From the NCBI GenBank assembly GCA_003551425.1, contig PUMP01000048.1, positions 2,825 through 66,824 of the forward strand: a stretch of DNA of 64,000 bases, written 5' to 3'. The position numbers were made by a program, and so were the translations under genes. The DNA comes from Candidatus Nealsonbacteria bacterium. Lineage in GTDB: Bacteria > Patescibacteriota > Minisyncoccia > Minisyncoccales > PWPS01. Positions 1 to 64,000 of the stretch are shown piece by piece. The notes beneath the pieces are model-generated. The model was not told the origin of the DNA. It made no database searches and saw nothing but the letters and a program-made list of their open reading frames with translations. How positions within the stretch are numbered: position 1 is the stretch's first letter; every line of letters begins with the position of its first letter.

Positions 1-15
1 GATTATAATGATGCG

Positions 16-462
16 ATGCGCATGGGTTATATTTCTAAAAAGAATGATTGCTTTGAAAAACTGGGAAGCAGTCAAAGAAAAAGAATAGCCAACGTTTTGC
101 AAGCGGTGATAAAAGAAAGTGCGGAAAAAGGAAAGGTTTCCTTTGAAGAAAGCGAGATGGCCGAAATATTCAGCAGTGCAAGTAATTTTATGTTTGAAAG
201 AGTTTATGCAGAGGCGGACAAGGATATTGACTTTTCAATCTTGGAAAAAGCGTATAAGCGAATCGAAGAAAGTGAAATTTTTTCACAGTGTAATCCCGTT
301 ATTGTTTTCGCTTTAACCAATGAAGAAGATATTAACGCTATCGCTTTGTCTTCCAGGGCTATAGAAGACCTAGGTATTAAAGAAATTTTAAAAAATATTG
401 AAGGATTAAGGGTAAATGATTTTACTTCTTTTCCCTTTAAAAGGGAGGATTTCTTAATTTGA
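16..462 (+). CDS. hypothetical protein (may extend beyond window start)
   Basis: Continuous 148-aa ORF with no recognisable motif. It stops 4 bp before the next gene start. Confidence 0.35.
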   Translation: MRMGYISKKNDCFEKLGSSQRKRIANVLQAVIKESAEKGKVSFEESEMAEIFSSASNFMFERVYAEADKDIDFSILEKAYKRIEESEIFSQCNPVIVFALTNEEDINAIALSSRAIEDLGIKEILKNIEGLRVNDFTSFPFKREDFLI

Positions 463-578
463 ACGTTGTAATTAGGCGCTCTGAAGGGGGCGTCTTTTAT
501 TATAATCAGCTTGACTTATTTTTGTTTCTGGATAAGAATACAATAAAAGAAGCTTTATTATTAACTAATAAAAAACAT

Positions 579-2603
579 ATGAAAAAAGCAATATTAAAAA
601 TATTTTTTGTATTTTTTCTCGTATCATCTTTTGCTTTTATAATAACAGATTATGTGGAAGCCGTTCACCCGCCGATAGATTTTACTGTTACGGTAGAAGA
701 AGACTTTACGGTTTCTATTTTTGAAGACGCAGAATATACAACGCAAGCAATGTCAGACCTTATTATTCTAAGCGGAGAGAAAAAAACAAGAAACCCTTCT
801 CCTGGAACTTATTGGTATAAAGCAGTTTCTGAAGAAAATAACACCTATGAGTGTACTGGTGGAAATTTTAGTGCCAGTTTGACGGCTGAAATAGATGAAA
901 GGTTTGTTACTTTTGAGGTGAAAGACAATGAAGGGAATCCAGCCGAAGGAGAACTGATTTATATTTTTAAAGAAGAAGATATGCCAGGACAAGGTGGACC
1001 TCCAACAGAGGAGTTTGGTAGTGGTTACACCGATGAAGATGGAAAATTTGTATTTGAAGAATTTGAAACAGACCAAGTTTATTGGTACGTGATTGCTCCA
1101 AGAGAAAAATATGAGACCAAAGAAGGAAAATTTGAGATAACAAGCGATGATAATTTTAAAATACAAACAGAAGGTCACTTTATTATTAATTCGATTGAGG
1201 AGGTTGAGATTACGATGAAAAAAGATGCCAATATTGTCAGGTCAATAAGATGGGATGGAGAGGATACGGCAGCAGACAAGCATCCTTCTGAGCCTGCCTT
1301 TTATCAATTTTTTCATGAGGACGGAAATCAAGCGAAATTTCAGTTTAAAATAGGAAAATTTGATAGCGATATTAGTGACACAAAGAGAGTTACCGCTGAT
1401 TTCGAGGCTTTTGGGGGGCCAACAAGTGTGGAACCTAACCTTTTTGAAGATAATTATTATTATTTTCTTTGGGATTGGTATGAAGAAGGAGAAGATGTAG
1501 AGCAAGAAGGACCCTTTAATACAGTGCCTATTTATCACTGGGTAAGAGCAGACTCAGCATCAGATTGGCAAATATATAACATTGGCACCTTGCTTGCTTC
1601 CAATTTTAATCCGAGAGAACATATTCCAATACTTGGAGGGGAGGAGTCGGAAACAACGGACTGGTCGGGAGTGCATGAAGAGCATGGCGTAAGTGATGAC
1701 TTTGATTTTACCGCTGCTGAGAATTTAGTTTTTCACAATGTGGGCGTTGGTAAGCTGGAAATTGCTGGGCCCGTTAATCTTACCGAAAGAAAAACGGCAG
1801 AAAGTCTGGCTGGCCTTGCATTCCATCTTAACATTGAAGAAGGTAGAATGTCTTTGGACACGGAAAGATTGTTCGCTTTTGCCGGAGAATATGGAGCGGC
1901 TACTCTAACGATGTATGACATAGATTTTGAAAATGCTCCCAATATTGTATACACCGATCAAGACGGTAATCAACAAGAAGTTGTGACTGCAGGAGAAATT
2001 GTAGATAGTGACGTGATCAGTTCTTTTGACTGGAATGAAAACGAAGGGATCATAGAGTTTTCCGTAACAGGATGGAGTGCTTATGAGGCAGTTGAGTCAA
2101 CTCCTGCACCAACTCCTTCCAGGCGAGGAGGTGGCGCACTTGCTCCTAGAATGAAACCTGAAGTTCCCGAAAAAGAGATTCCCGAAGAGGCAATAGAAAA
2201 AGTAGAAGCTTATAGAGAAAGAGCGGAAAATATAGCTCAAGAAGCAAAAAGAATGAGAGACAATAAAGACAGTTTGGATGGAATGAAAGAGACAGTAATG
2301 ACTTTGCTTGAGATGGATGAGATGGAGCCTCAAAGAGAAACGCTTCTAGCAATGCTTAAAAGAATAGAGGAGCTAAAAGAAAGGGTGGAAGAGAACTTAA
2401 AAGAAAAAGAAGAGAAGTTGGAAGAAGTAAGGAGCAAAAAAGCTCTTGCAGAAAAAAGCGAAAAGATAGAGGAAATAAAAGAAATGATTAGAGATTTTCT
2501 TGATTCTGACGAAGCAGAGGAAGATGAAAAAGAATCTTTTCTTGAGGCATTAGAGGCAGCGGAAAGATTGCAAGGACGTATTCAAAAAATACTTCTTAGG
2601 TAG
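579..2603 (+). CDS. large secreted/membrane-anchored protein with C-terminal Glu/Lys-rich coiled coil
   Basis: I moved the start to the internal ATG (MKKAILKIFFVFFLVSSFAF), which gives a signal/TM segment. A long acidic ectodomain follows. The last ~170 aa are heptad-like E/K-rich. Confidence 0.55.
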   Translation: MKKAILKIFFVFFLVSSFAFIITDYVEAVHPPIDFTVTVEEDFTVSIFEDAEYTTQAMSDLIILSGEKKTRNPSPGTYWYKAVSEENNTYECTGGNFSASLTAEIDERFVTFEVKDNEGNPAEGELIYIFKEEDMPGQGGPPTEEFGSGYTDEDGKFVFEEFETDQVYWYVIAPREKYETKEGKFEITSDDNFKIQTEGHFIINSIEEVEITMKKDANIVRSIRWDGEDTAADKHPSEPAFYQFFHEDGNQAKFQFKIGKFDSDISDTKRVTADFEAFGGPTSVEPNLFEDNYYYFLWDWYEEGEDVEQEGPFNTVPIYHWVRADSASDWQIYNIGTLLASNFNPREHIPILGGEESETTDWSGVHEEHGVSDDFDFTAAENLVFHNVGVGKLEIAGPVNLTERKTAESLAGLAFHLNIEEGRMSLDTERLFAFAGEYGAATLTMYDIDFENAPNIVYTDQDGNQQEVVTAGEIVDSDVISSFDWNENEGIIEFSVTGWSAYEAVESTPAPTPSRRGGGALAPRMKPEVPEKEIPEEAIEKVEAYRERAENIAQEAKRMRDNKDSLDGMKETVMTLLEMDEMEPQRETLLAMLKRIEELKERVEENLKEKEEKLEEVRSKKALAEKSEKIEEIKEMIRDFLDSDEAEEDEKESFLEALEAAERLQGRIQKILLR

Positions 2604-2680
2604 CCCTTAAGCAGAAAGACTGTGTGCTTTTATTTTCATATTAATGAAATCTCTGGCCGAAATAATTACAATCAAATTTT

Positions 2681-3514
2681 TTATAAAGATTTTGACCGGA
2701 TACTACTGTTGACTACAAAAACAGAAGCTTTGGTTGTGTGATCATAGTGGTGACGGTCATGACTGTGTTCGTGAGAAACTAAGGAAGACAAAAACAACAT
2801 TAGAATTAACCCAAAAAGAAAGGCGGCAATATGAAAAAGAAAGCATTTTTTGCAGCTTAATTCATGAAAAGAGTGGGGGATAAGATCTTGCAGGACAACA
2901 ACCAGAAAAGCTCCGGCAGATATTCCAAGAAGAGGTGCCTCTAAGGCGGTAAAAAGAGAAAGGAGAAAGAACCCACCGAGAGACCCGACAAGGATAGTTC
3001 CGGAAACTCCGAAGTTTATAAAAACAGCCCTCTTAATGCTGTAACCGGCCTTTCTTAAAACAAAGAAGATAGATGTTTCTTGCACTAGCTCATGAATGAA
3101 TACACTTACAGTCGTTACTAATCCCAAGTGAAAGTTGGCGGAAAAGGCAGCGACTAAAAGCACTCCATCTCCAATATTATGAATTCCGTTGCCGGTAAGT
3201 ATTTTCCTTACGTCTATATTATTTTTTTCTTTCGCATTATCGTGCCTATGAGAGTGAGGCAAGACATTAAATATTACCCAGATTCCAATAGCTCCAATAA
3301 ATATCCAGAAAAGACCCTCTTCTACTGTATTAGAGTGGGCGACTGCTTCTCTTCCTAATTCATAAGAAACAAAAAGAAACAATCCGGCCGTGAAGCTTAT
3401 AAGTAGACCGAGCCTTCTTTCTATAGCACTGCCAATTGTTTTGAAGAAAGACAGTGCTCCGCCAAAAGCGGCTAACATTACGACAATTGAAGCAATAAGT
3501 ATCTCTAAAAACAC
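2681..3514 (-). CDS. ZIP family zinc/metal transporter (ZupT-like)
   Basis: Multi-TM protein with His-rich segments (HSHRHD, HEHSHDRHHYDH). It carries the conserved ZIP motifs IHNIGDG and HELVQE/LQDLIPHS. Confidence 0.75.
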   Translation of the reverse strand: MFLEILIASIVVMLAAFGGALSFFKTIGSAIERRLGLLISFTAGLFLFVSYELGREAVAHSNTVEEGLFWIFIGAIGIWVIFNVLPHSHRHDNAKEKNNIDVRKILTGNGIHNIGDGVLLVAAFSANFHLGLVTTVSVFIHELVQETSIFFVLRKAGYSIKRAVFINFGVSGTILVGSLGGFFLLSLFTALEAPLLGISAGAFLVVVLQDLIPHSFHELSCKKCFLFHIAAFLFGLILMLFLSSLVSHEHSHDRHHYDHTTKASVFVVNSSIRSKSL

Positions 3515-3581
3515 AATAACCTTATTTTAAGTTCTTTTTTCTTTTTTTCAAGCAAAAGCAAAGATTGACAAAAGTACTATT

Positions 3582-3598
3582 TCAGATAATCTATTAAT
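3582..3598. promoter_or_regulatory. near-palindromic Fur/Zur-like box (gATAATCTATTAAt) in divergent promoter region, next to a TTGACA -35-like hexamer
   Basis: The ATAAT-N2-ATTAA imperfect palindrome lies ~70 bp upstream of the ZIP transporter start. A TTGACA hexamer sits at 3564-3569 with 16-nt spacing to TAATCT. Confidence 0.25.
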
Positions 3599-3647
3599 AG
3601 GAGAAGATAGGGGAGTTAGCTTCCCGGTTTTTATGTCTTAATTATTC

Positions 3648-4145
3648 ATGAGAAAGAAAATACTTTTAATACTTTTTGTAACGGGACTCTCTTTCTTCTT
3701 TATCTTTCAAAGAGATAATCAAGACTATCCGGAAGAAGAGAAGGAAAATTCGAAAGAAGAAATTATTCTTGAAGAAGAGGAAGAGGTTGAAGAAAAGATA
3801 AGGGAAGAAGATACTATAGAAAAAGAAAACGATACTGCCGATGAGAAAGAGCCGGATGATGTTGTTGTCAAGGAAGAAAATGATTTTATATCTTGCTTGG
3901 AAAATAAAGGGGTGGTAATTTATGGTTATGCGTGGTGTCCTGCTTGTAAGCAGCTGGTAGAACATTTAGGAGGATATGATATAGTTGAGCCTATTTATGT
4001 GGAGTGCACGCAAGAGGAAGACAGATGCAGAGAAGAGATGATAGGGATGGATGTTCCTGAAATTCAGATTCAGGGTGAGATTTATAAGGGTTCAAGAAAC
4101 ATTGAAAAAATAGCCGAAAAAACAAGCTGTAAAGATTATTATTAA
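3648..4145 (+). CDS. membrane-anchored thioredoxin-fold protein (CxxC, glutaredoxin/thioredoxin-like)
   Basis: N-terminal TM, then an acidic linker, then WCPACKQ (CxxC) inside a Trx-like segment. Confidence 0.6.
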   Translation: MRKKILLILFVTGLSFFFIFQRDNQDYPEEEKENSKEEIILEEEEEVEEKIREEDTIEKENDTADEKEPDDVVVKEENDFISCLENKGVVIYGYAWCPACKQLVEHLGGYDIVEPIYVECTQEEDRCREEMIGMDVPEIQIQGEIYKGSRNIEKIAEKTSCKDYY

Positions 4146-4148
4146 ACT

Positions 4149-5285
4149 ATGCGCCAAAAGATACTTAAAATATTTCCTCTCTTCGTAGTATTGTTTCTTG
4201 TCTTTGTTCCTTTTTCTTTTGTGCAAGGAGAAACAGAAGAGAAAGAAGAAATAACAGTATATTTCTTTGAAGACAGACTTTGTCCGGTTTGCCGGGATCA
4301 GAAAGAATTCATGGAGTCTATAAAAGACGATTATCCGCAAATGGAGCTAAAGATTTATCCGATTAGTGATTTTGATAAGCTGGAAGAAGTTGCCGCAATG
4401 CATGGAGTGGAAGATCCGGAAATAATGGCACCAACTACTTTTATTGGTGAAAATTACTTTCAATTTTCTCATTTTACGGAAGATCACAAAGAGAGGATTA
4501 TAAAAGCATTGGAAGGGGAGATAGTGGACGAGGACTGTTGTATGGTGCGTATTCCGGTGCTGAATATGGAGGTGGATATAAGCCAGTGGTCTCTTCCTCT
4601 TATAACGGTAATGCTCGGATCCTTGGATGGATTCAATGTTTGCTCTATCGGTGCGCTTATTTTGATACTTTCTATCGTGCTTGTTTTCAAGTCAAGGAAA
4701 AAGATTTTCTTTTACGGAGGGCTTTTCATTTTCACCACGGTTGCGGTTTATGGAGCTTTGGTGTTTTTATGGGGGCAATTGTTTAGAGCATTGATCGGAC
4801 ACTCCGAAATACTTAGTTATATTGTGGGGGCAGCAGCTTTCTTCGGAGGAGTTTACTTTTTTAAAGAGTTTTACCGTTTTTTCAGATATGGTCCAACCTG
4901 TGAATCTTCAAGCAATAAATTTGCAATTAAAGCAACAAAGAAAGTCCAAGAAGCTTTTGCGGATTCAAAAAGGGGAGCGCTTGCCTTAGCGGGAAGTATT
5001 ATATTTTTTGCTGCAGTGATAACTATTGTTGAGCTGCCGTGTTCCGTAGGAATTCCGATTGCGTTTACGGGGGTCTTAATAGAAGCAGGCGTTTCTCTTA
5101 CTACCTTTATTTCTTATGTTCTTCTTTATCTCTTCTTCTATATGCTTATTGAGATTATTATTTTCACGGGAGCGGTGCTGACAAGAGAGATTTGGATTGC
5201 AAACTCAAGGGCGATTACATGGGTAACTTTGTTTGGTTCTTTAGTATTATTTTATCTGGCTTATTATTATATTTTCGGACTTTAA
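4149..5285 (+). CDS. thioredoxin-like domain fused to CcdA/DsbD-type transmembrane disulfide transporter
   Basis: Signal peptide, then CPVCRDQ (CxxC) Trx-like domain, then a polytopic membrane domain. The membrane domain has two intramembrane Cys (NVCSIGA and ELPCSVGIP) as in the CcdA/DsbD beta core. Confidence 0.6.
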   Translation: MRQKILKIFPLFVVLFLVFVPFSFVQGETEEKEEITVYFFEDRLCPVCRDQKEFMESIKDDYPQMELKIYPISDFDKLEEVAAMHGVEDPEIMAPTTFIGENYFQFSHFTEDHKERIIKALEGEIVDEDCCMVRIPVLNMEVDISQWSLPLITVMLGSLDGFNVCSIGALILILSIVLVFKSRKKIFFYGGLFIFTTVAVYGALVFLWGQLFRALIGHSEILSYIVGAAAFFGGVYFFKEFYRFFRYGPTCESSSNKFAIKATKKVQEAFADSKRGALALAGSIIFFAAVITIVELPCSVGIPIAFTGVLIEAGVSLTTFISYVLLYLFFYMLIEIIIFTGAVLTREIWIANSRAITWVTLFGSLVLFYLAYYYIFGL

Positions 5286-5342
5286 GATGTTTATGAAAAT
5301 TAAAATGATTTTTAATCCGAGAATATTTCTCGGTTTTTTGTT

Positions 5343-5864
5343 ATGAATAATTGGTATGTTATAACGGGAGCACCTTCTTCAGGAAAAACGACGATTATAA
5401 CTTCTTTGGAAAAGAAGGGTTATAGAGTGGTTCACGAGACCGCTCGTGCTTATATCGACCAGGAGTTGAAAAAGGGGTTTACTATACAAGAAATCCAGAA
5501 AGACAAAAAGTTTTTTCAAGATGAAATAATGAAAATGAAAATAGAAGCGGAGAAAAAATTAAATGTTCGTGATATGATTTTTTTGGACCGGGGGATTCCC
5601 GATACTTGCGCATATTACATGCTGCACGGAATTTCTTTTGACCTGAATTTACGGGAAGTGGCAAGGAGGTGTAGTTATAAAAAAGTCTTTCTTCTTGATA
5701 ATCTCCCGTATAAATCCGATTATGCTAGAGTGGAAGATCAGCAGCAACAAAATAAGCTTTATGAATTCCTTGAAGAAACGTATCAAGGTTTTGGCCTTGA
5801 AATTGTGAAAGTACCGGTATTGCCGGTTAAAGATAGAGTGTGTTTGGTCTTAAATAATTTATAA
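5343..5864 (+). CDS. P-loop NTPase, AAA_28/NadR-C (nicotinamide riboside kinase-like) family
   Basis: Walker A ITGAPSSGKTT near the N-terminus and a Walker B-like IFLDRG. Size and layout match the small AAA_28 ATPases. Confidence 0.55.
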   Translation: MNNWYVITGAPSSGKTTIITSLEKKGYRVVHETARAYIDQELKKGFTIQEIQKDKKFFQDEIMKMKIEAEKKLNVRDMIFLDRGIPDTCAYYMLHGISFDLNLREVARRCSYKKVFLLDNLPYKSDYARVEDQQQQNKLYEFLEETYQGFGLEIVKVPVLPVKDRVCLVLNNL

Positions 5865-5913
5865 ACATAAATATTGTTAAAAGAAATTAAATAAGATATC
5901 ATTTTGATAGATT

Positions 5914-6612
5914 ATGTCGGTCTTTACGCAGAAAACATTTCTCTTTCTTTCTTTTATAGTAATATTATTAGTGGTAATAATGTTTTTTGTGCTAGGCCAA
6001 GAAAATAATAACAATTATATGGAGAATAATATTAAATTGCCTGAACCTTCCACAGAAGGAGAAGTGTCTCTTGAAGAGGCGATTTCAAAAAGAAGGTCGG
6101 TAAGAAGTTACAAAGAAGAACCGTTAAATATACGGGAATTATCCCAGATTCTTTGGGCCTCTCAAGGAATAACTAACTCTGATCTCAGAGCAGCACCATC
6201 CGCTGGGGCGCTTTATCCTTTATCTATTTATGTTGTTGCCGAGAACGTTGAAAATCTTACTTCGGGAATATATCAGTACTTAGTTCAGGAGCATAGATTA
6301 AAACCCATAAAGAAGGGAAGTTTTAAAGATGAACTTTATCAGAGTGCTTTAAGGCAATCTTCAATCAAAGAAAGCTCTTTGATAGTAATAATTACAGGTG
6401 ACTATGATATTACGGAAAAAGTATACGGAGAGCGGGCTAAAAGGTATGTCCATATGGAGGCCGGACATGTCGGGCAGAATATATATTTACAAGCGGAAAC
6501 CCTTGGCCTTGGTACGGTGGCCATTGGTGCTTTTAACGATGAAGAAATAAAAGAAACAATTGCTCTAGAAAAAGAAGTCCCACTTTATATTTTTCCGATA
6601 GTAAGAAAGTAG
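5914..6612 (+). CDS. nitroreductase-family (SagB-type dehydrogenase-like) protein with N-terminal TM
   Basis: RRSVRSY...AAPSAGALYP...EAGHVGQN motifs are typical of the nitroreductase/NADH oxidase fold. Confidence 0.65.
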   Translation: MSVFTQKTFLFLSFIVILLVVIMFFVLGQENNNNYMENNIKLPEPSTEGEVSLEEAISKRRSVRSYKEEPLNIRELSQILWASQGITNSDLRAAPSAGALYPLSIYVVAENVENLTSGIYQYLVQEHRLKPIKKGSFKDELYQSALRQSSIKESSLIVIITGDYDITEKVYGERAKRYVHMEAGHVGQNIYLQAETLGLGTVAIGAFNDEEIKETIALEKEVPLYIFPIVRK

Positions 6613-6623
6613 TTTTTTAAAAC

Positions 6624-6652
6624 TAAAAACACCGAGCTTGTCGGTGTTTTTA
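6624..6652. terminator. bidirectional intrinsic terminator between convergent genes
   Basis: aaaaACACCGAGCttgtCGGTGTtttt hairpin flanked by A/T runs on both sides. Confidence 0.6.
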
Positions 6653-6671
6653 ATTGAATTTCTGTAAGGCT

Positions 6672-6944
6672 TTACTTAACCAAGTTCTTCAAAGCTTGCC
6701 CAGGTTTGAATTTCGGAACTTTTGAAGCAGCAATTTTAATCTTCTCTTTGGTTCTCGGATTAATTCCTTGGCGTGCTTTTCTTTTAGCAACGGAAAAAGT
6801 TCCAAATCCGGTAAGAGTTACATCCTTACCTTTTTTCAGAGATCCACTGATTTCATCTAAGATGGTGTTGAGACTTTCTCTGGCAGCACTCTTGGAAACT
6901 TTCATTTTTTTGGCTAATTTTTCGACAAGTTCTTCTTTTTTCAT
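6672..6944 (-). CDS. hup: DNA-binding protein HU
   Basis: 90 aa; MKKEELVEKLAKK...GFGTFSV..R.AR.GINPRT is the HU/IHF signature. Confidence 0.85.
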   Translation of the reverse strand: MKKEELVEKLAKKMKVSKSAARESLNTILDEISGSLKKGKDVTLTGFGTFSVAKRKARQGINPRTKEKIKIAASKVPKFKPGQALKNLVK

Positions 6945-7144
6945 AAATCAATTATTTTATTAAAATTAATCGACCTTTATGTTGCCTTATTATAACAACG
7001 TTTCTTATTCTTTTTCAATACTTTTAAAATATCACTTTTTTATTATCATATCAAGCAATTGCATTCATCTTGTAAAGCTCATTGCTTGATAACGTGCTTA
7101 TGTTATGATTATCTAATAATAATTGTCAAAAAATTATAGAGTAA

Positions 7145-9163
7145 ATGCTTGAATTCACCTCCTTTTTCATTGTCATCATTACAGCGCTTGTTTTTTCGCA
7201 AGTTTTCGGACGTTTTCACGTTCCTTGGATAATTGCCCTTATTGTAGGAGGAATGATAGTGGGTCCGCACGGTTTTGATATTGTAACTCCCGATATCACC
7301 TTGGAGTTTTTTAAGAATTTGGGACTCGTTTTTTTGATGTTTATGGCCGGGCTTCATATACGTTTTTCCGGCATGAAGCTTGTCTTGAAAGAATCTTTTT
7401 TGATTGCTGGCATGGCGGGAGCTATTTCTTTTGTGACCGGAACAGGGGTAGGGCTTTTACTTGGCTACGATATAGCGGTTTCCATCTTGCTTGGAATAAT
7501 CTTTATCTCTTCATCTATCGCCGTTCTTATCCCTTTTCTTGAAAAGAGAGGTCTTATTCATTCACGCCTTGGGCGTACGGTGGTTTCGGCGATCATGATT
7601 CAAGATATTGTGAGCTTGATCTTTCTTGCCATAGCCTTGCAGTATCTTTTTGCTACTACGGCCCTTCCCTTACCTCTGTTTCTTCTTATCTTCATAATCA
7701 CTCTCTTTGTAATAGGAATTGTAAAGTGGGGGATTCCTCACCTGAAAAAAAGCCTTTATCATCCGGAAGAAAAGCAGGGCGATGTCTTTGAAAAAGATCT
7801 TCGTCTTGTTTTTGCTGTTTTAGTGGGAATGGTACTTATTTCAGAAGCACTAGGACTACACTCTATCATCGGTGCTTTCTTTGCCGGGATTGTTTTGTCG
7901 GAGGCTATTACGGGAACAACCTTAAAGGAGAAGATACATGTTTTGGCTTATGGGCTTTTTATCCCCATTTTCTTCGTTGTGCTTGGGATGCAAACCAATC
8001 CAATGATCTTTTTGGAGGCAAGAGAGGGGATTGTGCTGCTTCTTGTAATTGTTTCAGCATCTATGGTCTCTAAATTTGCGGGAGGATGGATTTCTTCTCG
8101 TTTAGCTGGCTTTACCAATCTTCAGAGCGTTTTCATAGGGGGAAGCGGAATTCCTCAACTTTCCACCACTCTTGCGGTAGTTGCGGTTGGGCAACACCTT
8201 AATATTATTGGAGATGAATTAATAACGGCACTTATTTTTCTAAGCATTATTACGACCTTTGTGGGACCTTCTTTGTCCGGGTATATCTTCGGAAAGGCCA
8301 AAAAAGAGCATCTTATGGAAAACTATAAGATGTACTTTTCGCCTCGTATCTCCAGAGAGTTTGCCAGACAAGAGCAAAACGAAAAGAATTTCCAGGTAGC
8401 GGAAATTATCGACAGAATAGTTATGAAAGAGATAGAGAATATTTCTGCTCCGCTTTATGTTGCCGAGCTTGGCGGAGGAGCACACCCTGACAGATATCAC
8501 AATCTCTTCAACAGACTTCTTAAAGAAAAAAGAAGCTATATTGATTGGGTGGATGCATCTTCGGAGATGCTAAAGCTTGCTAAAGAGTATATCTCTAACC
8601 CGGACTATGAAGAACGTAAAAGTGTTCTTTCCTTTAAAAATAAGGAAATAACAGAGTATTTATATGATCTTGAAGACGAAACTCTTGATGTTGCGATAAT
8701 GAAATATGTGATTGATCACATGAAAGATTTAGATGAACTTTTTTCCCTTCTTTCATCAAAGCTTAAAAGAGAGGGTAAGTTTATCGCTACAATTAATACG
8801 AATCCGGAATTAAAAAGTATTTCTACAAATGCTCGCTATCTTTATCAAGGTGAAGAATTTCCAGAGAACGAGACCAAAACACTTAAAGATGGAGATGTTG
8901 TTACAGTTAAGTTTTTTAAAGAATCCGGGAATCCGGAGTCCGGATACATTGAAGGTTCGGAAATATTGAGATATTTCCACTCTGCAGAAAAGATAAAAGA
9001 ATTGGCATCTCGGCATAATTTTGACATTTTCCTTGGTGATTGGAGAGAAATTGTCCCTGAAGAGAAAGAAGAAAATATTTTTGAAACGAGTCAAGAAGTC
9101 TTAATTTTAACAAATAAAAAAAACGAAAAAGATAATTTTAGCCACAACCTCCCCTTATCGTAA
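7145..9163 (+). CDS. cation:proton antiporter (Na+/H+ exchanger/CPA family) fused to C-terminal class-I SAM methyltransferase-like domain
   Basis: The N-terminal ~390 aa form a polytopic CPA-type membrane domain. The C-terminal ~280 aa form a Rossmann domain with MTase motif I-like ELGGGAHPD and motif II-like DVAIMKYVIDH. Confidence 0.65.
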   Translation: MLEFTSFFIVIITALVFSQVFGRFHVPWIIALIVGGMIVGPHGFDIVTPDITLEFFKNLGLVFLMFMAGLHIRFSGMKLVLKESFLIAGMAGAISFVTGTGVGLLLGYDIAVSILLGIIFISSSIAVLIPFLEKRGLIHSRLGRTVVSAIMIQDIVSLIFLAIALQYLFATTALPLPLFLLIFIITLFVIGIVKWGIPHLKKSLYHPEEKQGDVFEKDLRLVFAVLVGMVLISEALGLHSIIGAFFAGIVLSEAITGTTLKEKIHVLAYGLFIPIFFVVLGMQTNPMIFLEAREGIVLLLVIVSASMVSKFAGGWISSRLAGFTNLQSVFIGGSGIPQLSTTLAVVAVGQHLNIIGDELITALIFLSIITTFVGPSLSGYIFGKAKKEHLMENYKMYFSPRISREFARQEQNEKNFQVAEIIDRIVMKEIENISAPLYVAELGGGAHPDRYHNLFNRLLKEKRSYIDWVDASSEMLKLAKEYISNPDYEERKSVLSFKNKEITEYLYDLEDETLDVAIMKYVIDHMKDLDELFSLLSSKLKREGKFIATINTNPELKSISTNARYLYQGEEFPENETKTLKDGDVVTVKFFKESGNPESGYIEGSEILRYFHSAEKIKELASRHNFDIFLGDWREIVPEEKEENIFETSQEVLILTNKKNEKDNFSHNLPLS

Positions 9164-9164
9164 A

Positions 9165-9365
9165 AAAATATTTGCTTCCTATGCCTTTTGAGACGAAAGG
9201 AAGTAACAAAGCCCGGAAGAACCGGTCAAAGAGTTGGCGAAATTAAAGGTAGAAGCGACATAGTGACAATATTGTTATCGGCTTTGATTCTGTTGGACTT
9301 TCTAAGGGAAAAATATTAGAAAAACCGAGATCAAAGAAAGAAGCCTTTAAGAGATTGCAATAAGA
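9165..9365 (+). pseudogene. decayed fragment of a maf paralogue (frameshifted, internal stops)
   Basis: Its translation in shifting frames matches the intact Maf at 48272..48853. Examples: KIF-A-S-Y-AF-ETKGSN..PEEPVKELAKLKVEA.. versus ELVKELAKLKAEA, and IVIGFDSVG..KILEKPRSKKEAFKRLQ. Confidence 0.5.
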
Positions 9366-9415
9366 GCTTTACTTTTTAATGATAGTTATTATAATAAAAA
9401 AAGGAGGTGTGAAAA

Positions 9416-9514
9416 ATGAAGTTCTTTGGAATATTGTTTGTCGTGCTCATTATAGTGTGTGGTATAATCTCCATTTTGGGAGCAACAGGGCTCTTGAAGC
9501 CTTTGCTGTTCTAA
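9416..9514 (+). CDS. small hydrophobic peptide (32 aa, MKFFGILFVVLIIVCGIISILGATGLLKPLLF)
   Basis: A consensus SD (AAGGAGGTG) sits 8 nt upstream of the ATG. One predicted TM helix. A hairpin follows. Confidence 0.4.
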   Translation: MKFFGILFVVLIIVCGIISILGATGLLKPLLF

Positions 9515-9712
9515 AGAGAGGGAAGATTCATTCTTCCCTCTTAAGCTTTTCTAAGCACCAAAATGACATTGACTACCAAGGGTTGACCCTTGGTAAATAA
9601 TGGAGTTGTTCTTTTATTTGTTCGGAAAAATGTGCTTTTGAGACTACTTTTCCCAAGGGTCAACCCTTGGGTGTAGCTTGTGAAATGGTTGTTCTCTGTT
9701 AAAATAAAAGTA

Positions 9713-10843
9713 ATGGAACCTTTAGCCTCAAAAATAAGGCCGAAGAGCTTAAAGGAGTTCGTGGGACAGAATCATTTAGCCGGAGAAGGGAAGCCTTTAA
9801 ATGTTGCTATAGAAAAGAAGCACTTGTTCTCTTTTATTCTTTGGGGGCCTCCGGGAACGGGGAAAACAACCTTGGCAAAAATATATGCCGATAGTTTGAA
9901 TGCCAAGTTTTATGAGTTGTCTGCGGTCTCCGTCGGCAAAGAGGACATTAGAAAGGTAATCAGAGAAGACATAAAAGATTATCCCAAGGTCTTGTTCTTA
10001 GATGAGATACATCGCTTTAATAAAGCTCAGCAGGATTTTTTGCTTCCTTATGTGGAGCGGGGAGATATAGCTTTAATCGGAGCTACTACGGAGAATCCGA
10101 GTTTTGAAGTAATTGCCCCTTTGCTTTCTCGTTGTCGGGTTTTTGTTTTGTATGAACTTTCGAAAGAGGAGATAGAAACAATTATCAAGCGAACCGGATT
10201 TAAGATTGGTAAGAAAGCCGTAAATTGGCTTATTAACATGGCAAACGGAGATGCAAGGCAAGCCATTACTATGCTTGATAACACAAGCAAGCTTTACAAA
10301 AATATTACGGTAGAGAATCTAAAGAATACTTTGCAATCGAAGTTCTTAAGGTATGATAAAGCGGGGGAGGAGCACTACAATACGATATCGGCTTTTATAA
10401 AAAGTATGAGAGCCGGTCAGCCGGATGCCGCTTTATATTACTTGGCCAGAATGATTGATTCCGGAGAAGATCCGAAGTTTATTGCCAGAAGAATGGTGAT
10501 TTTTGCTTCTGAGGATATTGGACTAGCACAACCAACAGCGCTGGTTGTGGCTAACGCGGCGTTTAGAGCAGTGGAAACCATTGGGTTGCCGGAGTGCGGT
10601 ATTAATCTGGCCCACGGAGTCACTTATCTTTGCCGGTGCAAGAAAGACAGAAGCTCGTATGATGCGTATATGAAAGCGATGGAAGATGTAAAAAGATACG
10701 GAAACTTGCCTGTTCCTTTAAAGTTGAGGAATCCGGAAACAAAATTAATGGAAGAGATGGACTATGGGAAAGAGTACGAGAAGTATCCTAAAGAGAGCTA
10801 TCTTCCCGATAAATTAAAAAAAAGGAGGTATTTAAGTTTATGA
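9713..10843 (+). CDS. rarA: replication-associated recombination protein A (AAA+ ATPase MgsA/RarA)
   Basis: LASKIRPKSL..FVGQ.HL, then Walker A GPPGTGKTT, then the MgsA C-terminal helical domain. It could start at GTG 9680 instead. Confidence 0.85.
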   Translation: MEPLASKIRPKSLKEFVGQNHLAGEGKPLNVAIEKKHLFSFILWGPPGTGKTTLAKIYADSLNAKFYELSAVSVGKEDIRKVIREDIKDYPKVLFLDEIHRFNKAQQDFLLPYVERGDIALIGATTENPSFEVIAPLLSRCRVFVLYELSKEEIETIIKRTGFKIGKKAVNWLINMANGDARQAITMLDNTSKLYKNITVENLKNTLQSKFLRYDKAGEEHYNTISAFIKSMRAGQPDAALYYLARMIDSGEDPKFIARRMVIFASEDIGLAQPTALVVANAAFRAVETIGLPECGINLAHGVTYLCRCKKDRSSYDAYMKAMEDVKRYGNLPVPLKLRNPETKLMEEMDYGKEYEKYPKESYLPDKLKKRRYLSL

Positions 10844-11685
10844 ATGTCATAATTCCCAATCCTAAAGAGTTTGAGCATTTAAAGACCGAGTTTCGGAAGT
10901 CGGGAGCTGAAAAGATACACATCTTATCGGACTTTGACAGAACCCTTACTTACGGAACCTTTGAAGGAGGAAAAGCTTCTTCTCTTATGTCCATACTAAG
11001 GAACGGTGATTACTTAAAAGAGGGTTACGCGGAAAAGGCTCATGCTCTTTTTGATAAATATCGCCCCATCGAAACAGATCCCGGCATTTCTGTGGAGGAG
11101 AAGAAGAGGTTAATGCAAGAGTGGTGGAAAGCGCATTACAGACTGCTTATAGAGTCCGGGTTATCCAAATCGGACTTAGAGAGTGTCGCTGAAAAAATTT
11201 ATGTTAGGATAAGGGAGGGTGTTTCTGAGTTTTTGGACATTATCCATGAAAAAAACATTCCATTGGTTATTTTTTCCGCAAGTGGTTGCGGGGAAGTGAT
11301 TCCGATGCTTTTTCGGAAGATGGGAAAAGACTACCCGAACATCTTTTATGTAATCAATATTTTTAACTGGGATGAAGAAGGAAAAGCCGTTTCCGTGAGA
11401 GAGCCGATTATTCATAGCATGAACAAAGACGAAACGGTTCTGAAAAAATTCCCTTCCATTTTTAACTCCATAAAAAACAGAGACAATGTTGTTTTGCTTG
11501 GAGACAACGTAGGTGATTTGGGAATGATTAAAGGCTTCGATTGTGAGAATTTATTAAAGATAGGGTTTTACAATTTTCCTCAAGAAGAGCCAAGGCACGA
11601 TTACGAGGAAGGTTTCGATGTAGTTCTGGAGGGAGACGGTGATTTTAGTTTTGTAAGCTCTTTGCTTCGAGAGTTGACGAAATGA
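10840..11685 (+). CDS. HAD-superfamily pyrimidine 5'-nucleotidase (UMPH-1/cytosolic 5'-nucleotidase III-like)
   Basis: HAD motif I DFDRTLT, a central cap domain, and the LLGDNVGD motif. A strong SD is present. Its start overlaps the rarA stop (ATGA). Confidence 0.65.
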   Translation: MNVIIPNPKEFEHLKTEFRKSGAEKIHILSDFDRTLTYGTFEGGKASSLMSILRNGDYLKEGYAEKAHALFDKYRPIETDPGISVEEKKRLMQEWWKAHYRLLIESGLSKSDLESVAEKIYVRIREGVSEFLDIIHEKNIPLVIFSASGCGEVIPMLFRKMGKDYPNIFYVINIFNWDEEGKAVSVREPIIHSMNKDETVLKKFPSIFNSIKNRDNVVLLGDNVGDLGMIKGFDCENLLKIGFYNFPQEEPRHDYEEGFDVVLEGDGDFSFVSSLLRELTK

Positions 11686-11710
11686 TCTTTATAAAGGAGG
11701 AGATGAAAAA

Positions 11711-12010
11711 ATGAAAAGGAGGCACATTTTAAAAATTAGAAAGGGAGAGATAATTCTTCCGGAGGGTTTTTCTGCCGGTCCCGTGGGAAGACTTGAAGAG
11801 GAGAAATGTCTCTTTGTTATTCCTCGGAGAGAAGGAAATGTTCTTGCACTCTCTAATGAAGAAAGAGATTTTATCGAAGTTACCGGCAAGGTTCTTATCG
11901 CTTATTGCCTGAATTATTTCGAAATATGGAATCCGTGTAAGTTTGCCGAATTTGAGAAAGAAACAAGCATGGAGAAGTTGGTGGAAAGGCTGGGTATTGC
12001 TTATTTGTAA
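11711..12010 (+). CDS. small AbrB/MraZ-like (swapped-hairpin) putative DNA-binding protein
   Basis: IRKGEIILPEGF...CLFVIPRREGNVLALS resembles the MraZ half-domain of this window's own mraZ (KKRLAIPIKF...CLFMYPLKEW). It has a strong SD. Confidence 0.35.
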   Translation: MKRRHILKIRKGEIILPEGFSAGPVGRLEEEKCLFVIPRREGNVLALSNEERDFIEVTGKVLIAYCLNYFEIWNPCKFAEFEKETSMEKLVERLGIAYL

Positions 12011-12056
12011 AAAGTTCCTTTTTATTGTATAATACTGATTAAGGGAGGTGATTTAG

Positions 12057-12407
12057 ATGCTTCGGTTTGTAATCCTTGCGCTGATTTTCAGCGCGCTGTC
12101 CCTGGTAGATATGCACACAACGCTAAGGGGAATTGAAGCGGGAACAATGTGGGAGCTTAATCCTTTTGTAGAGCGCTATCTGTTGGACAGTCCAACCGTA
12201 GCACTTTTCGTGAAGGGCGTTGCGCCCTTGATTGTCTCCGGATTTCTTTATCTTAGGCTGGGATTAGAGAAGAAGCCGGTATTTTTTAGAGGACGCCGTC
12301 TATTTTCTATAGACAGCTCCAATGTTCTTTTTGTCTTTGTGGTAGTTCATTTTATTATCGCCCTAAACGGAACGTTTTGGGCCTATATGATCTACTGGTT
12401 TATTTAA
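12057..12407 (+). CDS. hypothetical small membrane protein
   Basis: ORF with an SD (GGGAGGTG) and 3 predicted TM helices. Confidence 0.45.
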   Translation: MLRFVILALIFSALSLVDMHTTLRGIEAGTMWELNPFVERYLLDSPTVALFVKGVAPLIVSGFLYLRLGLEKKPVFFRGRRLFSIDSSNVLFVFVVVHFIIALNGTFWAYMIYWFI

Positions 12408-12524
12408 AGACAAAGGCCCCTGCTTTTAAAGAGGGGTTTTTTCTTGTTATAATAAGCAATTTATTGTATAATATAAAGAGTAAAGGGGTTTGTTCTTTAA
12501 ATATATTCAAGGAGGTGATAAGAG

Positions 12525-13343
12525 TTGAGGTGGTTTGGGTTTTCGGATATAGGTATTTGGGCAGCAGTCCTTTTCTTCTTCCTCTACTTTGCTTTTAGAA
12601 GTGGAGGAGAGATTAGCATTGCTCTTTTGGCTTCTTTGGGAGTTATTTTGATAATGACCGCGATAGGATTTTCTATAGAAATCATTATTGAAGTTCTTCG
12701 TAACAAGAGGGGACTTGGAACTATTCTCGGATTTCTTACCAACGGTCCCGAGATGGTGGTACTTTTGGCAGGCATTATTGCCGGAGACGTACTTTTCGGC
12801 GTTAGTACACCGCTAGGGTCAACCGCTATCAACGCAATAATGCTTGTTTTGGCAGCAATAGTGACGGGAACAGCAATAAAGTTATTGCAGGCAAAGAAGA
12901 TTGTTTATGGCTTACTTTGTATTATCATTACAGTTATTCTTGCTTCAATCTTTTATTTTTTACCGGAAGAGCTTTATCTCTGGTGGATAATTACGGCCCT
13001 TCTTATAACAATTTCTTTTTTTCTTTTAAGGCCGAAAGAGAAAAAAAGAAAGGACCGTCCCTCCGAGGTGCCAAGCTGGATTATCTTGCCGGCGCTTTTA
13101 TTGCTTCTACTGTCGGGATCTTTTCTTGACCCGATGGTTGAGTTTGCCGGAGAAGTTTCCGGAGTTCCGAAGAATCTCATTGGGTTCTTGGCTCTTGGGA
13201 CTCTTTCCAGTTGGCCGGAGCTTAAGAGTTGTATAACCCTTTTTAAAAAAGGATTTATAGAAGCGGCCGGTATTAATATTTTCGTCAGCAATATTACAAA
13301 TATATGGCTGGCGATTATAGGGATATCCCTTTACTTACTTTGA
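12525..13343 (+). CDS. polytopic membrane protein, distant CaCA (Na+/Ca2+ exchanger)-like
   Basis: TTG start with an SD. GFLTNGPEMVV..GVSTPLGSTAINA weakly resembles the CaCA alpha-repeat (GxSxPE..GSNIxN) seen in the clear CaCA genes at 28357 and 38327. Confidence 0.4.
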   Translation: MRWFGFSDIGIWAAVLFFFLYFAFRSGGEISIALLASLGVILIMTAIGFSIEIIIEVLRNKRGLGTILGFLTNGPEMVVLLAGIIAGDVLFGVSTPLGSTAINAIMLVLAAIVTGTAIKLLQAKKIVYGLLCIIITVILASIFYFLPEELYLWWIITALLITISFFLLRPKEKKRKDRPSEVPSWIILPALLLLLLSGSFLDPMVEFAGEVSGVPKNLIGFLALGTLSSWPELKSCITLFKKGFIEAAGINIFVSNITNIWLAIIGISLYLL

Positions 13344-13344
13344 A

Positions 13345-13380
13345 AAAGGGAGCATGTGTCTTTGTGCTCCCTGTTTTTAT
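13345..13380 (+). terminator. intrinsic terminator
   Basis: GGGAGCAtgtgtctttgTGCTCCC hairpin followed by TGTTTTTAT. Confidence 0.6.
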
Positions 13381-13465
13381 AACACAGCTTTAAAATGAAA
13401 ATTATTTAGGTTATTATGTCTAGAGATAAAAGTTATTTCGCCAATAAAGGTTAAAAAAATAAATT

Positions 13466-14194
13466 ATGTTGAATAAAGAGCAGGGAATTTTTGAAAATAA
13501 CGAATTTACTGCCGAAAGAAAAGAAAAAGAAGAACCTAAGAAAGTGAAAAAGATTGAAAAAGCCCCTCTTGCCATTGACACCAAGATTGAGGTTTTACTG
13601 GTTTGGAAAGGAGAAAAGATGGCTACGGAAATTCAGATTGACAGTGCGTCCTGGAAAGAAGGGGAAGAACCGGAAAGTGTTGACCCTAAAAAGATAAAAA
13701 AGATCGAAGAACTGGCCAAAGACCTTGAGCTGTTTTATAACTCCTCTCCGGAAAAGACAGTGCATAGCGAGTATTACCATAAAGACTCGGAGGGAAAAGA
13801 GAGGCCTAAAAATAAATCACAAAAAGTCTTTTATTTGGCTAAAACAGAGAAAGCTCTTTATTCACTGATGGAGGCCATTGAAGAAGATAATGATGATTTG
13901 TTGGGTCAGCTTTATGGATATCCTGATTCGGCGATTAGTGGTTACAAAAAAGAAGAGATAAAAGAAATTATTGACTTGCCTTCGGAGATTCAAAATAAGC
14001 CGGAGATTGCTTTTACCAGATTTAAATTGTCAAAAGACAATTGGCAAGAAGAGCTTCAAACGGGGAAAAAGTGGAGTGATACGGTCAAGAGAGTAAGCCC
14101 TCGAATGCATAAAGAATTTATTTCTTATATGAGAAACATTAATTTGGGAGACAAAGATGATTTTTATGTGGATTTTTTTGAAGAAAAGAGTTAA
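13466..14194 (+). CDS. hypothetical Lys/Glu-rich protein
   Basis: 242-aa ORF with no recognisable motif. Confidence 0.45.
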   Translation: MLNKEQGIFENNEFTAERKEKEEPKKVKKIEKAPLAIDTKIEVLLVWKGEKMATEIQIDSASWKEGEEPESVDPKKIKKIEELAKDLELFYNSSPEKTVHSEYYHKDSEGKERPKNKSQKVFYLAKTEKALYSLMEAIEEDNDDLLGQLYGYPDSAISGYKKEEIKEIIDLPSEIQNKPEIAFTRFKLSKDNWQEELQTGKKWSDTVKRVSPRMHKEFISYMRNINLGDKDDFYVDFFEEKS

Positions 14195-14279
14195 AATTGA
14201 GCCTGTTTGTTTTTGCCGAAAGCCAAACAAGCTAAAGTATGAGAGAGTGTTATAAAAAATAATAATTTAAACAAAGAAT

Positions 14280-14885
14280 ATGTATATATTGTGCTCTGAC
14301 CTCGAGAGTGTTTTTTTACCCGAGCTATGGGTTGAGATAGCGAATGAAACGGGAATAAAAGACCTTCAGCTTACTACTCGTGATGTTTCTGATGTGAATC
14401 TTTTAATGCAAAAAAGAATTACTTCTTTAAGGGAGAACGGAGTGGACTTTGAAACGTTAATACAAATAGCTAAAAAAAGTGAACCGCTTGAAGGGGCCGT
14501 TGATTTTTTAAGATGGGCAAGAGAGATGATGCCGATGATAATTCTTTCCGATACTTTTTGGGAATTTGTTTCTCCGATAATTAGCAAAATGGAATATCCA
14601 ACGATAATTTGCAATTCTTTGCAGGTGGATAAAGAGGGCTTTGTTTCCGGATATAATCTCCGGGAAGACGGCAAAAGAAAAACTATAGAGGTTTTACAAC
14701 AAGCAGGACTAAAAGTAATAACGGTAGGAGATTCCTATAACGACGTTAAAATGCTTGAAAAAGCGGATAAAGGCGTTTTCTTTAATGCATCAAGCGAAAT
14801 AGTTCAGCAGTTTCCTGAATTTTCTTCAGTAAACAGCTATGAAGAGCTCAAATTACTGATAAAAGACACGATTAATTCAAAATAG
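14280..14885 (+). CDS. thrH: phosphoserine phosphatase/homoserine phosphotransferase ThrH-like HAD hydrolase
   Basis: Collinear similarity to ThrH, as far as I recall its sequence: CSDLESVFLPELW, TTRDV.D...LM..R, PLEGAVDFL.W, ILSDTF.EF, GDSYND..ML. Confidence 0.7.
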   Translation: MYILCSDLESVFLPELWVEIANETGIKDLQLTTRDVSDVNLLMQKRITSLRENGVDFETLIQIAKKSEPLEGAVDFLRWAREMMPMIILSDTFWEFVSPIISKMEYPTIICNSLQVDKEGFVSGYNLREDGKRKTIEVLQQAGLKVITVGDSYNDVKMLEKADKGVFFNASSEIVQQFPEFSSVNSYEELKLLIKDTINSK

Positions 14886-14893
14886 CTTTATTA

Positions 14894-15238
14894 TTAGAGA
14901 CCTATATTGAGCTTGGAATATACGTAATAGCCGCTTTCTTTAAGTTTTTCTAGGGCCTCATCTTTCTCTTCTTCTGTCATCTCTTGAGGAAGTTTAGTTT
15001 TCAGCTCTCCCCTTAGATCATCGTTTCCTTTAAAATGACGAAGATAATCTATGGGATTTTTTGTTTCAAAATCACGGTTAACAAGAGTATCATCTATTTC
15101 TCTCGGATTTTGTACGACGATATACCCCTTGGATCTTAAAGCATCTTGCAACTCTTCCATTGATAGATTTTTCTTTTCGGAATATTCGTTGTTATTTTTT
15201 TGATCTTCAAAAGGATCAAATTTTTCTGGGTCGGGCAT
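14894..15238 (-). CDS. hypothetical acidic protein
   Basis: 114-aa ORF; no motif recognised. Confidence 0.45.
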   Translation of the reverse strand: MPDPEKFDPFEDQKNNNEYSEKKNLSMEELQDALRSKGYIVVQNPREIDDTLVNRDFETKNPIDYLRHFKGNDDLRGELKTKLPQEMTEEEKDEALEKLKESGYYVYSKLNIGL

Positions 15239-15397
15239 GTTTGTTTTTAATTAAAGAATAATATTATTATAAAAGTAACATTTTATCACAGGAAAAACAA
15301 GAAGAAGGGAGGCAGGGTGGCTTCAATTACGAATATATATAAGGAGATGCCACCCCCACAAATCAGAGATGTATACTATAAACTTCTCCTGAAAATG

Positions 15398-15445
15398 GGA
15401 GAAGAAAAGGCAGGTATGTAAGCGCTATTATACATATCTGCCTTT
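15398..15445 (+). terminator. hairpin + T-run (possible terminator of a small transcript in the ddl upstream region)
   Basis: GGCAGGTATGTAagcgctattaTACATATCTGCC followed by TTTTTGTTTT. Confidence 0.35.
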
Positions 15446-15522
15446 TTGTTTTATAATAGAAAAACTGAAAATAGAAAACAATTCTTGAGTAAAAATACTA
15501 GAGCTTAATAAAAAATCAAACC

Positions 15523-16605
15523 ATGAATAACAAAAAAAATATTGCAATTTTATTCGGAGGTAAGTCTGCCGAGCATGAAGTTTCTTTGAAATCCGCAAAG
15601 AATATTTTTCAAGCGATTGACAAGGATCTCTACAATCCGATACTCATTGGAATTGATAAAGATGGAAGATGGTTTGTAAGCGAAGATCTTGAATCTGTTT
15701 TGCTAAATGAAAGATCCATGGAAGGCATCAGAAAAAACTATGTAGTCCTAGTTCCACAGTGCGAAGGAGAGGTTGTTTTTTTAGAGGGAGGAGAAAGAAA
15801 AGTAAAAGTTGATGTTGTTTTTCCCATACTTCACGGTCCTTTTGGTGAAGACGGAACAGTACAGGGACTTTTAAAGCTGGCGGACATTCCTTTTGTTGGT
15901 CCGAGTGTCTTGGGATCTGCGGTTGGCATGGATAAAGAGGCTATGAAAAAGATTTTAAGAGATAATTCTATTCCAGTAGCTGACTATATTTGTCTTCACA
16001 AAGAAGAAGAGGCTTTAAGTTATGAGGAGGTGGTGAGTAAACTTCAAAGCCCTTTTTTCGTAAAGCCGGCGAATATGGGTTCTTCTGTCGGGGTAAGCAA
16101 AGTTTCTACAAAAGAAGATTACCACAAAGCAATTTCTTTGGCGTTTGACTACGACTTAAAGATAATAATTGAAGAGTTTATAGAAGGAAGAGAAATTGAG
16201 TGTTCGGTTTTAGGGAACAACAATCCTCGAGCATCTGTTTTAGGAGAAGTTATTCCAAGTCACGATTTTTATTCTTATGAAGCAAAATACATTGACGAGA
16301 AGGGGGCTGATCTTGAAGTTCCGGCAAAAATTAGCGATGAAATAACCGAAAAAATTCAGAGCTTAGCAATAAAAACATTTAAATCTTTATACTGTGAAGG
16401 GCTGGGAAGAGTTGATTTCTTTTTAAAGGAGAATGGAGATGTTTTTGTCAATGAGATTAACACAATGCCGGGATTTACAAAAATAAGCATGTATCCAAGG
16501 CTTTGGGAGGAATCAGGCGTTTCTTACAAAGACTTGATAACAGAGCTTATCAATCTTTCCTTAGAAAGAATTAAAAAGGAAAAAGAATTAAAGCATGATC
16601 ATTGA
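15523..16605 (+). CDS. ddl: D-alanine--D-alanine ligase
   Basis: IAILFGGKSAEHEVSL, the ATP-grasp motifs, and the C-terminal EINTMPGFT..SMYP. It ends at TGA. Confidence 0.9.
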   Translation: MNNKKNIAILFGGKSAEHEVSLKSAKNIFQAIDKDLYNPILIGIDKDGRWFVSEDLESVLLNERSMEGIRKNYVVLVPQCEGEVVFLEGGERKVKVDVVFPILHGPFGEDGTVQGLLKLADIPFVGPSVLGSAVGMDKEAMKKILRDNSIPVADYICLHKEEEALSYEEVVSKLQSPFFVKPANMGSSVGVSKVSTKEDYHKAISLAFDYDLKIIIEEFIEGREIECSVLGNNNPRASVLGEVIPSHDFYSYEAKYIDEKGADLEVPAKISDEITEKIQSLAIKTFKSLYCEGLGRVDFFLKENGDVFVNEINTMPGFTKISMYPRLWEESGVSYKDLITELINLSLERIKKEKELKHDH

Positions 16606-16624
16606 AATTATATGAAGAAAAGAT

Positions 16625-16840
16625 ATGAAAATAAACGGAACTGCAAGAAAATATATATTTCCGGGAACAGAAGTTGATATTATTTTAAAAAAAGACCAAA
16701 CTACCGGCAGGTTGACAAGAGGGATTGTAAAAGATGTATTAACAAAATCCGAAAATCATTCTCGAGGAATAAAAGTTAGACTTGAAGACGGTAGTGTAGG
16801 AAGAGTTCAAGACATAATTTCTTTTACCGGACTTGATTAG
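16625..16840 (+). CDS. YwbE-like small protein (DUF2196 family)
   Basis: 71 aa; GRLTRGIVKD.LT.S..H..GIKVRL.DG.VGRVQ matches the YwbE pattern as I recall it. Confidence 0.5.
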   Translation: MKINGTARKYIFPGTEVDIILKKDQTTGRLTRGIVKDVLTKSENHSRGIKVRLEDGSVGRVQDIISFTGLD

Positions 16841-16866
16841 CAGATATTAGTTAAAATTTTAAATAA

Positions 16867-17322
16867 ATGAAATTAATTATTTACGCATCTTTTCATCACA
16901 AGAATACGGAAAAAATTGCCAAGGAGATAGGTAATGCTTTAGGTGCGAAAGTTGTTAATTTTTTGAATGTGACAGAGGAGGAGATTAAAAAAGCGGAGCT
17001 GATTGGCTTTGGTTCCGGCGTTTATCTTTCCAAGTTTCACAAAGGTTTGGTTAAGCTGACTGAATCCTTGCCGAAAATGGAGGGAAAGAAAGCTTTTTTG
17101 TTTTCAACAAGCGGAATGAGAAGAAATATGTTTCTTAACAGATCTCACGATCATTTTAAAGATATTCTTAAGGAAAAAGGTTTTGAGATAGTGGGAGAAT
17201 TTAACTGTCTCGGATATGACACTTACGGACCACTTAAGTATATTGGAGGCGTAAATAAGGGAAGACCCAGTCAAAAAGATCTTGAAGAAGCGAAACTTTT
17301 TGCAAGAAATTTGGTGAAATAA
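16867..17322 (+). CDS. flavodoxin-family protein
   Basis: MKLIIYASFHHKNTEKIAKEI... is a flavodoxin-like (Flavodoxin_5) N-terminus, and the size fits. Confidence 0.65.
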   Translation: MKLIIYASFHHKNTEKIAKEIGNALGAKVVNFLNVTEEEIKKAELIGFGSGVYLSKFHKGLVKLTESLPKMEGKKAFLFSTSGMRRNMFLNRSHDHFKDILKEKGFEIVGEFNCLGYDTYGPLKYIGGVNKGRPSQKDLEEAKLFARNLVK

Positions 17323-17323
17323 T

Positions 17324-17725
17324 ATGGAGGAAAAAGATTCTTCAACTTTAAAACAGGAAGAGATAGAAGAAAACTTAAAAGAGCTTGAAGAGTGGAGGCT
17401 CTCATCGGACAAGAAGAAAATCTTTCGCAATTTTTATTTTAAAACCTTCCGCGAATCAATTGATTTTGTAAACGAAGCGGCTACCTTTGCCGGAAGAGTA
17501 AAGCACTATCCCGAGGTCATGATTATTCGTTTTCGGAAAATTTCGGTAAGACTTACTACCAAAAAGAGCGGGGGATTAACAGAAAAGGATTTTGCTTTAG
17601 CAAAAGAGCTTAACGCGATAGCGGGATGGAAGAGTAGATTAGAGCAACTGACTATTTCCCCCAAATTCCTTATCCCTTTCTTGATTATAGTTTTATTAAT
17701 AATACTGTGGCAGTATCTTCAATAA
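17324..17725 (+). CDS. pterin-4a-carbinolamine dehydratase (PCD/DCoH) with C-terminal TM extension
   Basis: W.L.......I.R.F.F..F..A..F...V...AE...HHPE pattern: EEWRLSSD..IFRNFYFKTFRESIDFVNEAATFAGRVKHYPEV. Confidence 0.7.
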   Translation: MEEKDSSTLKQEEIEENLKELEEWRLSSDKKKIFRNFYFKTFRESIDFVNEAATFAGRVKHYPEVMIIRFRKISVRLTTKKSGGLTEKDFALAKELNAIAGWKSRLEQLTISPKFLIPFLIIVLLIILWQYLQ

Positions 17726-17727
17726 TA

Positions 17728-19113
17728 TCAATCTTCAAGCTTTGATTTGAAGTAATCAATAATCTTACTTATATCCACCCTCTCTTGCTTCATGCTGTCT
17801 CGCTCTCTTATTGTCACGGTATTATCTTTTAAAGTATCGAAATCGACTGTTACGCAATAAGGTGTTCCTATCTCGTCTTGTCTGCGATATCTTTTACCGA
17901 TACTTCCGCTTACGTCAAATTCGCACATCCATTTCTCTTTTGTAGTTTTATAAATCTCTTGTGCTTTTTCCACCAATTCCGGCTTATTTTTAAGTAGCGG
18001 GAAAACGGCTATCTTGATTGGAGAAAGCCTCTTGTCTAATTTCAGAACTACTCTTTTTTCTCCTTCTACTTCTTCTTCCGTATAGGCGTTATCGATAAAC
18101 ATCAGTGTTATACGGCCTAATCCGGCGGAAGTTTCCATAATATGAGGAATAAACTTTTCTTCCGTCTTTTCGTCGGTATAGGTTAGGTCTGCTCCGGAGT
18201 GCTTTGAGTGTTGGGAAAGATCCCAGTCACCGCGAGTATGGACTCCTTCTACCTCTTTAAAGCTATTAAGGCAACTAAAATTGAATTCTATGTCATAAGC
18301 TTGGGAGGCGTAGTGAGCAAGAACGTTGTGCTTATACCAGCGTAGTTTTTCTTCCGGGATGCCGTATTCCAAATACCACTTCCATCGAAGATCTTTCCAC
18401 ATTTCGTATTTTTCATCCATTGCGTCGGGGTGCAAGAAATACTGCATCTCCATTTGTTCAAACTCTCTGGTCCTAAAAACAAATTGCCTCGCTACGATTT
18501 CATTGCGGAAGGCTTTTCCAACCTGAGCTATCCCGAAAGGGAGCTTCGGGTGCATGGAATTTAACATGTTTTTGTACTCCAGATATATCCCTCCACAAGT
18601 TTCCGGCCTTAAATAAACCACATTTTCTTCGGAAAGAGTGTCTACGGGAGAGCCCAAGTTTGATTTAATCATCAAAGAGAATTGCTTTGCATCTGTTAAA
18701 TTCTTGGAACCACAATTTATACACTTTATTTTTTCTTCCTCTTTTAGTTTATTAAGTTCTTTATTAATAAAATCGAGAGAAGCTTTATCCGCATCGATAT
18801 TAAACTCTTCCAAGATATGGTCCGCTCTCATGCGCTGCTTACAATCCCGACAATCCACTTGCGGATCATCGAAGCCCTCTACGTGTCCGGAAGCAACCCA
18901 GGTTGTCGGATGCATGAAGATGGCGCTATCAAGACCGTAAACATCGTCCCGGAGTTGTACCATGTGCTCCCACCATGCGTCACGAATATTATTTTTGAGC
19001 AATACGCCGTAATGACCGTAATCATAAATTGCGGCGAGCCCACCGTAAATCTCCGAAGAAGGGAATATAAATCCTTTTTTCTTGCAAAATGATGCCATTT
19101 TTTCCAAATTCAT
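17728..19113 (-). CDS. glyQS: glycine--tRNA ligase (alpha2 dimeric, GlyQS type)
   Basis: 461 aa; class II aaRS motifs; N-terminal FIFPSSEIYGG.A..YDYG is characteristic of GlyRS. Confidence 0.9.
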   Translation of the reverse strand: MNLEKMASFCKKKGFIFPSSEIYGGLAAIYDYGHYGVLLKNNIRDAWWEHMVQLRDDVYGLDSAIFMHPTTWVASGHVEGFDDPQVDCRDCKQRMRADHILEEFNIDADKASLDFINKELNKLKEEEKIKCINCGSKNLTDAKQFSLMIKSNLGSPVDTLSEENVVYLRPETCGGIYLEYKNMLNSMHPKLPFGIAQVGKAFRNEIVARQFVFRTREFEQMEMQYFLHPDAMDEKYEMWKDLRWKWYLEYGIPEEKLRWYKHNVLAHYASQAYDIEFNFSCLNSFKEVEGVHTRGDWDLSQHSKHSGADLTYTDEKTEEKFIPHIMETSAGLGRITLMFIDNAYTEEEVEGEKRVVLKLDKRLSPIKIAVFPLLKNKPELVEKAQEIYKTTKEKWMCEFDVSGSIGKRYRRQDEIGTPYCVTVDFDTLKDNTVTIRERDSMKQERVDISKIIDYFKSKLED

Positions 19114-19119
19114 ATTTTT

Positions 19120-19330
19120 TCTTTTATTAGTTTGTAATAAAAAACCTCGTTACAATAACCAAAACTTTTGGTCACTAGAACGAGATTTTTACCCGCGGTT
19201 CCATCTAGTTTGCCTTATTTTTTTAAATAAGACCGCCTCAATTTACCAGCCCGACCTTTTGGGTCACGAGGGGAGCCAATCTCCCTCAGACTGATTTATA
19301 TACTTTTATTATAATAAAAAAGAAATTATT
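19120..19330 (-). ncRNA. T-box riboswitch-like leader of glyQS (Gly specifier)
   Basis: The minus-strand leader carries AACTAGATGGAACCGCGGG, a T-box-like antiterminator core. Its UGGA bulge is complementary to a UCCA 3' end, and tRNA-Gly has a U discriminator. That core overlaps a terminator hairpin (CTCGTT...AACGAGG + UUUUUUAUU) just before the start codon. A GGC-containing loop (GUCGGGCUGG) lies upstream. Confidence 0.45.
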
Positions 19331-19420
19331 TTCAAGTCCCTTACAAGAGAGGGGGTTTACAGCATGTATTATCTTTGTTACCTTTAAAATCAAAGGTCGA
19401 GAAAATCAATAAAGAAAAAA

Positions 19421-19798
19421 ATGTCAAAAAACATACTTATTGGAATAATTGTTGTTTTAGTGGTTGTTATCATAGCTTTTGTCGTTTTTGAAAGAGAAGA
19501 AGACCCTACCACTTTGGAAGAGGAAGATATTGTTGTTCCTGAAGAGGACGAGATGTTTCCTCCGGAAGAAGATATGCCGATAATGCAACTAACCGAAGAA
19601 GAGCTTTTAGACCTACAAGAAGTATTTGAAGAGGTTATTCCTGAAGAGGACCTTATGGCCGCAGAAGAGGATCCGGAACTGCAAGAAGCCATTATGAGGT
19701 TGGATGAGAAAATTATGGAACTTACAGCAGAGGAGCTTCGAGAGCTGACAGTGGAGAAAGTGGAAGAGATGTTCGAGGAAGCGAAAGAAGAAAACTAG
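19421..19798 (+). CDS. small membrane-anchored, highly acidic protein
   Basis: N-terminal TM (ILIGIIVVLVVVIIAFVVF), then ~90 aa that are >40% Glu/Asp. Confidence 0.5.
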   Translation: MSKNILIGIIVVLVVVIIAFVVFEREEDPTTLEEEDIVVPEEDEMFPPEEDMPIMQLTEEELLDLQEVFEEVIPEEDLMAAEEDPELQEAIMRLDEKIMELTAEELRELTVEKVEEMFEEAKEEN

Positions 19799-19868
19799 CT
19801 TTTATTTTTATAATCAAATTGCCCGGGAGTTTCTCGGGCTTTTGTTTTATGATAAAATAAAAGATACT

Positions 19869-20312
19869 ATGAAAATAAAGAATAAGACATTAGAATTTCA
19901 AACGGAAAAGATTTTTTATTTCATTGATTTTACAAGCGAAGCGGAAAAGTTTTTAGATAGTTGTGACATAGAAAACGGATTTTTAAATGTGCAGATTATG
20001 CATACTTCTGCCGGTCTTGTCCTTAACGAAAACGAGCCCTTTCTTCTTGAGGATATAAGAGATCACCTTGAAAAGTCCGCTCCAAGATCAAGGGACTATA
20101 AGCATAATAATCTTGAGGAAAGAACCGTTAACGTTTGTGAGAACGAGTGCGAAAACGGTCATTCGCACTGCAACGCTATTCAGTTGCCGGCCACAGTGAC
20201 ATTAAACGTGGTAGGAGGAAAATTACAATTGGGACAATGGCAGAGAATTATGCTTGTTGAACTTGATAGAGCGCGTCACAGAAAAGTGCAATTACAAATT
20301 ATTGGAGAATGA
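19869..20312 (+). CDS. YjbQ/UPF0047 family protein (secondary thiamine-phosphate synthase-like)
   Basis: HTSAGL.LNENE..L..D....L....P....Y.H is the YjbQ signature. Start moved to the internal ATG. Confidence 0.7.
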   Translation: MKIKNKTLEFQTEKIFYFIDFTSEAEKFLDSCDIENGFLNVQIMHTSAGLVLNENEPFLLEDIRDHLEKSAPRSRDYKHNNLEERTVNVCENECENGHSHCNAIQLPATVTLNVVGGKLQLGQWQRIMLVELDRARHRKVQLQIIGE

Positions 20313-20719
20313 AAATGAAGTGGTTCATCTTGGCCTCTTTAATAATAATCGGTTTCTTTTTTTACAGAACAGGGCTTTATAAATTGCATACCGTTGAAGT
20401 TCCCGAAGTTCGAGAAGATAATCTTATTCATTTTTCAAAAGCCCCGGAAAATATTGGAGAGAGGTACTGGGTAAAAGGAGAGGTTGACCACGTGTTTAAA
20501 TCGGAAAGCAGTAATTATTTTATAAATTTCTGTGAAGTTTACAAAGACTGTCCTTTTTCCGGAGTAATATTCTCGGAACAATCTGCTAATTTTGAAGATA
20601 TTGAAAAGCATGAAGGAGAGTTTATTTATATATACGGATCAATCTCCACCTACGAGGACCGCCCCCAAATAATCATTGAAGATCCTGTGCAAATTAAGAA
20701 AAAGAGCTTGAAAAAATAA
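20309..20719 (+). CDS. hypothetical membrane-anchored protein
   Basis: N-terminal TM; 4-bp overlap with the YjbQ gene suggests translational coupling. Confidence 0.45.
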   Translation: MKMKWFILASLIIIGFFFYRTGLYKLHTVEVPEVREDNLIHFSKAPENIGERYWVKGEVDHVFKSESSNYFINFCEVYKDCPFSGVIFSEQSANFEDIEKHEGEFIYIYGSISTYEDRPQIIIEDPVQIKKKSLKK

Positions 20720-20758
20720 CGCTTGGGAGTAATATAATAACGAGAACAATTTAAATAC

Positions 20759-21721
20759 ATGGAAAAAAGATATTCTTTTTACACTATAGCTTTTACTCTA
20801 ATTACCGTAATAGCCGTTATTGTAATTTTTGCCGGAAATTTATTAATCAACTACCAAGAAGAAAAGGTGGTAAGAGAGAAAGTGGAAACGGCATTGCAAG
20901 TAGCCCGAGCTGTTGATGGGATTAAGCGTTCTTCCATTACCGAATATCAACCGGGGGCAAGCCTATGGACTAAAACCGCCATTAAAGAGATATCCGGCCT
21001 TGATGACTTGCTTTATATACGAATAACAGGGAAGAGCGGAAAGATTTATCAGAGTAGCGTTACGGGAGAGGACGGAAAAACGGTTACAAACCCCAATGTT
21101 TTAAAGCTTCTTTCTGCGGATGATATTACGGTAACAGATTATATTTTTGAAAAAGAAGAGGCAAAATCAATTATTTATCCCGGAGATGAAAATAAAGTTA
21201 TTTGGATAGGTCTCTCCCTGCAAAGCGCGAAAGAAATATCTGCAGAGTCAAGGATATATGCTATTTTGATTGCGATCGGGGCTTTGCTTGCAATTACCCT
21301 TATCATCTTTTTTGTTTTTAGAAACAGCATCGTTATTCCTTTAAACAGAATCATTGATGCTTTCAAAGGAGCCAGAGAGGGAGATTTAAAGACAAGCATT
21401 AATATTGACTCAAAAACCGAGATAGCGGAGCTTACCGATAATTTTAATAAGATGATTAAAGACCTGGAGTATTATCAGCTTAACCTGGAAGAATCTAAAG
21501 ATGTCTTAGAAGTTAAGATAGAAGAGAAAACCAAAGAGTTAAGGGAATTGAACGAGAACCTTGAAAATAAGATTCAAGAGAGAACGGAAGAACTACAAAG
21601 CAAAGTTGACGAGCTGGAGAAGTTTCGCCGACTTACGGTGGGAAGGGAGTTGAAGATGAAAAAGATGAAAAGGATGATAGAAAAGATGAAAAAAATAATA
21701 AAGAAGCAAAAAAAGAAATAA
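20759..21721 (+). CDS. membrane protein with HAMP domain and C-terminal coiled coil, no kinase/output domain
   Basis: Two TM helices flank a periplasmic segment. The HAMP region is IVIPLNRIIDAFKGAREGDLKTSI...IAELTDNFNKMIKDL. A K/E-rich coiled coil follows. Confidence 0.55.
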   Translation: MEKRYSFYTIAFTLITVIAVIVIFAGNLLINYQEEKVVREKVETALQVARAVDGIKRSSITEYQPGASLWTKTAIKEISGLDDLLYIRITGKSGKIYQSSVTGEDGKTVTNPNVLKLLSADDITVTDYIFEKEEAKSIIYPGDENKVIWIGLSLQSAKEISAESRIYAILIAIGALLAITLIIFFVFRNSIVIPLNRIIDAFKGAREGDLKTSINIDSKTEIAELTDNFNKMIKDLEYYQLNLEESKDVLEVKIEEKTKELRELNENLENKIQERTEELQSKVDELEKFRRLTVGRELKMKKMKRMIEKMKKIIKKQKKK

Positions 21722-21734
21722 TTCAAAGTAGTTA

Positions 21735-21765
21735 AACCCTCGGAATTATTTCCGAGGGTTTTTAA
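21735..21765 (+). terminator. intrinsic terminator
   Basis: AAACCCTCGGAAttatTTCCGAGGGTTTTT. Confidence 0.65.
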
Positions 21766-21805
21766 AGTAGTACCCAAACAGAAAATATTTTGTTATAATT
21801 AACAT

Positions 21806-22300
21806 ATGAAAAAAGTAATACAATATTATCATCCTGTTTTACGTAAAAAAGCAAAAAAGGTAGAAGATCACGAAAAGGTAAAACCTCTTATAGCTCAAAT
21901 GAAAGAAACTCTTAAGAAAGAAGAGGGGACTGGTCTTGCCGCACCTCAGGTTGGAGAATCGCTGAGAGTGATTATAGTAAACATGGATGATAATTTTTAC
22001 AGCTTTATTAATCCGGAGATAATAGAGGAAAGTGAAGAGAAAATAGTTGTAAGCGAGGGGTGTCTTAGCTTGAAAGGGCTTTATTTCGACGTAATGCGGA
22101 GTAAAGCGGTGAAAGCAAAGTTTTTAGATGAAGAGGGGAGAGAGAGGGAAATAAAAGCGGATGGTATGATGGCGATAGCGCTGCAGCATGAAATAGATCA
22201 TCTGGACGGAAAGCTTATTTTAGACAGAATGGGAATGATAAAAAAGATGTCTCTTCTTTTTCCTTTTTATTTTCGGAAATTATGCCCTTCAATGAGATAA
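21806..22300 (+). CDS. def: peptide deformylase
   Basis: GLAAPQVG, EGCLS and QHEIDHLDG motifs. Confidence 0.9.
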   Translation: MKKVIQYYHPVLRKKAKKVEDHEKVKPLIAQMKETLKKEEGTGLAAPQVGESLRVIIVNMDDNFYSFINPEIIEESEEKIVVSEGCLSLKGLYFDVMRSKAVKAKFLDEEGREREIKADGMMAIALQHEIDHLDGKLILDRMGMIKKMSLLFPFYFRKLCPSMR

Positions 22301-22869
22301 GAAGCGAGAAGGTTAGGGAAGCGTTCAAGTACATTGACCGCAGTGATTTTGTTTCCGAAAAAGAGAAAGAGAGTGCTTACGAGGACATTCCTCTTTCCAT
22401 CGGATACGGACAGACTATATCTCAGCCACTAGTGGTTGCTTTTATGCTGGAAGCCCTTGATCCAAGAGAAGGGGACAAAGTATTGGATGTTGGTTTTGGT
22501 TCGGGATGGACAACAGCCCTTCTTGCTTTTATAATAGGCAGCGAAGGGAAGGTCATTGCGGTAGAGAAAATCCCGGAAGTTTATGAGTTCGGAAAGAAAA
22601 ATATCGAAAAATATAACTTTTTAAGGAGCGGAAGGGTGGAAGTCTTTTGCGGGGACGGCAAAGAAGGTAAAAAAGAGGAAGCTCCTTTTGACAGGATTTT
22701 GGTTTCTGCTTCTGCAAAAGATGACTTGCCCTCACCGTTAAAAGAACAGCTTAAAGTGGGAGGAAAAGCCGTTGTTCCGATAGGATCTTCCGTTTTTCTT
22801 TTTTCAAAAGAAGAAAAAGGATTTCAGAAAACGGAGTATCCCGGATTCTTGTTTGTTCCTCTTGTTTAA
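22282..22869 (+). CDS. pcm: protein-L-isoaspartate O-methyltransferase
   Basis: VDR.DFV, GYGQTISQP, VLDVGFGSGW, and the size matches PCMT. Confidence 0.85.
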   Translation: MPFNEIRSEKVREAFKYIDRSDFVSEKEKESAYEDIPLSIGYGQTISQPLVVAFMLEALDPREGDKVLDVGFGSGWTTALLAFIIGSEGKVIAVEKIPEVYEFGKKNIEKYNFLRSGRVEVFCGDGKEGKKEEAPFDRILVSASAKDDLPSPLKEQLKVGGKAVVPIGSSVFLFSKEEKGFQKTEYPGFLFVPLV

Positions 22870-22872
22870 AAA

Positions 22873-23871
22873 ATGAGAAATCTTATCATAATCGCAATAG
22901 TTCTCTTTTCTCTTCTTTTTCTTTATTTGGGTTTTTATACAAGCCCGAAAGATTACGGAGAAAAAGAAATTTTTGTTGTTGAAAGCGGCGATGGTATCTT
23001 TGATATTTCGCGGAAATTGGAAGAGAAAGAGCTTGTCAGCTGCAGGTATCTTTTTGCCGCTTATGTGATTTTAAGAGGAGAAAGAAGAGACCTTAAGACA
23101 GGGATCTATGACATGCATTCGGGAATGAGTATTTCCCAAGTAACAGAAAAGCTTGTTGCCGGGAAAGTGAAAGAGGATTTTATTACCATCGTAGAAGGAT
23201 GGAATTTAAATGATATTGCTAAATATTTGGAAGAAAAAGGGTAAGGGAGTAAAGAAGAGTTTTACCGCCTTGCAGGAAGACCGCCAAGATACGAGGAACC
23301 ACAAAAGAGTGGAGAAATAAGAGAGGAATTTGCTTTTTTAAAAGAGAAGCCGGAAGATTTGCCTCTTGAGGGCTATCTTTTTCCCGACACCTATGCCGTA
23401 GCTGCCGGCGCGCAGATGGATGACATATTGAAATTATTTCTTGCAAATTTCAAAAAGAAAGCAGTAGAAGAGATAGGAGAAGAAGATATTTTTGAAACAA
23501 TTACAATCGCTTCTTTAATTGAAAAAGAAGTAATCAGTTATGAAGATAAAAGGTTGGTTTCCGGGATTATGAGAAATCGTCTTAAAATAGGAATGCCCTT
23601 ACAGATTGATGCCACTATCACTTATCTTACCGGAAGGAGAAGCGTTAATATTCCCATTTTGGAAACAAGAATAAAGTCTCCTTATAACACCTACGTAAAC
23701 ACCGGGCTTCCGATAGGACCTATCTCTAATCCGGGCATAGATAGTATAAGGGCGGCCATGGACCCGAAAGAAAACGATTATTTTTATTATCTGTCGAAGC
23801 CGACGGGAGAGACTGTTTTTAGCCGCACTCTGGAAGAACACAATTATGCAAAAAATAAATATTTAAGGTGA
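22873..23871 (+). pseudogene. mltG: endolytic murein transglycosylase MltG/YceG interrupted by one in-frame TAA (23242-23244)
   Basis: The N-terminal piece (TM + YceG N-domain) and the C-terminal piece (LEGYLFPDTY..QIDAT..GLP.GPI.NPG) are in the same frame. The 114 nt between them also translate as MltG-like sequence (GSKEEFYRLAGRPP...EDLPLEGYLFPDTY). Confidence 0.6.
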
Positions 23872-23874
23872 TTT

Positions 23875-24399
23875 ATGAAAATAGCGGTAATTGTAGCATC
23901 AAAAGATTTTCGCGATGAAGAGTATTTCATCCCTTGTCAAGTATTCAAAGAGGAAGGAGCGGAGATCTCTGTTTTTAGTGATAAAAAAGGGCCTATTATA
24001 GGATCTTACGGAGGAGAAGCGGAAGCGGAATATACTTTAAAAGAATTTACTCCGAAGAGCTTTGCTGCAGTGGTTTTTATCGGTGGACCCGGGGCGATGA
24101 GATTTCTTGATAATAAGGAGGGTTATCAAATCGCAAGAGAAGCAAAAGAAACGGGTACGTTGCTTGCCGCAATTTGTATTAGTCCGCTTATCCTGGCAAG
24201 GGCGGGAGTGCTGAAGGGGGTTGAGGCGACGGTATGGAGTTCCTCTTTAGATCAAAGTCCGGTTAAAATTTTAAAAGAAAAAGGAGGGGTTTATAAAGGT
24301 GAAGCTGTTGTGCAGGATGGAAAGATTATTACTGCTAATGGCCCGGAGGCGGCGGAGGATTTTGCCAAGAAAATAATTAGTGTATTGACAAAAAAATAA
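23875..24399 (+). CDS. DJ-1/PfpI family protein
   Basis: AAICISPLILA nucleophile elbow (Cys) and the DJ-1 fold pattern. Confidence 0.8.
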   Translation: MKIAVIVASKDFRDEEYFIPCQVFKEEGAEISVFSDKKGPIIGSYGGEAEAEYTLKEFTPKSFAAVVFIGGPGAMRFLDNKEGYQIAREAKETGTLLAAICISPLILARAGVLKGVEATVWSSSLDQSPVKILKEKGGVYKGEAVVQDGKIITANGPEAAEDFAKKIISVLTKK

Positions 24400-24523
24400 A
24401 AGTACTTATAATTCTAGTAGTAATCCGCAGACAGTGGGTAGTGTGAAAATCACGTAAACACCCGCCGAGGATGAGTTAAAGAATAATAATTCTTCTTGTC
24501 TGCGTAATAAAGCAGATTTTTTT
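24400..24523 (+). promoter_or_regulatory. putative L10(L12) leader structure upstream of rplJ
   Basis: Long-range complementary arms CCGCAGACAG...CTTGTCTGCG enclose ~70 nt immediately upstream of rplJ. Confidence 0.25.
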
Positions 24524-25039
24524 ATGACTATCACCAAAGAAAAGAAAAAAGACATAATAAAAGAGCTTAGAGAAAGCATTACAAAACAAAGCGGTATTTT
24601 CTTTGTTAACTTTAAAGGCATGAAAGGGGAGAGCGCTTATCAGTTTAGAAGCGAGCTTCAAGGGGTTAATGCAAAAATGATTGTGGCAAGAAAAACTTTG
24701 GTAAAAATTGCATTTGAAAAAGAAGGGATTGCTTTTGACCCCCAATCACTTGAAGGAGAAGTAGGCTTTGTTTTTGGTTACGAAAATGGAATTGACACAG
24801 TTAAAGTGGTTAATAAATTTGTTAAAGAAGAAGCAGTTACCCTTCTTGGCGGATTTTTTGAAGGGAAATTGTTAACTTTGGAAGAAGCAAAGAGCCTTGC
24901 CGAGCTTCCTTCCAGAGAAGAGCTTATGGCGAAGCTTCTTGGTACCATGGCAGCTCCTATGAGGGACTTCTTATGTGTACTGCAAGGCAATACAAAAGGT
25001 CTTCTTTATGTTTTAGCAAACGCTAAAGAAAAAAATTAA
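24524..25039 (+). CDS. rplJ: 50S ribosomal protein L10
   Basis: L10 family N-terminus and C-terminal L12-binding helix; sits upstream of rplL. Confidence 0.9.
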   Translation: MTITKEKKKDIIKELRESITKQSGIFFVNFKGMKGESAYQFRSELQGVNAKMIVARKTLVKIAFEKEGIAFDPQSLEGEVGFVFGYENGIDTVKVVNKFVKEEAVTLLGGFFEGKLLTLEEAKSLAELPSREELMAKLLGTMAAPMRDFLCVLQGNTKGLLYVLANAKEKN

Positions 25040-25051
25040 TTAATTAAAATT

Positions 25052-25468
25052 ATGGCAGAAGAAAAAAAAGAAGTAGAAGTTCCAAAAAAGTTTAAAGAGA
25101 TTGTAGAAAAAATAGAAAATCTTTCTGTTTTGGAGCTTTCCGAACTTGTAAAAATTTTAGAGGAAAAACTTGGTGTTTCAGCATCTGCTCCTGCGGCTGC
25201 CGCTCCTGCCGCCGCTGCTCCTGCAGCTGAAGAAGAAAAAGCGGAGAAGAGCGATTATAACATTGAGTTGAAGGGAGTTGGAGACAACAAGATCGAAGTA
25301 ATCAAGGCGGTGAGAACAATTACAGGAAAAGGATTGAAAGAAGCAAAAGACTTGGTGGACGCTGCAGCGAACGAACCACAAGTCATAAAAGAAGGAGTTC
25401 CTGCGGAGGAAGCAAAAGAAGCGGAGAAAAGCTTAAAAGAGGCCGGAGCACAAGCAGAATTAAAGTAA
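25052..25468 (+). CDS. rplL: 50S ribosomal protein L7/L12
   Basis: L12 N-terminal dimerisation domain, an Ala/Pro hinge ([15 protein letters not shown]), then the [25 protein letters not shown]. Confidence 0.9.
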
Positions 25469-27259
25469 TTAAAATTCTATTGAGTATACCTCTTGGCCAT
25501 CCAGGAGGTATATTTTTTCTTGATCCGAAGAGATAGCGATATCCTTCGGATTTTGCATTCCCGGGATATAGAGCTGTCTTTTAACGTCTCCCTCTTTATT
25601 TGCGATAATAATTCTTTTTTCTTTAGAGTCCAAGAAAAAGACAGGAGTATCGGAAAAAGTTTCCATTTTATTTGCCCTGAAGGAAGGGAAGACGAGATAA
25701 TTGATTTCTTCTTCATATTTTCCTCTGTAATAACGGTGTATCTTGTTATCTTTATCAAGAATAAAGATTGATCCGTCAATTGCTAATTGAAGAGCATTTT
25801 CGATTCTTTTTTCTCCTTTTTCTATCCACGTACCCGGATATTTATTGCGGTAAGAAAATATTTCACCGTTATTTTTCAGGAAGTAGGGGACTCCCAAGAA
25901 AGAAGAGAGTGATATATAAGAATGGTCGTCTTTAGCGATTTCGGAGATGGAAGGTGTCTCGTTTTCAAGAGAGAATAAGTAATTCGGGCTTGCAAAAAAC
26001 ATTGATCTGTTTAACGATGACGAAGAGAGATCCACTCCTTCTCCCGAAGGCAAAGAATAGCTATGCTCTTTGCCTGTTTTTAAATTTAGGCTAAGTATTT
26101 CCGGTGATTTTGATGTGAAAAAATAAAGAACTTCATTTGTAATAAGAATTCCTTCAGGATTTATCTCTTCTACTTTTTTAATCAGCTCAATGTCTTTTAC
26201 TTCTTCCCAGCCGGAAAGTGCTAGCAATTCATTTTCTAGCGAAATGTATCTTTCTTCAATTTGCTGATGGAGTTGTGTTCTTTTCTCTTTTAACTTTTCC
26301 AGCTCTGAGAGACTTTTTTTCAGCAAAAGAATATCTTCCTTTTCCTTGCCACGGGTAATATCTTCATCTATTTGAGAAATAATTTCTTTTTGCCTGCCTA
26401 TTCTTATATTATTTTCAACACTTATGACCAGATATCCTATGATGATAACTGCAAAAAGAAGCAAGAAGAGAGAGAGTGGCTTTCGATCAATACTGGGAAC
26501 TTTTATTTGAGGAAGACTGATTTTAGGTCTTTTTATTTTTGAAAAAGATGATGCGATCCCTTTAAAGAAACTTGGAAATGAGAATTTTTTTGTTTTTTTA
26601 TCTGATATTTTTTGCGATTCCTCTTTTAAGACTAAAGAATGATCCATAACTAAAGAAACACCGGAAGCTTCTGGAAATTTTTCTTTTTGCAGGGCAGAGA
26701 TTTTATCCATCACCTTTTCATTTAGAGGAGCTTTCATTATTTCTTGAAAAAGATTTCCTTTCTTGAAAGAGTCATAAATTTCCGGGGTTAAGATAAGTAA
26801 TTTATCTTTCTTTTTCATCTCTCCGGAAATTATATCTTGGAAAACATCACCCTCATTTTTACTTAATTCTTGGCAAATGTCTTTTATCTTACCCTCGCTA
26901 AGGAGAACAACCTTAACTTCTCCTATTTTGGCGATGTGAATGGAAAAGTTTTTAGAACACAAAAAAGCGATAAATAACTTTCCTTGATACTCTTTATTCT
27001 TTAAAAAGGAATTGACCTCTTTTAGGGTTTCGCTTAACGCTTTGTCCGGGGAAAGAGAAGTGTTTTCGTAGTATCTTTCTTTTGCAATATGAAAAATGTT
27101 CTGCAAAAAAGGAGAATCGCTTTTACTCATTTCAAGCATTTCTCCTACCATGTAAAGCTTACCGAGTTTACGCTCATAAACGTTTTGAGGCTGATGGATA
27201 AAGCTTTCTGAGATTCTTCCGGATTTCTCCGGGTTAAAATAGAGTTCAAAAATTTGCAT
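25469..27259 (-). CDS. membrane protein with N-terminal degenerate PP2C-like domain, coiled coil and C-terminal repeat domain
   Basis: The N-terminus follows the PP2C pattern (LFIAFLCSKNFSIHIAKIGEVKVVLL..G....I; KDKLLILTPEIYD resembles GDRLLLCSDGLTD). The metal-binding Asp residues are substituted. A TM helix, a coiled coil and a ~200-aa repeat-like ectodomain follow. Confidence 0.5.
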   Translation of the reverse strand: MQIFELYFNPEKSGRISESFIHQPQNVYERKLGKLYMVGEMLEMSKSDSPFLQNIFHIAKERYYENTSLSPDKALSETLKEVNSFLKNKEYQGKLFIAFLCSKNFSIHIAKIGEVKVVLLSEGKIKDICQELSKNEGDVFQDIISGEMKKKDKLLILTPEIYDSFKKGNLFQEIMKAPLNEKVMDKISALQKEKFPEASGVSLVMDHSLVLKEESQKISDKKTKKFSFPSFFKGIASSFSKIKRPKISLPQIKVPSIDRKPLSLFLLLFAVIIIGYLVISVENNIRIGRQKEIISQIDEDITRGKEKEDILLLKKSLSELEKLKEKRTQLHQQIEERYISLENELLALSGWEEVKDIELIKKVEEINPEGILITNEVLYFFTSKSPEILSLNLKTGKEHSYSLPSGEGVDLSSSSLNRSMFFASPNYLFSLENETPSISEIAKDDHSYISLSSFLGVPYFLKNNGEIFSYRNKYPGTWIEKGEKRIENALQLAIDGSIFILDKDNKIHRYYRGKYEEEINYLVFPSFRANKMETFSDTPVFFLDSKEKRIIIANKEGDVKRQLYIPGMQNPKDIAISSDQEKIYLLDGQEVYSIEF

Positions 27260-27355
27260 ATTTTACAAAAGTTTTTTTTCATTATAAACCTTCTAGTTAA
27301 ATTAATCAATTCAAAATATTGATTTTTATTAATTTTTTATGTATACTTTAAAAAA

Positions 27356-27429
27356 GGACGATTAGCTCAATGGCAGAGCGCTTGCTTCACATGCAAGAGG
27401 CCGGAGGTTCGATACCTCCATCGTCCACC
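27356..27429 (+). tRNA. tRNA-Val (anticodon CAC)
   Basis: Cloverleaf: acceptor GGACGAT/ATCGTCC, D-stem GCTC/GAGC, anticodon stem CTTGC/GCAAG with loop TTCACAT, T-arm GGAGG-TTCGATA-CCTCC. Confidence 0.85.
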
Positions 27430-27451
27430 TCAATGAAAAGGAGGGTCTTAG

Positions 27452-27760
27452 GTGAGAAGTGCTATTGTGGCGATGATTATGCTCGTGATAATGGGTGTTA
27501 CGTTCTCTGGGATAGAAGTAGAAAAGTTCTTTAATAAAGCGGAAGAAGTGGCTTATGAGATCAATATAAGAAGCATAGAGCAAGCAGTTGAATTGCATAA
27601 ATTCAACGAAGGAAAATTACCGGAAACGAAAGAAGATCTGGAGAGATACTTGGATAAAGAATTAAACGAGCTATGGGATGAAGTAGAGTATCAAACAGAA
27701 GACGGCATTCCATTTATAATAATAAATGGAGAAAGAGTAGAGTTGCAGGTAAAAATTTGA
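27452..27760 (+). CDS. hypothetical small membrane-anchored protein
   Basis: GTG start preceded by AAAGGAGGG; N-terminal TM helix. Confidence 0.45.
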   Translation: MRSAIVAMIMLVIMGVTFSGIEVEKFFNKAEEVAYEINIRSIEQAVELHKFNEGKLPETKEDLERYLDKELNELWDEVEYQTEDGIPFIIINGERVELQVKI

Positions 27761-27769
27761 TCATTGTAG

Positions 27770-27808
27770 GTGAACCTTTCGGGCCGGACTTGTTCCGGTC
27801 TTTATTTT
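27770..27808 (+). terminator. intrinsic terminator
   Basis: CCGGACttgtTCCGG hairpin followed by TCTTTATTTT. Confidence 0.55.
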
Positions 27809-27891
27809 ATGAAAAATCTTGACAAGGAAAGGCGCCATAATTATAATTCTAATAGGAAAAAGGTCGGAGATAAACCAATTTAGATTAAATT

Positions 27892-28314
27892 ATGGCGCTT
27901 GTACCAAAAAAATTCTTTGAAGAGATGCCTGACTTTTTTGGAGATGAAGACTGGTTCTTGCCCGTTTTCTCTAAAAAAAGCTCCGAACCGGATATGGATG
28001 TTTATGAAACAGATAAAGAAGTAATAGCAGAAGTCAGTTTGCCCAATATAGATCCCAAGAATATCAAAGTATCGGCGGAAAATGGAGTGTTGAGAATAAA
28101 AGGTGATATGAAAGATGAAAAAGAAGAAAAAGAGAAGAATTACTGGAAAAAAGAGATTAGAAAAGGAGCTTTTGAAAGGGCAGTTAAGTTACCGTCCAGC
28201 GTAGATGAGAGTAAGGCAGATGCCAGTTATGAAAAAGGGGTTTTAAAGGTTACCTTGCCGAAAACAGAGCCGAAAGGAAAGAAAGCAAAAGAGATAAAAG
28301 TTAAGGCAAAATAA
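27892..28314 (+). CDS. Hsp20/alpha-crystallin family small heat-shock protein
   Basis: The alpha-crystallin domain pattern (D...E.....V...LPG...E.I.V....L.I.G) and the C-terminal GVL.V.LPK. Confidence 0.85.
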   Translation: MALVPKKFFEEMPDFFGDEDWFLPVFSKKSSEPDMDVYETDKEVIAEVSLPNIDPKNIKVSAENGVLRIKGDMKDEKEEKEKNYWKKEIRKGAFERAVKLPSSVDESKADASYEKGVLKVTLPKTEPKGKKAKEIKVKAK

Positions 28315-28327
28315 GAAAGCTGTAAAT

Positions 28328-28356
28328 GTTCGCCCTGTCAGGGCGAGCATCTTTTT
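28328..28356 (+). terminator. intrinsic terminator
   Basis: TCGCCCTgtcAGGGCGA followed by GCATCTTTTTAT. Confidence 0.6.
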
Positions 28357-29397
28357 ATGGAGACAATTTATTTAATTTTACTTTTTTCTGTTTCTATATT
28401 TGCCCTTGTGAAAGGGGCTGATTGGTTTCTTGGGGGTGCGGAAAAGATAGGTTTGTTTTTAGGAATGTCTCCTTTTATTGTAGGGGTTACCATTGTCTCT
28501 TTCGGAACCTCTTTCCCGGAACTTTTTACCGGTATTATGGCCGTATTGAGAGGAGTTCCCGATATTGTTGTTGCTAACGCAATTGGTTCTAATATTGCCA
28601 ACATACTGCTTGTTGTGGGGTTTTCCGCTCTTGTTGGCGGGAAATTGGTAGTTACTAAAAGCCTTGTGGATCTTGATTTACCCCTTCTTGCCGCGGGAAC
28701 GGTTATTTTGCTTACCATGATTTTTCCTTTTGGAGAGAAAGGATCCGGAGCTACTATCGAATGGATTGAATCTTTGGTTTTGATTATCGGTTATGCGGTT
28801 TATGTTTTTTATATTTTTTTACATCAAGAAAAGGAGAATGAATTACCGGAAGAGATTAGCAAGGAAAAGATGGGAGATACGGCTACTTTGCCAACTCGTG
28901 ACGAAAGAAGAAAACACGTTGTAAGAAGCAAAAAAGCAAAGAAACCGGGATTGAAGAAGGAAGATATAATACTTTTCTTAACGGGAATATTGTTTCTTTT
29001 TTTCGGCGCTCATTTTGTGATCGATTCAGCAGTACAACTTTCCGAGAAGTTTGCCATAGGTGTGGGCGTAGTTTCAATTATTGCAATAGCTATCGGGACA
29101 ACTTTGCCTGAGCTTTTTGTTTCTGTGAAAGCTGCCAGAGACAATAAGCCGGAAGTTGCTCTTGGAAATATTTTTGGATCAAATATTTTTAATTCTTTTA
29201 TAGTTATCGGAGTGCCCGGAATAATAGGGGAATTGACTCTGGACGAGAAGACATATCAAATTGGTGTTCCCTTTCTTTTAATTGCAACAGCCTTATTTGT
29301 TATTTCCGGAATATCAAGGAGAATTCATGCTTATGAAGGCGCTTTTTATCTTTTACTTTACTTCTTATTTATAGTTAAAATATTTGGTATTTTTTAG
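28357..29397 (+). CDS. CaCA-family Na+/Ca2+ exchanger (YrbG-like)
   Basis: Two alpha-repeats: GTSFPELFTGI...AIGSNIANILLV and GTTLPELFVSV...IFGSNIFNSF. Confidence 0.8.
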   Translation: METIYLILLFSVSIFALVKGADWFLGGAEKIGLFLGMSPFIVGVTIVSFGTSFPELFTGIMAVLRGVPDIVVANAIGSNIANILLVVGFSALVGGKLVVTKSLVDLDLPLLAAGTVILLTMIFPFGEKGSGATIEWIESLVLIIGYAVYVFYIFLHQEKENELPEEISKEKMGDTATLPTRDERRKHVVRSKKAKKPGLKKEDIILFLTGILFLFFGAHFVIDSAVQLSEKFAIGVGVVSIIAIAIGTTLPELFVSVKAARDNKPEVALGNIFGSNIFNSFIVIGVPGIIGELTLDEKTYQIGVPFLLIATALFVISGISRRIHAYEGAFYLLLYFLFIVKIFGIF

Positions 29398-29674
29398 AAT
29401 GAAAAAAAGTATTCATATTCTAGTGTCAGGAAGAGTGCAAGGAGTTTTTTTCAGGGATTCCACAAAAAGAAAAGCGAAGTCTTTGGGAGTAAAGGGGTTT
29501 GTAAGGAACCTTGAAAACGGAGAAGTAGAGATATTCGCGGAAGGGGAAGAGGACAAACTAAAAGAGCTTTCTAGTTGGTGTGATTACGGCCCTCCCCTTG
29601 CAAGGGTTAAAGAGAAAAGGGTAGAATGGAAAAAGTACGAAGAAAAATTTGATAACTTTATTATAGAAGCATGA
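29384..29674 (+). CDS. acyP: acylphosphatase
   Basis: V.G.VQGVFFR and G.V.N...G.VE motifs; 96 aa. Confidence 0.8.
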   Translation: MVFFRMKKSIHILVSGRVQGVFFRDSTKRKAKSLGVKGFVRNLENGEVEIFAEGEEDKLKELSSWCDYGPPLARVKEKRVEWKKYEEKFDNFIIEA

Positions 29675-29751
29675 AAACAATAGATATCTTAGGAGTGATT
29701 ATAGCATTTATTGCCGCTATTTATTTTTTGCTTAATTCTCCTTTTTGAAAA

Positions 29752-29790
29752 GCAAAACCCCTTGTTGAGACACAAGGGGTTTTTGGTGTT
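29752..29790. terminator. bidirectional intrinsic terminator
   Basis: AAAACCCCTTGTtgagACACAAGGGGTTTT. Confidence 0.6.
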
Positions 29791-29802
29791 TTGGGTTTCT
29801 TT

Positions 29803-30042
29803 TTACTCTTCTTCCTCTTCCGTTTCTTCTTCGTCCTCTTCGTCCAGATCTTCTAAATCTTCATCATCGAGATCAAGATCATCGTCGAGATCAAGATCAT
29901 CATCGAGATCAAGATCATCGCCAAGATCTAAATCGTCGTCTTGTTCCTCTTCTCCTCCTGTTTCTTCCTCCTCTTCATCATCATCTTGCATCATTCCTAA
30001 AAGTTCTCTTTTACGAATTTCTTTTTGGTCTGATAAAAACAT
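29803..30042 (-). CDS. acidic repeat protein (DDLDLD hexapeptide repeats + poly-E tail)
   Basis: The ORF is built on the 18-bp tandem repeat. I chose the start at the internal Met (MFLSDQKEIRK...). The serine-rich plus-strand ORF at 29711..30124 is its shadow. Confidence 0.4.
   Translation of the reverse strand: MFLSDQKEIRKRELLGMMQDDDEEEEETGGEEEQDDDLDLGDDLDLDDDLDLDDDLDLDDEDLEDLDEEDEEETEEEEE
29869..29940. repeat. 18-bp tandem repeat x3-4 (GAGATCAAGATCATCRTC)
   Basis: Copies at 29869, 29887 and 29905, plus a degenerate 4th. They encode (DDLDLD)n on the minus strand. Confidence 0.8.
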
Positions 30043-30130
30043 ATTATTTTCTTTTCTTTTAAAGAAAAGTGTTATTTTATCTTTAAAGTACACCGACCTT
30101 TTTTCTAGACACATTATAATTTGAAAGAAA

Positions 30131-30598
30131 ATGTTGTCAATACGTGAATCAAATTTGCTTTCAAACTTTCTTTTATTTATAATAGAAACAATGATCAAAG
30201 TAACGGAAAAGAAAGGGTTTTTTGTCTCTTGGATTGTATGGCATTATGTTGTTGTCCTTAAAGAAATTATTCTATCTTGGAAAGATTTCCTTTTTTTTAA
30301 TTTGAATTATTTTTCTATTTTTCGTCTACTGACTACCTTTTTTTCTCCTTGGCGAAAATACAAAACATCTTATGGCAGGGGATTTGATCTTAAAAGATAC
30401 GCTGAAGCAATAATTTTCAACACTTTTTCTCGCCTCATAGGGATGATAATGAGGATATTCTTAATAATTACAGGCGTTCTGACAGAAATATTTATTTTTA
30501 TCACCGGAATTCTTTTTGTTGTTTTTTGGCTATTTATACCCGTTATAATAATCACGGGATTATTCTTATCAATAAGATGGATATTAACTTTCACTTAA
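30131..30598 (+). CDS. hypothetical polytopic membrane protein
   Basis: 155 aa, 4 predicted TM helices; overlaps the start of the Clp-like gene. Confidence 0.45.
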   Translation: MLSIRESNLLSNFLLFIIETMIKVTEKKGFFVSWIVWHYVVVLKEIILSWKDFLFFNLNYFSIFRLLTTFFSPWRKYKTSYGRGFDLKRYAEAIIFNTFSRLIGMIMRIFLIITGVLTEIFIFITGILFVVFWLFIPVIIITGLFLSIRWILTFT

Positions 30599-33090
30599 AA
30601 AAGGCGGCAATATATAAATCTTTATTACTGGGAAAGATTCCTATTTTTAGTAGAGCGGGTATTTTTAAGAAAATTTTTCTGCTTCTATTTTGTGTTTCTC
30701 TCTTATTATTTCTCTTAGAAGAGCACCTTGGAGCAGGTCCTTATTTTCTAGAATTTAGTTTTTTCTTCTTTCTTTTATTTCTTCTCTTTATGGAGCTTGA
30801 ATTTTTCTTCAAGTTTTCCGTAAAAAGACCCAATCTTTTAATAAGCACGCAAGACGCGCTAGACAACATAGAAGAAACAAATATTGCGGAGTTTTTAAGC
30901 TTTGAAAGTGCTCGTATCATAGAGGCCGTGGAAAGAAAAGGGGGAGCAGACTCTTATCTTCTTCTTTATTATCTGTTGAAAAAAGCAAAAGACATGGACT
31001 TTGTTTTCTGTCGCGCGATGCTTGAAAAAAAACAGGTTTTGCGTGACCTAAAATTTATTTTTGACGAAAGGAAGATAATCGCTGAGAAAGAGTACTCCAC
31101 TTGTCTGAAGAAGACAATAAAAGAGGCTTTGATTGTAGCGGCAAAAAGAAATAACGAAAGAATAACTCCCGGAGATTTATTTACCGCGCTTAGTAAACAT
31201 AATGGTTATTTAAGAGACTTTGTTTATCGGAACGGAATGACGGAAGAGGATATATTTGATCTTACTTCGTGGAGAAAGAGATTAAAAAGAAAAGAGAATC
31301 CTTTTCGCTACAAGAATCTTATTAAAAAAGGCAGCCTGGGGAAAGAGTGGAATTTTGGCTTTACTCCTTTTCTTGATGATTTTTCCATAAATTGGACGGA
31401 AAAAATGAAAATAGCCGGGTTTCCGGAAACGATCGGGCATAAAAAAGAGATAATATCTTTGGAAAGGATTTTAGCTCGTGATGAAATTAATAACGTAGTT
31501 TTAGTCGGAGAATCCGGAATGGGAAGAAGAAGCGTGATTCAGGGTTTTGCAAAAAAATCTTTTCTTGGAGAAAGTCTTCCGGGGACCAATCATTTACGCG
31601 TCTTAGAGCTTGATCTTTCTTCGGTCCTTGCAAGAGTAGAAGGATTGGAAAAAACAGAAAAGGCGCTTGATAAGATATTTAGCGAGGTAGCAAAAGCAGG
31701 TAATATTGTTTTGGTAATCAATGACTTCCATAATTTTATAACAGGAGAGCAAAGATTGGGAGCTATCAATATTTCCGGCATTCTGGAGCCTTATTTACAC
31801 ATGCCTTCGTTTCGATTGATCGGAGTAACTGATTTTTCCGGATTTCGAAAAGAAATAGAGAAAAACTCTTCCATCTTTTCTTTGATGGAAAAGGTAGAGA
31901 TGAGAAATTTATCGCACAAAGAAGTACTAATTCTATTGGAAAATTTAACTCTTAGACTGGAAAGAAGATCCGGGAAAATGATTTCGTTTGCGGCGATCAA
32001 AAATACAATAGAGTTTTCTGACCGCTATATGCAAGCCGAGCCTTTTCCGGAAAAAGCCTTTACTCTTTTAGAAGAAGCGGTAGCCCATATCGATCAGAAA
32101 AAAGAAAAAATTGTTTTACCGGAGCACATAGCGGAAATAATTTCCGAGAAAACGGAAATTCCTGTTGGAGAAATAGATAAAAAAGAAAAAGAAGTTCTTC
32201 TTAATTTGGAAAAACTTATTCATGAAAGGATTGTTAACCAAGAGAACGCAGTAAGGGCCGTTTCTTCCGCTCTCAGGAGGGCTAGAGCCGATGTAGGTGT
32301 GAGAAAGGGGACTATAGGAGGGTTTCTTTTCTTAGGCCCTACAGGAGTTGGAAAAACGGAAATGGCAAAAGCGATAGCTGATATTTATTTTGGATCGGAA
32401 AAGAAGATAAATCGTATCGATATGTCTGAGTTTCAAAATATTTCCGACGTACAACGTATTATCGGCTCAGCAGAAGAAGGGGGAGTATTAACTTCGGGAA
32501 TAATTGAAGATCCTTTTTCGCTTGTCCTTCTCGATGAAATAGAAAAAGCTCATCCCGATATATTGAATTTATTCTTACAAATTTTGGATGAAGGCCATAT
32601 CACGGACGGAACAGGTAGGAGGGTTGATTTCAGTAATTCCATGATTATCGCCACCAGTAACGCCGGCTATCAAATTATTCTTGAAGCGATCGAAAAAGGA
32701 ACAGAGTGGGGGAAAGTGAAGAAAAAGATTTTAAATAATCTTTTTCAAAGAACTGTTTTTCGTCCGGAGTTCGTTAATCGTTTTGACGAAGTTATTATTT
32801 TTAAACCCTTAACCAAGGAAGATCTTGTTGCCGTTGCGGGTATGCAGCTTGATAATATAGCCAAAAAATTTGCGAGTAAAGATATGCACTTTACGGTTAC
32901 CAAGGAATTAAAAGAGAAGATTGCGGAAATGGGATACGATCCGGTATTTGGCGCAAGAGAGATGCAGCGCGCTATACAGGACAGTATTAGTAACGAGCTT
33001 GCCTCCGCTGTTTTACGCGGTAATATTAAAAAAGGAGATAAGTTTACCGTTGATGAAAAGAGCTTGAAGATAAGGAAGATGAAAACGTAG
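30577..33090 (+). CDS. ClpB/ClpC-like AAA+ chaperone with N-terminal TM segments and degenerate D1 P-loop
   Basis: D2 is intact: Walker A GPTGVGKTE, Walker B LVLLDEIEKAH, sensor 2/Clp C-terminal domain. The D1 Walker A reads GESGMGRRS in place of GxPGVGKT. About 90 aa of N-terminal membrane region precede a Clp_N-like repeat. Confidence 0.7.
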   Translation: MDINFHLKKAAIYKSLLLGKIPIFSRAGIFKKIFLLLFCVSLLLFLLEEHLGAGPYFLEFSFFFFLLFLLFMELEFFFKFSVKRPNLLISTQDALDNIEETNIAEFLSFESARIIEAVERKGGADSYLLLYYLLKKAKDMDFVFCRAMLEKKQVLRDLKFIFDERKIIAEKEYSTCLKKTIKEALIVAAKRNNERITPGDLFTALSKHNGYLRDFVYRNGMTEEDIFDLTSWRKRLKRKENPFRYKNLIKKGSLGKEWNFGFTPFLDDFSINWTEKMKIAGFPETIGHKKEIISLERILARDEINNVVLVGESGMGRRSVIQGFAKKSFLGESLPGTNHLRVLELDLSSVLARVEGLEKTEKALDKIFSEVAKAGNIVLVINDFHNFITGEQRLGAINISGILEPYLHMPSFRLIGVTDFSGFRKEIEKNSSIFSLMEKVEMRNLSHKEVLILLENLTLRLERRSGKMISFAAIKNTIEFSDRYMQAEPFPEKAFTLLEEAVAHIDQKKEKIVLPEHIAEIISEKTEIPVGEIDKKEKEVLLNLEKLIHERIVNQENAVRAVSSALRRARADVGVRKGTIGGFLFLGPTGVGKTEMAKAIADIYFGSEKKINRIDMSEFQNISDVQRIIGSAEEGGVLTSGIIEDPFSLVLLDEIEKAHPDILNLFLQILDEGHITDGTGRRVDFSNSMIIATSNAGYQIILEAIEKGTEWGKVKKKILNNLFQRTVFRPEFVNRFDEVIIFKPLTKEDLVAVAGMQLDNIAKKFASKDMHFTVTKELKEKIAEMGYDPVFGAREMQRAIQDSISNELASAVLRGNIKKGDKFTVDEKSLKIRKMKT

Positions 33091-33185
33091 AGAAGAAAAA
33101 ATCAACGCTTCAGTCCCTCTTCCAAGGAAGGGGGATTTTTTGGTTTATAGGGGAAGTGGATAACAGGGGTTGACAGGTTTTGTTT

Positions 33186-33256
33186 TGTGGAATAAAATGG
33201 GAACACGTTATCATATTGTGGAAAAAAGTGGGGAAAACTAATATTCTTTGTGGAAA
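33186..33256 (+). promoter_or_regulatory. MraZ operator-like array of GTGG(G/A) direct repeats upstream of mraZ
   Basis: GTGGA...ATGGG...GTGGA...GTGGGG...GTGGA at ~10-12 bp spacing within 80 bp of the mraZ start. Confidence 0.45.
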
Positions 33257-33262
33257 ACAATT

Positions 33263-33694
33263 ATGTTTATCGGTGAATATACATATAAGATAGATGAAAA
33301 GAAGAGACTTGCTATCCCGATAAAATTTCGCGAGGAATTAAAGAAAAGAACGGTGATTACCAAAGGACTCGATAGTTGTCTTTTCATGTACCCGCTTAAG
33401 GAATGGAAGGAGTTAGCTCCCAAAATAAGCAGCATGCCTCTTGCTCAGTCTGACGCAAGAGGATTTGCTCGTTTTATGCTTGCCGGTGCCATGGAGGTAG
33501 AGTTTGATTCTTTGGGAAGAATTCTTGTTCCCGATTACTTGAAAGAATACGCATCTTTAAAAAAAGAAGTGGTGATAGTTGGTGTTTATAACCGAATAGA
33601 AGTATGGAACAAGGAGTTATGGGAAGAGTATCGAACAAAGACAGAAAAGGAGGTCGGGAGTATCGCAGAAAGACTAAAGGAGCTTGGAGTTTAA
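33263..33694 (+). CDS. mraZ: transcriptional regulator MraZ
   Basis: Duplicated MraZ/AbrB-type domains (KKRLAIP.KFR... and GRILVPDYL); first gene of the dcw cluster. Confidence 0.85.
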   Translation: MFIGEYTYKIDEKKRLAIPIKFREELKKRTVITKGLDSCLFMYPLKEWKELAPKISSMPLAQSDARGFARFMLAGAMEVEFDSLGRILVPDYLKEYASLKKEVVIVGVYNRIEVWNKELWEEYRTKTEKEVGSIAERLKELGV

Positions 33695-33698
33695 ATAG

Positions 33699-34562
33699 AT
33701 GAAAGAGCAGATTCATATACCTGTTTTGAAAGAAGAAGTATTGTCCTTTTTAAATCCGCAGAAAAACCAGAACTTTGTAGATTGCACGGCGGGGATGGGA
33801 GGCCATGCGTTGGCCTTGCTGGAGCGCAACGGTCCGGAAGGAAAGGTTCTTGCCTTGGAGTGGGACACCGATCTTTATAAATTACTGAAAAATAAGAAGA
33901 GACTTCTTGTTTTCAACGAATCCTATACCAGACTCGAAGAGATTGTAGAGCGAGAGAACTTCCACCCGATTTCAGGAATACTTTTTGATCTGGGGTTCTC
34001 TAGCTTTCATACGGAAAGGAGCGGAAGAGGGTTTTCTTTTATGAAAGATGAGCCGCTTGATATGCGTTACAACAAAAATACTCTTCTTACGGCCGAGAAG
34101 ATAGTTAATCAATATAAAGAGAAAGATCTTTTTTACATTTTCCGTAAGTGGGGAGAAGAAAAGTACGCACGTGAGATAGCGAGAAACATTGTTTCGAAAA
34201 GAAAAAAGGAGCCGATTAAAACCACAAAAGATTTGGCAAGAATCATAGAGAAGAGTGTTCCTTCTTCATATAAATCCCAACGAATAAATTGCGCGACAAA
34301 AACTTTTCAAAGCCTTCGTATCGCGGTAAACGGAGAGATAATGAATATGAAAGAGGGATTAACGCAAGCGCTGAGAGTGCTTCCCAAAAAAGGGAGAATC
34401 GCTGTTATTACTTTTCATGGAATTGAAGAAAAAACATTACTTGATTTTATCAAAGAAAACAATCTTTTTCTTTTGACAAAAAAACCAATTACCCCGCGCA
34501 TTGAAGAAATTAAAAATAATATTCGTTCAAGGTCGGCGAAACTAAGAGTAATCATCAAATAA
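33699..34562 (+). CDS. rsmH: 16S rRNA (cytosine1402-N4)-methyltransferase
   Basis: HIPVL..E....L......VDCT.G.GGH, DLGFSS, and the C-terminal RSRSAKLRV. Confidence 0.9.
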   Translation: MKEQIHIPVLKEEVLSFLNPQKNQNFVDCTAGMGGHALALLERNGPEGKVLALEWDTDLYKLLKNKKRLLVFNESYTRLEEIVERENFHPISGILFDLGFSSFHTERSGRGFSFMKDEPLDMRYNKNTLLTAEKIVNQYKEKDLFYIFRKWGEEKYAREIARNIVSKRKKEPIKTTKDLARIIEKSVPSSYKSQRINCATKTFQSLRIAVNGEIMNMKEGLTQALRVLPKKGRIAVITFHGIEEKTLLDFIKENNLFLLTKKPITPRIEEIKNNIRSRSAKLRVIIK

Positions 34563-34568
34563 AGAAAA

Positions 34569-34853
34569 ATGAAGTTTAAATTTATTTATATTTTATCACT
34601 TTCTCTAGTAATAGCTCTTGCTTCTTTTTGTGTTTTTCAGATTATTGAACTTACAGAAGAAGTTTATCTTGTACAAGTAAAGCAAAAAGAACTAAATAAT
34701 ATTTTTCAAGAGAATGAGATTCTTACAAATAATTCAGCCAACAAGATATCGTTAAGAGAGGTAGAGAGTTTAGCGCGAGATATGGGCTTTGTGGATGCAA
34801 GGGATGTAAGTTATATCGAGGTACTTGGAACAGAAGTTGTGGTTTATGAATAA
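34569..34853 (+). CDS. FtsL-like cell-division protein
   Basis: 94 aa; single TM then coiled coil; sits between rsmH and ftsI. Confidence 0.5.
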   Translation: MKFKFIYILSLSLVIALASFCVFQIIELTEEVYLVQVKQKELNNIFQENEILTNNSANKISLREVESLARDMGFVDARDVSYIEVLGTEVVVYE

Positions 34854-36501
34854 AGGGCGTTTTTATTTCGTTGTTGTCTTAATGACACTTATGTCAGCTG
34901 TTCTTTGCTGGCGTCTTTTTAATATTCAGGTTTTAAAAAGTGGGGAGTGGAGCGCGCAAGCTCAGGGACAACAGAGATATTTTACTCAGGACGAAGGAGA
35001 AAGAGGATCAATTTATTTACAAAATGTAAATGGCAACCAAATTCCGGTTGCTATAAACAGAAAGATTGTACATGCTTATATCTCTCCCCGTGAGATTGAA
35101 GAAAAAGAAGATCTTGCGCTAAAGCTTTCCAATGCTTTGGAAGTTGAAAAAGAAGAAATATTGGAGAAGATGGATCGCGACTCCTCTTATGAAATAATAA
35201 AAAGGGAACTAAGCAAAGAAGAGATATTGGAAATAAATGAAATTTCCAAAGCCTATCTGGAAGAAGATATTAAAAGATATTATCCGGAAAACGATTTTAG
35301 CTCCCATGTTCTTGGGTTTATAGGAGGAGAAAGAAAAGGCCAGTATGGAGTAGAGCAATATTATGAAGAGATTTTACGAGGAAGAGTAGGAATAAGAGAG
35401 GGGAGTAGAGGCTCCTGGGGATCTCTTATTACAAGAGATTCCATAAAAAGGGGGGAAGATATCTCTTTGACCGTAGACTATAATATTCAACATTTTGTAG
35501 AGAAGGCTCTTCTTGACGCTCATGAGGATTTTAATATTACGGGTGGAAGCATTATCGTGGGAGATCCAAACGACGGAAAGATTATTGCCATGGCAAGTTT
35601 TCCTTCTTTTGATCCTAATAATTATCGTGAAAACAGCAGCTACGAAGTATTAAAAAATCCAGTAGTACAAAAAACTTTTGAGCCGGGATCCGTTTTTAAG
35701 CCGATTACCATGGTTGCCGCTCTGGAAGAAGGGGCGATAGACCCCGACGAAACCTATAACGATACGGGAGAAAAAAGAGTCCACGGAAGGGTTATACGCA
35801 ATTATGGACAACGATCTTACGGTGAAGTTACGATGAAGGAAATCATGGAGAGATCAATCAATACGGGAATTGTTTATGTAAAAGACAGGATTGGGAACGA
35901 ACTTTTTGAGGAGTATATTGAAAAATTTGGATTCTTTGATTTTACGGGAATTGATTTACACGGCGAAGTTCTTTCTGAAAACAGAAGTTTTAAAGAGGGA
36001 TATGATATAAATTACGCGAATGCTTCTTTTGGGCAAGGAATAGAAGTTACTCCTATTCAGTTTTTTCGGGCTTTTTCTGTTATTGCCAATGGCGGAAGGC
36101 TGGTAAACCCCTATATTGTACAAGGAATGGAAACACCTGAAGGAGAAAGGATTATTTCTTCTTCTGCAGCCACTCAAATGACGTCCATATTGGTTGGAAC
36201 CATAGAGGATGGATTTGGAGCTTCGGCAAAGGTTCCGGGCTATCATGTTGCCGGAAAAACGGGAACTTCACAAATTTCTTGGTCTGATCTTGGTATAAGC
36301 AAAAGAGGATATTCTCCGGAGACCATTCAAGCGTTTGCCGGATATGTTCCCGCGTATGATCCCCAATTTTTAATTATGGTTAAGCTTGATAGGCCGCAAG
36401 CGCGTACTGCAGAAGTTTCTGCCGCACCTATTTTTAGAAAAGTTGCGGAATACGTTCTTGATTATAATCAAGTACCCCCTGATTATGAAATAGAAAAATG
36501 A
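34825..36501 (+). CDS. ftsI: penicillin-binding protein 2/FtsI (transpeptidase)
   Basis: N-terminal TM and PBP dimer domain. Transpeptidase motifs SVFKP (SxxK), SINTG (SxN) and KTGTS (KTG). It may start at the internal Met (34846). Confidence 0.85.
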   Translation: MEQKLWFMNKGRFYFVVVLMTLMSAVLCWRLFNIQVLKSGEWSAQAQGQQRYFTQDEGERGSIYLQNVNGNQIPVAINRKIVHAYISPREIEEKEDLALKLSNALEVEKEEILEKMDRDSSYEIIKRELSKEEILEINEISKAYLEEDIKRYYPENDFSSHVLGFIGGERKGQYGVEQYYEEILRGRVGIREGSRGSWGSLITRDSIKRGEDISLTVDYNIQHFVEKALLDAHEDFNITGGSIIVGDPNDGKIIAMASFPSFDPNNYRENSSYEVLKNPVVQKTFEPGSVFKPITMVAALEEGAIDPDETYNDTGEKRVHGRVIRNYGQRSYGEVTMKEIMERSINTGIVYVKDRIGNELFEEYIEKFGFFDFTGIDLHGEVLSENRSFKEGYDINYANASFGQGIEVTPIQFFRAFSVIANGGRLVNPYIVQGMETPEGERIISSSAATQMTSILVGTIEDGFGASAKVPGYHVAGKTGTSQISWSDLGISKRGYSPETIQAFAGYVPAYDPQFLIMVKLDRPQARTAEVSAAPIFRKVAEYVLDYNQVPPDYEIEK

Positions 36502-37100
36502 GAATTAAAAATAAAAGAGTTATAATTGTTTCGGGTGAAAGAAGGAGGGAAGCGGCCCAAGTAATTAATTTTGTTCTAAAACAAAAATATTCTGTTCTTT
36601 GGATTAAAGGTTTTCCGGGATTTTTTCAATTTCTTTCTGCGTTACGGAAAGAGGTAATTATCATTGAAGACGATCTAAGTCTTGATCCCCAAAAGCTTAA
36701 GGGTATTATTTCCAAAAACTCACTTCTCTTGGTTACGGAAATAAAAAGCAAAACGAGGATAAAAAAAATTCTTGCGGCATTTCCTTCCAAAGGGTTTTTG
36801 GTAATGGACTTTTCAATAGCGAGAAGATTAAAAGGAAAAAGCTTTAAAAGACTCTTTACTTTTGGAATCGAAAGAAAGAAAGCGGATTTTTATGTTAGTA
36901 ATATCAGCAAAGGAGAAGAAGAAACCAATTTTAAGGTTAACTATAAAGGAAATATTATTCCTTTTTGGACAAAAGGACAATTAAGTGAAAAAGAAGTTTA
37001 CGGCATTCTTTCCGCTCTCTGTGTGGGAGAAATCTTTCGTATTAATTTATCCGATATATCTCAAAGAATAAGAGATAGTTTTTACTTTACAGAGAGGTAA
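36498..37100 (+). CDS. degenerate Mur ligase (MurF-like) remnant lacking P-loop and C-terminal domain
   Basis: Collinear with the MurF central domain: KRVIIVSGERRREAAQVINFVL matches kviGiTGSnGKTTTkemla.iL, but the P-loop is destroyed. LFTFGIERKKADFYVSNI...G.LSEKEVYGILSALCVGEIFRI matches vfTFG...ADv.a.ni...G.hnv.NalaA.a.al. The ORF ends before the C-terminal domain. Confidence 0.5.
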   Translation: MRIKNKRVIIVSGERRREAAQVINFVLKQKYSVLWIKGFPGFFQFLSALRKEVIIIEDDLSLDPQKLKGIISKNSLLLVTEIKSKTRIKKILAAFPSKGFLVMDFSIARRLKGKSFKRLFTFGIERKKADFYVSNISKGEEETNFKVNYKGNIIPFWTKGQLSEKEVYGILSALCVGEIFRINLSDISQRIRDSFYFTER

Positions 37101-37125
37101 AATTTTGTTACTATCTTCTAAGTAA

Positions 37126-37201
37126 GGCCCCATCGTCTAGTGGCTTAGGACGCCGGGTTCTCAGTCCGGTAACACGGGTTCAAATCCCGTTGGGGTCACC
37201 A
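37126..37201 (+). tRNA. tRNA-Glu (anticodon CUC)
   Basis: Resembles bacterial tRNA-Glu (GGCCCCATCGTCTAGTGGCTTAGGAC...GGTTCAAATCC...CCA). Anticodon loop is TTCTCAG. Confidence 0.8.
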
Positions 37202-37220
37202 AAGTAAATTTAAAGAAATA

Positions 37221-38327
37221 ATGAAAATTTTATACGGGATTTCGATTCTTGCAGGGACAATAATCGGAGCGGGTCTTTTTTCGTTACCTTATATAACTTC
37301 TATAGTAGGTATCCAAATAATGATTGGATACTTAATTGTTTTAGGAATAGTTGCTATTTTAGTTCATTATTTTCTTGGAGAGATTAGCCTTAAGACTCCT
37401 GATTTTTTGCGTTTGCCCGGATTTGCCAAATATCACTTAGGGAAAAATGCCGAGAAGATAGCTTATGTATCCGGAATACTGGGCCTAATAGGAGCTATTC
37501 TTGCTTATTTAATTTTGGGAGGTGAATTTTTGAATGCGCTTCTTTCTCCTCTTTTTGGAGGAGAGATGATTCATTATCTGGTTTTTTATTTTGTTTTTTC
37601 TTCTCTTTTTGTTTATTCCGGTATAAAAGCAATTTCTAAAGTGGAGTTTTGGGGAATTATAGCCTTCGTTGTGTTGCTTCTTTTAGTTTTTTCCAAAGGC
37701 TTCTCTCATATATCTCTGGAAAATATAATTTTTACAAGAGAAGATTCCTTTGATTTTTTTCTTCCTTACGGAGCAGTGCTTTTTGCTCTTTGGGGCGGAG
37801 CGCTGGTGCCGGAGATAGAGGAGTTGCTTAGGGGGCAGAAAGAAAAGCTTCGCCTGGTTATTCCTTTGGGGTTACTGGTCTCTATTTTAATATCTTTCTT
37901 TTTCATTGTAGTTATCTTGGGAATTACCGGAGGAAATACTACGAAAGAAGCTTTAGTGGGTCTTGAGAATTATTTAGGTGACGGGATAACCAGCCTTATG
38001 CTTATTTTCGGATTACTTGTCACTTTTACTTCTCTTGTAACTATTGGCCTTACTGTAAAAAAGATATTTTGGTATGACTTAAAAATGCCTCATCACCTTT
38101 CATGGATAATTACTTGTTTTACACCTCTTTTTCTTTTTCTGCTCGGAGCAAGAGATTTTATTGTGGTTATTGGAATTGCGGGAGCGGTTATGATCGCCAT
38201 AGACGCCATTTTGATTTCTTTAATGTATGAAAAAATAAAATCAAAAAAGGTCAGGCTTATTACTTACCCTTTAATTGTACTTTTCTTTCTTGGTATTATT
38301 TATGAAATAGTTTATTTTATAAGGTAA
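37221..38327 (+). CDS. amino-acid permease-like transporter (APC/aromatic amino acid permease superfamily)
   Basis: About 11 TM helices. N-terminal GTIIGAGLFSLPY is typical of Trp/Tyr-permease and APC families. Confidence 0.55.
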   Translation: MKILYGISILAGTIIGAGLFSLPYITSIVGIQIMIGYLIVLGIVAILVHYFLGEISLKTPDFLRLPGFAKYHLGKNAEKIAYVSGILGLIGAILAYLILGGEFLNALLSPLFGGEMIHYLVFYFVFSSLFVYSGIKAISKVEFWGIIAFVVLLLLVFSKGFSHISLENIIFTREDSFDFFLPYGAVLFALWGGALVPEIEELLRGQKEKLRLVIPLGLLVSILISFFFIVVILGITGGNTTKEALVGLENYLGDGITSLMLIFGLLVTFTSLVTIGLTVKKIFWYDLKMPHHLSWIITCFTPLFLFLLGARDFIVVIGIAGAVMIAIDAILISLMYEKIKSKKVRLITYPLIVLFFLGIIYEIVYFIR

Positions 38328-39262
38328 TGATTTTTTTATATATCGCCATTTTCATTTTTTCCTGCCTTTTGATTATTTTATCCAGCAGATGGGTAATCGA
38401 TGCGCTTTACAGATTAACTGTTCGATTAAAATGGAAAGAGTTTGTGGTTGCTTTCTTTACTGTCTCCATAGGAGCCGTGCTCCCGGAACTTTTTATTGGT
38501 ATTCGATCGGCATTAAAAGGGGTTCCGGAGATGGCCTTTGGAAGTATTATAGGACAGAATATAGTTTTATTTACTTTGTCTGTTGCCATTTGCACCTTTA
38601 TTCTTCATGAAATAAAAGTGGAAAGCAGGACGGTACGAGCAGGAACAACTTTTGCTCTGTGTTCTGTTATTTTGCCCTTTATTTTTCTCTTAAACGGAGA
38701 GATTAGCCGCTTTAACGGAGTTATTCTTATTGCCTTTTGTTTTTTATATATTTATTGGATGTTTTCGGAAAGAGACCGTTTTTTGAAGCCTTGCGGAGAG
38801 CTTTTAACCGAAAGCTCGTTATTGAAAGATATCGGTATTATTTTTTCCGGACTTTTACTTGTTGTTGTCTCTGCGGAAGGTATTGTTTTTACCGCCCAAA
38901 GCTTTAGCGAAACTTTGAATATTCCCATTGTTCTTTTCGGTGTTTTTGCGGTAGGACTGGGAGTTGCTCTTCCGGAAACCTTTTTTTCTGCGATGCTTGC
39001 TCGAAAAGGGCAGTCGTGGATGATATTGGGAGGATTAATGGGAGCGGTCGCTTTGTCTTCAACGCTGGTTTTAGGGATAGTTGCGCTTATTAGTCCTATC
39101 AAGATAGATTATTTTTCTCCACTTGCGATTCTTTTCCTCATTGTAGGAGGGGTTTTCCTCCTTTTCTTTGTTCGTACCAATAATAAAATAACAAAGAAAG
39201 AGGCAGGGGTTCTTCTTTTAATTTATTTTCTTTTTCTTTTCTTTGAATATATGGCACTTTGA
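38327..39262 (+). CDS. CaCA-family cation/Ca2+ exchanger paralogue
   Basis: Alpha-repeats GAVLPELFIGI...FGSIIGQNIVLF and GVALPETFFSA..; collinear with the gene at 28357. Confidence 0.7.
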   Translation: MIFLYIAIFIFSCLLIILSSRWVIDALYRLTVRLKWKEFVVAFFTVSIGAVLPELFIGIRSALKGVPEMAFGSIIGQNIVLFTLSVAICTFILHEIKVESRTVRAGTTFALCSVILPFIFLLNGEISRFNGVILIAFCFLYIYWMFSERDRFLKPCGELLTESSLLKDIGIIFSGLLLVVVSAEGIVFTAQSFSETLNIPIVLFGVFAVGLGVALPETFFSAMLARKGQSWMILGGLMGAVALSSTLVLGIVALISPIKIDYFSPLAILFLIVGGVFLLFFVRTNNKITKKEAGVLLLIYFLFLFFEYMAL

Positions 39263-39321
39263 GGTTTCTTTGATATAATAAACTAAAGGTCGTTATTGTT
39301 AAAATAAGTGCTTATATATAA

Positions 39322-39567
39322 ATGGAAAAACAAATAGGCGAAGTCTCTCATTTTTTCGGAAATATCGGAGTTGCAATTATTGATCTTTCGGAGGAACTGG
39401 AAATAGGAGATAAAATAAGATTCTTGGGAGGGGAGACGGACTTTGAGCAGGAGGTTAAATCGATGGAAATAGATCATGAGAAAGTGGATAGAGCTTCCCG
39501 TGGAAGTTCGGTAGGAATAAAGACGAAGGAAAAAGTGAGAGAAGGCTATAAAGTTTATAAGGTTTAG
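39322..39567 (+). CDS. small protein, possibly translation-factor beta-barrel (EF-Tu domain 2-like)
   Basis: 81 aa; G.IGVA.I.L...L..GD.I.F.G pattern. Weak. Confidence 0.3.
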   Translation: MEKQIGEVSHFFGNIGVAIIDLSEELEIGDKIRFLGGETDFEQEVKSMEIDHEKVDRASRGSSVGIKTKEKVREGYKVYKV

Positions 39568-39653
39568 CTTTTTATTTCAGCTTACTAAAAGACACATGAA
39601 AAATGTGTAAGTATTTGATATTTTTATTTTTTAGTGTTATTATATAGTGTCTT

Positions 39654-40610
39654 ATGACAGAAATTTTGTTTGTAATTGTCCTTTTTTCATTTCTTTTCGT
39701 TACTTTATTTTTTTTGCGTAGAGAAAGCCTTGAAACAGAGCGCAGATTAACCGAAGTAATAAACAGAGAACTCAAAGAAATAAGAGGGAATGTAGACTTT
39801 ACTTCTAAAACCATGAATGAGCAGATCTCTTCTTTTACGAAAGAAACGGTCGGTATTAGGCAAGAGATGGAAGGAGTACAAGAAGCGATAAAAGGAATCT
39901 CTTCTTTTCAAGAGTTTTTTCGCGCTCCTAAGGTAAGAGGGAAGTGGGGAGAAGCAAACCTTAAGCACTTGCTTCAGGAATATTTTCCCGAAGAGCTTTA
40001 CTCTACTCAGTATCGTTTTTCTTCCGGAGAAACAGTTGATGCCGTGTTAAAGCTTCCCAATAAAAAAATTCTTCCCATTGATGCCAAGTTTCCTTTTGAT
40101 AATTTTCGAAAAATGATTGAAACGGAAGAGGAGAAAGATATTTACCGTAAAAAGTTTCTGGAAGATGTAAAGCATAGAATTCGAGAAATTTCGGAAAAGT
40201 ACATTATTCCATCGGAAGAAACGGTTGATTTTGCAATAATGTATATTCCCGCCGAAGCGGTTTATTACGAAATAAATATGAGTCGTGATATTGACGTTGC
40301 GGAATATGCCCGTTCACGTAAAATCATTCTTTCTTCGCCCAATACTTTTTATCTTACTTTGCGTGCCGTAGAGCAATGGTTTCGGGATACGCAAATTACC
40401 ACCAAAGCTCATGAAGTAATGAAAAGATTATTGCGTGTTGAAAAAGACGGAGAGGTCCTTGCTAATGAGTTTCGTAAAATGGGCCTTCACTTAAAAAATA
40501 CCGTAACTTCATACAAAGCATCAAGAAAAAGAGTTTCTTTGTTTGAAAGAAGAGTGAAAGGAGTTTTAAAAGATAATAAAATAACTACTCCGAAAAAGAA
40601 GGAAGATTAA
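39654..40610 (+). CDS. rmuC: DNA recombination protein RmuC
   Basis: N-terminal TM and coiled coil, then the RmuC core (RGKWGE..L..LL, PIDAKFP, IMYIPAEAVYYE, SSPNTFYLTLRAV). Confidence 0.85.
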   Translation: MTEILFVIVLFSFLFVTLFFLRRESLETERRLTEVINRELKEIRGNVDFTSKTMNEQISSFTKETVGIRQEMEGVQEAIKGISSFQEFFRAPKVRGKWGEANLKHLLQEYFPEELYSTQYRFSSGETVDAVLKLPNKKILPIDAKFPFDNFRKMIETEEEKDIYRKKFLEDVKHRIREISEKYIIPSEETVDFAIMYIPAEAVYYEINMSRDIDVAEYARSRKIILSSPNTFYLTLRAVEQWFRDTQITTKAHEVMKRLLRVEKDGEVLANEFRKMGLHLKNTVTSYKASRKRVSLFERRVKGVLKDNKITTPKKKED

Positions 40611-40626
40611 TTTTTCGGTGAAAAAG

Positions 40627-40953
40627 ATGATAGCAGTAATACATACCGGAGGAAAGCAATATCTTGTTTCTCCCGGGGATAAAATAAAAATTGAAAAAAT
40701 AGAAGAAAAAGAGGGAAGCCAGGTAAGCTTTGACAAGGTTCTTCTTTTTGAGGACGATAAGGGTATCGTAAGCCTTGGTACTCCTTATCTTGAAGGAGCC
40801 GAAGTGAAAGGGAAGGTTTTACGCGAAGGAAGAGACGAGAAAAAGATAGTGTTTAAGTATAAGCCTAAAAAAAGATACAAAGTAAAAAAGGGACACAGAC
40901 AACCATTTACAGAGGTTGAAATAAAAGAGATTAACGTTAAAAAAAGTAAATAG
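40627..40953 (+). CDS. rplU: 50S ribosomal protein L21
   Basis: MIAVIHTGGKQY.V..GD is the L21 N-terminus. Confidence 0.85.
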   Translation: MIAVIHTGGKQYLVSPGDKIKIEKIEEKEGSQVSFDKVLLFEDDKGIVSLGTPYLEGAEVKGKVLREGRDEKKIVFKYKPKKRYKVKKGHRQPFTEVEIKEINVKKSK

Positions 40954-40961
40954 AACTTTTG

Positions 40962-41573
40962 TTACTTTCTTTCTCTAAGCGCTGAGCTGAGAGTCTCTTC
41001 ATCCGCATATTCCAACTCGCTTCCGGTAGAAAGTCCTCTTCTCGGGCGAGTTATTTTTATTTTTAACGGTTCTAAAGCGCGCATTAAGTAAAGCGCTGTC
41101 GCCTCTCCTTCCGTATTTTGATTGGTAGCGATGATCACTTCTTTTATTGAAGGAAGATGAAAGGACTTCGGATTTGATATTCTTTCTTTTAATTCCTTTA
41201 TTCTAATATTTCTAATCTCTTCTTTTTTTAAAGTGGAAACGGTTCCTCCGAGGATAAAATAAATGCCGTTATATTCTTTTATCTTTTCTATAGAGAAAAG
41301 ATCTACCTCTTTTTCTACTACACAAATAATACTTTTATCTCTCTTTTTGTCTTTGCATATGGAGCAAAACTCATCCTTCCCTTGAAAGGAATGGAAGCAG
41401 AGCTTGCATTTTTTTACCGATTCTTGCACCTCTCGCAAAGCGGAAATAATCTCTTCTATTTTTTCCGAAGATAGGCTGGAACAATAAAAGGCGAACCTGG
41501 TTGCTGTTCGCGGACCTACCGTAGGAAAGCGAGTGAAAAGATTAATTAATTTTTCTATTGCCGGCGGGTACAT
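40962..41573 (-). CDS. recR: recombination protein RecR
   Basis: FPTVGPRTA..FAFY, a C4 zinc finger (C.LC...Q....C.IC), and the Toprim domain. Confidence 0.9.
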   Translation of the reverse strand: MYPPAIEKLINLFTRFPTVGPRTATRFAFYCSSLSSEKIEEIISALREVQESVKKCKLCFHSFQGKDEFCSICKDKKRDKSIICVVEKEVDLFSIEKIKEYNGIYFILGGTVSTLKKEEIRNIRIKELKERISNPKSFHLPSIKEVIIATNQNTEGEATALYLMRALEPLKIKITRPRRGLSTGSELEYADEETLSSALRERK

Positions 41574-42919
41574 TAGTGGCTTTTATCTAAATTTTTAAAA
41601 GAAGCGGTGTTTTCGTCAAAGTAAAGCTCAATTTTGCCGATAGGACCGTTACGATGTTTGGCGACGATAATATCCGCAACATTTTTCCTCGAAGTATCTT
41701 GGCGATAGTAATCTTCACGGTAGATAAACATTACTACATCAGCATCTTGTTCCAATGCACCGGTTTCTCTAAGATCGGAGAGCCTTGGGACTTGCGGGGT
41801 TCTTTGTTCGACAGCACGAGAGAGCTGGGAAAGAGCGAGAACCGGAACGTTTAATTCTTTAGCCAGTGATTTTAGTTCCCGAGATATCTCTGTCATTTGC
41901 TGCACCATGGAAGGGCTTTGCGAGCGCGGTTGCATTAACTGAAGGTAATCTATAATGATTAATCCCAATCCTTTCTCGGCTTGCAGTCTTCGAGCCATAG
42001 TGCGCATCTGCATAACATTAAAGGAGCTTGCGTCGTCAATATAGATGGGAGCGTTTGCAAGATTCTCAAAAGACTCTCTGATTTTTGTAAAATCATTATT
42101 TTCGCCTTGTTTTTTCAAATTTCCAGTACGGAGTTTCCACAAATTTATTCCGGATATGTCGGCGATAAGGCGGTCCACTATTTGATCAACGGACATTTCC
42201 AAGCTGAATATCCCTACCGGAGTGTTGTTGTTTAAAGCTACATTTTTTGCGATATTGGATGCGAATCCACTTTTTCCCATGCTCGGTCTTGCTGCAAGAA
42301 TTATCAGATCGGAGTTTTGTAAACCGGAGAGAATATTGTCCAGGTCAAAGAAGCCCGTAGGAACGCCCCTTGCTTTTCCCTCTTCATTAGAGAGCTTTTC
42401 TATTCTACCAAAAGCATCTTCCAAGGTTTCTTTAATGGGAATAAAGTTCTTTTGAAAGGAGTTATGCGTAATGCTGAAGATTCTTTTTTCCGCTTCGTCG
42501 AGAAGAATATCAACATCTTTTTTTTCGTCGTAAGCGGAGATACTTATTTCCTGTCCGGAGTTTATAAGGTCCCGGAGGACGCGCTTTCGACGGACAATAT
42601 TAGCGTAGTCGACTACGTGACTTGCGGTAGGAACGGAGTTTACCAGAGTGGTAAGGTAGCTTTTACCGCCTATCTCTTCCAGAAGTTTTTTCTCTTGAAG
42701 GCGAGTGGATACGGATAAAAGATCAATTGCATCTTTACGGTTAAAGAGTTCGGTTATAGCTTCGTAGATATCATGATGTGACTTTTTATAAAAATCTCTT
42801 GCATTTAAAAAATCGGCAATCCTGTAAATTGCGTCCGCGTCTATCATAAGGGATCCCAGCAGAGATTGTTCTGCTTCAATATTTTGAGGAGGAAGTTTTT
42901 CGATGTTTTCTTGAGACAT
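41573..42919 (-). CDS. dnaB: replicative DNA helicase DnaB
   Basis: LPPQNIEAEQSLLGSLM N-terminus, Walker A ARPSMGKS, IIIDYLQLM, and the RecA-like fold. Confidence 0.9.
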   Translation of the reverse strand: MSQENIEKLPPQNIEAEQSLLGSLMIDADAIYRIADFLNARDFYKKSHHDIYEAITELFNRKDAIDLLSVSTRLQEKKLLEEIGGKSYLTTLVNSVPTASHVVDYANIVRRKRVLRDLINSGQEISISAYDEKKDVDILLDEAEKRIFSITHNSFQKNFIPIKETLEDAFGRIEKLSNEEGKARGVPTGFFDLDNILSGLQNSDLIILAARPSMGKSGFASNIAKNVALNNNTPVGIFSLEMSVDQIVDRLIADISGINLWKLRTGNLKKQGENNDFTKIRESFENLANAPIYIDDASSFNVMQMRTMARRLQAEKGLGLIIIDYLQLMQPRSQSPSMVQQMTEISRELKSLAKELNVPVLALSQLSRAVEQRTPQVPRLSDLRETGALEQDADVVMFIYREDYYRQDTSRKNVADIIVAKHRNGPIGKIELYFDENTASFKNLDKSH

Positions 42920-44301
42920 TATTTCTTTTTTATTTTATACCCTTGTTTTGTGTCTTCTATTTTGTAACCTTTATCTTCAATCTTTTTTCTTATTTCATCA
43001 GCTTTCCGAAAATCTTGTTTTTCCTTCGCTTGCTTTCTTTCTTCTACCAGTTTTTTTAAATCTTCGTCCATTAAATAACTATCTACGGAATGATACAATC
43101 TTTCTTCTTTGGGAGCGAGAATGAAGCCGAAGATAGAGTCCAGTTCTTTTAAGAAACTTTTAACTTCTTTTTTGTTTATTTCTTCCATTTTTAAGCTTGC
43201 CTTGGAGATGAAAGAAAAGAGCGAAGCGATCGCAACGGGCGTGTTAAAGTCATCTTGCAGCGCTTCGTTAATTTTCTTTCTGTACTCTTCTATGAGCTCT
43301 TTATTTTCGGAGGTGCTTTCTTTTTCTTCTACAAAGCAGACAAATTGATCTATTTTTCTCAGCTCTTGCTCGATCTGCTTTATTTTGTTTTCTTCGTAAT
43401 CAATCGCTGAGCGGTAATGGGATTTTAATACTAAGAATCTTAATATCCTTGGGGAGTGATTTTTAATGAATTCTCTGATAGTGATAAAGTTACCGAGAGA
43501 TTTAGACATCTTCTCTCCTTTTACGGTTAGAAATCCGGTATGTATCCAGTGCCTTACAAAGGGCTTTTTCCCCGATATTGCTTCCATTAAGGCTATTTCC
43601 GCTTCGTGATGGGGGAACATAAGGTCTCTTGCTCCTCCGTGTATGTCGTACTGCATTCCGAAGTATTTTTCGGAGATGGCGGTGTCTTCAATGTGCCATC
43701 CCGGCCTTCCTTCTCCCCACGGACTTTTCCATTTTGGCTCGTCTTCTTTTGAGAACTTCCAAATGCAAAAATCTCCTTTGTTTTTTTTCTTAACACTTTC
43801 GTCAATTCTTGATGTTCCGTCTTCCGCCTGTTTGGTCGTTCTTTTGGAAAGCTTCCCGTATTCCTTGAATTTGGAGATATTGTAATATATTCCGTCGTCG
43901 GCAAGATAAGCGAAGTCTTTTTCAAGCAGTCTTTTTGTTTGGCTGATAATCTCTTCAATGTGCTCGGTTGCGCGAGCATATTTATCGATACTGTCTATTT
44001 TTAAATCCTTGCTGTCGTGGAGATACTCTTCTTCAAACTTTTTAGCGAGAACAAAACTTGATTTTTTTTCTTCCAGAGCTCTTTTTATGATCTTGTCGTC
44101 GATATCGGTAATGTTTTGCAGATAAAACACTTCATATTTTAGGCTGCGTAAGTACTTAACGAAGGAATCGAAGAAAACATAGGTTCTGGCGTGTCCGATA
44201 TGCGCGTAATCGTAAACGGTTGGCCCGCAAACAAAAAAATTAATCTTTTTATCGGTTAAAGAATCTTTTTCTTGAGAAAGCGTGTTATACATCTTGACCA
44301 T
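42919..44301 (-). CDS. cysS: cysteine--tRNA ligase
   Basis: HIGH motif (AHIGHARTY) and KMSKS. Start set at an internal Met; the ORF extends to 44337. Confidence 0.88.
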   Translation of the reverse strand: MVKMYNTLSQEKDSLTDKKINFFVCGPTVYDYAHIGHARTYVFFDSFVKYLRSLKYEVFYLQNITDIDDKIIKRALEEKKSSFVLAKKFEEEYLHDSKDLKIDSIDKYARATEHIEEIISQTKRLLEKDFAYLADDGIYYNISKFKEYGKLSKRTTKQAEDGTSRIDESVKKKNKGDFCIWKFSKEDEPKWKSPWGEGRPGWHIEDTAISEKYFGMQYDIHGGARDLMFPHHEAEIALMEAISGKKPFVRHWIHTGFLTVKGEKMSKSLGNFITIREFIKNHSPRILRFLVLKSHYRSAIDYEENKIKQIEQELRKIDQFVCFVEEKESTSENKELIEEYRKKINEALQDDFNTPVAIASLFSFISKASLKMEEINKKEVKSFLKELDSIFGFILAPKEERLYHSVDSYLMDEDLKKLVEERKQAKEKQDFRKADEIRKKIEDKGYKIEDTKQGYKIKKK

Positions 44302-44377
44302 ATAACGATATTTTACCACAATAACGAAGAAAGACAAACTTTGAACTTAGGTCCGTTTTGAGCTATACTAATCTTGT

Positions 44378-44953
44378 ATGACAGCCGAAATACAAACTTT
44401 CTTTGCCGCCATGGTGCCTTTCTTGGAATTGAGAGCGGCAATTCCCGTAGCGATATTAGTCTACGGAATGAGCCCTTCTGCCGCTTATTTCTGGGCCGTT
44501 TTGGGGAATATCATTCCGATTTTTATTATCCTAGCTTTCTTGGAGCCGGTTTCTTTATGGCTCTCCCGTAATTTTTCTTTTATGCGGCGTTTCTTTGATT
44601 ATCTGTTTGAGAAAACAAGACGAAAGCATACCGGTAGAGTGGGTAAGTACGGATTTCTTGCCCTCTTCCTGTTTACGGCTATTCCTCTTCCCGTTTCCGG
44701 AGCTTGGACGGCATCGCTTGTTGTTTTTCTTTTCGGGTTACCTTACTTAAAGTCGGTTATTTCCATCATTTCGGGAGTACTTCTTGCCGGAGTTGTCGTA
44801 ACTTTTATCACTCAAGCCGGGATAAGTGTTAAAGACAGTTACGGAGTGCAGGTTATGGGAGGATTTCTTCTCCTTGTTTTATTTATTTATTTTGTTTATT
44901 ATCGAAGGAGGGTTAATTATAAAAAAGATGTCCGAAATAGCGCTTTATCGTAA
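44378..44953 (+). CDS. small membrane protein of the 'putative small multidrug export' family (COG2426-like)
   Basis: PFLELRAAIPVAIL is the hallmark of that family; 4 TM helices. Confidence 0.55.
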   Translation: MTAEIQTFFAAMVPFLELRAAIPVAILVYGMSPSAAYFWAVLGNIIPIFIILAFLEPVSLWLSRNFSFMRRFFDYLFEKTRRKHTGRVGKYGFLALFLFTAIPLPVSGAWTASLVVFLFGLPYLKSVISIISGVLLAGVVVTFITQAGISVKDSYGVQVMGGFLLLVLFIYFVYYRRRVNYKKDVRNSALS

Positions 44954-46058
44954 ATACAGGCCGCAGAAATTTTCCGAAGTAGTAGGGCAGGAGTATGTGG
45001 TAAAAATTCTGCTTAATGCCATCTCCTCCGGAAAGGTTTCTCATGCTTATCTTTTTTGCGGGCCGAGAGGTTGCGGGAAAACTACCGTGGCTCGTCTTTT
45101 AGCTAAAGCGGTAAACTGTGAAAAGAAAGACAACCCCGATCCTTGCAATAAATGTTCTTCTTGTCTTGAAATAAAGGAAGGAAATGCCGTAGATTTAACG
45201 GAGATTGACGCGGCGTCGCACAGGGGAATTGACGAAATAAGAGAGCTTCGGGACGGGATTCGTTTTTCACCCGCGAAGCTTGATTATAAGGTAATTATCT
45301 TGGACGAGGTTCATCAGCTTACCACAGGAGCTTTCAACGCTCTTTTAAAGATGTTAGAAGAGGCGCCGTCTCACGCTATTTTTATTCTCGCCACCACGCA
45401 GCCGCAAAAAGTTATTCCTACCATTATTTCCCGTTGTCAGCGTTTTGATTTTCGCAAAATCACTGTTCCGGAGATAGTGAAAAAATTAAAGAAAATTGCG
45501 AAAAAGGAAGGGTACGAAGCCGAAGACGAAGTACTAAAGCTGATTGCGGTAGCGGCGGGAGGAGCCCTTCGTGACGCGGAAAGCCTTTTGTCACAGATGA
45601 TGTCTTTTACTTTGAAAGGTGGGGTTATAAGGAAGGAGGACGTTAAGGATCTTTTGGGAGTAATGGAGAAAAAAGTAATGAGTGATTTTATAGACTCCCT
45701 TTTGCGTCGAGACTCCGAGGGCGCGATAAAGATTATGGATGAGGTTTTCTCCCACGGTACCGATCCGGAAGACTTTTATCAAAATTTAATACACTACTTA
45801 CGTGAAATGATGGTACTAAAAATTGTCTCCGGAAGGGAAGGGACGTTTTTAGAATCTTTAATGGCCACTTTCACAAAAGAAGAAATTAAAAAAATAGAAG
45901 AGCAAACTCAAAAGATCAACGAAGAAGGAATAAGAAGAATGATTGATGTTTTCCTTCAAGCGGGGGAGAAAATAAAGTATTCTCCCATTCCTCAACTTCC
46001 CCTTGAATTGGCGGTTACGGAGATAGCGGAGGGGTCCGATGTTACGGGAAAGGGTTGA
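44928..46058 (+). CDS. dnaX: DNA polymerase III subunit gamma/tau (short form)
   Basis: YRKYRPQ.F.EVVGQE, Walker A GPRGCGKTT, a Zn module (C..C..C), and SRC (ISRCQRF). Confidence 0.85.
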   Translation: MSEIALYRKYRPQKFSEVVGQEYVVKILLNAISSGKVSHAYLFCGPRGCGKTTVARLLAKAVNCEKKDNPDPCNKCSSCLEIKEGNAVDLTEIDAASHRGIDEIRELRDGIRFSPAKLDYKVIILDEVHQLTTGAFNALLKMLEEAPSHAIFILATTQPQKVIPTIISRCQRFDFRKITVPEIVKKLKKIAKKEGYEAEDEVLKLIAVAAGGALRDAESLLSQMMSFTLKGGVIRKEDVKDLLGVMEKKVMSDFIDSLLRRDSEGAIKIMDEVFSHGTDPEDFYQNLIHYLREMMVLKIVSGREGTFLESLMATFTKEEIKKIEEQTQKINEEGIRRMIDVFLQAGEKIKYSPIPQLPLELAVTEIAEGSDVTGKG

Positions 46059-46096
46059 AGAAAAGGCAAAAATAGATTATTATAGGCGGGAGTTAA

Positions 46097-46169
46097 TGCG
46101 GGATGGTGTAATTGGTAACACGCCACGCTTTGGACGTGGAGTTTCCAGGTTCGAGTCCTGGTCCCGCAG
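46097..46169 (+). tRNA. tRNA-Gln (anticodon UUG)
   Basis: Acceptor TGCGGGA/TCCCGCA, D-stem GTGT/ACAC, anticodon stem CCACG/CGTGG with loop CTTTGGA, T-arm CCAGG-TTCGAGT-CCTGG. Confidence 0.75.
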
Positions 46170-46188
46170 CAAAGGGTAAGAGCGAAAA

Positions 46189-46217
46189 TTCTCGATAGGC
46201 TATCGAGATTTTTTTTA
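46189..46217 (+). terminator. intrinsic terminator after tRNA-Gln
   Basis: CTCGATAggcTATCGAG followed by ATTTTTTTTAT. Confidence 0.6.
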
Positions 46218-46236
46218 TGTGTTATAATGAATAAAT

Positions 46237-47160
46237 ATGAAAAAAATAAAAGACATATTAGACAGTTTTCTAATACAAGCGCAAACTGATAATCTTACAA
46301 CTGGCTCATATCCCAAAGAGTATAATGATTTAAAAATGAAAGTTTCTTTTGGAATGGGGATGCCCGCAAGAGTTCCCTGGGTTGCTTTTATTGTTCCGGA
46401 AATGCAGGTCAGTAAAGGTTTTTATCCTGTTTATTTGTATTATAAGAGCATGAATACTCTTATTCTTGCTTATGGCGTAAGTGAAACATCAGAGTTTGAT
46501 AAAACTTGGCCAGCAGAAATAATGAACTCAACTTCCACCATAGAAGGATTTTTTAATCAAGAAGTTCCCAGATATGGAGATTCTTTTGTTTTTAGAGTTT
46601 ATAAAATTAAAATAGAAAATAGAGAAGTTATTTATTCTTCTGAAGGAAATGAAGATATTTCTAGTCACGATCTCGAATCTGATTTAAATACTATTTTGGA
46701 TTACTACAAGAAAGTTGTTTTAGTTGATGCTAAGGAGAAGAGTTCTGCAATGAGTCAAGGACTATTCTACATGGAGAAACAATTAGAAGATTTTATTATT
46801 CAAAATTGGGAGAATACTGAATTAGGAAAAAAATTTGATTTAATAATTGAAGATGGAGAACTAGTAAGCCAACAGTATAGAACTGATATTGGACAGATAG
46901 ATATATTAGCAAAAGAAAGAGGAAAAGAAGGCTTTGTTGTTATTGAACTAAAGAAAGATCAGACAAGTGATGATACTATAGGACAATTGGCTCGTTATAT
47001 GGGTTGGGTCAAAAGACACAAGAGAGACGAGGGAGTGAAAGGAGTCGTTATTGCTGGACATTATGACAAAAAACTAGACTATGCTCAAGAGATGATGCCA
47101 AATATAGAAGTTTTTCTATATGAGGTAGATTTTAAACTTAAAAAATTTGGGGAAAATTAG
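46237..47160 (+). CDS. MrcB_N (DUF3578)-like N-terminal domain fused to DUF91/NucS-like PD-(D/E)XK nuclease; putative modification-dependent (type IV-like) restriction enzyme
   Basis: The N-terminus (ILDSFL..A.T.NL.TGSYPKEY..L.MKVSFGMG..ARVPWVAFI...SKGFYPVYLYY) matches the McrB N-terminal domain family pattern. The C-terminus (LEDFIIQNWE...IDILAKERGKEGFVVIELKKD...DTIGQLARYMGWV) matches the DUF91/NucS nuclease (D...ELK). Confidence 0.55.
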   Translation: MKKIKDILDSFLIQAQTDNLTTGSYPKEYNDLKMKVSFGMGMPARVPWVAFIVPEMQVSKGFYPVYLYYKSMNTLILAYGVSETSEFDKTWPAEIMNSTSTIEGFFNQEVPRYGDSFVFRVYKIKIENREVIYSSEGNEDISSHDLESDLNTILDYYKKVVLVDAKEKSSAMSQGLFYMEKQLEDFIIQNWENTELGKKFDLIIEDGELVSQQYRTDIGQIDILAKERGKEGFVVIELKKDQTSDDTIGQLARYMGWVKRHKRDEGVKGVVIAGHYDKKLDYAQEMMPNIEVFLYEVDFKLKKFGEN

Positions 47161-47269
47161 CTCTCTTCTAGTCGAAGAACTTGGCTTTTTAAAAATTATT
47201 TATAGCAAATTGCAGCCCTAAGTTTGTCCACTGTGGTCAATATGTTTAAATTCAGAAAACCATAAAGAT

Positions 47270-47806
47270 ATGCCCTATTTTGCAATTTTTATATTGATTA
47301 TTTTTTCTATACCGGCTGTAATCTTGATTTTTACTTTTTTTATATTGATTTCAAATTTTGTTAGAGAAAAAGAGAAAAAAGAAATTTTGCTCCCTTACAG
47401 AAAAAGAAACTCTCTACTATCGTTTCAAGAAAAAAAATTTTATAAAGTAATAGATAAAATAGCAGAAGACAATAATTATTTATTGTTTACAAAGGTGAGA
47501 TTGGAAGATTTATTTTGGATTCCAAAAAACATCTCTTCAAAAGAAAGATTTGGTTTGCGTAATAGAATTAAGTCTCGTCATGTTGATTTTTTGATTTGTA
47601 ATAAGGATAAAATTACTCCAATTTTAGGAATAGAGCTTGACGATTGGAGCCATGCAAGTCGTAAAGCAAAAGAAAAAGACAAATTTATTAATAAAGTTTT
47701 TACTAGCGCAAAACTTCCACTTTTAAGAATTGAAACCCAAAAATTCTACAACCCAGAATTAATTCTTGAAGAAATCAAAAACAAGACGGTAAAAACCAAA
47801 AAATAA
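47270..47806 (+). CDS. DUF2726-domain protein (restriction-endonuclease-like fold) with N-terminal TM
   Basis: EKKFYKVI....NNYLLFTKVRL....HVDFLIC.KD...ILGIELDDWSH....KDKFINKVF..AKLPLLRI matches the DUF2726 pattern. Confidence 0.5.
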   Translation: MPYFAIFILIIFSIPAVILIFTFFILISNFVREKEKKEILLPYRKRNSLLSFQEKKFYKVIDKIAEDNNYLLFTKVRLEDLFWIPKNISSKERFGLRNRIKSRHVDFLICNKDKITPILGIELDDWSHASRKAKEKDKFINKVFTSAKLPLLRIETQKFYNPELILEEIKNKTVKTKK

Positions 47807-47829
47807 AAACAATTAAAAAATAAAAAATT

Positions 47830-48090
47830 ATGGCATTAGTAAATTGTTCTGACTGCGGAAAAGAAATATCAGATAATGCAATAAAATGTGGTAATTGTGG
47901 AAATCAAAATACACCGGGGGAAAAGGGGGAAGAAAAAGAGCTTAAATCGAATATGACGAAACTTGCAGTTCTTTTTTCCATCCCTTTTTCATTAATTCTT
48001 ATTTTTTTGGCCTTACTTACTGGAGATTTTTTAATAATAGTGTTTGCAATTATTTTCGTAATAGGATTAATTATTATTGCAGCAAAATAA
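47830..48090 (+). CDS. zinc-ribbon (CxxC...CxxC) small membrane protein
   Basis: MALVNCSDCGKEISDNAIKCGNCGN followed by a C-terminal TM helix. Confidence 0.5.
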   Translation: MALVNCSDCGKEISDNAIKCGNCGNQNTPGEKGEEKELKSNMTKLAVLFSIPFSLILIFLALLTGDFLIIVFAIIFVIGLIIIAAK

Positions 48091-48220
48091 ACGAAGAAAA
48101 AATTAAAGAAATAAAAAAATAAACGATAATACTCTTTTGGTTGAGGAAATTTTTAAAGTGTTATGGTTCTAGCATCGTTCACTGTAGCCAGCATTCTTGT
48201 GCTAGTGACCGAGACGGGTA

Positions 48221-48255
48221 AGCCCTGAGATTTATTTTCAGGGTTTTTGTTTTAT
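48221..48255 (+). terminator. intrinsic terminator
   Basis: CCCTGAGAtttattTTCAGGG followed by TTTTTGTTTTAT. Confidence 0.6.
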
Positions 48256-48271
48256 GGTAAAATAAAATAAT

Positions 48272-48853
48272 ATGGCAAAAATAATACTGGCGACAACTTC
48301 TCCTTATCGAAAAAAGATATTTGAGACCTTAGGGATTCCTTTTGAAGTAGAGGGGAGCAATGTTGATGAATCGCAACTGGAAAGAAATAATCCGGAAGAA
48401 TTGGTTAAAGAGCTGGCAAAGCTGAAAGCGGAAGCAGTCGCTAGAAACCATAATGATGCCATTGTAATTGGATTTGATTCGGTTGGATACTTTAACGGAA
48501 AATTTCTTGAAAAACCAAAATCAAAAGAAGAGGCGTTTGAGAGACTGCAGTCTCTTTCGGGAGGAAACCATCAGCACTATACTGGAATTTATATAATAAA
48601 CACAAAGTCCGATAAAACGATTTCCGGCGTTGATAAGGCTGATATTTTCATGCGGGATTATTCGGACAAGGAGATAGAAGAATATCTTAAGCAGGGTTCC
48701 GAATTTAACCGCTTTGCGCTCGGGTACGACACAGAAAAGCAGATCAGCGCCTCATTTATTCAAAAGATAGAAGGAAATCATCTTAATTTAAAAGGCATTC
48801 CTTTGTCGGTCTTGGTCGAGATGTTAAGAGAAATCGGATATAAACAACAATAA
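48272..48853 (+). CDS. maf: Maf-family nucleoside triphosphate pyrophosphatase
   Basis: ILATTSPYRK..F..LGIPFEV, VIGFDSV, and the C-terminal GYD pattern of Maf/YhdE. Confidence 0.85.
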   Translation: MAKIILATTSPYRKKIFETLGIPFEVEGSNVDESQLERNNPEELVKELAKLKAEAVARNHNDAIVIGFDSVGYFNGKFLEKPKSKEEAFERLQSLSGGNHQHYTGIYIINTKSDKTISGVDKADIFMRDYSDKEIEEYLKQGSEFNRFALGYDTEKQISASFIQKIEGNHLNLKGIPLSVLVEMLREIGYKQQ

Positions 48854-48887
48854 TATAATTTAGTTGTGAATACTTGTATTGCAAAAA

Positions 48888-48914
48888 AACAGCCGAGGAG
48901 AGCCTCGGTTTTTG
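48888..48914 (+). terminator. intrinsic terminator
   Basis: CCGAGGagagCCTCGG followed by TTTTTG. Confidence 0.55.
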
Positions 48915-48995
48915 CTTAATAAGTAGATTTGGGGTAGAATATAGAAGATAATTAAACATATTTATGGGAGAAATAAAAAATAATAATTTATAAAT

Positions 48996-49454
48996 ATGGA
49001 TGATGAAATTACAATTTTAGAACTTAAAAAAATATTGCAGAAATTTAAAGAAGATAGAAACTGGGGGCAATTTCATGATCCTAAAAATTTAGCTGAAGCC
49101 ATATCAATCGAAGCAGGGGAATTACAAGAAAAATTTCTTTGGAGAACAGTTCCCGGAATTTTGGAAAAGTTGAAAAATGATAAAGAGTATAAAAAAGAGG
49201 TAGAAGATGAGTTCGCAGATATAGTAATATTTTGTTTAAATTTTGCAAATGCTACTGACATAGATATCTCTAAGGTGATAAAAGAAAAAATTAAAAAAAA
49301 CAATAAAAAATATCCCCCGGAAAAGGCAATGGGTGTTTCTGAAAAGTATAATAAACTATTATTGTTTATCAATCTACAAAAAAGGGTTTCAGTGAAGATG
49401 TTATTACTAATAGAATTGAAGAAGCAATTCTTGATATTTTTCAAAAAAAAATAG
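48996..49454 (+). CDS. MazG-like nucleotide pyrophosphohydrolase (all-alpha NTP-PPase)
   Basis: R.WGQFHDPKNLA.AISIEAGEL.E.F.W......E......EVEDEFADIVIF matches the small MazG/YpjD-type core. The metal-binding E..E and E..D residues are present. Confidence 0.6.
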   Translation: MDDEITILELKKILQKFKEDRNWGQFHDPKNLAEAISIEAGELQEKFLWRTVPGILEKLKNDKEYKKEVEDEFADIVIFCLNFANATDIDISKVIKEKIKKNNKKYPPEKAMGVSEKYNKLLLFINLQKRVSVKMLLLIELKKQFLIFFKKK

Positions 49455-49498
49455 GGAGGAGCACCTCTCCTGGTGAAGTTAATGCCTGGAAGAATTCC

Positions 49499-51211
49499 AT
49501 GATGTATATGGAAAACGTACTAAAAGATAATGAAATTCCAGAAGATTGTGGGGTTATGATTGAGTATCAGATACCTCAAACCGCGAAAAGAATAGATTTT
49601 ATATTAACTGGTCAAAATGATAAAAAAATTGATCATGCGGTTATTGTAGAGCTTAAACAATGGGAGTTTGCGGAAATAACAGAGATGGATGGTATTGTTT
49701 CCACTTTTGTAGGCAAAGCTATTCGGCCAGAACCACACCCCTCTTATCAGGCCTGGTCTTATGCTTCACTTTTAAATAATTTTAATGAGGCTGTTTATAG
49801 TGGCAATATTCAACTAAAACCCTGTGCTTATCTTCACAATTATAAAGAGCGAGATGCAATAGTAGATAATTTTTATAGCGAATATATTAAAAAAGCACCC
49901 CTTTTTTTAAGAAATGATTCATTAAAATTACGTTCATTTATTAAGAGATTTGTTAAGTATGGAGATAAGGGAAAAGTTATGTACGAAATTGAGAGTGGGA
50001 GAATAAGACCATCTAAGGGTCTTGCAGATAGTTTAGAAGGTATGTTAAGGGGAAACCAAGAGTTTGTAATGGTTGATGATCAGAAAATAGTTTATGAGAG
50101 GGCGTTACATTTAGCAAAGAAATCGAGTGATAGAAACAAGAAAGTCTTTATTATTGAGGGAGGTCCAGGCACGGGAAAATCTGTGGTAGCGATAAATTTA
50201 TTAGTTGAACTAACAAAACAAAAATTAGTAACACAGTATGTTTCAAAAAATGCAGCGCCCCGAACTGTTTATTGTAATAAGCTTACAGGCAAACACAAAA
50301 AAACGGAAATAGCAAATTTGTTTACGGGATCTGGTAGTTTTGTAAATGCAGAGGAAAATGTTTTTGATACTTTAATAGTAGATGAAGCTCATAGGCTGAA
50401 TGAAAGATCAGGACTATATGCTAATCTCGGAGAAAACCAGATAAAAGAACTGATTAACGCAGCAAAATGTACTGTCTTTTTTATTGACGAGGATCAAAAA
50501 GTGACTTTTAAGGACATCGGAGAAAAAGAAGAGATAATAAAGTGGGCAAAAATGCAAGGCGCCGACATTTACGAAGATAGTTTAGTGTCACAATTTAGGT
50601 GTAATGGATCGGATGGATATTTGGCTTGGCTTGATAATGCCTTACAAATTAGAGAGACTGCAAATAAGACACTTCAAGGTATAAATTTTGATTTTCGTAT
50701 TGTAGACTCCCCAAACAAACTCAGAGATTTGATTTTTGAAAAAAATAAAATAAACAATAAAGCAAGGTTGGTGGCAGGTTATTGCTGGGACTGGATAAGT
50801 AAAAAGGACAAAAACCTGCATGACATAGAATTTCCAGAATATAATTTTAGAATGAAATGGAACTTAGCTACAGAGGGAAGTCTTTGGATTGTATCGCCAA
50901 AATCAATCAATGAAGTTGGTTGTATTCATACTTGTCAAGGATTAGAGCTTGATTATATTGGAGTTATTGTAGGAAAAGATATGATTGTAAGAGATGGAGA
51001 GGTTTTAGTTGATCCAAGAGAGCGGGCTAAGACAGATGCTTCATTAAAAGGTTATAAAAAATTATTAGAAGAAGATGAAAAAGCTACGAAAGAAAAAGTA
51101 AGAAAAATAATCAAAAATACTTATCGAACCTTAATGACACGAGGAATGAAGGGGTGTTATGTCTATTTTGTGGATAAAGAAACAGAAGATTATTTTCGAA
51201 GTAGTGTTTAA
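49499..51211 (+). CDS. DUF2075-type protein: N-terminal PD-(D/E)XK nuclease-like domain + SF1 helicase/ATPase (Schlafen-like)
   Basis: The N-terminus (RIDFILTGQ...AVIVELKQW) is D...ELK. Walker A GGPGTGKS; DEAH-like IVDEAHRL; C-terminal GCIHTCQGLELDYIGVIVG resembles UvrD_C_2/motif VI. It starts 45 bp downstream of the MazG-like gene. Confidence 0.65.
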   Translation: MMYMENVLKDNEIPEDCGVMIEYQIPQTAKRIDFILTGQNDKKIDHAVIVELKQWEFAEITEMDGIVSTFVGKAIRPEPHPSYQAWSYASLLNNFNEAVYSGNIQLKPCAYLHNYKERDAIVDNFYSEYIKKAPLFLRNDSLKLRSFIKRFVKYGDKGKVMYEIESGRIRPSKGLADSLEGMLRGNQEFVMVDDQKIVYERALHLAKKSSDRNKKVFIIEGGPGTGKSVVAINLLVELTKQKLVTQYVSKNAAPRTVYCNKLTGKHKKTEIANLFTGSGSFVNAEENVFDTLIVDEAHRLNERSGLYANLGENQIKELINAAKCTVFFIDEDQKVTFKDIGEKEEIIKWAKMQGADIYEDSLVSQFRCNGSDGYLAWLDNALQIRETANKTLQGINFDFRIVDSPNKLRDLIFEKNKINNKARLVAGYCWDWISKKDKNLHDIEFPEYNFRMKWNLATEGSLWIVSPKSINEVGCIHTCQGLELDYIGVIVGKDMIVRDGEVLVDPRERAKTDASLKGYKKLLEEDEKATKEKVRKIIKNTYRTLMTRGMKGCYVYFVDKETEDYFRSSV

Positions 51212-51273
51212 ATAATTTAATATCAATGATAATGAAGGATATATTATCATATAAGGATATTAATAAATAAAAT

Positions 51274-51402
51274 ATGAAAAAAATAGTTCTATTAGTTATA
51301 TTTTTATTGATAGCGGGAGGTGGTTTTTTCTTCTATAGATCACATAATTACTGCAACAGGATGTATTGCAAAGCCGTAAAAAGCCCTAGAATTAAACTAT
51401 AA
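51274..51402 (+). CDS. possible small membrane peptide (42 aa, [21 protein letters not shown]...)
   Basis: Short ORF with one TM helix; weak ribosome-binding context. Confidence 0.2.
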
Positions 51403-51404
51403 AT

Positions 51405-52034
51405 ATGAACAATAAATTTTACTCTCTACCGGATTTACCCTACGGTTATAAAGATTTAGAGCCCTATATCTCGGAAGAGCAACTAAGTATTCATCATCAA
51501 AAACATCACCAAGCATACGTAAATGGTGCTAACACTGTTTTTGAAAGATTGGAAAAATCTAGGAAAGAGGGGAGTGATCTGGACATGAAAGCGACTCTCA
51601 AAGAGCTGTCCTTTCATGTAAGCGGTCATGTTTTACACTCTCTTTTTTGGCAAAATATGGCTTCTTCAAAAAAAGAAGGTGGAGGAGAGCCCTCCGGTCG
51701 GCTTGGAGAAATAATAAACGATGAATTTGGGAGCTTTGACAGATTCAAGCAAGAATTCACTAAAGCCGCCATCTCTATTGAAGGTTCCGGATGGGTAGCT
51801 TTAACACTGGACAAGGAAAGTGGAAGACCGATGATAATGCAAATTGAAAAGCATAATTTAAATTTGTATCCCGGATTTTCCCTTTTATTGGTATTTGATT
51901 TTTGGGAACACGCTTATTACCTGGATTACAAAAACGAGAAAAATAAGTTTATTGAAGCTTTTTGGCAGATTGTTAATTGGGAGGCCGCTGATAAGAGATT
52001 AAACAGATTCGACGACAAACTTGCACACTCTTAA
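51405..52034 (+). CDS. sodA: Fe/Mn superoxide dismutase
   Basis: LP.L.Y....LEP.IS......HH.KHH..YV N-terminus, and the D....WEHAYY C-terminal metal-binding motif. Confidence 0.85.
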
Positions 52035-52068
52035 TCTTGTAAAAGCCGGAAGAAGAACAAAAACAAAA

Positions 52069-53319
52069 CTAAATTCTCTCCAGTATCTCCTTAATAGTTT
52101 TCATTTTTTTGTTCTCCAGGTCTTCCTCTTTTATATTTTGAGAAACAAAAAGAGCGGTAAGAGGCTTTGTTTCTTTTCTCTTGTATTTACCGGGATAAGT
52201 ACTCTCCAAGTCTTTTTCCAAAATAAAGATCTCTCTTTTCTTTAGTTCTTCTATTTTATTATTCATACCGGTTTTCTTTCCGAAGGAGGGAAACTTTTTA
52301 ATCTTTTGAAGAGAGCTTGAGTTTAAAGCGTCACGATCGAGCATTACCGCGTAAGGAATTTGAAAGGTTTCACAAAGACTGGCGTAAATATCTACAGATC
52401 CCTTTCCACTCGTATATACAACCTTTATGTTCTTATTTTTTCTATAGAAACGGTTGATCATTTCTCGCATAAAGATGCGGTCGGAAACTCCCTCTACAAG
52501 AAGCACTTTGTCTGAGAAAAGCATTCCGGAGTTATCGTCATTGATCTCTTGTATAAAGCGCGTTATATCCACCTTTTTCTTGGAGAAACCGCAGAGAGAA
52601 GTGCTTCCTTCTTCATTTCTGAAAATACGCCATGTCTTGGGGAGGTATTTTGCTTGCACGAAAGTAGGATGATGAGTGGTAAGAAAGATTTGTTTTTTTA
52701 ATTTTTTTTCGTTTAAAATACTAAGAAACTTTTTTATCACGGAAGGATGAAGATCGATGGAAGGTTCGTCTATAAGAATTACCTTATACTGAGGGTGGAA
52801 GATATAAAAAAGGATTACGAAAAGACGCTTGAATCCGGAACCTATTCTTTTTGCCGATCTTTCTTTCTTGTCGGCATATACATTGGAGAGAAAAAGCTTT
52901 TCGCTTATCTCTACGTCCCTGAAGTTTCTTCTCAAAGAAGAGGAAAACTCTTTATAGTCCTGAGGATAATCTTTTTTAAAGCTCTTTATTTTCTTTGCTA
53001 CTTGATAATAATCTTGAGAGCTGTCGATTCTGATAAAATACTTTCTAAAATCTTGATCGGAAGAGGAATATTGACCGTGCCGATAGGAAAGGTTGTGATC
53101 TTTGCCTTTGTGGGTTAAAATGAGTTCAAGATCGGCGTCTTTGTCAGAAAATCTTTCCGGATCGGTATTATCATCGAAAAAAAGATGAATAGCGTCAAGG
53201 ATGTTCGTTTTTCCGGCATTATTGGACCCTACAAGAATTTGAAAGTCAGAGATTTCCCTAATGTGCATGGCATCTTTAATGCTTTTGTAGTGATTTATGG
53301 TTATTTCTTTTATTTTCAT
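52069..53319 (-). CDS. OLD-family (overcoming lysogenization defect) ATPase-Toprim nuclease / fused PARIS(AriAB)-like
   Basis: The N-terminus is IKEITINHYKSI...ILVGSNNAGKTNILDAI (ABC-type Walker A). Walker B is ILIDEPSIDLHP. The C-terminal Toprim has LLVEGVSD and ...MLDRD. Confidence 0.65.
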   Translation of the reverse strand: MKIKEITINHYKSIKDAMHIREISDFQILVGSNNAGKTNILDAIHLFFDDNTDPERFSDKDADLELILTHKGKDHNLSYRHGQYSSSDQDFRKYFIRIDSSQDYYQVAKKIKSFKKDYPQDYKEFSSSLRRNFRDVEISEKLFLSNVYADKKERSAKRIGSGFKRLFVILFYIFHPQYKVILIDEPSIDLHPSVIKKFLSILNEKKLKKQIFLTTHHPTFVQAKYLPKTWRIFRNEEGSTSLCGFSKKKVDITRFIQEINDDNSGMLFSDKVLLVEGVSDRIFMREMINRFYRKNKNIKVVYTSGKGSVDIYASLCETFQIPYAVMLDRDALNSSSLQKIKKFPSFGKKTGMNNKIEELKKREIFILEKDLESTYPGKYKRKETKPLTALFVSQNIKEEDLENKKMKTIKEILERI

Positions 53320-53333
53320 AGAATATTTTAATT

Positions 53334-54119
53334 ATGAATTATTTAAACTTTGCGGTAGAAACCGCGGAAAGAGCAGGGAAAGTGTTATATGATTCTTTTC
53401 GCATAAAAAGCGCAAAGAAAAGAGGAACAAGCAAAGAAGTAAAAAGTACTTTTGACAGGGTGGCGGATGATATTATTATAAGTTCCATAGAAAACAGTTT
53501 TCCCACTTACTCTTATTTTACCGAAGAAACAGGATTTGTAAAAAAAGATGACTCCCTGGTATGGGTTGTTGACCCTCTTGACGGAACCGGTAACTTTGAG
53601 AGTCATAATCCTTTCTTTTCGGTAGCGATATCTTTATGGAAAGAAGGGGAGCCGGTCGTAAGCGTTATTGAAGCTCCCGCACTGCAGGAAAGATTTTTAG
53701 CTGTAAGGAACGAAGGTGCTTTTCTTATTGATTGCAAAAGTAAAAGAAAAAAGCAAGTCAATGTTTCTTTGGTAGAGAAAAGTCAAGACGCTTACGTTGT
53801 TTTTTGTGAAGGAGGTGAAAAAGATAAGAAGCGTATTGTAGAATTTCTTTCTCGTATTTATACGAGCTCTAAAGATCTTAGAAAAATAGGATCTGCATCT
53901 CTTGAGCTCGCTTTCTTGGGAGCGGGGAGAGTAGACGGTTATATTACGTTTCAAATACCGTTCTATGATTTGGCGGCAGGACTTCTTTTTTTACAAGAGG
54001 CGGGAGGGTTGTTTTACAATTTTCAAGGAGAAAAGCTTTCTTTTAAAGACTTTCAAATAAACAAAAGTTTTGACTTTATAGCGGACAATGGAAAGATTGG
54101 GCTTGAAAGACTTGCATAA
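53334..54119 (+). CDS. inositol monophosphatase family protein (SuhB-like)
   Basis: WVVDPLDGTGNF and the IMPase fold motifs. Confidence 0.8.
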   Translation: MNYLNFAVETAERAGKVLYDSFRIKSAKKRGTSKEVKSTFDRVADDIIISSIENSFPTYSYFTEETGFVKKDDSLVWVVDPLDGTGNFESHNPFFSVAISLWKEGEPVVSVIEAPALQERFLAVRNEGAFLIDCKSKRKKQVNVSLVEKSQDAYVVFCEGGEKDKKRIVEFLSRIYTSSKDLRKIGSASLELAFLGAGRVDGYITFQIPFYDLAAGLLFLQEAGGLFYNFQGEKLSFKDFQINKSFDFIADNGKIGLERLA

Positions 54120-54177
54120 ATTGAAAATTTGAATATAATTTTAAAAAAGGTCGGTTTTAAATTTTAAAAAAAATTAT

Positions 54178-54411
54178 ATGGATAACAAGAAAATTCTTAT
54201 TGCGGTTGTATTGGTGTTAGCCGTAGTAGTTCTTGTAGGAGTTGTTTCTTTGGGCCCTGAGGAACCCATTGATCCTGAATTAGAGCTTGACCCCGAATTA
54301 GAGCTTGACCCTGAATTAGAGCTTGACGACCCTGAAGACGTAGAAGAAGAGGAAGAGGAAGAAGAGGAAGAAGAGGAAGAAGAGGAAGAAGAGGAAGAGG
54401 AAGAGCTATAA
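54178..54411 (+). CDS. membrane-anchored acidic repeat protein (PELELD x3 + poly-Glu tail)
   Basis: N-terminal TM (ILIAVVLVLAVVVLVGVV), then 18-bp repeat-encoded hexapeptides, then 30 consecutive Glu. Confidence 0.5.
   Translation: MDNKKILIAVVLVLAVVVLVGVVSLGPEEPIDPELELDPELELDPELELDDPEDVEEEEEEEEEEEEEEEEEEEEEL
54274..54405 (+). repeat. 18-bp tandem repeat x3 (CCTGAATTAGAGCTTGAC) followed by GAA/GAG microsatellite
   Basis: Copies at 54274, 54292 and 54310. The (GAR)n tract runs 54340-54405. Confidence 0.8.
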
Positions 54412-54440
54412 AGGACTAAAATATTAGCTTTATTTTAAGA

Positions 54441-54472
54441 GAACCCCTTTTATTGAGGGGTTTTCTTTTTTC
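54441..54472 (+). terminator. intrinsic terminator
   Basis: AACCCCttttattgAGGGGTT followed by TTCTTTTTTCTT. Confidence 0.55.
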
Positions 54473-54682
54473 TTAAGGAGGTTATAATTGTAATTAATAT
54501 GTTTATTGCTTCACTTATTCTTCTTGTTATCGCTTTTGCTTTCTTTCTGTTGGCCTTTTTTACCGTAAAGTCGCACCTAAAAAAAGAGATTGTTGAGCAT
54601 AATATCTTTCCTCCCTCTGCTTTTCCTTTGTTTTCTTGGATTGGAGTTTTACTTTTTTTAATTTCCCTCATTTTTCTTATTC

Positions 54683-55243
54683 TTGCTTTTTATGTTTAAA
54701 CTAAGAGAAGGAGAAAAAGTTTTACTTATAAGGCAAAGGCACCCTATAATTTTAAAGCTGAAGATCTTTCCTTTCGTTCTTGTTTTTGTTGCCGTGATAT
54801 TGATCGCTCTTGTATTGCCGTTTATTTCCCTTGATGAGCCGGAATGGATGAGTTTAATCTTTGAATATACCGGATCTTTCAATATTCTTTTTTATCTTCT
54901 TTTTACTTCCTTTTTAACACTTTTTCTTTTCTGGCAATGCATCTTTGTTGTTGTGGTAAGTTATTTTTTTGATTGCTGGATAATTACCAACCAACGAACG
55001 ATTCATACGGAATTGCGCGGCCTTTTCAGCCGTTATGTTTCCAGCATATATCATGACCGTATTCAAGATGTAAGCGTTGATGTAAAAGGGATATTGCCAA
55101 CTTATTTAAATTATGGTAATTTGCAGGTGCAAACAGCGGGTAAGTTTCGTGAATTTGTTTTTTACGATATTCCCGATCCTTATAAAGTCAAAACAATATT
55201 AATAGATATTCAACGAAAAGGTCGAATTAAAAATATAAGTTAA
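54683..55243 (+). CDS. bacterial PH-domain (bPH_2/DUF304, YdbS/YdbT-like) membrane protein
   Basis: A TM hairpin is followed by ITNQRTI....G.FSRYVSSI..D.IQDVSV...G.L...LNYGNL.VQTAG. A 66-aa TM ORF at 54499..54699 overlaps its start. Confidence 0.55.
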   Translation: MLFMFKLREGEKVLLIRQRHPIILKLKIFPFVLVFVAVILIALVLPFISLDEPEWMSLIFEYTGSFNILFYLLFTSFLTLFLFWQCIFVVVVSYFFDCWIITNQRTIHTELRGLFSRYVSSIYHDRIQDVSVDVKGILPTYLNYGNLQVQTAGKFREFVFYDIPDPYKVKTILIDIQRKGRIKNIS

Positions 55244-55249
55244 TTTATT

Positions 55250-56026
55250 ATGAACAAAATAATTGTAGGAGTCATAGTGGTTGCCGTTGTTGTTCTTGCC
55301 GGTGTTCTCATTACGGGAATGGAAGCTCCCGAGGTTCCGGATGAAAACGGTGCAGTGGAAGCGGAGATAGTGGCGGAAGAATGGGTGCAAAACAACGCAG
55401 GAACTTTTACTGACAGAGAGGGAGAAGAGCTAGCCCACATCAGCACCAGAGAGATTGAAGAGGACATTTTCGATGTGGAGTTTGAGTTTAGTTCCAGGTT
55501 TTCCGGATACGGAGAACTTGCTGATGACGAAGTAGCCGCGCAAGTAATAACGCCTCATGTAATTGTGGTCAGTGTAGAAGGAGGAGAGGTTGTAGGGGCC
55601 GTTACGGACGAAGTATTTGATGAATACGAAGGAGAAATGATCGATGAAGATGTAGAGGAAAACGATTACGAAACAACAATGGTAGATGTTTATTTTGCCA
55701 TTGTGGAAGACGGTCAAGAAAGATTGACTTCCGTGGAAAGAGAAGTTCTCGTTGAGAACAAAGAAGAGTCCGCTCTCTTGGAGCTGTTAGAGAGACCGGA
55801 AGAGAATGATTACTTTACGGCAATCGCGGAAGGAACAACCCTCAACTCTTTCGTTATTGACGGAGGAGTCGCTTATGCGGATTTTAGCGAGGAACTTGAT
55901 GCTTCCGGAAGCGCAACCGTAACGATGATTCGTGATCAAATTGAAAGCACTCTTTTACAGTTTGATACCATAAATGATGTGGAGATCTCTATTGAAGGAG
56001 AAACGGAAGAAATACTGCAGCCCTAA
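55250..56026 (+). CDS. membrane-anchored acidic protein with C-terminal GerMN-like domain
   Basis: N-terminal TM and an acidic linker. The C-terminus (TLNSFVIDGGVAYADFSEELDASGSATVTMIRDQIESTLLQFDTINDVEISIEG) resembles the GerMN domain. Confidence 0.45.
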   Translation: MNKIIVGVIVVAVVVLAGVLITGMEAPEVPDENGAVEAEIVAEEWVQNNAGTFTDREGEELAHISTREIEEDIFDVEFEFSSRFSGYGELADDEVAAQVITPHVIVVSVEGGEVVGAVTDEVFDEYEGEMIDEDVEENDYETTMVDVYFAIVEDGQERLTSVEREVLVENKEESALLELLERPEENDYFTAIAEGTTLNSFVIDGGVAYADFSEELDASGSATVTMIRDQIESTLLQFDTINDVEISIEGETEEILQP

Positions 56027-56048
56027 ATTCTCAGATAGTTACGTAAAA

Positions 56049-56077
56049 AACGGCGAGAAAGACTCGCCGTTTTTTGT
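56049..56077 (+). terminator. intrinsic terminator
   Basis: CGGCGAGaaagaCTCGCCG followed by TTTTTTG. Confidence 0.65.
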
Positions 56078-56123
56078 ATAAGCATTGTTTTCTGCGGCTC
56101 TATGGGTTATTTTAAAGATAATG

Positions 56124-56981
56124 AGAAAAAATCCGAAAATAGGAGCACATGTTTCCGTTGCGGGAGGAATCGAAAACTCTCCGAAACGTGCTGAAGAAAT
56201 GGGAGCGGAGTGTATGCAAATATTTGCCGGAAGCCCAAGGAGATATGAGGTTTCTATGCCTTCGCAAGAGACAAAGAAGAGCTATAAAGAAGAACTGGAA
56301 AAAAGAAACATATCTCCTGTTTATATACACGCTACTTATCTTTTAAATCTTGCTACAGAGGAGAGCTCAATATACCGGAAATCATTTAAAAGCCTTTTGG
56401 ATACGTTGAATTTCTGTGATGAGATTGACGCAAACGGAGTTATTTATCATCCCGGATCTCCCAAAGGGGGAGACAAGAAAAAAGCGATTAAAAGAGAGAT
56501 TAGAGCGATAAAAGACATAATGAAATTGTTTTGCGGAAAATCCTTTCTTCTTCTGGAAAATACCGCAGGAGAAAAGAAGATAGGAACCACGCCCGATGAG
56601 ATAGGCTATATTTTAGAACAAGTAAACTCGGAGAAAGTAAAGGTTTGTGTCGATACGGCACACTCTTTCCAGTCGGGAAATATTAATAATTTTGATCTTA
56701 AGCAGATAAAAGAGTGGATTGGCCGATGGAAAAAAGAAGTGGGACTGGAGAACATTTTTTTATTTCACATAAACGATTCTCTTACAAAAGGAGGATCGAA
56801 GAACGATAAGCATGCCAATATCGGAGAAGGACATATCGGGAAGTACGGTTTTTTAAACTTAATGAAAGAAGAAATGGTTGCCAATATTCCTTGGATATTG
56901 GAAGTTCCCGGATTTGGCGGAAAAGGGCCCGATAAAAAGAATATAGAAATATTAAAGAGCATTAGAGAAAAAGCGAAGTGA
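56124..56981 (+). CDS. nfo: endonuclease IV (AP endonuclease family 2)
   Basis: IGAHVS.AGG.......A.E.G....QIF...P, HA.YL.NLA, and the metal ligand pattern (H...D...H..D..E). Start moved to the internal Met. Confidence 0.85.
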   Translation, partial: RKNPKIGAHVSVAGGIENSPKRAEEMGAECMQIFAGSPRRYEVSMPSQETKKSYKEELEKRNISPVYIHATYLLNLATEESSIYRKSFKSLLDTLNFCDEIDANGVIYHPGSPKGGDKKKAIKREIRAIKDIMKLFCGKSFLLLENTAGEKKIGTTPDEIGYILEQVNSEKVKVCVDTAHSFQSGNINNFDLKQIKEWIGRWKKEVGLENIFLFHINDSLTKGGSKNDKHANIGEGHIGKYGFLNLMKEEMVANIPWILEVPGFGGKGPDKKNIEILKSIREKAK

Positions 56982-57042
56982 CTTGCTCTTTTAATATATT
57001 AGATGTTACAATAAATAAAGTATTAATTTTAAATTTAATTAT

Positions 57043-57477
57043 ATGAAAAAAGTAGTGGTTGGAGGCACATTTGATTTATTACACAAAGGACATAAAGAAC
57101 TCCTTAAAAAGGCATCATCGCTGGGGAAGTTAAAGGTCGGGCTTTCTTCTGACCGAATGGCAAAAGAGTTTAAGGGGAGAGAAGTGGAGGAGTTTGAAGT
57201 ACGTATGAATAATATTCGTTATTTTTTGAATGAAGCGGAAGTAGAAGAGATTAACGATCCTTTTGGTTTTGCAGTCGAAGAAGACTTTGATTATATAGTT
57301 GTTTCTTCCGAAACGCGTAAACGTGCGGAGGAGATAAATAAAAAGCGAAGTGATGAGGGAAGAAAAGAAATGGATATTGTAGAAATCGATTTTGTCCTTG
57401 CAGAGGATGGAAACCCTATATCTTCTACCAGAATAAGGAATGGTGTGATAGATAAAGAAGGTAATCTTCTTCAATAA
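57043..57477 (+). CDS. cytidylyltransferase-like nucleotidyltransferase (archaeal-type phosphopantetheine adenylyltransferase-like)
   Basis: VVVGGTFDLLHKGH (the HxGH nucleotidyltransferase motif) at the N-terminus; SSTRIR near the C-terminus. Confidence 0.55.
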   Translation: MKKVVVGGTFDLLHKGHKELLKKASSLGKLKVGLSSDRMAKEFKGREVEEFEVRMNNIRYFLNEAEVEEINDPFGFAVEEDFDYIVVSSETRKRAEEINKKRSDEGRKEMDIVEIDFVLAEDGNPISSTRIRNGVIDKEGNLLQ

Positions 57478-57480
57478 AAA

Positions 57481-57807
57481 ATGAAGGGATTTATGGATTT
57501 TTATGAGGTTTTGTCCGTAATAGCAGAAGCTGCCCGTCAAAAAGAAATAGCAGAGATATATTATCCGAAAACAGAGAATACTCCCGAAGGATGGAGAGAG
57601 ATTGAGCCGTATAGCCTCACAACAGACATACCTCCGGATGGAGAGCATCTTATTTACGGAAAAGATCGCTTAAGTCCGGGACATATTCTAAACGCAAAAA
57701 TTCCGGGTATAGAGGAGCCCCGGTCTTTTATAATAGGAAAGATTAAACTTGCGAGAAGAACTTATCGTAAATTTACGCCTCCCAAAGACTGGAAAGTAGA
57801 ATTTTAA
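57481..57807 (+). CDS. hypothetical protein
   Basis: 108-aa ORF in the same operon-like string; no motif recognised. Confidence 0.4.
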   Translation: MKGFMDFYEVLSVIAEAARQKEIAEIYYPKTENTPEGWREIEPYSLTTDIPPDGEHLIYGKDRLSPGHILNAKIPGIEEPRSFIIGKIKLARRTYRKFTPPKDWKVEF

Positions 57808-57808
57808 T

Positions 57809-58486
57809 ATGGATGAGTATATTGAAGAAATAGAAGAAGAGATAGAAGAAGAGAGTTTTTTTAAGTCTTTTCCCGTCAAGGTTTTCTTTGTTGCTTTACT
57901 GATTATTTCTCTTATTTATATCTCAGGAATAAGGGAGTATTTATTTTATCAAAGGACACCGACAAGCACGAAGCTTCAAGCCCCGGAACCTCTTTTTAAG
58001 GCGGAAGAGATAATTGTTCCTGTTTCTGTTTTTGTGGTAAAAGAAGGCCCTTTTCGCTCTGAAAGAAGCAAAGAAGAGACAGAACATATTTTAAGTAACG
58101 GATTTCGCGTTTTTGTTCAAGCCAATATTGACTTTGAAGTTGTTGAATATTCTGCAATCTCTGCGGAAAGCTACAATTTTCTTTCTGATCACAGGAGTTT
58201 TCTTTCCGAAGTGGAAAAGTATGACCCGGATACGATAAATATTTTTTTGGTAGGGCATTTAAAAGGAATTAACGGCATTGCTTTTCCCGGGCTGAGCTCT
58301 CTTGCTGTGGCAGACTACGTTACTTCTCGAGATTATCGCATTCTTGCACATGAGATTGGCCATATTTTGGGTCTAGGACATAGCAGTGATCCTTTTTCCG
58401 TTATGTATCAAGGATCATACGGCGTGAACCTCTCCATGGAAAAAGCGATAAAAGCCAGAGAAAAAGCAAAGAAGTATGAACTTTAA
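57809..58486 (+). CDS. membrane-anchored zinc metalloprotease (metzincin, HExxHxxGxxH)
   Basis: AHEIGHILGLGHSSD zincin motif, a conserved Met-turn candidate (SVMY), and an N-terminal TM. Confidence 0.7.
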   Translation: MDEYIEEIEEEIEEESFFKSFPVKVFFVALLIISLIYISGIREYLFYQRTPTSTKLQAPEPLFKAEEIIVPVSVFVVKEGPFRSERSKEETEHILSNGFRVFVQANIDFEVVEYSAISAESYNFLSDHRSFLSEVEKYDPDTINIFLVGHLKGINGIAFPGLSSLAVADYVTSRDYRILAHEIGHILGLGHSSDPFSVMYQGSYGVNLSMEKAIKAREKAKKYEL

Positions 58487-61400
58487 AGAAAGATATAAAA
58501 AATTAAATAAAGAACAGCTCTCAGCGGTCGAGCATATCGAAGGCCCTTTGCTTGTAGTTGCCGGTCCCGGCTCCGGGAAAACGGAACTTTTGGGAGTAAG
58601 GGCGGCGAATATATTAAATAAAACGGACACTTCGCCAAGAAATATTCTTAATTTGACCTTTACTGACGCGGCATCTTTAAATATGAGAGAAAGGTTGATC
58701 GAGCTTATAGGAGAAGACGCTTATCGAATTCCTATAAACACGTTTCATAGTTTTTGTTTGGACATAATTGAAAGTTATCCGGAACATTTTTATAAGGGAG
58801 CTGAATTTAATCTTGCTGATGAAGTTACCAAAACCAGAATACTGGAAGATATTTTAAAAGATCTTGACAGTGATCCTTTGGCCGCAGTTCATCCCGAAAT
58901 GGGGTATGTTTATTTGGGGAGTATAAAAAATATTATTTCATTCTTGAAAGAAGAGGGCCTTCGTCCCAATGAGTTTAAGGAGATATTGGAAAAGAACAAG
59001 GAAGACCTTGAAAAGATCAATAATCTTATTGGAAAAGTCTTCGATGAACGGGTAAGTCCGGAAATGTTCTCTAAAATTGAGGCTCTTATTCCCGAACTGG
59101 AGAAAATAAGAGAGGAGTCTCTAATGATGCACTTTTATTCTCTTTCCTTTATAGTATCCAGATCACTAAAAAAAGTCATTGCTTCCGGAGACACAAGAAA
59201 ACTTTCCGAGTGGAAGCAAAAATGGACTAAAAAAGAGAAAGGGAAGCGCCTCTTTAAAGATAGTTTTTATTTAGAAAAGTCGGAAAGCATAGCCAATGTT
59301 TATGAAAAATATTTAGAAAGAATGTACAAAGAAGGTTATTATGATTTTTCCGACATGATTCTTGATGTGATAGAGGCTCTGCAAAAAAATAATGCAATGA
59401 GATATGACTTGCAAGAGAAATATCTCTACATTCAAGTTGATGAGTTTCAAGATACAAGTGGAGTGCAGATGCGCCTTTTAGACTTAATTACGAAAGACGA
59501 AGTTCACGGAAAGCCGAATATATGTGTTGTAGGAGACGATGATCAAACTATTTATCGCTTTCAAGGAGCAGAAATTTCCAATGTTTTAAATTTTAAAAAA
59601 AGATACAAGGATGCAAAAGTGATTACACTCGTTGAAAGTTACCGCTCAACGCAAGATATATTGGATGTAGCAAGAAACATTATTTTAAAAGGAGAAGAGA
59701 GATTGGAAGGAATGTTTCCTGATATAAGGAAGGACCTTATATCCAAACAAAAAGGCAAAAAGGGACAAATAACGGGAAAGGCTTTTAGAACGAAAGAAGA
59801 AGAGTTTTCTTATGTTGCAGGGGAGGTCAAGCAAAAAATAAAAGAAGGAATAAAGCCCGAGGAAATCGCCGTAGTGGCGAGAACGCATAATACTCTAAAA
59901 GAGATCTCTCCCTACTTTAAAGCGCTTCAAGTTCCCGTTTCCACGGAAAGAAGAGAAAACGTCTTAGAGAAAAAACACGTAAAAGAGGTGATAGGGGTTA
60001 TAAGATTTTCTAGTCTTTTGCTTGAAGGAAACAGCAAAAAAGCGGAAGAGCTTTTACCGGATATTCTTAGTTATTCTTTTTGGGGCATAAAGAGAGAAAA
60101 AATTTGGGAAGTTGCAGTTAAAAGTTACGATGAAAGAAAATCTTGGATGGAGTGTATAAGAGAGGACAAAGAGCTTAAAAAAATAGGAGACTTTTTACTT
60201 GATCTCTCTCTTCGAGCGAGAAATGCTCCGGCGGAAGAAATAATCGATATCGTTACGGGAAGCAAGAAAGGGACAATGAAGAGTCCTTTTAAAGATTTTT
60301 ATTTTGGAAAGAATACTTTTAAAGAAAAGAAGGGGGAATATTTAAATTTTTTATCTTCCTTGAAAAGATTTATAAAAGCCGTAAGAGAGCACGAAAACGG
60401 AAAGATGATCAAAGTGAAAGAATTATTGGATTTTGTGGATCTTCATGAAAACAACAATATACCTATTTTAGACAAGAGCCCACTTGTTGCGGAAAAAGAC
60501 ACCGTTTCTTTGGCTACCGCTCATAGTGTAAAGGGAAAAGAGTTTGATGCGGTCTTTGTCTTAAATTGCCAAGAAGAGGTATGGGGGAAACAAAGAAGGT
60601 ATGAGAAGATGATACTTCCCTCGAATCTTCCGCTACAAAGAGCTGCGGAAGATCGTGATGACCAGTTGCGACTCTTTTATGTGACTTTTACCAGAGCAAA
60701 GAGGTTTCTTTACTTTACTTTGTATAAGGAAAAAGAAGACGGCAAGGGTTTTACGCCGCTTGAATTTATAGAAGGCATAGGATTTAATGAGGAAGAATGC
60801 GAGGTGGACAAAGAGGCGATATCTTCTTTTAGCGAGACTCTTTCTCCCATTTCTTTTTTAAAGAATGAAGAAAAATTGCTTCTTCCGTTGGTGAAGGATT
60901 ATAAGCTTAGTGCAACCGGATTTACCAAGTTTTTAAATATTGTTGAAGAGGGCCCTCAAAGCTTTATAGAAGACTCTTTACTTCGTTTCCCCAAAAAGAA
61001 GACCTTATCTCTTTCTTACGGTACCGCCGTCCATAACAGCATCAAGGATCTTTATATAAAACTAAAAAACGAAGGAAGATTGATAAAGAAAAAGGAGTTC
61101 CTGGATTCTTTTGTCAGTTTTTTAAAGAAAGAACGTATTTCTGAGAAAGACTTTCAGAAAATAGAAAAAAGGGGAAGAGAAGCTTTGTCCCTTTTTTACG
61201 CCAAAAGAAAAAATAGCTTTTCTTTAGAGCATGAAATAGAAAGAAACTTTAAAAATCAAGGATGTCAAATTGAGGGAATTGACATTACGGGGCAGATAGA
61301 TAAGATTATCAAGGAGGGAGATAAAATAGAAGTAATTGATTTTAAAACAGGGATTCCTCTTAAAAAATGGAATGAAAAAGGAAAATATAACGAGATAAAG

Positions 61401-61691
61401 TCCTGGAAATACAGGTATCAGCTTGTTTTTTATAAACTGCTTATTGAAACTTCGCGAGATTTTGAGGGTTATGATGTCTCTTCCGGTACATTGGAATTTG
61501 TGGAGCCTTCCGAAGACAAAGAGATCATTACACTTAGCCTGGAGATCGAGAAAAAAGAAACGGAGAGAGTAATCTCTCTTATAAAAGAAGTAGGGGAGAG
61601 AATTAAAAACTTGGATTTTCCGGACCTAAAGGTCAATAAATTCAAAGAAATTAGGGAGTTTGAAGAAAATTTATTAAATAAAAAAATATGA
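58476..61691 (+). CDS. UvrD/PcrA-type SF1 helicase with C-terminal RecB-family (PD-(D/E)XK) nuclease domain (AddA-like)
   Basis: LNKEQL.AV....GPLLVVAGPGSGKT (UvrD motifs I-VI). The C-terminal region (GQIDKI..EGDKIEVIDFKTG...Y..QL.FY) is the RecB nuclease motif. Confidence 0.75.
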   Translation: MNFKERYKKLNKEQLSAVEHIEGPLLVVAGPGSGKTELLGVRAANILNKTDTSPRNILNLTFTDAASLNMRERLIELIGEDAYRIPINTFHSFCLDIIESYPEHFYKGAEFNLADEVTKTRILEDILKDLDSDPLAAVHPEMGYVYLGSIKNIISFLKEEGLRPNEFKEILEKNKEDLEKINNLIGKVFDERVSPEMFSKIEALIPELEKIREESLMMHFYSLSFIVSRSLKKVIASGDTRKLSEWKQKWTKKEKGKRLFKDSFYLEKSESIANVYEKYLERMYKEGYYDFSDMILDVIEALQKNNAMRYDLQEKYLYIQVDEFQDTSGVQMRLLDLITKDEVHGKPNICVVGDDDQTIYRFQGAEISNVLNFKKRYKDAKVITLVESYRSTQDILDVARNIILKGEERLEGMFPDIRKDLISKQKGKKGQITGKAFRTKEEEFSYVAGEVKQKIKEGIKPEEIAVVARTHNTLKEISPYFKALQVPVSTERRENVLEKKHVKEVIGVIRFSSLLLEGNSKKAEELLPDILSYSFWGIKREKIWEVAVKSYDERKSWMECIREDKELKKIGDFLLDLSLRARNAPAEEIIDIVTGSKKGTMKSPFKDFYFGKNTFKEKKGEYLNFLSSLKRFIKAVREHENGKMIKVKELLDFVDLHENNNIPILDKSPLVAEKDTVSLATAHSVKGKEFDAVFVLNCQEEVWGKQRRYEKMILPSNLPLQRAAEDRDDQLRLFYVTFTRAKRFLYFTLYKEKEDGKGFTPLEFIEGIGFNEEECEVDKEAISSFSETLSPISFLKNEEKLLLPLVKDYKLSATGFTKFLNIVEEGPQSFIEDSLLRFPKKKTLSLSYGTAVHNSIKDLYIKLKNEGRLIKKKEFLDSFVSFLKKERISEKDFQKIEKRGREALSLFYAKRKNSFSLEHEIERNFKNQGCQIEGIDITGQIDKIIKEGDKIEVIDFKTGIPLKKWNEKGKYNEIKSWKYRYQLVFYKLLIETSRDFEGYDVSSGTLEFVEPSEDKEIITLSLEIEKKETERVISLIKEVGERIKNLDFPDLKVNKFKEIREFEENLLNKKI

Positions 61692-62158
61692 AAATAAAAT
61701 TAAATTACATCGTAATTCCGCTTTTTACAATTGCAGTTTCTACTCTTGGCGGATACTTCACTTCACAAGGAGTAGGTGATTGGTACAAAGAATTAATCAA
61801 GCCGGAGTGGACTCCCGACGGCAGTGTTATTGGAATTATCTGGACTCTTCTTTATATCTTGGTTACCGCGATAGTTCTTGTTTACTGGAATAAATACCGT
61901 AATGAAAAAAATTTCAACATTGTTATCGGTCTTTTTATCGTTAACGCAATTTTGAACGCCACTTGGTCTTTTACTTTTTTTACCTTAAATTATATTGCTC
62001 TTGCTTTAGCGCATATTGTTCTTTTGAACTTAACCACTCTTGTTCTCATTATTCTTCTTTGGCCAACTTCTAGACTATTGTCCTTAGGGCTTCTTCCTTA
62101 TATAGCATGGGTGACTATAGCGGGAACTCTTAATTATTTTATTTGGATTCTTAATTAA
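61688..62158 (+). CDS. tspO: TspO/MBR tryptophan-rich sensory protein
   Basis: 156 aa, 5 TM helices, W-rich (GDWYKELIKPEWTP, IWTLLY, NATWSFTFF). Confidence 0.8.
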   Translation: MKIKLNYIVIPLFTIAVSTLGGYFTSQGVGDWYKELIKPEWTPDGSVIGIIWTLLYILVTAIVLVYWNKYRNEKNFNIVIGLFIVNAILNATWSFTFFTLNYIALALAHIVLLNLTTLVLIILLWPTSRLLSLGLLPYIAWVTIAGTLNYFIWILN

Positions 62159-62160
62159 TA

Positions 62161-62190
62161 AAAAAAGTTTCGCTGTCTTTAGCGAAACCA
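62161..62190 (-). terminator. intrinsic terminator of the minus-strand gene 62191..62499 (hairpin shared with tspO 3' end)
   Basis: GTTTCGCTgtctttAGCGAAAC with a T-run on the minus strand (AAAAAAA on plus). Confidence 0.55.
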
Positions 62191-62499
62191 TTAAAGGTCG
62201 GGAAAGTGCTTCTTGAGCAGTTTTCTGAGGGTTTTCTTTTTTTTGGAGCCCCAGACCCACTCTTCGTCTCTTTCAATATAATACTTGTTATATCTCGCCC
62301 TTACAACTATACCGGCCAAAGCAACAACTACTCGCACTGGTTCTTTTCCAATCTCTTCATTTTGAAGAAGATTTTGTATTTCTTTTTTTACGAGCTGCGC
62401 TTCAATGGAAGTTACTGGCCAATATCTTTCTACGTATTCCCTGAAAGCTTCATCGTAACTTTCTTTCCCGTTTTCCTTTTTGAAAAGATCTACTATCAT
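62191..62499 (-). CDS. hypothetical protein
   Basis: 102-aa ORF; no motif recognised. Confidence 0.4.
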   Translation of the reverse strand: MIVDLFKKENGKESYDEAFREYVERYWPVTSIEAQLVKKEIQNLLQNEEIGKEPVRVVVALAGIVVRARYNKYYIERDEEWVWGSKKKKTLRKLLKKHFPDL

Positions 62500-62552
62500 T
62501 TTATCCCTCCCAACGGAATTGTAAGAAAAAAATAAAAAAAAGCAACACTCCT

Positions 62553-63272
62553 TTATTTAATCGTTGTTCCAATATCCTCTCCAAGAATAGCTTTTTTTAG
62601 ATTTCCTTTTTTATAAATATTGAAAACGATGACACAAACTTTATTGGTGCGACAAAGATCTATTGCGGAGTTATCCATTATCCCAATATCATCGCTTTTA
62701 AACGCTTTATCCAGTGTTAATGTTTTATATTTTTTAGCGTTTGAATTTTTGCTTGGATCTTCCGAGTAGACTCCGTCTACGGAGGTAGCTTTTAATATAG
62801 CTTCACAATTTAGTTCCAGGCCCCTCATAGCGGCCGTGGTATCGGTGGTAATAAACGGCAGACCGGTTCCTCCTCCGCATATTACGACCCTTCCTTTTTC
62901 CAAGTGCCTTATAGCTCTTTTTCTTATAAAAGGCTCCGCTATTTCTTTTATTTCAAAAGCGGTTTGTAGGCGTGTGGTTACGCCCTTTCTTTCCAGTGCA
63001 TCTTGCAGGGCCATTCCGTTAAAAATAGTGGCAAGCATACCCATATAATCGGCCGTTGTCCTGTCAATTCCTTGCTTGCTTCCCGCAACTCCTCGAAAAA
63101 TATTTCCTCCCCCTATAACAATAACAACCTCCGTTCCTATTTTACTTATTTCTTTTATTTCTTCGGCCAGATAAAAAATAAAATCGGGATCTATCCCGAA
63201 ATTTTTTTCTCCCATCATTGATTCGCCGGAAAGCTTTAAAATAACCCTTTTGTACTTTAGTGTTTTTCCCAT
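62553..63272 (-). CDS. pyrH: UMP kinase
   Basis: RV.LKLSGE, GGGN.FRG, and the amino-acid kinase fold. Confidence 0.9.
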   Translation of the reverse strand: MGKTLKYKRVILKLSGESMMGEKNFGIDPDFIFYLAEEIKEISKIGTEVVIVIGGGNIFRGVAGSKQGIDRTTADYMGMLATIFNGMALQDALERKGVTTRLQTAFEIKEIAEPFIRKRAIRHLEKGRVVICGGGTGLPFITTDTTAAMRGLELNCEAILKATSVDGVYSEDPSKNSNAKKYKTLTLDKAFKSDDIGIMDNSAIDLCRTNKVCVIVFNIYKKGNLKKAILGEDIGTTIK

Positions 63273-63344
63273 TGCAAATAGTATAATGATTTTTTAAAAA
63301 ATGTAAATATTGATATTTATTGGCTAAGAATATATAATCCCCAA

Positions 63345-63670
63345 ATGGAGTTTAAAGATTACGAGAAACAATCAAAAAAGACGGCGATTTATCCAAAGGA
63401 TAAAAAATACACTTATCTCTTTTGAGGACTTGCATCGGAAGCCGGGGAGGTTGCAAGTAAGTTTAAAAAGGTCATACGCGATAAAGATGGGAAAATAGAC
63501 GAAAAGGCGAAAAGAGACATTGAAAAGGAGCTGGGTGATGTTTTGTGGTATGTCTCGCAGCTTAGCAGGGAGCTTGATATAACATTGGAAAGAGTTGCTA
63601 AAACTAATTTAGAAAAACTTATGTCAAGAGAAGAGAGAGAAAAACTTTCCGGAGACGGAGATGATCGTTG
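63345..63670 (+). pseudogene. second MazG-like NTP pyrophosphohydrolase interrupted by an in-frame TGA (63423-63425)
   Basis: MEFKDYEKQSKK..YLF*GLASEAGEVASKFKK...ELGDVLWYVSQLSRELDI.LE.V is a MazG/YpjD-like all-alpha core. The stop falls in the conserved L.L.GE.GE helix. Confidence 0.45.
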
Positions 63671-63672
63671 AT

Positions 63673-64000
63673 ATGAGCAGTTTACTGAAAGACATAAAAA
63701 AACAGATCAAGGCAGAGTGCAAGAGAAGTGGTGTGAGAAAAGATATTATGAAAAGAATTCTTTGCGTGGATCGTTTACTTGAATTTACGATTTTTTTGAA
63801 AGGAAATATTTTTAAAGCTTACCGCTCTCAACATAATAATGTTTTGGGACCCTATAAAGGAGGGGTCCGTTTTTGTAAAGATGTTGCGCGTGATGAAGTA
63901 AAGGCTCTTTCCATGATGATGACCTTAAAATGTGCTCTTTTGAACATTCCTTTCGGAGGGGCAAAAGGTGGTGTTGCTGTTAACCCTGAAAAACTTTCTT
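63673..64000 (+). CDS. gdh: Glu/Leu/Phe/Val-type glutamate dehydrogenase (5' part, continues beyond window)
   Basis: RSQHNNVLGPYKGGVRF and K.ALSMMMT.KCALLNIPFGGAKGG are the GDH N-domain signature. Confidence 0.8.
   Translation, partial: MSSLLKDIKKQIKAECKRSGVRKDIMKRILCVDRLLEFTIFLKGNIFKAYRSQHNNVLGPYKGGVRFCKDVARDEVKALSMMMTLKCALLNIPFGGAKGGVAVNPEKLS

Follow-up and report, generated by a model that had tools for sequence, protein, structure and literature searches.

A maf remnant at a probable ancestral site and an intact maf of a sister lineage in a Candidatus Nealsonbacteria contig

Two maf sequences lie on one contig of a Candidatus Nealsonbacteria genome, within a stretch of 64,000 nucleotides that is referred to here as the window: an unreadable remnant at 9.1 kb and an intact gene at 48 kb. 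The two are homologous and are not each other's closest relatives; the first carries several lesions and is syntenic with a functional maf in a relative, and the second lies in a variable block whose boundaries can be read from the same relative. The history that probably accounts for them is one in which the original maf decayed at its ancestral site and a maf of a sister lineage, likely acquired laterally, took over at a tRNA-Gln hotspot. The case is a well-known phenomenon, an ordinary pseudogene combined with a gene displacement, that happens to be cleanly documented.

The remnant at 9.1 kb and the ancestral maf site

The nearest genome found is the metagenome-assembled genome (MAG) Candidatus Nealsonbacteria CSSed10_344R1, contig PWNV01000020.1 (hereafter PWNV), which enters the comparison as two loci, L003 with the antiporter gene and maf, and L011 with DnaX and tRNA-Gln. 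Its identity to the window is 79% for the antiporter-methyltransferase (antiporter-MT) protein, 82% for DnaX and about 74-75% for core DNA, and the best named homologues of the intact Maf and of DnaX come from Parcubacteria, Minisyncoccales and Nealsonbacteria. The features around the remnant are as follows.

6620..6978, minus strand: HU gene block (blastn to L003 10587-10947, 79%)
7145..9163, plus strand: Na+/H+ exchanger fused to a SAM-methyltransferase domain, 672 aa (Pfam Na_H_Exchanger 1.8e-63, Methyltransf_11/31)
9123..9361, plus strand: maf remnant (pseudogene), homologous to maf nt 1-280 (codons 1-93)
9123..9163, plus strand: still-coding part of the remnant, which supplies, in a different frame, the final 13 codons and stop of the antiporter-MT gene
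9362..11690, plus strand: segment that PWNV lacks here; it begins at the very point where maf homology ends

Comparison of window 9101-9420 with the intact maf by blastn gave two colinear HSPs, the first joining window 9128-9174 to maf nt 6-52 (81%, E 7e-9) and the second joining window 9213-9359 to maf nt 121-278 (70%, E 2e-16). When the Maf protein was searched against the whole 64-kb window by tblastn, the remnant was found in two frames (E 7e-13 and 5e-7), all further matches having E >= 5, the level of chance. The original prediction had described a decayed maf near 9.1 kb with stops and frameshifts, and these searches bear it out, as does the frame-corrected translation (MPFETKGSN, SPEEPVKELAKLKVEA, IVIGFDSVG...ILEKPRSKKEAFKRLQ), which reproduces the peptides quoted at the time. 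The remnant is real, but the span first assigned to it, 9165-9365, needs correction: it runs from 9123 to 9361, with its start falling within the final 41 nt of the antiporter gene. The proposed nucleotide alignment against 48272-48853 gives significant similarity, although only maf nt 1-280 are covered, to which the 239 nt of the remnant correspond in a four-way alignment.

The lesions are of several kinds. The start codon has changed from ATG to ACG (9123-9125); deletions have removed 5 nt at 9180/9181, 25 nt at 9207/9208, including the region of the catalytic-motif Glu33, and 11 nt at 9258/9259; internal stops are present; and the 3' half of the gene is gone after codon 93, a loss of 300 nt. 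Since the start codon, the Glu33 region and the C-terminal half are all missing, the remnant is predicted to be unable to make a Maf. Family homology, an unreadable frame and a location where PWNV has the intact orthologue together mark it as a pseudogene. The source is a MAG contig, so that sequencing or assembly errors or a chimeric contig might be suspected, but five independent lesions that include the 25-nt and 11-nt deletions and the 300-nt loss are atypical of read errors, and both maf loci sit in long blocks colinear with an independent assembly; the chance of such an artefact is next to negligible. A 43-aa ORF at 9188-9319 was considered as a gene and rejected, having a TTG start and being out of frame with maf, and Rfam has no match at the remnant.

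One part of the remnant has not decayed. The TAA of the antiporter-MT gene at 9161-9163 corresponds to maf nt 39-41, the same position as in PWNV, and identity to L003 is 87.5% over the overlapped 41 nt versus 75.4% downstream. This higher conservation is explained by the fact that the first 41 nt still code for the end of the antiporter-MT protein in another frame, and selection on that C-terminus and its stop codon would have kept them. The other 198 nt are probably an untranslated trailer.

The arrangement in PWNV indicates what the locus once was. There, the orthologous Na_H_Exchanger+methyltransferase gene, of 671 aa, shares 41 nt with the intact maf of 193 aa that follows it, and a single blastn HSP (L003 8000-10280 to window 7118-9361, 74.7%) begins in the antiporter promoter region and continues as far as maf nt 280. 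On a larger scale, colinearity with the PWNV contig extends over window 5.3-21 kb, the genes in common being AAA_28, antiporter-MT, maf, the gene at 11711, Na_Ca_ex, flavodoxin, Pterin_4a, YjbQ and HAMP. A synteny comparison had been suggested as the way to decide which of the two loci is ancestral, and it points to the remnant, which lies at the syntenic maf site of PWNV with the same antiporter overlap. The 9.1-kb locus is accordingly best read as the ancestral maf site, and the pseudogene itself would attest that a functional maf once stood behind the antiporter in the window lineage. In two more distant relatives, L010 and L016, maf adjoins homologues of genes that flank the remnant in the window: in L010, Maf is directly followed by UMPH-1, and a homologue of window 4149-5285 is also present (78%, tblastx); in L016, the order is UMPH-1, a 375-aa protein, a 209-aa protein, Maf and a methyltransferase, the 375-aa protein matching window 4149-5285 at 80.5% (tblastn).

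The ancestral maf has the Na+/H+ exchanger-methyltransferase gene as its conserved neighbour on the upstream side. Among genome contigs, the protein matched only PWNV and one unrelated archaeon. A first metagenome scan with alignment-derived patterns gave no match, and a second returned L019, whose contig ends inside the gene, and L020. In L020, which is more distant (antiporter-MT 71%), there is no maf behind the antiporter gene, so the arrangement is not universal, and the tight overlap appears specific to the lineage of the window and PWNV. The fusion of an exchanger to a C-terminal SAM-methyltransferase is an unusual architecture that is conserved in at least three soda-lake Parcubacteria contigs (window 7145-9163, L003 8026-10041, L020 5986-7977), the methyltransferase part being the element linked to maf.

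Just downstream of the remnant, the window and PWNV differ locally. The segment at 9362..11690 contains a 32-aa small ORF (9416-9514), two palindromes, RarA/MgsA (9680-10843) and an HAD-IE/UMPH-1-like 5'-nucleotidase (10840-11685), and PWNV has HU and DUF7352 in its place. HU is immediately downstream of maf in PWNV and upstream of the antiporter gene in the window; with its flanks it has switched sides of the antiporter-maf pair, orientation kept. Because maf homology ends exactly where the PWNV-absent segment begins and HU has moved, the truncation coincides with a rearrangement breakpoint, and the HU shift together with 9362-11690 is most simply read as a local rearrangement. The DNA directly after the remnant is AT-rich, with a promoter-like site and a strong Shine-Dalgarno for the 32-aa ORF.

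The same two edges bear on another reading, in which the antiporter-MT gene and the first 280 nt of maf were imported from a PWNV-like donor and were never a functional maf in this genome. Homology to PWNV does begin at 7118 and end abruptly at 9361, with non-homologous genes on both sides (nitroreductase and the relocated HU upstream, RarA and the nucleotidase downstream). The divergence of the segment from PWNV (74.7%), however, equals that of core blocks (74.7% and 74.0%), with no sign of recent import, the larger-scale gene order is conserved on both sides, and the internal deletions and loss of the start codon indicate decay in place; we regard import as highly improbable.

Some smaller features of this region may be recorded. 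The 32-aa ORF encodes a hydrophobic product (MKFFGILFVVLIIVCGIISILGATGLLKPLLF), its Shine-Dalgarno is AAGGAGGTG, and it is preceded by a promoter-like site (9368-9395) and followed by a terminator-like hairpin (9516-9542). Just 5' of the RarA/MgsA gene, two perfect 18-nt palindromes, 9576-9593 (CCAAGGGTTGACCCTTGG) and 9653-9670 (CCAAGGGTCAACCCTTGG), stand 77 nt apart; they are unique in the window, zero being expected by chance, and may act as paired operators or form a structured element, Rfam giving no match at either. The nitroreductase gene occupies 5914-6612 in the window, where PWNV has a peptide deformylase.

The intact maf and the variable block after tRNA-Gln

The second maf lies 39 kb away, in a block that begins at a tRNA gene.

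46097..46170, plus strand: tRNA-Gln(UUG), at whose 3' end PWNV colinearity ends
46171..52069, plus strand: variable block from tRNA-Gln to a conserved OLD-family gene, 5.9 kb
46237..48090, plus strand: low-GC3 (0.20-0.23) insertion with MrcB_N+NucS-like nuclease, DUF2726 and Zn-ribbon membrane protein
48183..48250, plus strand: conserved block CAGCA(G/T)TCTTGTGCTAGTGACCGAGA with terminator hairpin, ~35-nt conserved core
48272..48853, plus strand: intact maf (193 aa), nucleotide pyrophosphatase (Pfam Maf 5.7e-47)
48996..51211, plus strand: second low-GC3 (0.24-0.27) block with MazG-like protein and PD-(D/E)XK-like + SLFN-g3/DUF2075 helicase

The intact copy is a bona fide Maf, although look-ups of its exact sequence returned no entry. 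Like the characterised Maf pyrophosphatases (YhdE/YceF, B. subtilis Maf 1EX2; PMC3899018), it scores above the family cutoffs, with 160 bits against Pfam Maf PF02545 (cutoff 27) over profile positions 1-186 of 187 and 141.4 bits against TIGR00172 (cutoff 117.15), and alignment to 1EX2 recovers the S-R-E-K-D-K motif as S10, R13, E33, K52, D69 and K81, the signature catalytic and binding residues of the family (PMC3899018). Its subfamily triad is Y12 / S70 / E, the last at the position of B. subtilis Q153, and matches exactly neither the YhdE pattern (R-T-Q) nor the YceF pattern (W-Q-E) (PMC3899018). Y12 and S70 are common to the PWNV Maf and the remnant as well.

The limits of the block are given by the comparison with PWNV. 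A single HSP joins L011 12-11271 to window 35039-46170 (blastn, 74.7% over 11.3 kb) and ends at the 3' end of tRNA-Gln, and colinearity resumes at L011 17862, window 52070, in the OLD-family gene. The gene order between these points is MrcB_N/NucS-like nuclease, DUF2726, Zn-ribbon protein, maf, MazG-like protein, SLFN/DUF2075 helicase and SOD, so that the neighbours ascribed to the intact maf are confirmed. In PWNV, the cargo after tRNA-Gln consists of an HAD hydrolase and glycogen genes. Two further relatives, L014 and L015, keep the left synteny (CysRS, Sm_multidrug_ex, DnaX, tRNA-Gln) with different cargo in each, and in none of the three relatives (PWNV, L014, L015) is there a maf after DnaX-tRNA-Gln. 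The region after DnaX-tRNA-Gln thus seems to be a recurrent insertion hotspot in this group, and the block, beginning at a tRNA gene and differing in relatives, resembles a tRNA-linked island.

The block is a mosaic. The GC3 of maf (0.376) and SOD (0.362) is within the host range of 0.29-0.43, and that of the five other genes is 0.20-0.27. The conserved TCTTGTGCTAGTGACCGAGA block abuts tRNA-Gln directly in L013 (1700-1765) and in L015 (8966-9000, with a second copy at 11141-11170), and in the window it lies 2.0 kb downstream, just upstream of maf; because this native flank has been displaced from tRNA-Gln, the stretch from 46171 to about 48180 appears to have been inserted between them. Together with its host-like GC3, the position of maf right after the native flank suggests that maf is flanked by defence-like insertions and is not their cargo. 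The original prediction had placed the intact copy inside a defence island, a claim that was overstated for a maf that has host-like GC3, lacks a PADLOC match and adjoins the displaced tRNA-Gln flank.

PADLOC matched the nuclease (PDC-S02, 5e-46), the helicase weakly, and the OLD-like gene, and among the block's proteins it found no match for Maf, the MazG-like protein or DUF2726, so that neither Maf nor the MazG-like protein was recognised as part of an anti-phage system. A search of viral contigs gave no close Maf and one distant SLFN helicase, without a MazG-like or Maf neighbour, and a Ham1 remnant looked for next to the intact maf was not found. It is conceivable that the relocated Maf has been recruited beside the MazG-like pyrophosphatase and the nuclease-helicase into an anti-phage module directed at the destruction of modified or phage-specific nucleotides, in which case the loss of the methyltransferase-coupled copy would mark a shift of Maf from RNA-turnover clean-up to defence; we consider this very unlikely.

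As in tRNA-adjacent defence islands, the block starts at the 3' end of tRNA-Gln, differs per relative, carries low-GC nuclease and helicase genes with PADLOC candidates, and has its native tRNA flank displaced by insertion. Unlike such islands, it has no integrase domain among its proteins, and a search of 45.9-56 kb for att-like direct repeats of the tRNA-Gln end gave only AT-rich chance families; moreover, maf and SOD are host-like, and the adjoining OLD-family gene, being at the same position in PWNV, belongs to the lineage core and not to the variable cargo.

Several observations on the block stand apart from the history of maf. Copies of the TCTTGTGCTAGTGACCGAGA block also occur at L014 10659-10703, and inserted genes of 0.4-2.2 kb displace it in the window, L014 and L015, in the last of which it flanks the insert at either end. 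Ahead of it, at window 48166-48187 and L015 11095-11117, lies another shared block, GCRTCGTTYACTGTRGCCAGC, and the TCTTGTGCTAGTGACCGAGA/GCRTCGTTYACTGTRGCCAGC region might serve as an att-like target or mark where members of an insertion family end; Rfam has no match at this conserved tRNA-flank block. The OLD-family ATPase/TOPRIM gene (PADLOC Old/GajA-like; window 52069-53319 and L011 17861-19111, both minus strand) is followed by the same inositol-phosphatase gene in the window and PWNV, with no GajB-like partner evident. In the MazG-like ORF (48996-49454), the domain covers residues 36-121 of 152 and is followed by a hydrophobic low-complexity tail of ~30 aa, so the true stop may be mis-set or a frameshift may be present; the ORF has no NCBIfam or PADLOC match. 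Finally, directly after tRNA-Gln in L014 (10258-10647), there is a GC-rich, structured-looking stretch of ~130 nt followed by an 85-aa GIY-YIG gene, which might represent a small mobile endonuclease element occupying this hotspot.

How the two copies are related, and the proposed history

Over 239 columns, the remnant is 77.4% identical to the PWNV maf and 71.1% identical to the intact copy, and the flanking coding DNA is no more and no less similar to PWNV than the remnant is (75-77%). Where the PWNV maf and the intact copy have different nucleotides, the remnant agrees with PWNV 29 times and with the intact copy 14 times (p = 0.03), and quartet sites favour the grouping (remnant, PWNV)(intact, L001) by 18:6:5. 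A nucleotide neighbour-joining (NJ) tree of seven sequences (intact, remnant, PWNV [L003], L001, L007, L009 and L010; 1000 bootstraps) separates {intact, L001, L007} from {remnant, PWNV, L009, L010} at 98.6%, or 87.6% without the 40 overlapped nucleotides, and pairs the remnant with PWNV at 85%, or 76.6% without them; the signal for placing the remnant comes from about 240 columns, and its branch is long. At the protein level, the frame-corrected remnant (77 residues) is 77% identical to the intact copy and 75% to the PWNV Maf, a tie among 120 Maf proteins, and the placement therefore relied on the nucleotide analyses. The protein NJ tree clusters the intact copy (P0001) with P0002 and P0003 (85% and 83% identity), which sit in Ham1-Maf contexts in other soda-lake Parcubacteria, and this cluster is sister to a clade with the PWNV Maf. 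The phylogeny that the original prediction had proposed as a check thus groups the intact copy with Ham1-linked maf genes and the remnant with the syntenic PWNV maf.

It had been suggested that the pair arose by duplication followed by decay, that is, by a recent duplication of maf within the genome into the island and subsequent loss of the original. The presence of two maf-homologous sequences on one contig would fit, as would the remnant protein being marginally closest to the intact copy (77% vs 75%). Synonymous sites between the copies, however, are saturated (Nei-Gojobori pS 0.81), nucleotide identity is 71% compared with 77% to the PWNV orthologue, and the split that sets the two apart has 98.6% bootstrap, none of which is the pattern of a recent duplicate pair within one genome. 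In addition, homology of the intact copy to its relatives stops no more than about 10-25 nt from the gene ends, and it has no flank in common with the 9-kb locus. The copies are not closest relatives, and a recent duplication is scarcely credible. The other half of that proposal, that the island copy took over from an ancestral chromosomal one, stands up well, the remnant being syntenic with the PWNV maf and the block of the intact copy being absent in three relatives.

How long ago the original was lost can be judged from the remnant itself. Between the remnant and PWNV, pS is 0.55 and dN/dS is 0.15, functional pairs having dN/dS of 0.06-0.17. Since these values and the identity to PWNV resemble those of live genes, most of the divergence would have accrued while the gene was functional, and we infer that inactivation was recent relative to the split from PWNV.

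Where the intact copy came from is a separate matter. Its lateral origin, like the order of events, is inferred. DnaX has PWNV as its closest relative by far (82%, the next 66%), yet in similarity to the intact copy the PWNV Maf (72%) is surpassed by several other Maf proteins (85, 83, 77, 75% and so on), and this favours a lateral origin. Given a host-like GC3 of 0.376 and a lineage belonging to the sister clade, any donor would need to be rather closely related.

A different account is that of ancient paralogy and differential loss, in which the common ancestor had two maf genes, the window lost the antiporter-linked copy and PWNV lost the other. The two maf lineages are indeed sister clades in the protein tree, the composition of the intact maf is host-like, and the gene lies right after the native tRNA-Gln flank, not within the low-GC insertions. 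On the other hand, maf is absent after DnaX-tRNA-Gln from all three relatives examined, the intact copy finds its nearest homologues in Ham1-Maf contexts, and it is 83-85% identical to Mafs on other contigs, compared with an orthologous distance of about 72-77% at this divergence. These genomes are also small, and most bacteria outside Proteobacteria and Planctomycetes have a single maf (PMC3899018). Overall, we think ancient paralogy rather unlikely, though worth keeping in view.

Under the preferred reading, decay of the original and takeover by a sister-lineage maf, the original would have followed the antiporter-methyltransferase gene immediately, with translational overlap, an arrangement that PWNV retains. 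A second maf would then have arrived at the tRNA-Gln hotspot, most likely by lateral transfer from a related Parcubacterium, and would now supply the Maf nucleotide pyrophosphatase function. The original, made redundant, would have lost its 3' half at the rearrangement breakpoint, through an insertion or replacement that brought in the small ORF, RarA and the HAD-IE nucleotidase and moved HU, and the start-codon mutation and three deletions would have accumulated afterwards. The order may also have been the reverse, the original being destroyed first and its loss compensated later.

Relation to known systems

None of the maf findings alters current understanding, and their main practical value is in annotation: there is no gene at 9188-9319, and maf is not defence cargo. 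Beyond this, the window offers a tidy and datable example of displacement in a streamlined Patescibacterial genome, with the old copy caught mid-decay. It resembles a unitary bacterial pseudogene left by xenologous or paralogous displacement, in that an intact homologue exists elsewhere and the syntenic copy lacks start, frame and 3' half, and small deletions dominate in its decay. It departs from that picture in the preservation of its first 41 nt as the 3' end of the upstream gene, and in its host, a reduced-genome Patescibacterium, a type of genome in which pseudogenes are expected to be short-lived.

The ancestral locus also has a counterpart in human ASMTL, a Maf-methyltransferase fusion, and in some archaea, where the genes are linked (PMC3899018). 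The Maf-methyltransferase linkage takes three arrangements here: the antiporter-MT gene overlapping maf in PWNV and the window's ancestor, methyltransferase then Maf in L009, and Maf then methyltransferase in L016. In the window, this coupling appears to be broken.

A 5'-nucleotidase of the HAD-IE/UMPH-1-like type recurs near maf, at window 10840-11685 (1.5 kb from the remnant), L010 1443-2303 and L016 4305-5168. Nucleotidases of the cN-III type act on pyrimidine NMPs and m7GMP, and the recurrent neighbourhood of Maf with a cN-III-like (HAD-IE/UMPH-1) enzyme suggests a two-step disposal of modified nucleotides, from NTP to NMP and on to the nucleoside.

Follow-up and report, generated by a model that had tools for sequence, protein, structure and literature searches.

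Gene content of the locus

The window analyzed here is a 64,000-nucleotide stretch of a contig from a Candidatus Nealsonbacteria bacterium. The features considered, all on the forward strand, are as follows.

15523-16605, +: ddl, D-Ala-D-Ala ligase (Pfam Dala_Dala_lig_C, 3e-77, and Dala_Dala_lig_N, 2e-36; phmmer, 8e-50)
23359-23871, +: YceG/MltG-like murein transglycosylase (Pfam PF02618, 3e-54, profile positions 105-275)
33170-33198, +: promoter-like site TTGACA-17-TAAAAT (11/12; a consensus match only), probable start of the mraZ operon
33248-33694, +: mraZ (Pfam PF02381, 1e-37; phmmer with E. coli MraZ, 5e-24)
33699-34562, +: rsmH, also called mraW (Pfam PF01795, 1e-87; phmmer, 3e-48)
34569-34853, +: gene for an ftsL-like small bitopic protein of 94 aa, so named solely for its position and size
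34825-36501, +: ftsI, class B PBP (Pfam Transpeptidase, 5e-69, and PBP_dimer, 5e-15)
36498-37100, +: ORF of 200 aa, a stand-alone Mur-ligase central domain, predicted to be the short, catalytically dead version of the Parcubacterial murF next to ftsI
36531-36554, +: degenerate P-loop SGERRREA of this ORF (residues 12-19), placed by alignments, with no Gly-Lys-Thr/Ser and one residue shorter than in MurF
36921-36968, +: family signature ETNFKVNYKGNIIPFW of this ORF (residues 142-157), in a small antiparallel sheet (strands 142-149 and 152-159 in the model)
37126-37201, +: tRNA-Glu(CTC), directly 3' of the 200-aa ORF

A terminator-like hairpin (33112-33137) is found just before the promoter-like site, which, judged by its sequence, is the probable start of the mraZ operon. 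The 94-aa ftsL-like protein has no significant match in Pfam, and relatives possess a gene of the same size in its slot. The SxxK, SxN and KTG motifs of FtsI are intact (SVFK289, SIN344 and KTG478). The ATG of the 36498-37100 ORF shares the tetranucleotide ATGA with the overlapping ftsI stop codon, and beyond the tRNA-Glu Pfam identifies an amino-acid permease followed by a Na/Ca exchanger. When the six-frame translation of the 64-kb window was searched by phmmer with the E. coli dcw proteins, only mraZ, rsmH, ftsI and the ddl at 15523-16605 were matched, and murC, murD, murE, murF, mraY, ftsW, murG and ftsQAZ were not found. The C-domain profile, Mur_ligase_C, also had no match in the ORF or in any frame of the window. 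The first-pass annotation, which had described a 200-aa ORF between mraZ-rsmH-ftsL-ftsI and a tRNA-Glu with transporters, a P-loop replaced by SGERRREA, a missing C-terminal domain and a window devoid of murE, mraY, murD, ftsW, murG, murC and ftsQAZ, was accurate in all these respects.

Relationship of the ORF to MurF

Single-sequence searches of Pfam, NCBIfam and PDB with the ORF yielded sub-threshold matches only, such as that to PF08245 (Mur_ligase_M) with 16.2 bits and an E-value of 0.01, which is below the gathering cutoff of 24. Homology was therefore drawn from the fold and the family. The AF2 model of the ORF, whose pLDDT increased from 84 to 94.8 (pTM 0.91) with an alignment of 78 sequences, displays the fold of a Mur-ligase central domain, consisting of a parallel sheet, flanking helices and a small three-stranded antiparallel sheet. 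All 50 of the Foldseek matches listed from PDB are MurC, MurE, MurF, PAP11, MurT or FPGS, with E-values of ~1e-9 to 6.5e-10 and TMq values of up to 0.77, and PAP11 is the top match of the better model. PF08245 is matched at E<0.01 by 44 of the 78 family members (best E-value, 1.9e-11), and the profile built from the 78 members found only Mur ligases in PDB. The proposed Mur-ligase relationship is thus borne out by fold and family, although not at a significant level by the ORF alone. Both the model and the family profile match the central domain only, and the ORF is collinear with residues ~100-315 of E. coli MurF; of the earlier suggestion that it spans the N-terminal and central domains of MurF, the central part stands and the N-terminal part does not.

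Scores against the murF profile TIGR01143 fall in steps, from 231 bits for the canonical Parcubacterial MurF to ~127 bits for the long, two-domain forms of the family, for which murF is the best NCBIfam match, 31 bits for the short form of locus L018 and 14.8 bits for the window ORF, whose clade has no match above noise. None of these proteins, the canonical Parcubacterial MurF included, reaches the curated cutoff of 288.6 bits. Given that the same slot holds a canonical murF in other Parcubacteria, the ORF is a degenerate positional ortholog of murF. We conclude that the 36498-37100 ORF descends from a Mur ligase and specifically from MurF. JGI names the long-form fragments MurF, while NCBI names some fragments of the family cyanophycin synthetase.

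Distribution and ancestry of the family

A word-indexed homolog search retrieved only three proteins, and an exhaustive search was used instead. It returned 462 cluster representatives at E<=1e-3 and 254 at E<=1e-10, nearly all of 150-230 aa (about 200 aa), the clusters being counted at 50% identity. Among 47 related loci examined, the upstream flank is missing from four contigs, and in all 43 others the family gene is directly 3' of ftsI, with a median gap of 6 nt and an overlap in 14 of the 43. A tRNA-Glu follows the family gene in 33 of 34 related loci scanned and is absent after murF at both canonical-murF loci scanned (0/2). The gene, whose conservation in relatives had been raised as a check, is therefore widespread: a dead MurF descendant is common to a large clade of ultra-small Parcubacteria.

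In Kaiserbacteria and Nomurabacteria, the order is mraZ-rsmH-ftsL-ftsI-murF, and the ftsI-adjacent slot is occupied by a well-conserved, 430-aa MurF whose catalytic motifs are intact and whose N-terminal domain is absent; at loci L060 and L061, ftsI is followed by a canonical murF. The family derives from this N-domain-less MurF. They share the position directly after ftsI, a short N-terminus that ends in K-K-P and leads into the first beta-strand, and the central-domain fold, and the long forms are collinear with both domains of the canonical protein, with murF as their best profile. Since the catalytically intact MurF of related Parcubacteria also has no N-domain, the absence of this domain is not part of the degeneration. 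Compared to the canonical protein, the family has no Walker A motif, its loop being one residue shorter, lacks a 45-aa segment (FNSEIGVPLTVLGL...) as well as the catalytic His, Lys and Asn-x-x-Asn, possesses a C-domain that is either altered (DDTYNSSP to DDSESAT and GDMLELG to GDVxGIG) or wholly absent, is basic instead of near-neutral and contains new invariant residues. An N-terminal amphipathic membrane anchor was considered and rejected, as the segment in question aligns with the helix before the P-loop strand in canonical MurF and is not found in the window ORF.

In Parcubacteria, the block of five genes mraZ-rsmH-ftsL-ftsI-murF is ancestral and occurs also in lineages with intact murF motifs, which is at odds with the earlier description of a dcw cluster truncated in this genome; the other mur genes may plausibly have been relocated, an event that would predate the lineage of the window.

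Loss of catalytic residues and of the C-domain

Mur synthetases share an invariant Glu, His and Asn-x-x-Asn in the central domain and an invariant Arg and Asp in the C-domain. All members of the superfamily that are known to be active keep these residues together with the GKT of the P-loop. A GxxGK[ST] motif is found at the P-loop position in none of the 152 family members listed (0/152), and in the AF2 model the P-loop of the window ORF is a 3-residue loop between a strand (residues 7-12) and a helix (residues 16-27). In the M-domain, 35 columns show no change between E. coli and Kaiserbacteria, and the window ORF matches 7 of them. Of its catalytic residues only the Glu remains, its His corresponds to a gap, its two Asn are Glu and Gly, and the Arg and Asp positions fall in the missing domain. 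In the long forms, His is replaced by Pro in 16 of 27, Asn by Gln or Ser/Ala, and Arg mostly by Lys. On the basis of these residues, the window ORF could not be an ATP-dependent ligase, and we infer that the family protein no longer ligates anything.

The window ORF stops at the domain boundary, before the C-terminal Mur_ligase_C, and the C-domain is missing in about half of the family members, the window ORF included, apparently having been lost repeatedly. Of two complete genomes, CP179888.1 carries a short form and CP179889.1 a long form. A split enzyme with a separate gene for the C-domain was rejected, as the C-domain profile matches long forms only and finds nothing in the window or near the short forms. 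Proteins that appear to consist of the C-domain alone proved to be contig-end fragments or frameshift artefacts: ftsI and secA are broken too at loci L057 and L058, L059 has one frameshift and L060 a run of N. For the window clade, an assembly artefact was also rejected as the source of the short form, given that the last residue is the same in three orthologs and that the tRNA lies 26 to ~115 nt beyond it.

Selection on the family gene

The dN/dS ratio of the family gene is 0.16-0.35 for pairs with dS of 0.23-0.5, and that of the window ORF against its counterpart at locus L001 is 0.20-0.32. For ftsI against L001 it is 0.11. As the ratio of the family gene exceeds that of ftsI by a factor of two to three, the constraint is moderate; the gene also evolves faster than its neighbours (55% identity versus 70-95%). 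An ordinary pseudogene was rejected, for the ORF is intact and of conserved length in three orthologs (41-55% identity), all of which end at the same point before the tRNA, and its dN/dS is below 0.35. Loss of catalytic residues, purifying selection and a preserved fold are the marks of a pseudoenzyme; the inactivity is predicted from the residues, and the earlier proposal of a retained pseudoenzyme agrees with the purifying selection that the dN/dS values show. The term remnant, which had also been applied, does not suit a family of 462 representatives with a compact fold (pLDDT 94.8) and invariant residues of its own.

Within the family, constraint is strongest at residues for which active MurF shows no conservation. 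The near-invariant residues specific to the family are D135, N144, N148, P155, W157, N183 and S188. The signature in the small sheet holds the family-specific invariants N144, K146, N148, P155 and W157, and K146 is present in all 127 of 127 members. The net charge has also turned strongly basic: the predicted pI is 10.1 for the window ORF and has a median of 9.3 in the family, versus ~6.7 for active MurF. In the long forms, mean column identity is 68% in the C-domain versus 27-44% in the M-domain. This better conservation of the C-domain fits poorly with the M-domain as the functional core, yet it is the C-domain that is lost repeatedly.

Proposed function

We propose that the dead MurF is kept as a non-catalytic binding module that would be made together with FtsI from one operon, given the overlap between its start codon and the stop codon of ftsI. 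The newly conserved face of the small beta-sheet would most likely contact a partner in the cytoplasmic machinery for cell-wall precursors or for division, and the candidates include another Mur enzyme, Ddl, MraY/MurG and the anionic inner face of the membrane. It would thereby act as pseudoenzymes commonly do when they serve as scaffolds or regulators of relatives that are active. Only ~10 residues of FtsI and FtsL are cytoplasmic, so the operon coupling need not imply physical contact with either of them. A neofunctionalised, non-catalytic binding protein that most likely acts via the new small-beta-sheet face, with MurF activity supplied by another gene, is in our judgment the probable explanation, although by no means a secure one.

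A dead MurF might instead bind a muramyl-peptide, D-Ala-D-Ala or, through its Gly-x-Gly-Arg loop, a phosphate-bearing ligand and report precursor supply to the division operon. The long-form C-domain is indeed highly conserved and MurF-like (with invariant GD, H, GE and others), Arg or Lys occupies the position of the old P-loop Lys in most members, and N218 and D220 (E. coli numbering) are kept in all 27 long forms. However, the Arg/Lys of the loop, Glu158 and other residues of the cleft vary even among the long forms, half of the family, including the window ORF, has no C-domain, the N-x-D motif is also gone in the window clade, and the best-conserved residues lie outside the cleft, on the small beta-sheet. 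Such a ligand-sensing regulator seems unlikely.

We regard it as quite unlikely that the gene is a functionless relic whose frame persists only through translational coupling to ftsI or through signals for expressing tRNA-Glu, as its constant position between ftsI and tRNA-Glu, its rapid evolution relative to its neighbours, the lost catalytic residues and the repeated loss of the C-domain could suggest. The dN/dS of 0.16-0.35 shows that the protein sequence is under selection, hundreds of 50%-identity clusters have intact ORFs of constant length, seven near-invariant residues were gained and the fold is predicted with very high confidence; moreover, useless DNA is normally deleted from small, streamlined genomes.

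It is improbable that the clade has its only MurF in the long form, or in the short form together with a partner, and that this protein adds D-Ala-D-Ala or catalyzes some other step without a classical P-loop. Such an enzyme would account for the retention of Ddl, for the failure to see a second MurF in 826 kb around the loci and for a published table of Parcubacteria core genes, where 14 genomes have a murF entry and in 13 of them the sole entry is the gene next to ftsI (PMC4508563 Table S1); O210_OD1C00001G0152 and ACD1_2_28 are examples of these genes. Nevertheless, that 2015 table may refer to canonical versions, the catalytic positions kept in every superfamily member known to be active are changed here and, beyond that, vary from one member of the family to another, and the short forms are without the domain to which the incoming amino acid binds. 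A role in binding RNA or DNA, possibly tied to the adjacent tRNA-Glu(CTC), appears highly improbable: the basic pI, the restriction of the tRNA-Glu adjacency to the degenerate clade and the top structural match of the better model to PAP11, which belongs to an RNA polymerase complex, are outweighed by the facts that proximity to a tRNA gene is a common form of synteny and no evidence of function, that no nucleic-acid-binding motif or domain was detected with Pfam or NCBIfam and that nothing but the common Mur fold underlies the PAP11 match.

Comparison with other Mur-fold proteins

Plant PAP11, whose fold is MurE-like, serves the plastid RNA polymerase as a structural subunit (PMC11561172). 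It resembles the proposed binding module in placing a Mur-ligase fold, among the best structural matches of the ORF, in an apparently structural role outside peptidoglycan synthesis. PAP11 is, however, eukaryotic, derived from MurE and built of three domains with additional folds, and it has RNA polymerase as its partner, whereas the present family is bacterial, derived from MurF, has one or two domains and is still in the dcw operon. MurT, a subunit of lipid II isoglutaminyl synthase that is also among the structural matches of the model, CapB/PgsB and the M-domain of cyanophycin synthetase are alike in combining central and C-terminal domains without the UDP-binding N-domain, but all of them are active ATP-dependent ligases in which the GKT P-loop is retained. 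MurT, in addition, pairs with GatD and possesses a Cys4 insertion and DUF1727, none of which is found in the present family; a test for a MurT/GatD system revealed no P-loop, no match to DUF1727 and no adjoining glutaminase gene in any locus. With regulatory and scaffold pseudoenzymes the family shares the loss of catalytic residues, a retained fold, purifying selection and new conserved surfaces. It differs from them in that the dead copy is in the ancestral, orthologous position and that an active paralog has so far not been seen in the same genome.

Implications for peptidoglycan synthesis

Reductive evolution of peptidoglycan precursor synthesis had been suggested for this genome. Because Ddl, an MltG-like protein and a catalytically intact FtsI are encoded in the window, peptidoglycan synthesis is not being lost in this lineage, and peptidoglycan capability has been reported for all soda-lake CPR (PMC6146748), which also speaks against that suggestion. 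MurF activity is still needed, given that the product of ddl is the substrate of MurF; murB, which is found in relatives, points to the same need. As Ddl and FtsI require the addition of D-Ala-D-Ala, this activity would have to come from a gene elsewhere in the genome. A second, active MurF in the family-bearing genomes is what we infer, and none was found in the 64-kb window or in the 10 kb that flank related loci on each side (826 kb scanned in all). A key question raised by the dead MurF is the source of the D-Ala-D-Ala-adding activity in the clade.

It is possible, if doubtful, that the whole Nealsonbacteria-type clade has no catalytically competent MurF and that its only murF homolog is the dead protein, labelled MurF, cyanophycin synthetase or hypothetical by annotation pipelines. 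If so, the stem peptide would be completed via an unrecognised enzyme or a salvage route, since D-Ala-D-Ala is still produced in these cells and a D,D-transpeptidase is in use. Published calls of a complete peptidoglycan pathway for the clade would then be partly annotation artefacts. As the ftsI-adjacent gene is the published Parcubacteria core murF and bears such database names, claims of pathway completeness may rest on a dead protein.

Mur ligases are essential enzymes and antibiotic targets. A literature search found no account of a large bacterial clade in which a murF ortholog has turned into a conserved non-enzyme. The MurF of neighbouring Parcubacteria, with intact catalytic motifs but no UDP-binding N-terminal domain, is itself unusual. 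Together, the active MurF, the dead two-domain form and the dead one-domain form constitute a natural series from enzyme to pseudoenzyme, which includes the apparently repeated loss of the C-domain and the gain of a new conserved surface.

Gene order and the window ORF

The ATG of the window ORF overlaps the stop codon of ftsI (ATGA), and mraZ, rsmH, a 94-aa ftsL-sized gene and ftsI (Pfam) are found 5' of it, with a strong predicted promoter-like site immediately 5' of mraZ. An amino-acid permease and a Na/Ca exchanger (Pfam) follow the downstream tRNA.

36498-37100, + strand, window ORF, 200 aa (ORF call)
37126-37201, tRNA-Glu(CTC), 3' of the window ORF

The E. coli dcw proteins matched only mraZ, rsmH, ftsI and ddl (15523-16605) in the six-frame window, and a Pfam sweep of the remaining window ORFs of at least 150 aa found a YceG/MltG-like gene (23359-23871) and no additional mur or fts genes. 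The gene order in the first-pass annotation is thus correct. The YceG/MltG-like ORF spans only profile positions 105-275 of 275; it may in fact begin further upstream, or the usual N-terminal part may be missing.

Elsewhere in the window, the ORF at 7145-9163 joins an Na+/H+ exchanger domain at residues 12-375 to a SAM-methyltransferase-like domain at its C-terminal end (~459-558). At 29711-30198, a low-complexity stretch can be read as an ORF rich in Ser and Arg on the + strand and as one rich in Asp and Glu on the - strand; immediately downstream of it come a 155-aa membrane-like ORF and a ClpB-like AAA+ gene (30526-33090). The product of this gene (854 aa listed; 837 aa in the relative L001 and in L006, an identical contig) has a hydrophobic, membrane-like N-terminal extension of ~100 aa that is unusual for ClpB. 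Right after tRNA-Gln (46097-46170), an apparent defence or mobile island (46237-53319) encodes a NucS_C/MrcB_N-like nuclease, DUF2726, Maf-like and MazG-like proteins, a Schlafen-group-3-type helicase (E 7e-109) and an OLD-family AAA+TOPRIM nuclease; GC falls to ~0.32-0.34 across 46-52 kb.

Relationship to Mur ligases

Taken by itself, the window ORF sequence is insufficient to establish Mur ligase kinship; as a single sequence it matches PF08245 with an E of 0.01, under the gathering score (Pfam), NCBIfam murE/murF at ~0.01 and PDB MurE-like proteins at ~0.6. Its AlphaFold model has a pLDDT of 84 with 3 sequences and 94.8 with 78, and the PDB structural matches to the model are Mur-ligase-superfamily central domains only (E down to 3e-10, TMq up to 0.77), comprising MurE, MurC, MurF, plant PAP11, MurT and FPGS. 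PF08245 is matched individually by 44 of the 78 full-length relatives (best 1.9e-11), and the profile of these relatives matches only Mur ligases among solved structures. Given the fold of the predicted model and the family's own PF08245 and profile matches, the Mur ligase relationship suggested by the first-pass annotation can be regarded as settled, with the correction that the ORF corresponds to the central domain only and not to the "N-terminal and central domains".

A conserved family in a fixed position

Two orthologs came from a word-indexed search (202 aa at 55% identity and 194 aa at 41%), both from soda-lake Ca. Nealsonbacteria assemblies and with synteny identical to the window. With an exhaustive profile search the family grew to 462 representatives of 50%-identity clusters at E<=1e-3, of which 254 score <=1e-10; family representatives are nearly all of 150-230 aa. 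We compared 47 loci: 45 from Ca. Nealsonbacteria, Ca. Paceibacter and other Parcubacteria, obtained by scanning species-representative genomes, together with two earlier loci. The order mraZ-rsmH-(ftsL)-ftsI-family gene is found in every one of the 43 loci where the upstream flank is present, with a median gap after ftsI of 6 nt and overlap in 14/43. The gene proposed as a "remnant" is thus conserved in relatives and belongs to a large family occupying one slot. tRNA-Glu(CTC) lies 3' of the family gene in 33 of 34 related loci scanned and is absent 3' of the canonical murF at L060 and L061; this adjacency marks the degenerate clade in synteny (window; L001, L004, L008-L056, L059).

Family members have two sizes, ~345-370 aa (long form, central and Mur_ligase_C domains) and ~160-240 aa (short form, central domain only). 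No Pfam or NCBIfam model covers the short form, and source labels read "hypothetical", "MurF" or "cyanophycin synthetase".

Descent from Parcubacterial murF

The best model for the long forms is murF (TIGR01143, 1e-37), yet far under its cutoff. In Ca. Kaiserbacteria and Ca. Nomurabacteria (the latter a 997-kb contig), the gene following ftsI encodes a 430-aa MurF with all catalytic motifs intact (TGSVGKTSTKD, FNSEIGVPLTVLGL, VLETG, PVHVE, GTHNVY, PGRM, DDTYNSSP and GDMLELG).

L060 3388-4699, canonical murF, Ca. Kaiserbacteria
L061 3703-4995, canonical murF (P0333), Ca. Nomurabacteria

These canonical Parcubacterial MurFs have ~30 residues ahead of the P-loop without the N-terminal (UDP-binding) Pfam domain, share 63-80% identity over 119 best matches (the query's own sequence excluded) and score ~230 bits on TIGR01143 against a curated cutoff of 288.6. 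The dcw cluster likewise stops after murF at both loci, so its truncation is not specific to the window genome. Because a canonical murF without the N-domain ends the same cluster, the five-gene block mraZ-rsmH-ftsL-ftsI-murF is ancestral in Parcubacteria and absence of the N-domain is older than the degeneration. The window ORF is the positional ortholog of canonical Parcubacterial murF.

Loss of catalytic residues and of the C-domain

Compared with E. coli and canonical Parcubacterial MurF, the family P-loop carries a one-residue deletion, a ~45-aa segment is missing, the His, the Lys154 equivalent and the His-Asn...Asn motif are gone, and the C-domain motifs of the long forms are altered. 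GK[ST] is found at the P-loop in 0/152 members, in agreement with the dead P-loop noted initially. Fifty-three columns do not vary from E. coli to Kaiserbacteria. Of those in the central domain, long forms keep 43%, short forms 25% and the window ORF 7/35; of those in the C-domain, long forms keep 60%. By established enzymology, the lost catalytic residues are essential for Mur ligase activity. Judged from these residues, catalysis is predicted to be lost in the family; former active-site positions differ from member to member, as expected once catalysis is gone.

C-domain profile matches are restricted to long forms, which confirms that the C-terminal domain is missing from the window ORF. 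Short forms are separated from the tRNA by DNA with small, unrelated ORFs, of which several are zinc-ribbon-like; only L018 departs from this, with a faint C-domain trace. Since short forms are interspersed among long forms on a rough neighbour-joining tree without support values, the sequences suggest repeated C-domain loss. Separate "C-domain-only" proteins were rejected as fragments or frameshift/N-run artefacts. At several short-form loci, a small basic ORF (70-110 aa, two CxxC pairs) precedes tRNA-Glu, at about the place expected for the coding sequence of the lost C-domain:

L017 10745-11032, zinc-ribbon-like ORF
L018 10851-11114, zinc-ribbon-like ORF
L019 10796-11014, zinc-ribbon-like ORF
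L044 4395-4715, zinc-ribbon-like ORF
L050 3469-3702, zinc-ribbon-like ORF

In the assemblies of L057 (ENA ERZ25039540) and L058 (ENA ERZ25039557), the reading frames of ftsI, secA, murB and the family gene are all fragmented into several ORFs, probably by indel errors of long-read assembly; L057 also has integrase (rve) and reverse-transcriptase genes close to the dcw block.

Peptidoglycan synthesis

The first-pass annotation had raised reductive evolution of peptidoglycan synthesis. Ddl in the window is full-length (3e-77, Pfam), a MltG-like gene is present, FtsI has its SxxK, SxN and KTG motifs (dN/dS 0.11), and murB is found nearby in relatives. Peptidoglycan capability was stated for all CPR genomes of a soda-lake study (PMC6146748), and murE, murG, murA and murJ occur elsewhere in SCGC AAA255-P19 (Nelson & Stegen, PMC4508563), the genome of short-form locus L019. 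On these grounds, peptidoglycan synthesis is not being lost. No second MurF was found within the window or +-10 kb of related loci (826 kb scanned in all). Of the 14 genomes for which the published table lists a "murF", 13 have theirs, the only one, next to ftsI, and the 14th lacks an entry for ftsI; AAA255-P19 is blank under murF (PMC4508563). This pattern is puzzling, and the "murF" entries of the table may be of the canonical or the dead type.

Selection and proposed role

Close short-form pairs (dS 0.23-0.5) have dN/dS of 0.16-0.35, and the window ORF has 0.20-0.32 against its nearest ortholog, with 0.08-0.19 for neighbouring genes; this purifying selection upholds the earlier idea of a retained pseudoenzyme. 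Over 127 members, 12 columns are >=85% identical, and seven of them (D135, N144, N148, P155, W157, N183 and S188) hold residues never seen there in active MurF; K146 is present in 127/127. Most family-specific residues lie on a small antiparallel sheet (strands 131-159 of the model). The pI is 10.1 for the window ORF, 9.3 for the family median and ~6.7 for active MurF. Constraint on the family has been relocated and is not gone.

The window ORF descends from MurF and encodes a dead, conserved protein of one domain that, as predicted from gene order, is co-transcribed with FtsI and is probably co-translated with it. We propose that it acts through binding instead of catalysis, most likely by a face comprising the newly conserved sheet and basic surface, and that its putative partner would be a member of the cytoplasmic precursor or division machinery. 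That it senses a small molecule is unlikely, and that it is a functionless relic, in a family under such selection, is a little more doubtful. A non-canonical enzyme would be highly improbable, and a nucleic-acid binder, even at this basic pI, the least credible of these roles.

No published description of the dead-murF family was found in literature searches. Among proteins P0159-P0269, long-form fragments are labelled MurF by JGI and some are labelled "cyanophycin synthetase" by NCBI, so automated pathway calls may count a P-loop-less protein as MurF. We class the family as a bacterial pseudoenzyme derived from Mur ligase; a precedent for co-opting the Mur fold to a non-enzyme role is PAP11, a plant MurE-like protein that is a structural subunit of the plastid RNA polymerase (PMC11561172).

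Follow-up and report, generated by a model that had tools for sequence, protein, structure and literature searches.

Gene content downstream of tRNA-Gln

The region under study occupies positions 46,097-53,319 of the window, i.e., the whole stretch of 64,000 nucleotides that was analyzed. It opens with a tRNA-Gln gene (anticodon TTG; 46097..46170, +; ARAGORN, Rfam 66.8 bits) followed by a terminator-like hairpin (46190..46208, +; this and all further hairpins come from a consensus scan only). Next lie a fusion of a McrB-N-type domain with a NucS/YhcG-like nuclease (46237..47160, +; Pfam MrcB_N and NucS_C, PADLOC PDC-S02), a DUF2726 protein with a hydrophobic N-terminal segment (47270..47806, +; Pfam 2.3e-27) and a small zinc-ribbon protein whose C-terminal half is hydrophobic (47830..48090, +; Pfam zinc-ribbon matches below cut-off), and a second hairpin (48220..48246, +) closes this first insert. 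The gene maf, coding for a house-cleaning nucleotide pyrophosphatase (48272..48853, +; Pfam Maf 5.7e-47, 160 bits; TIGR00172 141 bits, cut-off 117), has a hairpin on its 3' side (48891-48910) and precedes a MazG-like, DCTPP1-type pyrophosphohydrolase (48996..49361, +, running to 49454 in the record; PF12643) and a DUF2075 protein (full frame 49358..51211, +, 617 codons; record ORF 49499-51211, 570 aa). The cluster ends with an Fe/Mn superoxide dismutase (sodA; 51405..52034, +; Pfam Sod_Fe_N and Sod_Fe_C) and an OLD-family ATPase–Toprim nuclease of 416 aa (52069..53319, -; AAA_15/AAA_21 and OLD-like TOPRIM). Outside it, on the right flank, lies an inositol-monophosphatase family gene (53334..54119, +; Pfam Inositol_P 154 bits), and further right an AP endonuclease-type TIM barrel, an AddA-like UvrD helicase-nuclease and an amino-acid-kinase family protein, all of housekeeping type. 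The host is Candidatus Nealsonbacteria-like (Patescibacteria), a tiny-genome bacterium of groundwater type.

The original prediction had located the tRNA-Gln and every gene correctly, and the domain names that it assigned exceed curated thresholds in profile searches, the zinc-ribbon matches alone falling just below their cut-offs; four nuclease-type genes do lie within 7 kb after the tRNA-Gln, as it held.

Conserved synteny ends at the tRNA-Gln

The tRNA-Gln is the end of conserved synteny: DnaX is followed by tRNA-Gln(ttg) in 29 of 30 inspected relatives, and gene order from ~37 kb of the window up to this junction is common to ~30 relatives, with none shared downstream. In the synteny comparison that had been proposed as a check, the cluster is accessory DNA without synteny, placed at a DnaX–tRNA-Gln junction that is itself conserved. 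In 25 relatives the content 3' of the junction is mixed and mostly not defence-related. The same junction is also present in another genome, L183 (DnaX 53% identical to that of the window), where the tRNA-Gln is followed by OLD/AriA-like, PDC-M30A, MazG–DUF2075, MkoC/Hhe-like, Mrr and PDC-S02 genes, i.e., a different defence stack which nevertheless includes the MazG–DUF2075 pair. The DnaX proteins of the relatives are at most 66% identical to that of the window, a distance at which the break in synteny could also reflect general rearrangement and not a hotspot.

Composition separates foreign from host-like genes

Against a GC3 background of 0.348 ± 0.042, values of 0.195-0.241 (z -2.5 to -3.6) are found across 46237-48090 and 48996-51211, including the McrB-N–nuclease fusion (0.227, z -2.8) and the genes for the DUF2726 protein (0.223), the zinc-ribbon protein (0.195, z -3.6) and the DUF2075 protein (0.241), whereas maf (0.376, z +0.7), sodA (0.362) and OLD (0.391) lie at 0.36-0.39. 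The anticipated compositional shift is thus present in five of the eight genes, while maf, sodA and OLD are host-like: two low-GC3 inserts flank maf, and sodA and a stand-alone OLD come after. Given its composition, maf is probably a resident housekeeping gene, and sodA, equally host-like, is a housekeeping gene; rather than members of an island, as had been proposed, both look like housekeeping passengers.

A predicted modification-dependent nuclease, probable mobile-element cargo and OLD

The product of 46237-47160 consists of a McrB-N-type domain (residues ~1-160; MrcB_N 37.2 bits, cut-off 25; NCBIfam McrB N-terminal part 2e-20) and a NucS/YhcG-like PD-(D/E)XK nuclease (residues ~165-303; NucS_C 47.7 bits, cut-off 24). 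The fusion family (~307 aa) spans CPR bacteria, DPANN archaea, Spirochaetes and others at 62-81% identity, and its members are found as solo genes, often adjoining an integrase. These domain matches, together with that to PADLOC PDC-S02, bear out the view of this protein as a predicted type IV-like, modification-dependent restriction enzyme in a single polypeptide. The McrB-N-type domain would read modified cytosine, and the fused nuclease would cut DNA in place of the McrB GTPase and McrC.

The DUF2726 protein belongs to a Vsr/MTES_1575-like nuclease fold family and matches phrog_14167 (5e-13), and its relatives sit inside elements carrying serine-recombinase and REP_ORF2-G2P (Rep) genes. The zinc-ribbon gene does not adjoin DUF2726 relatives elsewhere, and neither protein has a match in PADLOC. 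Their assignment to defence is accordingly not upheld, and both are probably mobile-element cargo.

OLD matches the PADLOC Old profile (2.2e-32), and in the structure database its best match is PDB 6p74 (4.6e-12), with GajA at only 4e-5. With SOD and phosphatase genes as its neighbours it has no adjacent helicase or retron partner, and it is a predicted stand-alone class-1-like ATPase–Toprim nuclease; given its host-like composition, it may instead be a long-established gene of the host that serves a different function.

A coupled MazG–DUF2075 gene pair

Most interesting in the cluster is a pair of genes that has travelled widely and has already been put forward elsewhere as a candidate defence system. 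Its first protein is MazG-like (PF12643 59.2 bits, 4.7e-16; PDB 4qgp 2e-18; dCTP pyrophosphatase 1 at 1.9e-13), and across 51 partner genes its residues E39, E42, E45, E72 and D75 do not vary. The second (DUF2075/SLFN-g3_helicase, 6.8e-109) combines an N-terminal PD-(D/E)XK nuclease (D80, E98, K100) with an SF1B helicase (GGPGTGKS, DEAH), and both the nuclease residues and the Walker motifs are invariant in the homologue alignment; its AlphaFold model (pLDDT 84) has SLFN11, RecD2 and Dna2 as top Foldseek matches, and its homologues are 617-621 aa long and 65-83% identical. MazG lies directly upstream of DUF2075 in 58 of 80 metagenome loci and nearby in five more, and in those 58 the distance from its stop to the DUF2075 start is -4 to +38 nt, with an ATGA overlap in 12. 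The partner is not obligatory, being undetected in 12 of ~75 evaluable DUF2075 loci (~15%).

In the window this overlap carries a single base change, a T at 49360 (+), which reads ctaTTAtt where the ancestral sequence is ctaTGAtt, so that MazG loses its stop and DUF2075 its ATG, and the MazG ORF of the record (152 aa) reads on to 49454. L187, an independent assembly from the same population, differs at one position in 6,053 nt and has G at 49360, and ATT is found as the DUF2075 start at no other of the 77 loci with a readable start. The 45-bp spacer originally described between the two genes is therefore literally present in the record but is the product of one base, as are the 152-aa and 570-aa ORFs, and the window copy of the pair is either attenuated or mis-called.

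By analogy with Nhi, the helicase-nuclease would degrade replicating foreign DNA, and the pyrophosphatase, judging from its similarity and from the scattered neighbourhoods of the pair, may take dCTP or 5-modified dCTP from the pool; this removal might either starve phages with modified cytosine or tune the nuclease.

Horizontal spread and possible roles of the pair

Millman et al. 2022 (bioRxiv 10.1101/2022.05.11.491447) list the pair as candidate "Pyrophosphatase" (SG192 and SG193) in their Table S2; the paper describes phage challenge of candidates in E. coli and B. subtilis, 26 phages in all. In that table SG192 (Bacillus firmus LK28), the only orthologous pair that was tested, bears an 'x', which we read as not verified/no protection, the verified Nhi-like system bearing a 'v', and SG193 (B. 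thuringiensis Lr3/2) failed at cloning. As far as these entries go, the candidate is neither named nor validated; the claim that gene combinations here fall outside named systems thus stands insofar as MazG–DUF2075 matches no named validated system, but not insofar as the combination is already listed as a candidate.

The pair has spread horizontally, with a patchy distribution and very high cross-domain identity: copies occur in the archaeon Halalkalicoccus and, within an R-M/defence cluster, on a plasmid of Priestia, the window pair is 47-58% identical to copies from Bacteroidota, Bacillota and Archaea, and it is 82% identical to that of L183 as opposed to 53% for DnaX. Even a Bacillus thuringiensis DUF2075 protein only 25% identical shares an operon with an NTP pyrophosphohydrolase. 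Neighbours are heterogeneous, the recurrent ones being type IV DUF3427 giants (11 loci), SIR2-HerA and a second DUF2075, counted without a background rate for defence genes, and R-M genes and transposases also occur; none of the other genes of the cluster, including maf, was found beside the pair in 80 loci. Such mobility, plasmid carriage and company, and a foreign GC3 where maf is host-like, make it unlikely that the pair and maf are housekeeping genes for nucleotide-pool sanitation and a repair/replication helicase-nuclease, with no role in immunity. That reading nonetheless draws on the position of maf, 143 nt upstream, and on the classical role of Maf and DCTPP1-type enzymes as house-cleaning NTPases. 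The fold shared with Dna2, a replication and repair nuclease-helicase, and the 'x' of SG192 in Table S2, read as not verified, also fit it.

It is also quite unlikely that the pair serves mobile elements as a selfish module for addiction or toxin control, in which a toxic nuclease-helicase is restrained by the pyrophosphatase and the pair spreads through persistence rather than phage defence. Its translational coupling is as tight as is typical of two-gene toxin-control modules, the start-codon lesion of the window is expected if the nuclease-helicase gene is costly, and occurrence on plasmids and beside transposases would agree, as would the failure to clone SG193, although this is weak evidence; however, about 15% of DUF2075 genes of the family have no MazG, and the strictly conserved catalytic residues of MazG favor an enzymatic role over a purely steric antitoxin.

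A mosaic rather than a single island

The cluster is real, mosaic and mostly of known defence types. Its proposed defence content holds for the McrB-N–nuclease fusion, the DUF2075 nuclease-helicase and OLD, which belong to defence-type families, but not for maf, SOD, DUF2726 and the zinc-ribbon protein. The 7.2 kb 3' of the tRNA-Gln therefore probably represent a mosaic accessory stretch, assembled piecemeal at a recombination-prone junction and comprising three independent defence-type units among other genes. It is very unlikely that, as originally predicted, they are one coherent island, inserted at tRNA-Gln in one piece, whose genes cooperate as a stacked system, because, despite the position directly 3' of a tRNA gene, the four nuclease-type genes in 7 kb and the defence stack of L183 at the same junction, no integrase or recombinase was found among the genes of the block, the tRNA-Gln 3' end has no second copy in 64 kb, no att repeat was found but only A/T-rich chance repeats, GC3 splits the block, terminator-like hairpins divide its units, and every module is seen elsewhere without the others.

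Relationship to known systems

Residues 2-108 of the McrB-N–nuclease fusion align to the EcoKMcrB N-domain (PDB 3ssc, 4e-19) and retain the equivalents of W49, Y64 and L68, although Met replaces Y41; unlike EcoKMcrBC, the fusion has neither an AAA+ GTPase domain nor McrC, its nuclease being the fused NucS/YhcG-like PD-(D/E)XK domain. PDC-S02, a computational PADLOC candidate system, matches the C-terminal nuclease half (PDLC04824 5e-46, PDLC04799 8e-38), but only over residues 148-303, leaving the McrB-N half outside the alignment, and the PDC-S02 relative in L183 has the same nuclease (46% identical) with a different N-terminal domain. OLD resembles class 1 enzymes (P2 Old; PDB 6p74, which we take to be the Thermus scotoductus OLD enzyme) in combining an ABC-type ATPase with Toprim and in standing alone. 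It differs from them in length (416 aa vs 528 aa in 6p74 and 578 positions in the PADLOC Old profile) and in its host-like composition.

Like mammalian DCTPP1/RS21-C6 (1.9e-13), the MazG-like protein belongs to the all-alpha MazG fold family and carries the motifs W-x-QFH-x-P-x-NL and EXXE…EXXD, but it is bacterial and lies in an operon with a nuclease-helicase. As listed in Table S2, SG192 and SG193 consist of the same two genes as the window pair, in SG192 also in the same order; the DUF2075 protein of SG192 is 58% identical over the 399 available residues (3e-167) and its pyrophosphatase 37% (2e-21), while the window copy differs from SG192 and SG193 in its Patescibacteria genome and its start/stop lesion. 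Finally, Nhi of S. epidermidis (Bari et al.) and the Nhi-like system (SG141, B. cereus; Millman et al. 2022) likewise join an N-terminal PD-(D/E)XK nuclease to a DUF2075 SF1-type helicase, and SG141 can be aligned weakly, in a collinear way across both the nuclease motif and Walker A, but at only 19% identity (E 0.017), and the PADLOC Nhi model covers only residues 206-348 of the DUF2075 protein (4.9e-12). Both are single-gene systems, in contrast to the family of the window, which has a coupled pyrophosphatase in ~80% of loci.

Gene content of the region

The tRNA-Gln(ttg) gene (46097-46170, + strand; ARAGORN, Rfam) is followed on the same strand by genes for a 307-aa MrcB_N and NucS_C fusion (46237-47160; Pfam), a DUF2726 protein (47270-47806; Pfam), a zinc-ribbon protein with a hydrophobic tail (47830-48090; domain search), Maf (48272-48853; Pfam), a MazG-like protein (PF12643, 59.2 bits against a 27-bit cut-off; ORF as in the record 48996-49454), a DUF2075/SLFN-g3_helicase protein (PF09848, 6.8e-109; ORF as in the record 49499-51211) and an Fe/Mn SOD (51405-52034; Pfam). 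An AAA_15/AAA_21 and OLD-like Toprim protein is encoded on the - strand (52069-53319; PADLOC Old, 2.2e-32), and next to it lies an inositol-monophosphatase-family gene on the + strand (53334-54119; domain search). The tRNA and all the ORFs of the original prediction, which had read 46097-53319 as one stacked defence island, are present in the same order (ARAGORN, Rfam, ORF list), and every one of its domain assignments was upheld by profile searches (Pfam, PADLOC, NCBIfam).

Beyond the phosphatase gene, a 77-aa ORF (54178-54411) is hydrophobic at its N-terminus, contains three PELELD repeats and carries a stretch of about 24 glutamates at its C-terminus; we know of no family that it matches. 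Elsewhere in the window, an Rfam ribosomal protein L10 leader (24407-24531, 51.8 bits, gathering score 44) precedes ORF 24524-25039, within a series of short ORFs on one strand.

A compositional mosaic at a variable junction

The compositional shift looked for across the block is present in five of its eight genes: the McrB-N fusion, DUF2726, zinc-ribbon, MazG and DUF2075 genes have a GC3 of 0.195-0.241 (z -2.5 to -3.6 relative to the 54 other genes of the window), whereas maf, sodA and the OLD gene are host-like (0.36-0.39). Terminator-like hairpins lie 3' of the tRNA, the zinc-ribbon gene and maf. Among the features expected of a tRNA-linked integrative island, variable presence and deviant composition were found, but the domain search revealed no integrase in the block, and the 22-nt 3' end of tRNA-Gln has no second copy in the 64 kb, even with up to 3 mismatches allowed. 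A search for att sites and direct or inverted repeats over 45900-53500 returned A/T-rich chance repeats only. These data are best read as two distinct foreign insertions, 46237-48090 and 48996-51211, which flank a resident maf and are followed by a resident sodA and then by the OLD gene, whose host-like composition suggests long residence. The GC3 mosaic, the lack of an integrase and of a tRNA 3'-end repeat, and the independent mobility of the modules thus speak against one stacked island; the cluster of defence-type genes is real, but assembled piecemeal as a mosaic of known or previously proposed families.

The window DnaX is at most 66% identical to those of Candidatus Nealsonbacteria and other Patescibacteria MAGs. 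Synteny with about 30 relatives covers some ten genes ahead of DnaX, among them those for DnaB, CysS and a small-multidrug-export-family protein, and in 29 of the 30 inspected tRNA-Gln(ttg) lies directly 3' of DnaX. None of the window genes downstream of the tRNA, including the phosphatase and AP endonuclease genes, occurs within 10 kb in any relative compared, and the presence/absence variation looked for at this site is confirmed, as downstream content differs in all of them. Because the genes 3' of the junction in 25 relatives are mixed, mostly transporters and regulators with a few R-M genes and two ATPase-Toprim proteins, the junction is variable and not dedicated to defence, and tRNA-Gln as a general defence hotspot was rejected.

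A different defence stack occurs right after DnaX-tRNA-Gln in another Patescibacteria genome (L183: GCA_036681025.1, JAXDEL011872140.1, 2359-17433), whose DnaX is only 53% identical to that of the window. It comprises an OLD/AriA-like ATPase, a PDC-M30A candidate, a radical-SAM gene, a MazG-DUF2075 pair 82% identical to that of the window, an MkoC/Hhe-like 1124-aa helicase-nuclease, an Mrr-type enzyme and a PDC-S02 nuclease. The genomes of Patescibacteria are very small and generally regarded as poor in defence genes; three defence-type units in 7 kb at a variable junction, together with this different use of the same junction, show that organisms of this kind continue to exchange defence modules.

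A putative modified-base reader fused to a nuclease

In the first insertion, residues 2-108 of the 307-aa protein align with the E. coli McrB DNA-binding domain (PDB 3ssc, 4e-19), and MrcB_N scores 37.2 bits against a 25-bit Pfam cut-off. The alignment to 3ssc shows that the equivalents of McrB W49, Y64 and L68, which we take to line the pocket for flipped 5-methylcytosine in McrB, are retained, and that Y41 is replaced by Met. The C-terminal half is a NucS/YhcG-like PD-(D/E)XK domain with an IDIL…IELK motif. Judging from these domains, the protein joins a predicted reader of modified bases to a nuclease, following type IV restriction logic, and it would cleave DNA bearing modified cytosine.

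The family (~307 aa, 62-81% identical) is found in CPR bacteria, DPANN archaea, Spirochaetes and Syntrophorhabdaceae. One identical 307-aa protein (P0137) is recorded in 34 blocks of the collection, the places listed being mostly marine-metagenome contigs. Several of its contexts (loci L166-L175) carry a phage-type integrase or a conserved 194-aa gene just upstream, and the occurrence of identical copies near these genes suggests recent mobility. The relative of the window protein in the L183 stack shares the nuclease, at 46% identity, but differs in its N-terminal domain.

DUF2726 was never found beside P0137 among the contexts examined. Its relatives in Patescibacteria lie in elements with a serine recombinase and a rolling-circle Rep protein, and the PADLOC profile search gave no defence link for DUF2726 or for the zinc-ribbon protein. 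The two do not form a conserved pair: DUF2726 relatives adjoin other genes, some having a fused topoisomerase-type zinc finger instead.

One base alters two gene models in the MazG-DUF2075 pair

DUF2075 homologues are 617-621 aa long and start with MIVYQSTK, as compared with 570 aa for the window ORF. The window encodes this type of N-terminus in frame from 49358 (full frame 49358-51211), with ATT as first codon. Where the ancestral sequence is ctaTGAtt, the window has ctaTTAtt, one G-to-T change at 49360, and therefore both the MazG stop and the DUF2075 ATG are lost, the stop loss extending the MazG ORF of the record by 31 codons (from 121 aa, 48996-49361, to 152 aa). An independent Logan assembly (L187, run SRR490150), found via an exact look-up of the SOD, equals window 48320-54372 at 6,052 of 6,053 positions, the sole difference being a G at 49360 that gives a 121-aa MazG and a 617-aa DUF2075 protein; neither the 570-aa DUF2075 product nor Maf gave a match in exact look-ups. 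The placement of MazG 45 bp upstream of DUF2075 is thus literally true of the ORFs in the record, but arises from a single base and, because L187 has G at this position, represents either a strain polymorphism or a consensus error. One base within a 4-nt gene overlap can hence alter two gene models of a deposited metagenome-assembled genome.

Distribution and genomic context of the pair

Of 80 metagenome loci containing the window's DUF2075 family, 58 have a MazG-like gene as the immediate upstream neighbour on the same strand and 5 others have one nearby; none was detected in 12, despite at least 1 kb of upstream sequence. The two genes are operonically coupled, with gaps of -4 to +38 nt and an ATGA overlap in 12 of the 58. 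The pair is 47-83% identical across CPR bacteria, Bacillota, Bacteroidota and archaea, and occurs on plasmids in the archaeon Halalkalicoccus and in Priestia; replicons of Hymenobacter, Halomonas and Methanosphaera also bear DUF2075 genes of this family. A B. thuringiensis plasmid (L188: NZ_CP083117.1, 1212-4803), the one examined of 69 matching Bacillus plasmid records, has an NTP pyrophosphohydrolase, an HNH endonuclease and a DUF2075 gene (only 25% identical) in a row within one operon. A phage origin of the pair was rejected, since just 4 of 50,697 phage records matched and a search of IMG/VR returned nothing.

Giant MTase-PLD-helicase-S24-DUF3427 type IV enzymes and an HNH gene adjoin the pair in 11 loci; DUF2075 NTPases next to DUF3427 enzymes were already observed by Lutz et al. 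2019 (PMC6765204). Other recurrent neighbours are a second DUF2075 paralogue (6 loci), RadC (4 loci) and SIR2-HerA (2 members). The Priestia plasmid has a DUF3578 (McrB-N-type) gene that runs into the start of MazG, giving one DUF3578-MazG-DUF2075 operon in a cluster with R-M genes and an ABC-three-component-system gene, an arrangement that offers a thematic hint only. The recurrence of modified-cytosine readers near the pair is suggestive of a link. The McrB-N fusion itself was rejected as part of the MazG-DUF2075 unit, as the Priestia DUF3578 protein is barely similar to it and no gene of this kind lies with the pair in the 80 metagenome loci. Finally, a TPR-repeat protein (216-691 aa) immediately upstream of MazG in 9 of the 80 loci (L089, L102, L107, L111, L113 and four others) may be a third component in this subset.

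Two further arrangements were observed. In three JGI metagenome loci (L184-L186, ~2880-7610), a divergent LexA_DNA_bind-Peptidase_S24-C5 DNA methylase fusion lies upstream of an 83%-identical pair, and the start of an HD-domain gene overlaps the DUF2075 3' end by about 55 nt. On a Hymenobacter canadensis plasmid (L161: NZ_CP114769.1, 5350-9987), two tandem DUF2075 genes are preceded, in MazG's place, by a gene for a 207-aa protein without Pfam match, and lie beside a DUF4747 gene and genes for a DNA methyltransferase and a restriction endonuclease of the BPTD_3080 family.

Conserved catalytic centres and a possible function

The MazG-like protein is closest to PDB 4qgp (2e-18) and mammalian dCTP pyrophosphatase 1 (DCTPP1; 1.9e-13), and both its EXXE…EXXD motifs and its profile match place it in the MazG/DCTPP1 family. 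Residues E39, E42, E45, E72 and D75 are invariant in 51 MazG partner sequences of only ~40% overall identity, which argues for a working enzyme. In the DUF2075 alignment, D80, E98 and K100 of the PD-(D/E)XK motif, GGPGTGKS and DEAHR are all invariant. An AlphaFold model of this protein (pLDDT 84) places the nuclease motif in consecutive strands (78-86 and 92-100); the structures it most resembles are human SLFN11, RecD2, the Dna2 nuclease-helicase, SLFN14, Upf1 and Dda. These matches, SF1B helicase folds among them, came from the fold search, a sequence search of solved structures having returned no match.

By analogy, the DUF2075 enzyme may act on replicating foreign DNA in an Nhi-like manner, and the pyrophosphatase, given its similarity to DCTPP1, could hydrolyse dCTP or 5-modified dCTP, either starving phages or modulating its partner. 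Our tentative proposal, which we consider rather doubtful at present, is that the two proteins, a DCTPP1-like pyrophosphatase and an Nhi-like nuclease-helicase, work as a true two-enzyme immune system, widespread in Bacteria and Archaea, that would couple destruction of foreign DNA to hydrolysis of dCTP or 5-modified dCTP. If so, the pair would target mainly phages with modified cytosine, which would explain its recurrence beside DUF3427 type IV enzymes, DUF3578/McrB-N and Mrr. As a defence system, it would join DCTPP1-type nucleotide-pool enzymology to Schlafen-type helicases, both with counterparts in human antiviral and genome-surveillance biology. MazG-DUF2075 is among the more strongly conserved and more widely transferred pairs without demonstrated function, and this conserved pyrophosphatase-nuclease-helicase operon is the part of the cluster that merits experiment.

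Relation to known defence systems

The OLD protein (416 aa) has intact Walker A (GSNNAGKT), Walker B (LIDEP) and Toprim E and DxD motifs in translation, and among PDB entries it matches the OLD-family nuclease 6p74 best (4.6e-12) and GajA far more weakly (4e-5). As in class 1 OLD, the ABC-type ATPase and Toprim domains are combined in one protein without an adjoining partner: no helicase, retron or AriB-type gene is present at its flanks, which are SOD (convergent) and the phosphatase (divergent). These features fit a stand-alone, class-1-like enzyme that would serve as a nuclease against phage. Unlike Gabija (GajA-GajB), it has no adjacent GajB UvrD-like helicase; the nearest UvrD-type gene, for a helicase with a C-terminal PDDEXK_1 domain (58476-61691), was rejected as a GajB-like partner because it lies 5 kb from OLD and has AddA architecture.

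The 307-aa fusion shares with McrBC the McrB N-terminal reader, but lacks the AAA+ GTPase motor and a separate McrC nuclease, the neighbouring genes being unrelated. With NucS/EndoMS it has the C-terminal nuclease in common, but no match to the NucS N-terminal domain. It falls short of the equivalog thresholds of both (NCBIfam McrB, 72.9 bits against 637, N-terminal part only; NCBIfam NucS, 47.6 and 37.1 bits against 216 and 252, NucS_C alone matching) and is therefore neither enzyme. Its match to PDC-S02, a candidate single-gene system of PADLOC (5e-46), covers residues 148-303 only.

Nhi (Bari et al.) and Nhi-like (Millman et al. 2022, 10.1101/2022.05.11.491447) are described in these accounts as single genes combining a nuclease and DUF2075, and the window protein has the same architecture, an N-terminal PD-(D/E)XK nuclease followed by a DUF2075 helicase. 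It is collinear with the verified Nhi-like entry SG141 but reaches only 19% identity (E 0.017), and the PADLOC Nhi profile matches only part of it (4.9e-12). In contrast with these single-gene systems, its family has a coupled MazG-like gene upstream in most loci, and no paper in the library searched names DUF2075, or Nhi-like, together with MazG. The closest counterpart is SG192 (Bacillus firmus LK28), a candidate "Pyrophosphatase" system listed in Table S2 of Millman et al. 2022 as a 98-aa pyrophosphatase followed by a 643-aa DUF2075 protein. The window pair likewise consists of a small MazG-type pyrophosphatase gene and then a DUF2075 gene of the MI(V/I)Y… family, its DUF2075 protein being 58% identical (3e-167) and its pyrophosphatase 37% identical to those of SG192, a link that came to light only through this supplementary table. 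In that table, SG192 is marked 'x', taken here as not verified, as opposed to 'v' for the verified Nhi-like entry, and a second candidate, SG193 (B. thuringiensis), is marked "Cloning failed". The screen is described as covering 45 candidates under native promoters in E. coli and B. subtilis with 26 phages; were the pair directed against modified cytosine as proposed, the apparent lack of protection in this table might be explained by a phage panel or host that was perhaps unsuitable. The original view that such gene combinations fall outside any named system thus holds for MazG-DUF2075 insofar as it has no validated name, but the pair is, on the evidence of Table S2 and of its similarity to SG192, a defence-island-associated candidate seen previously, neither validated nor named there.
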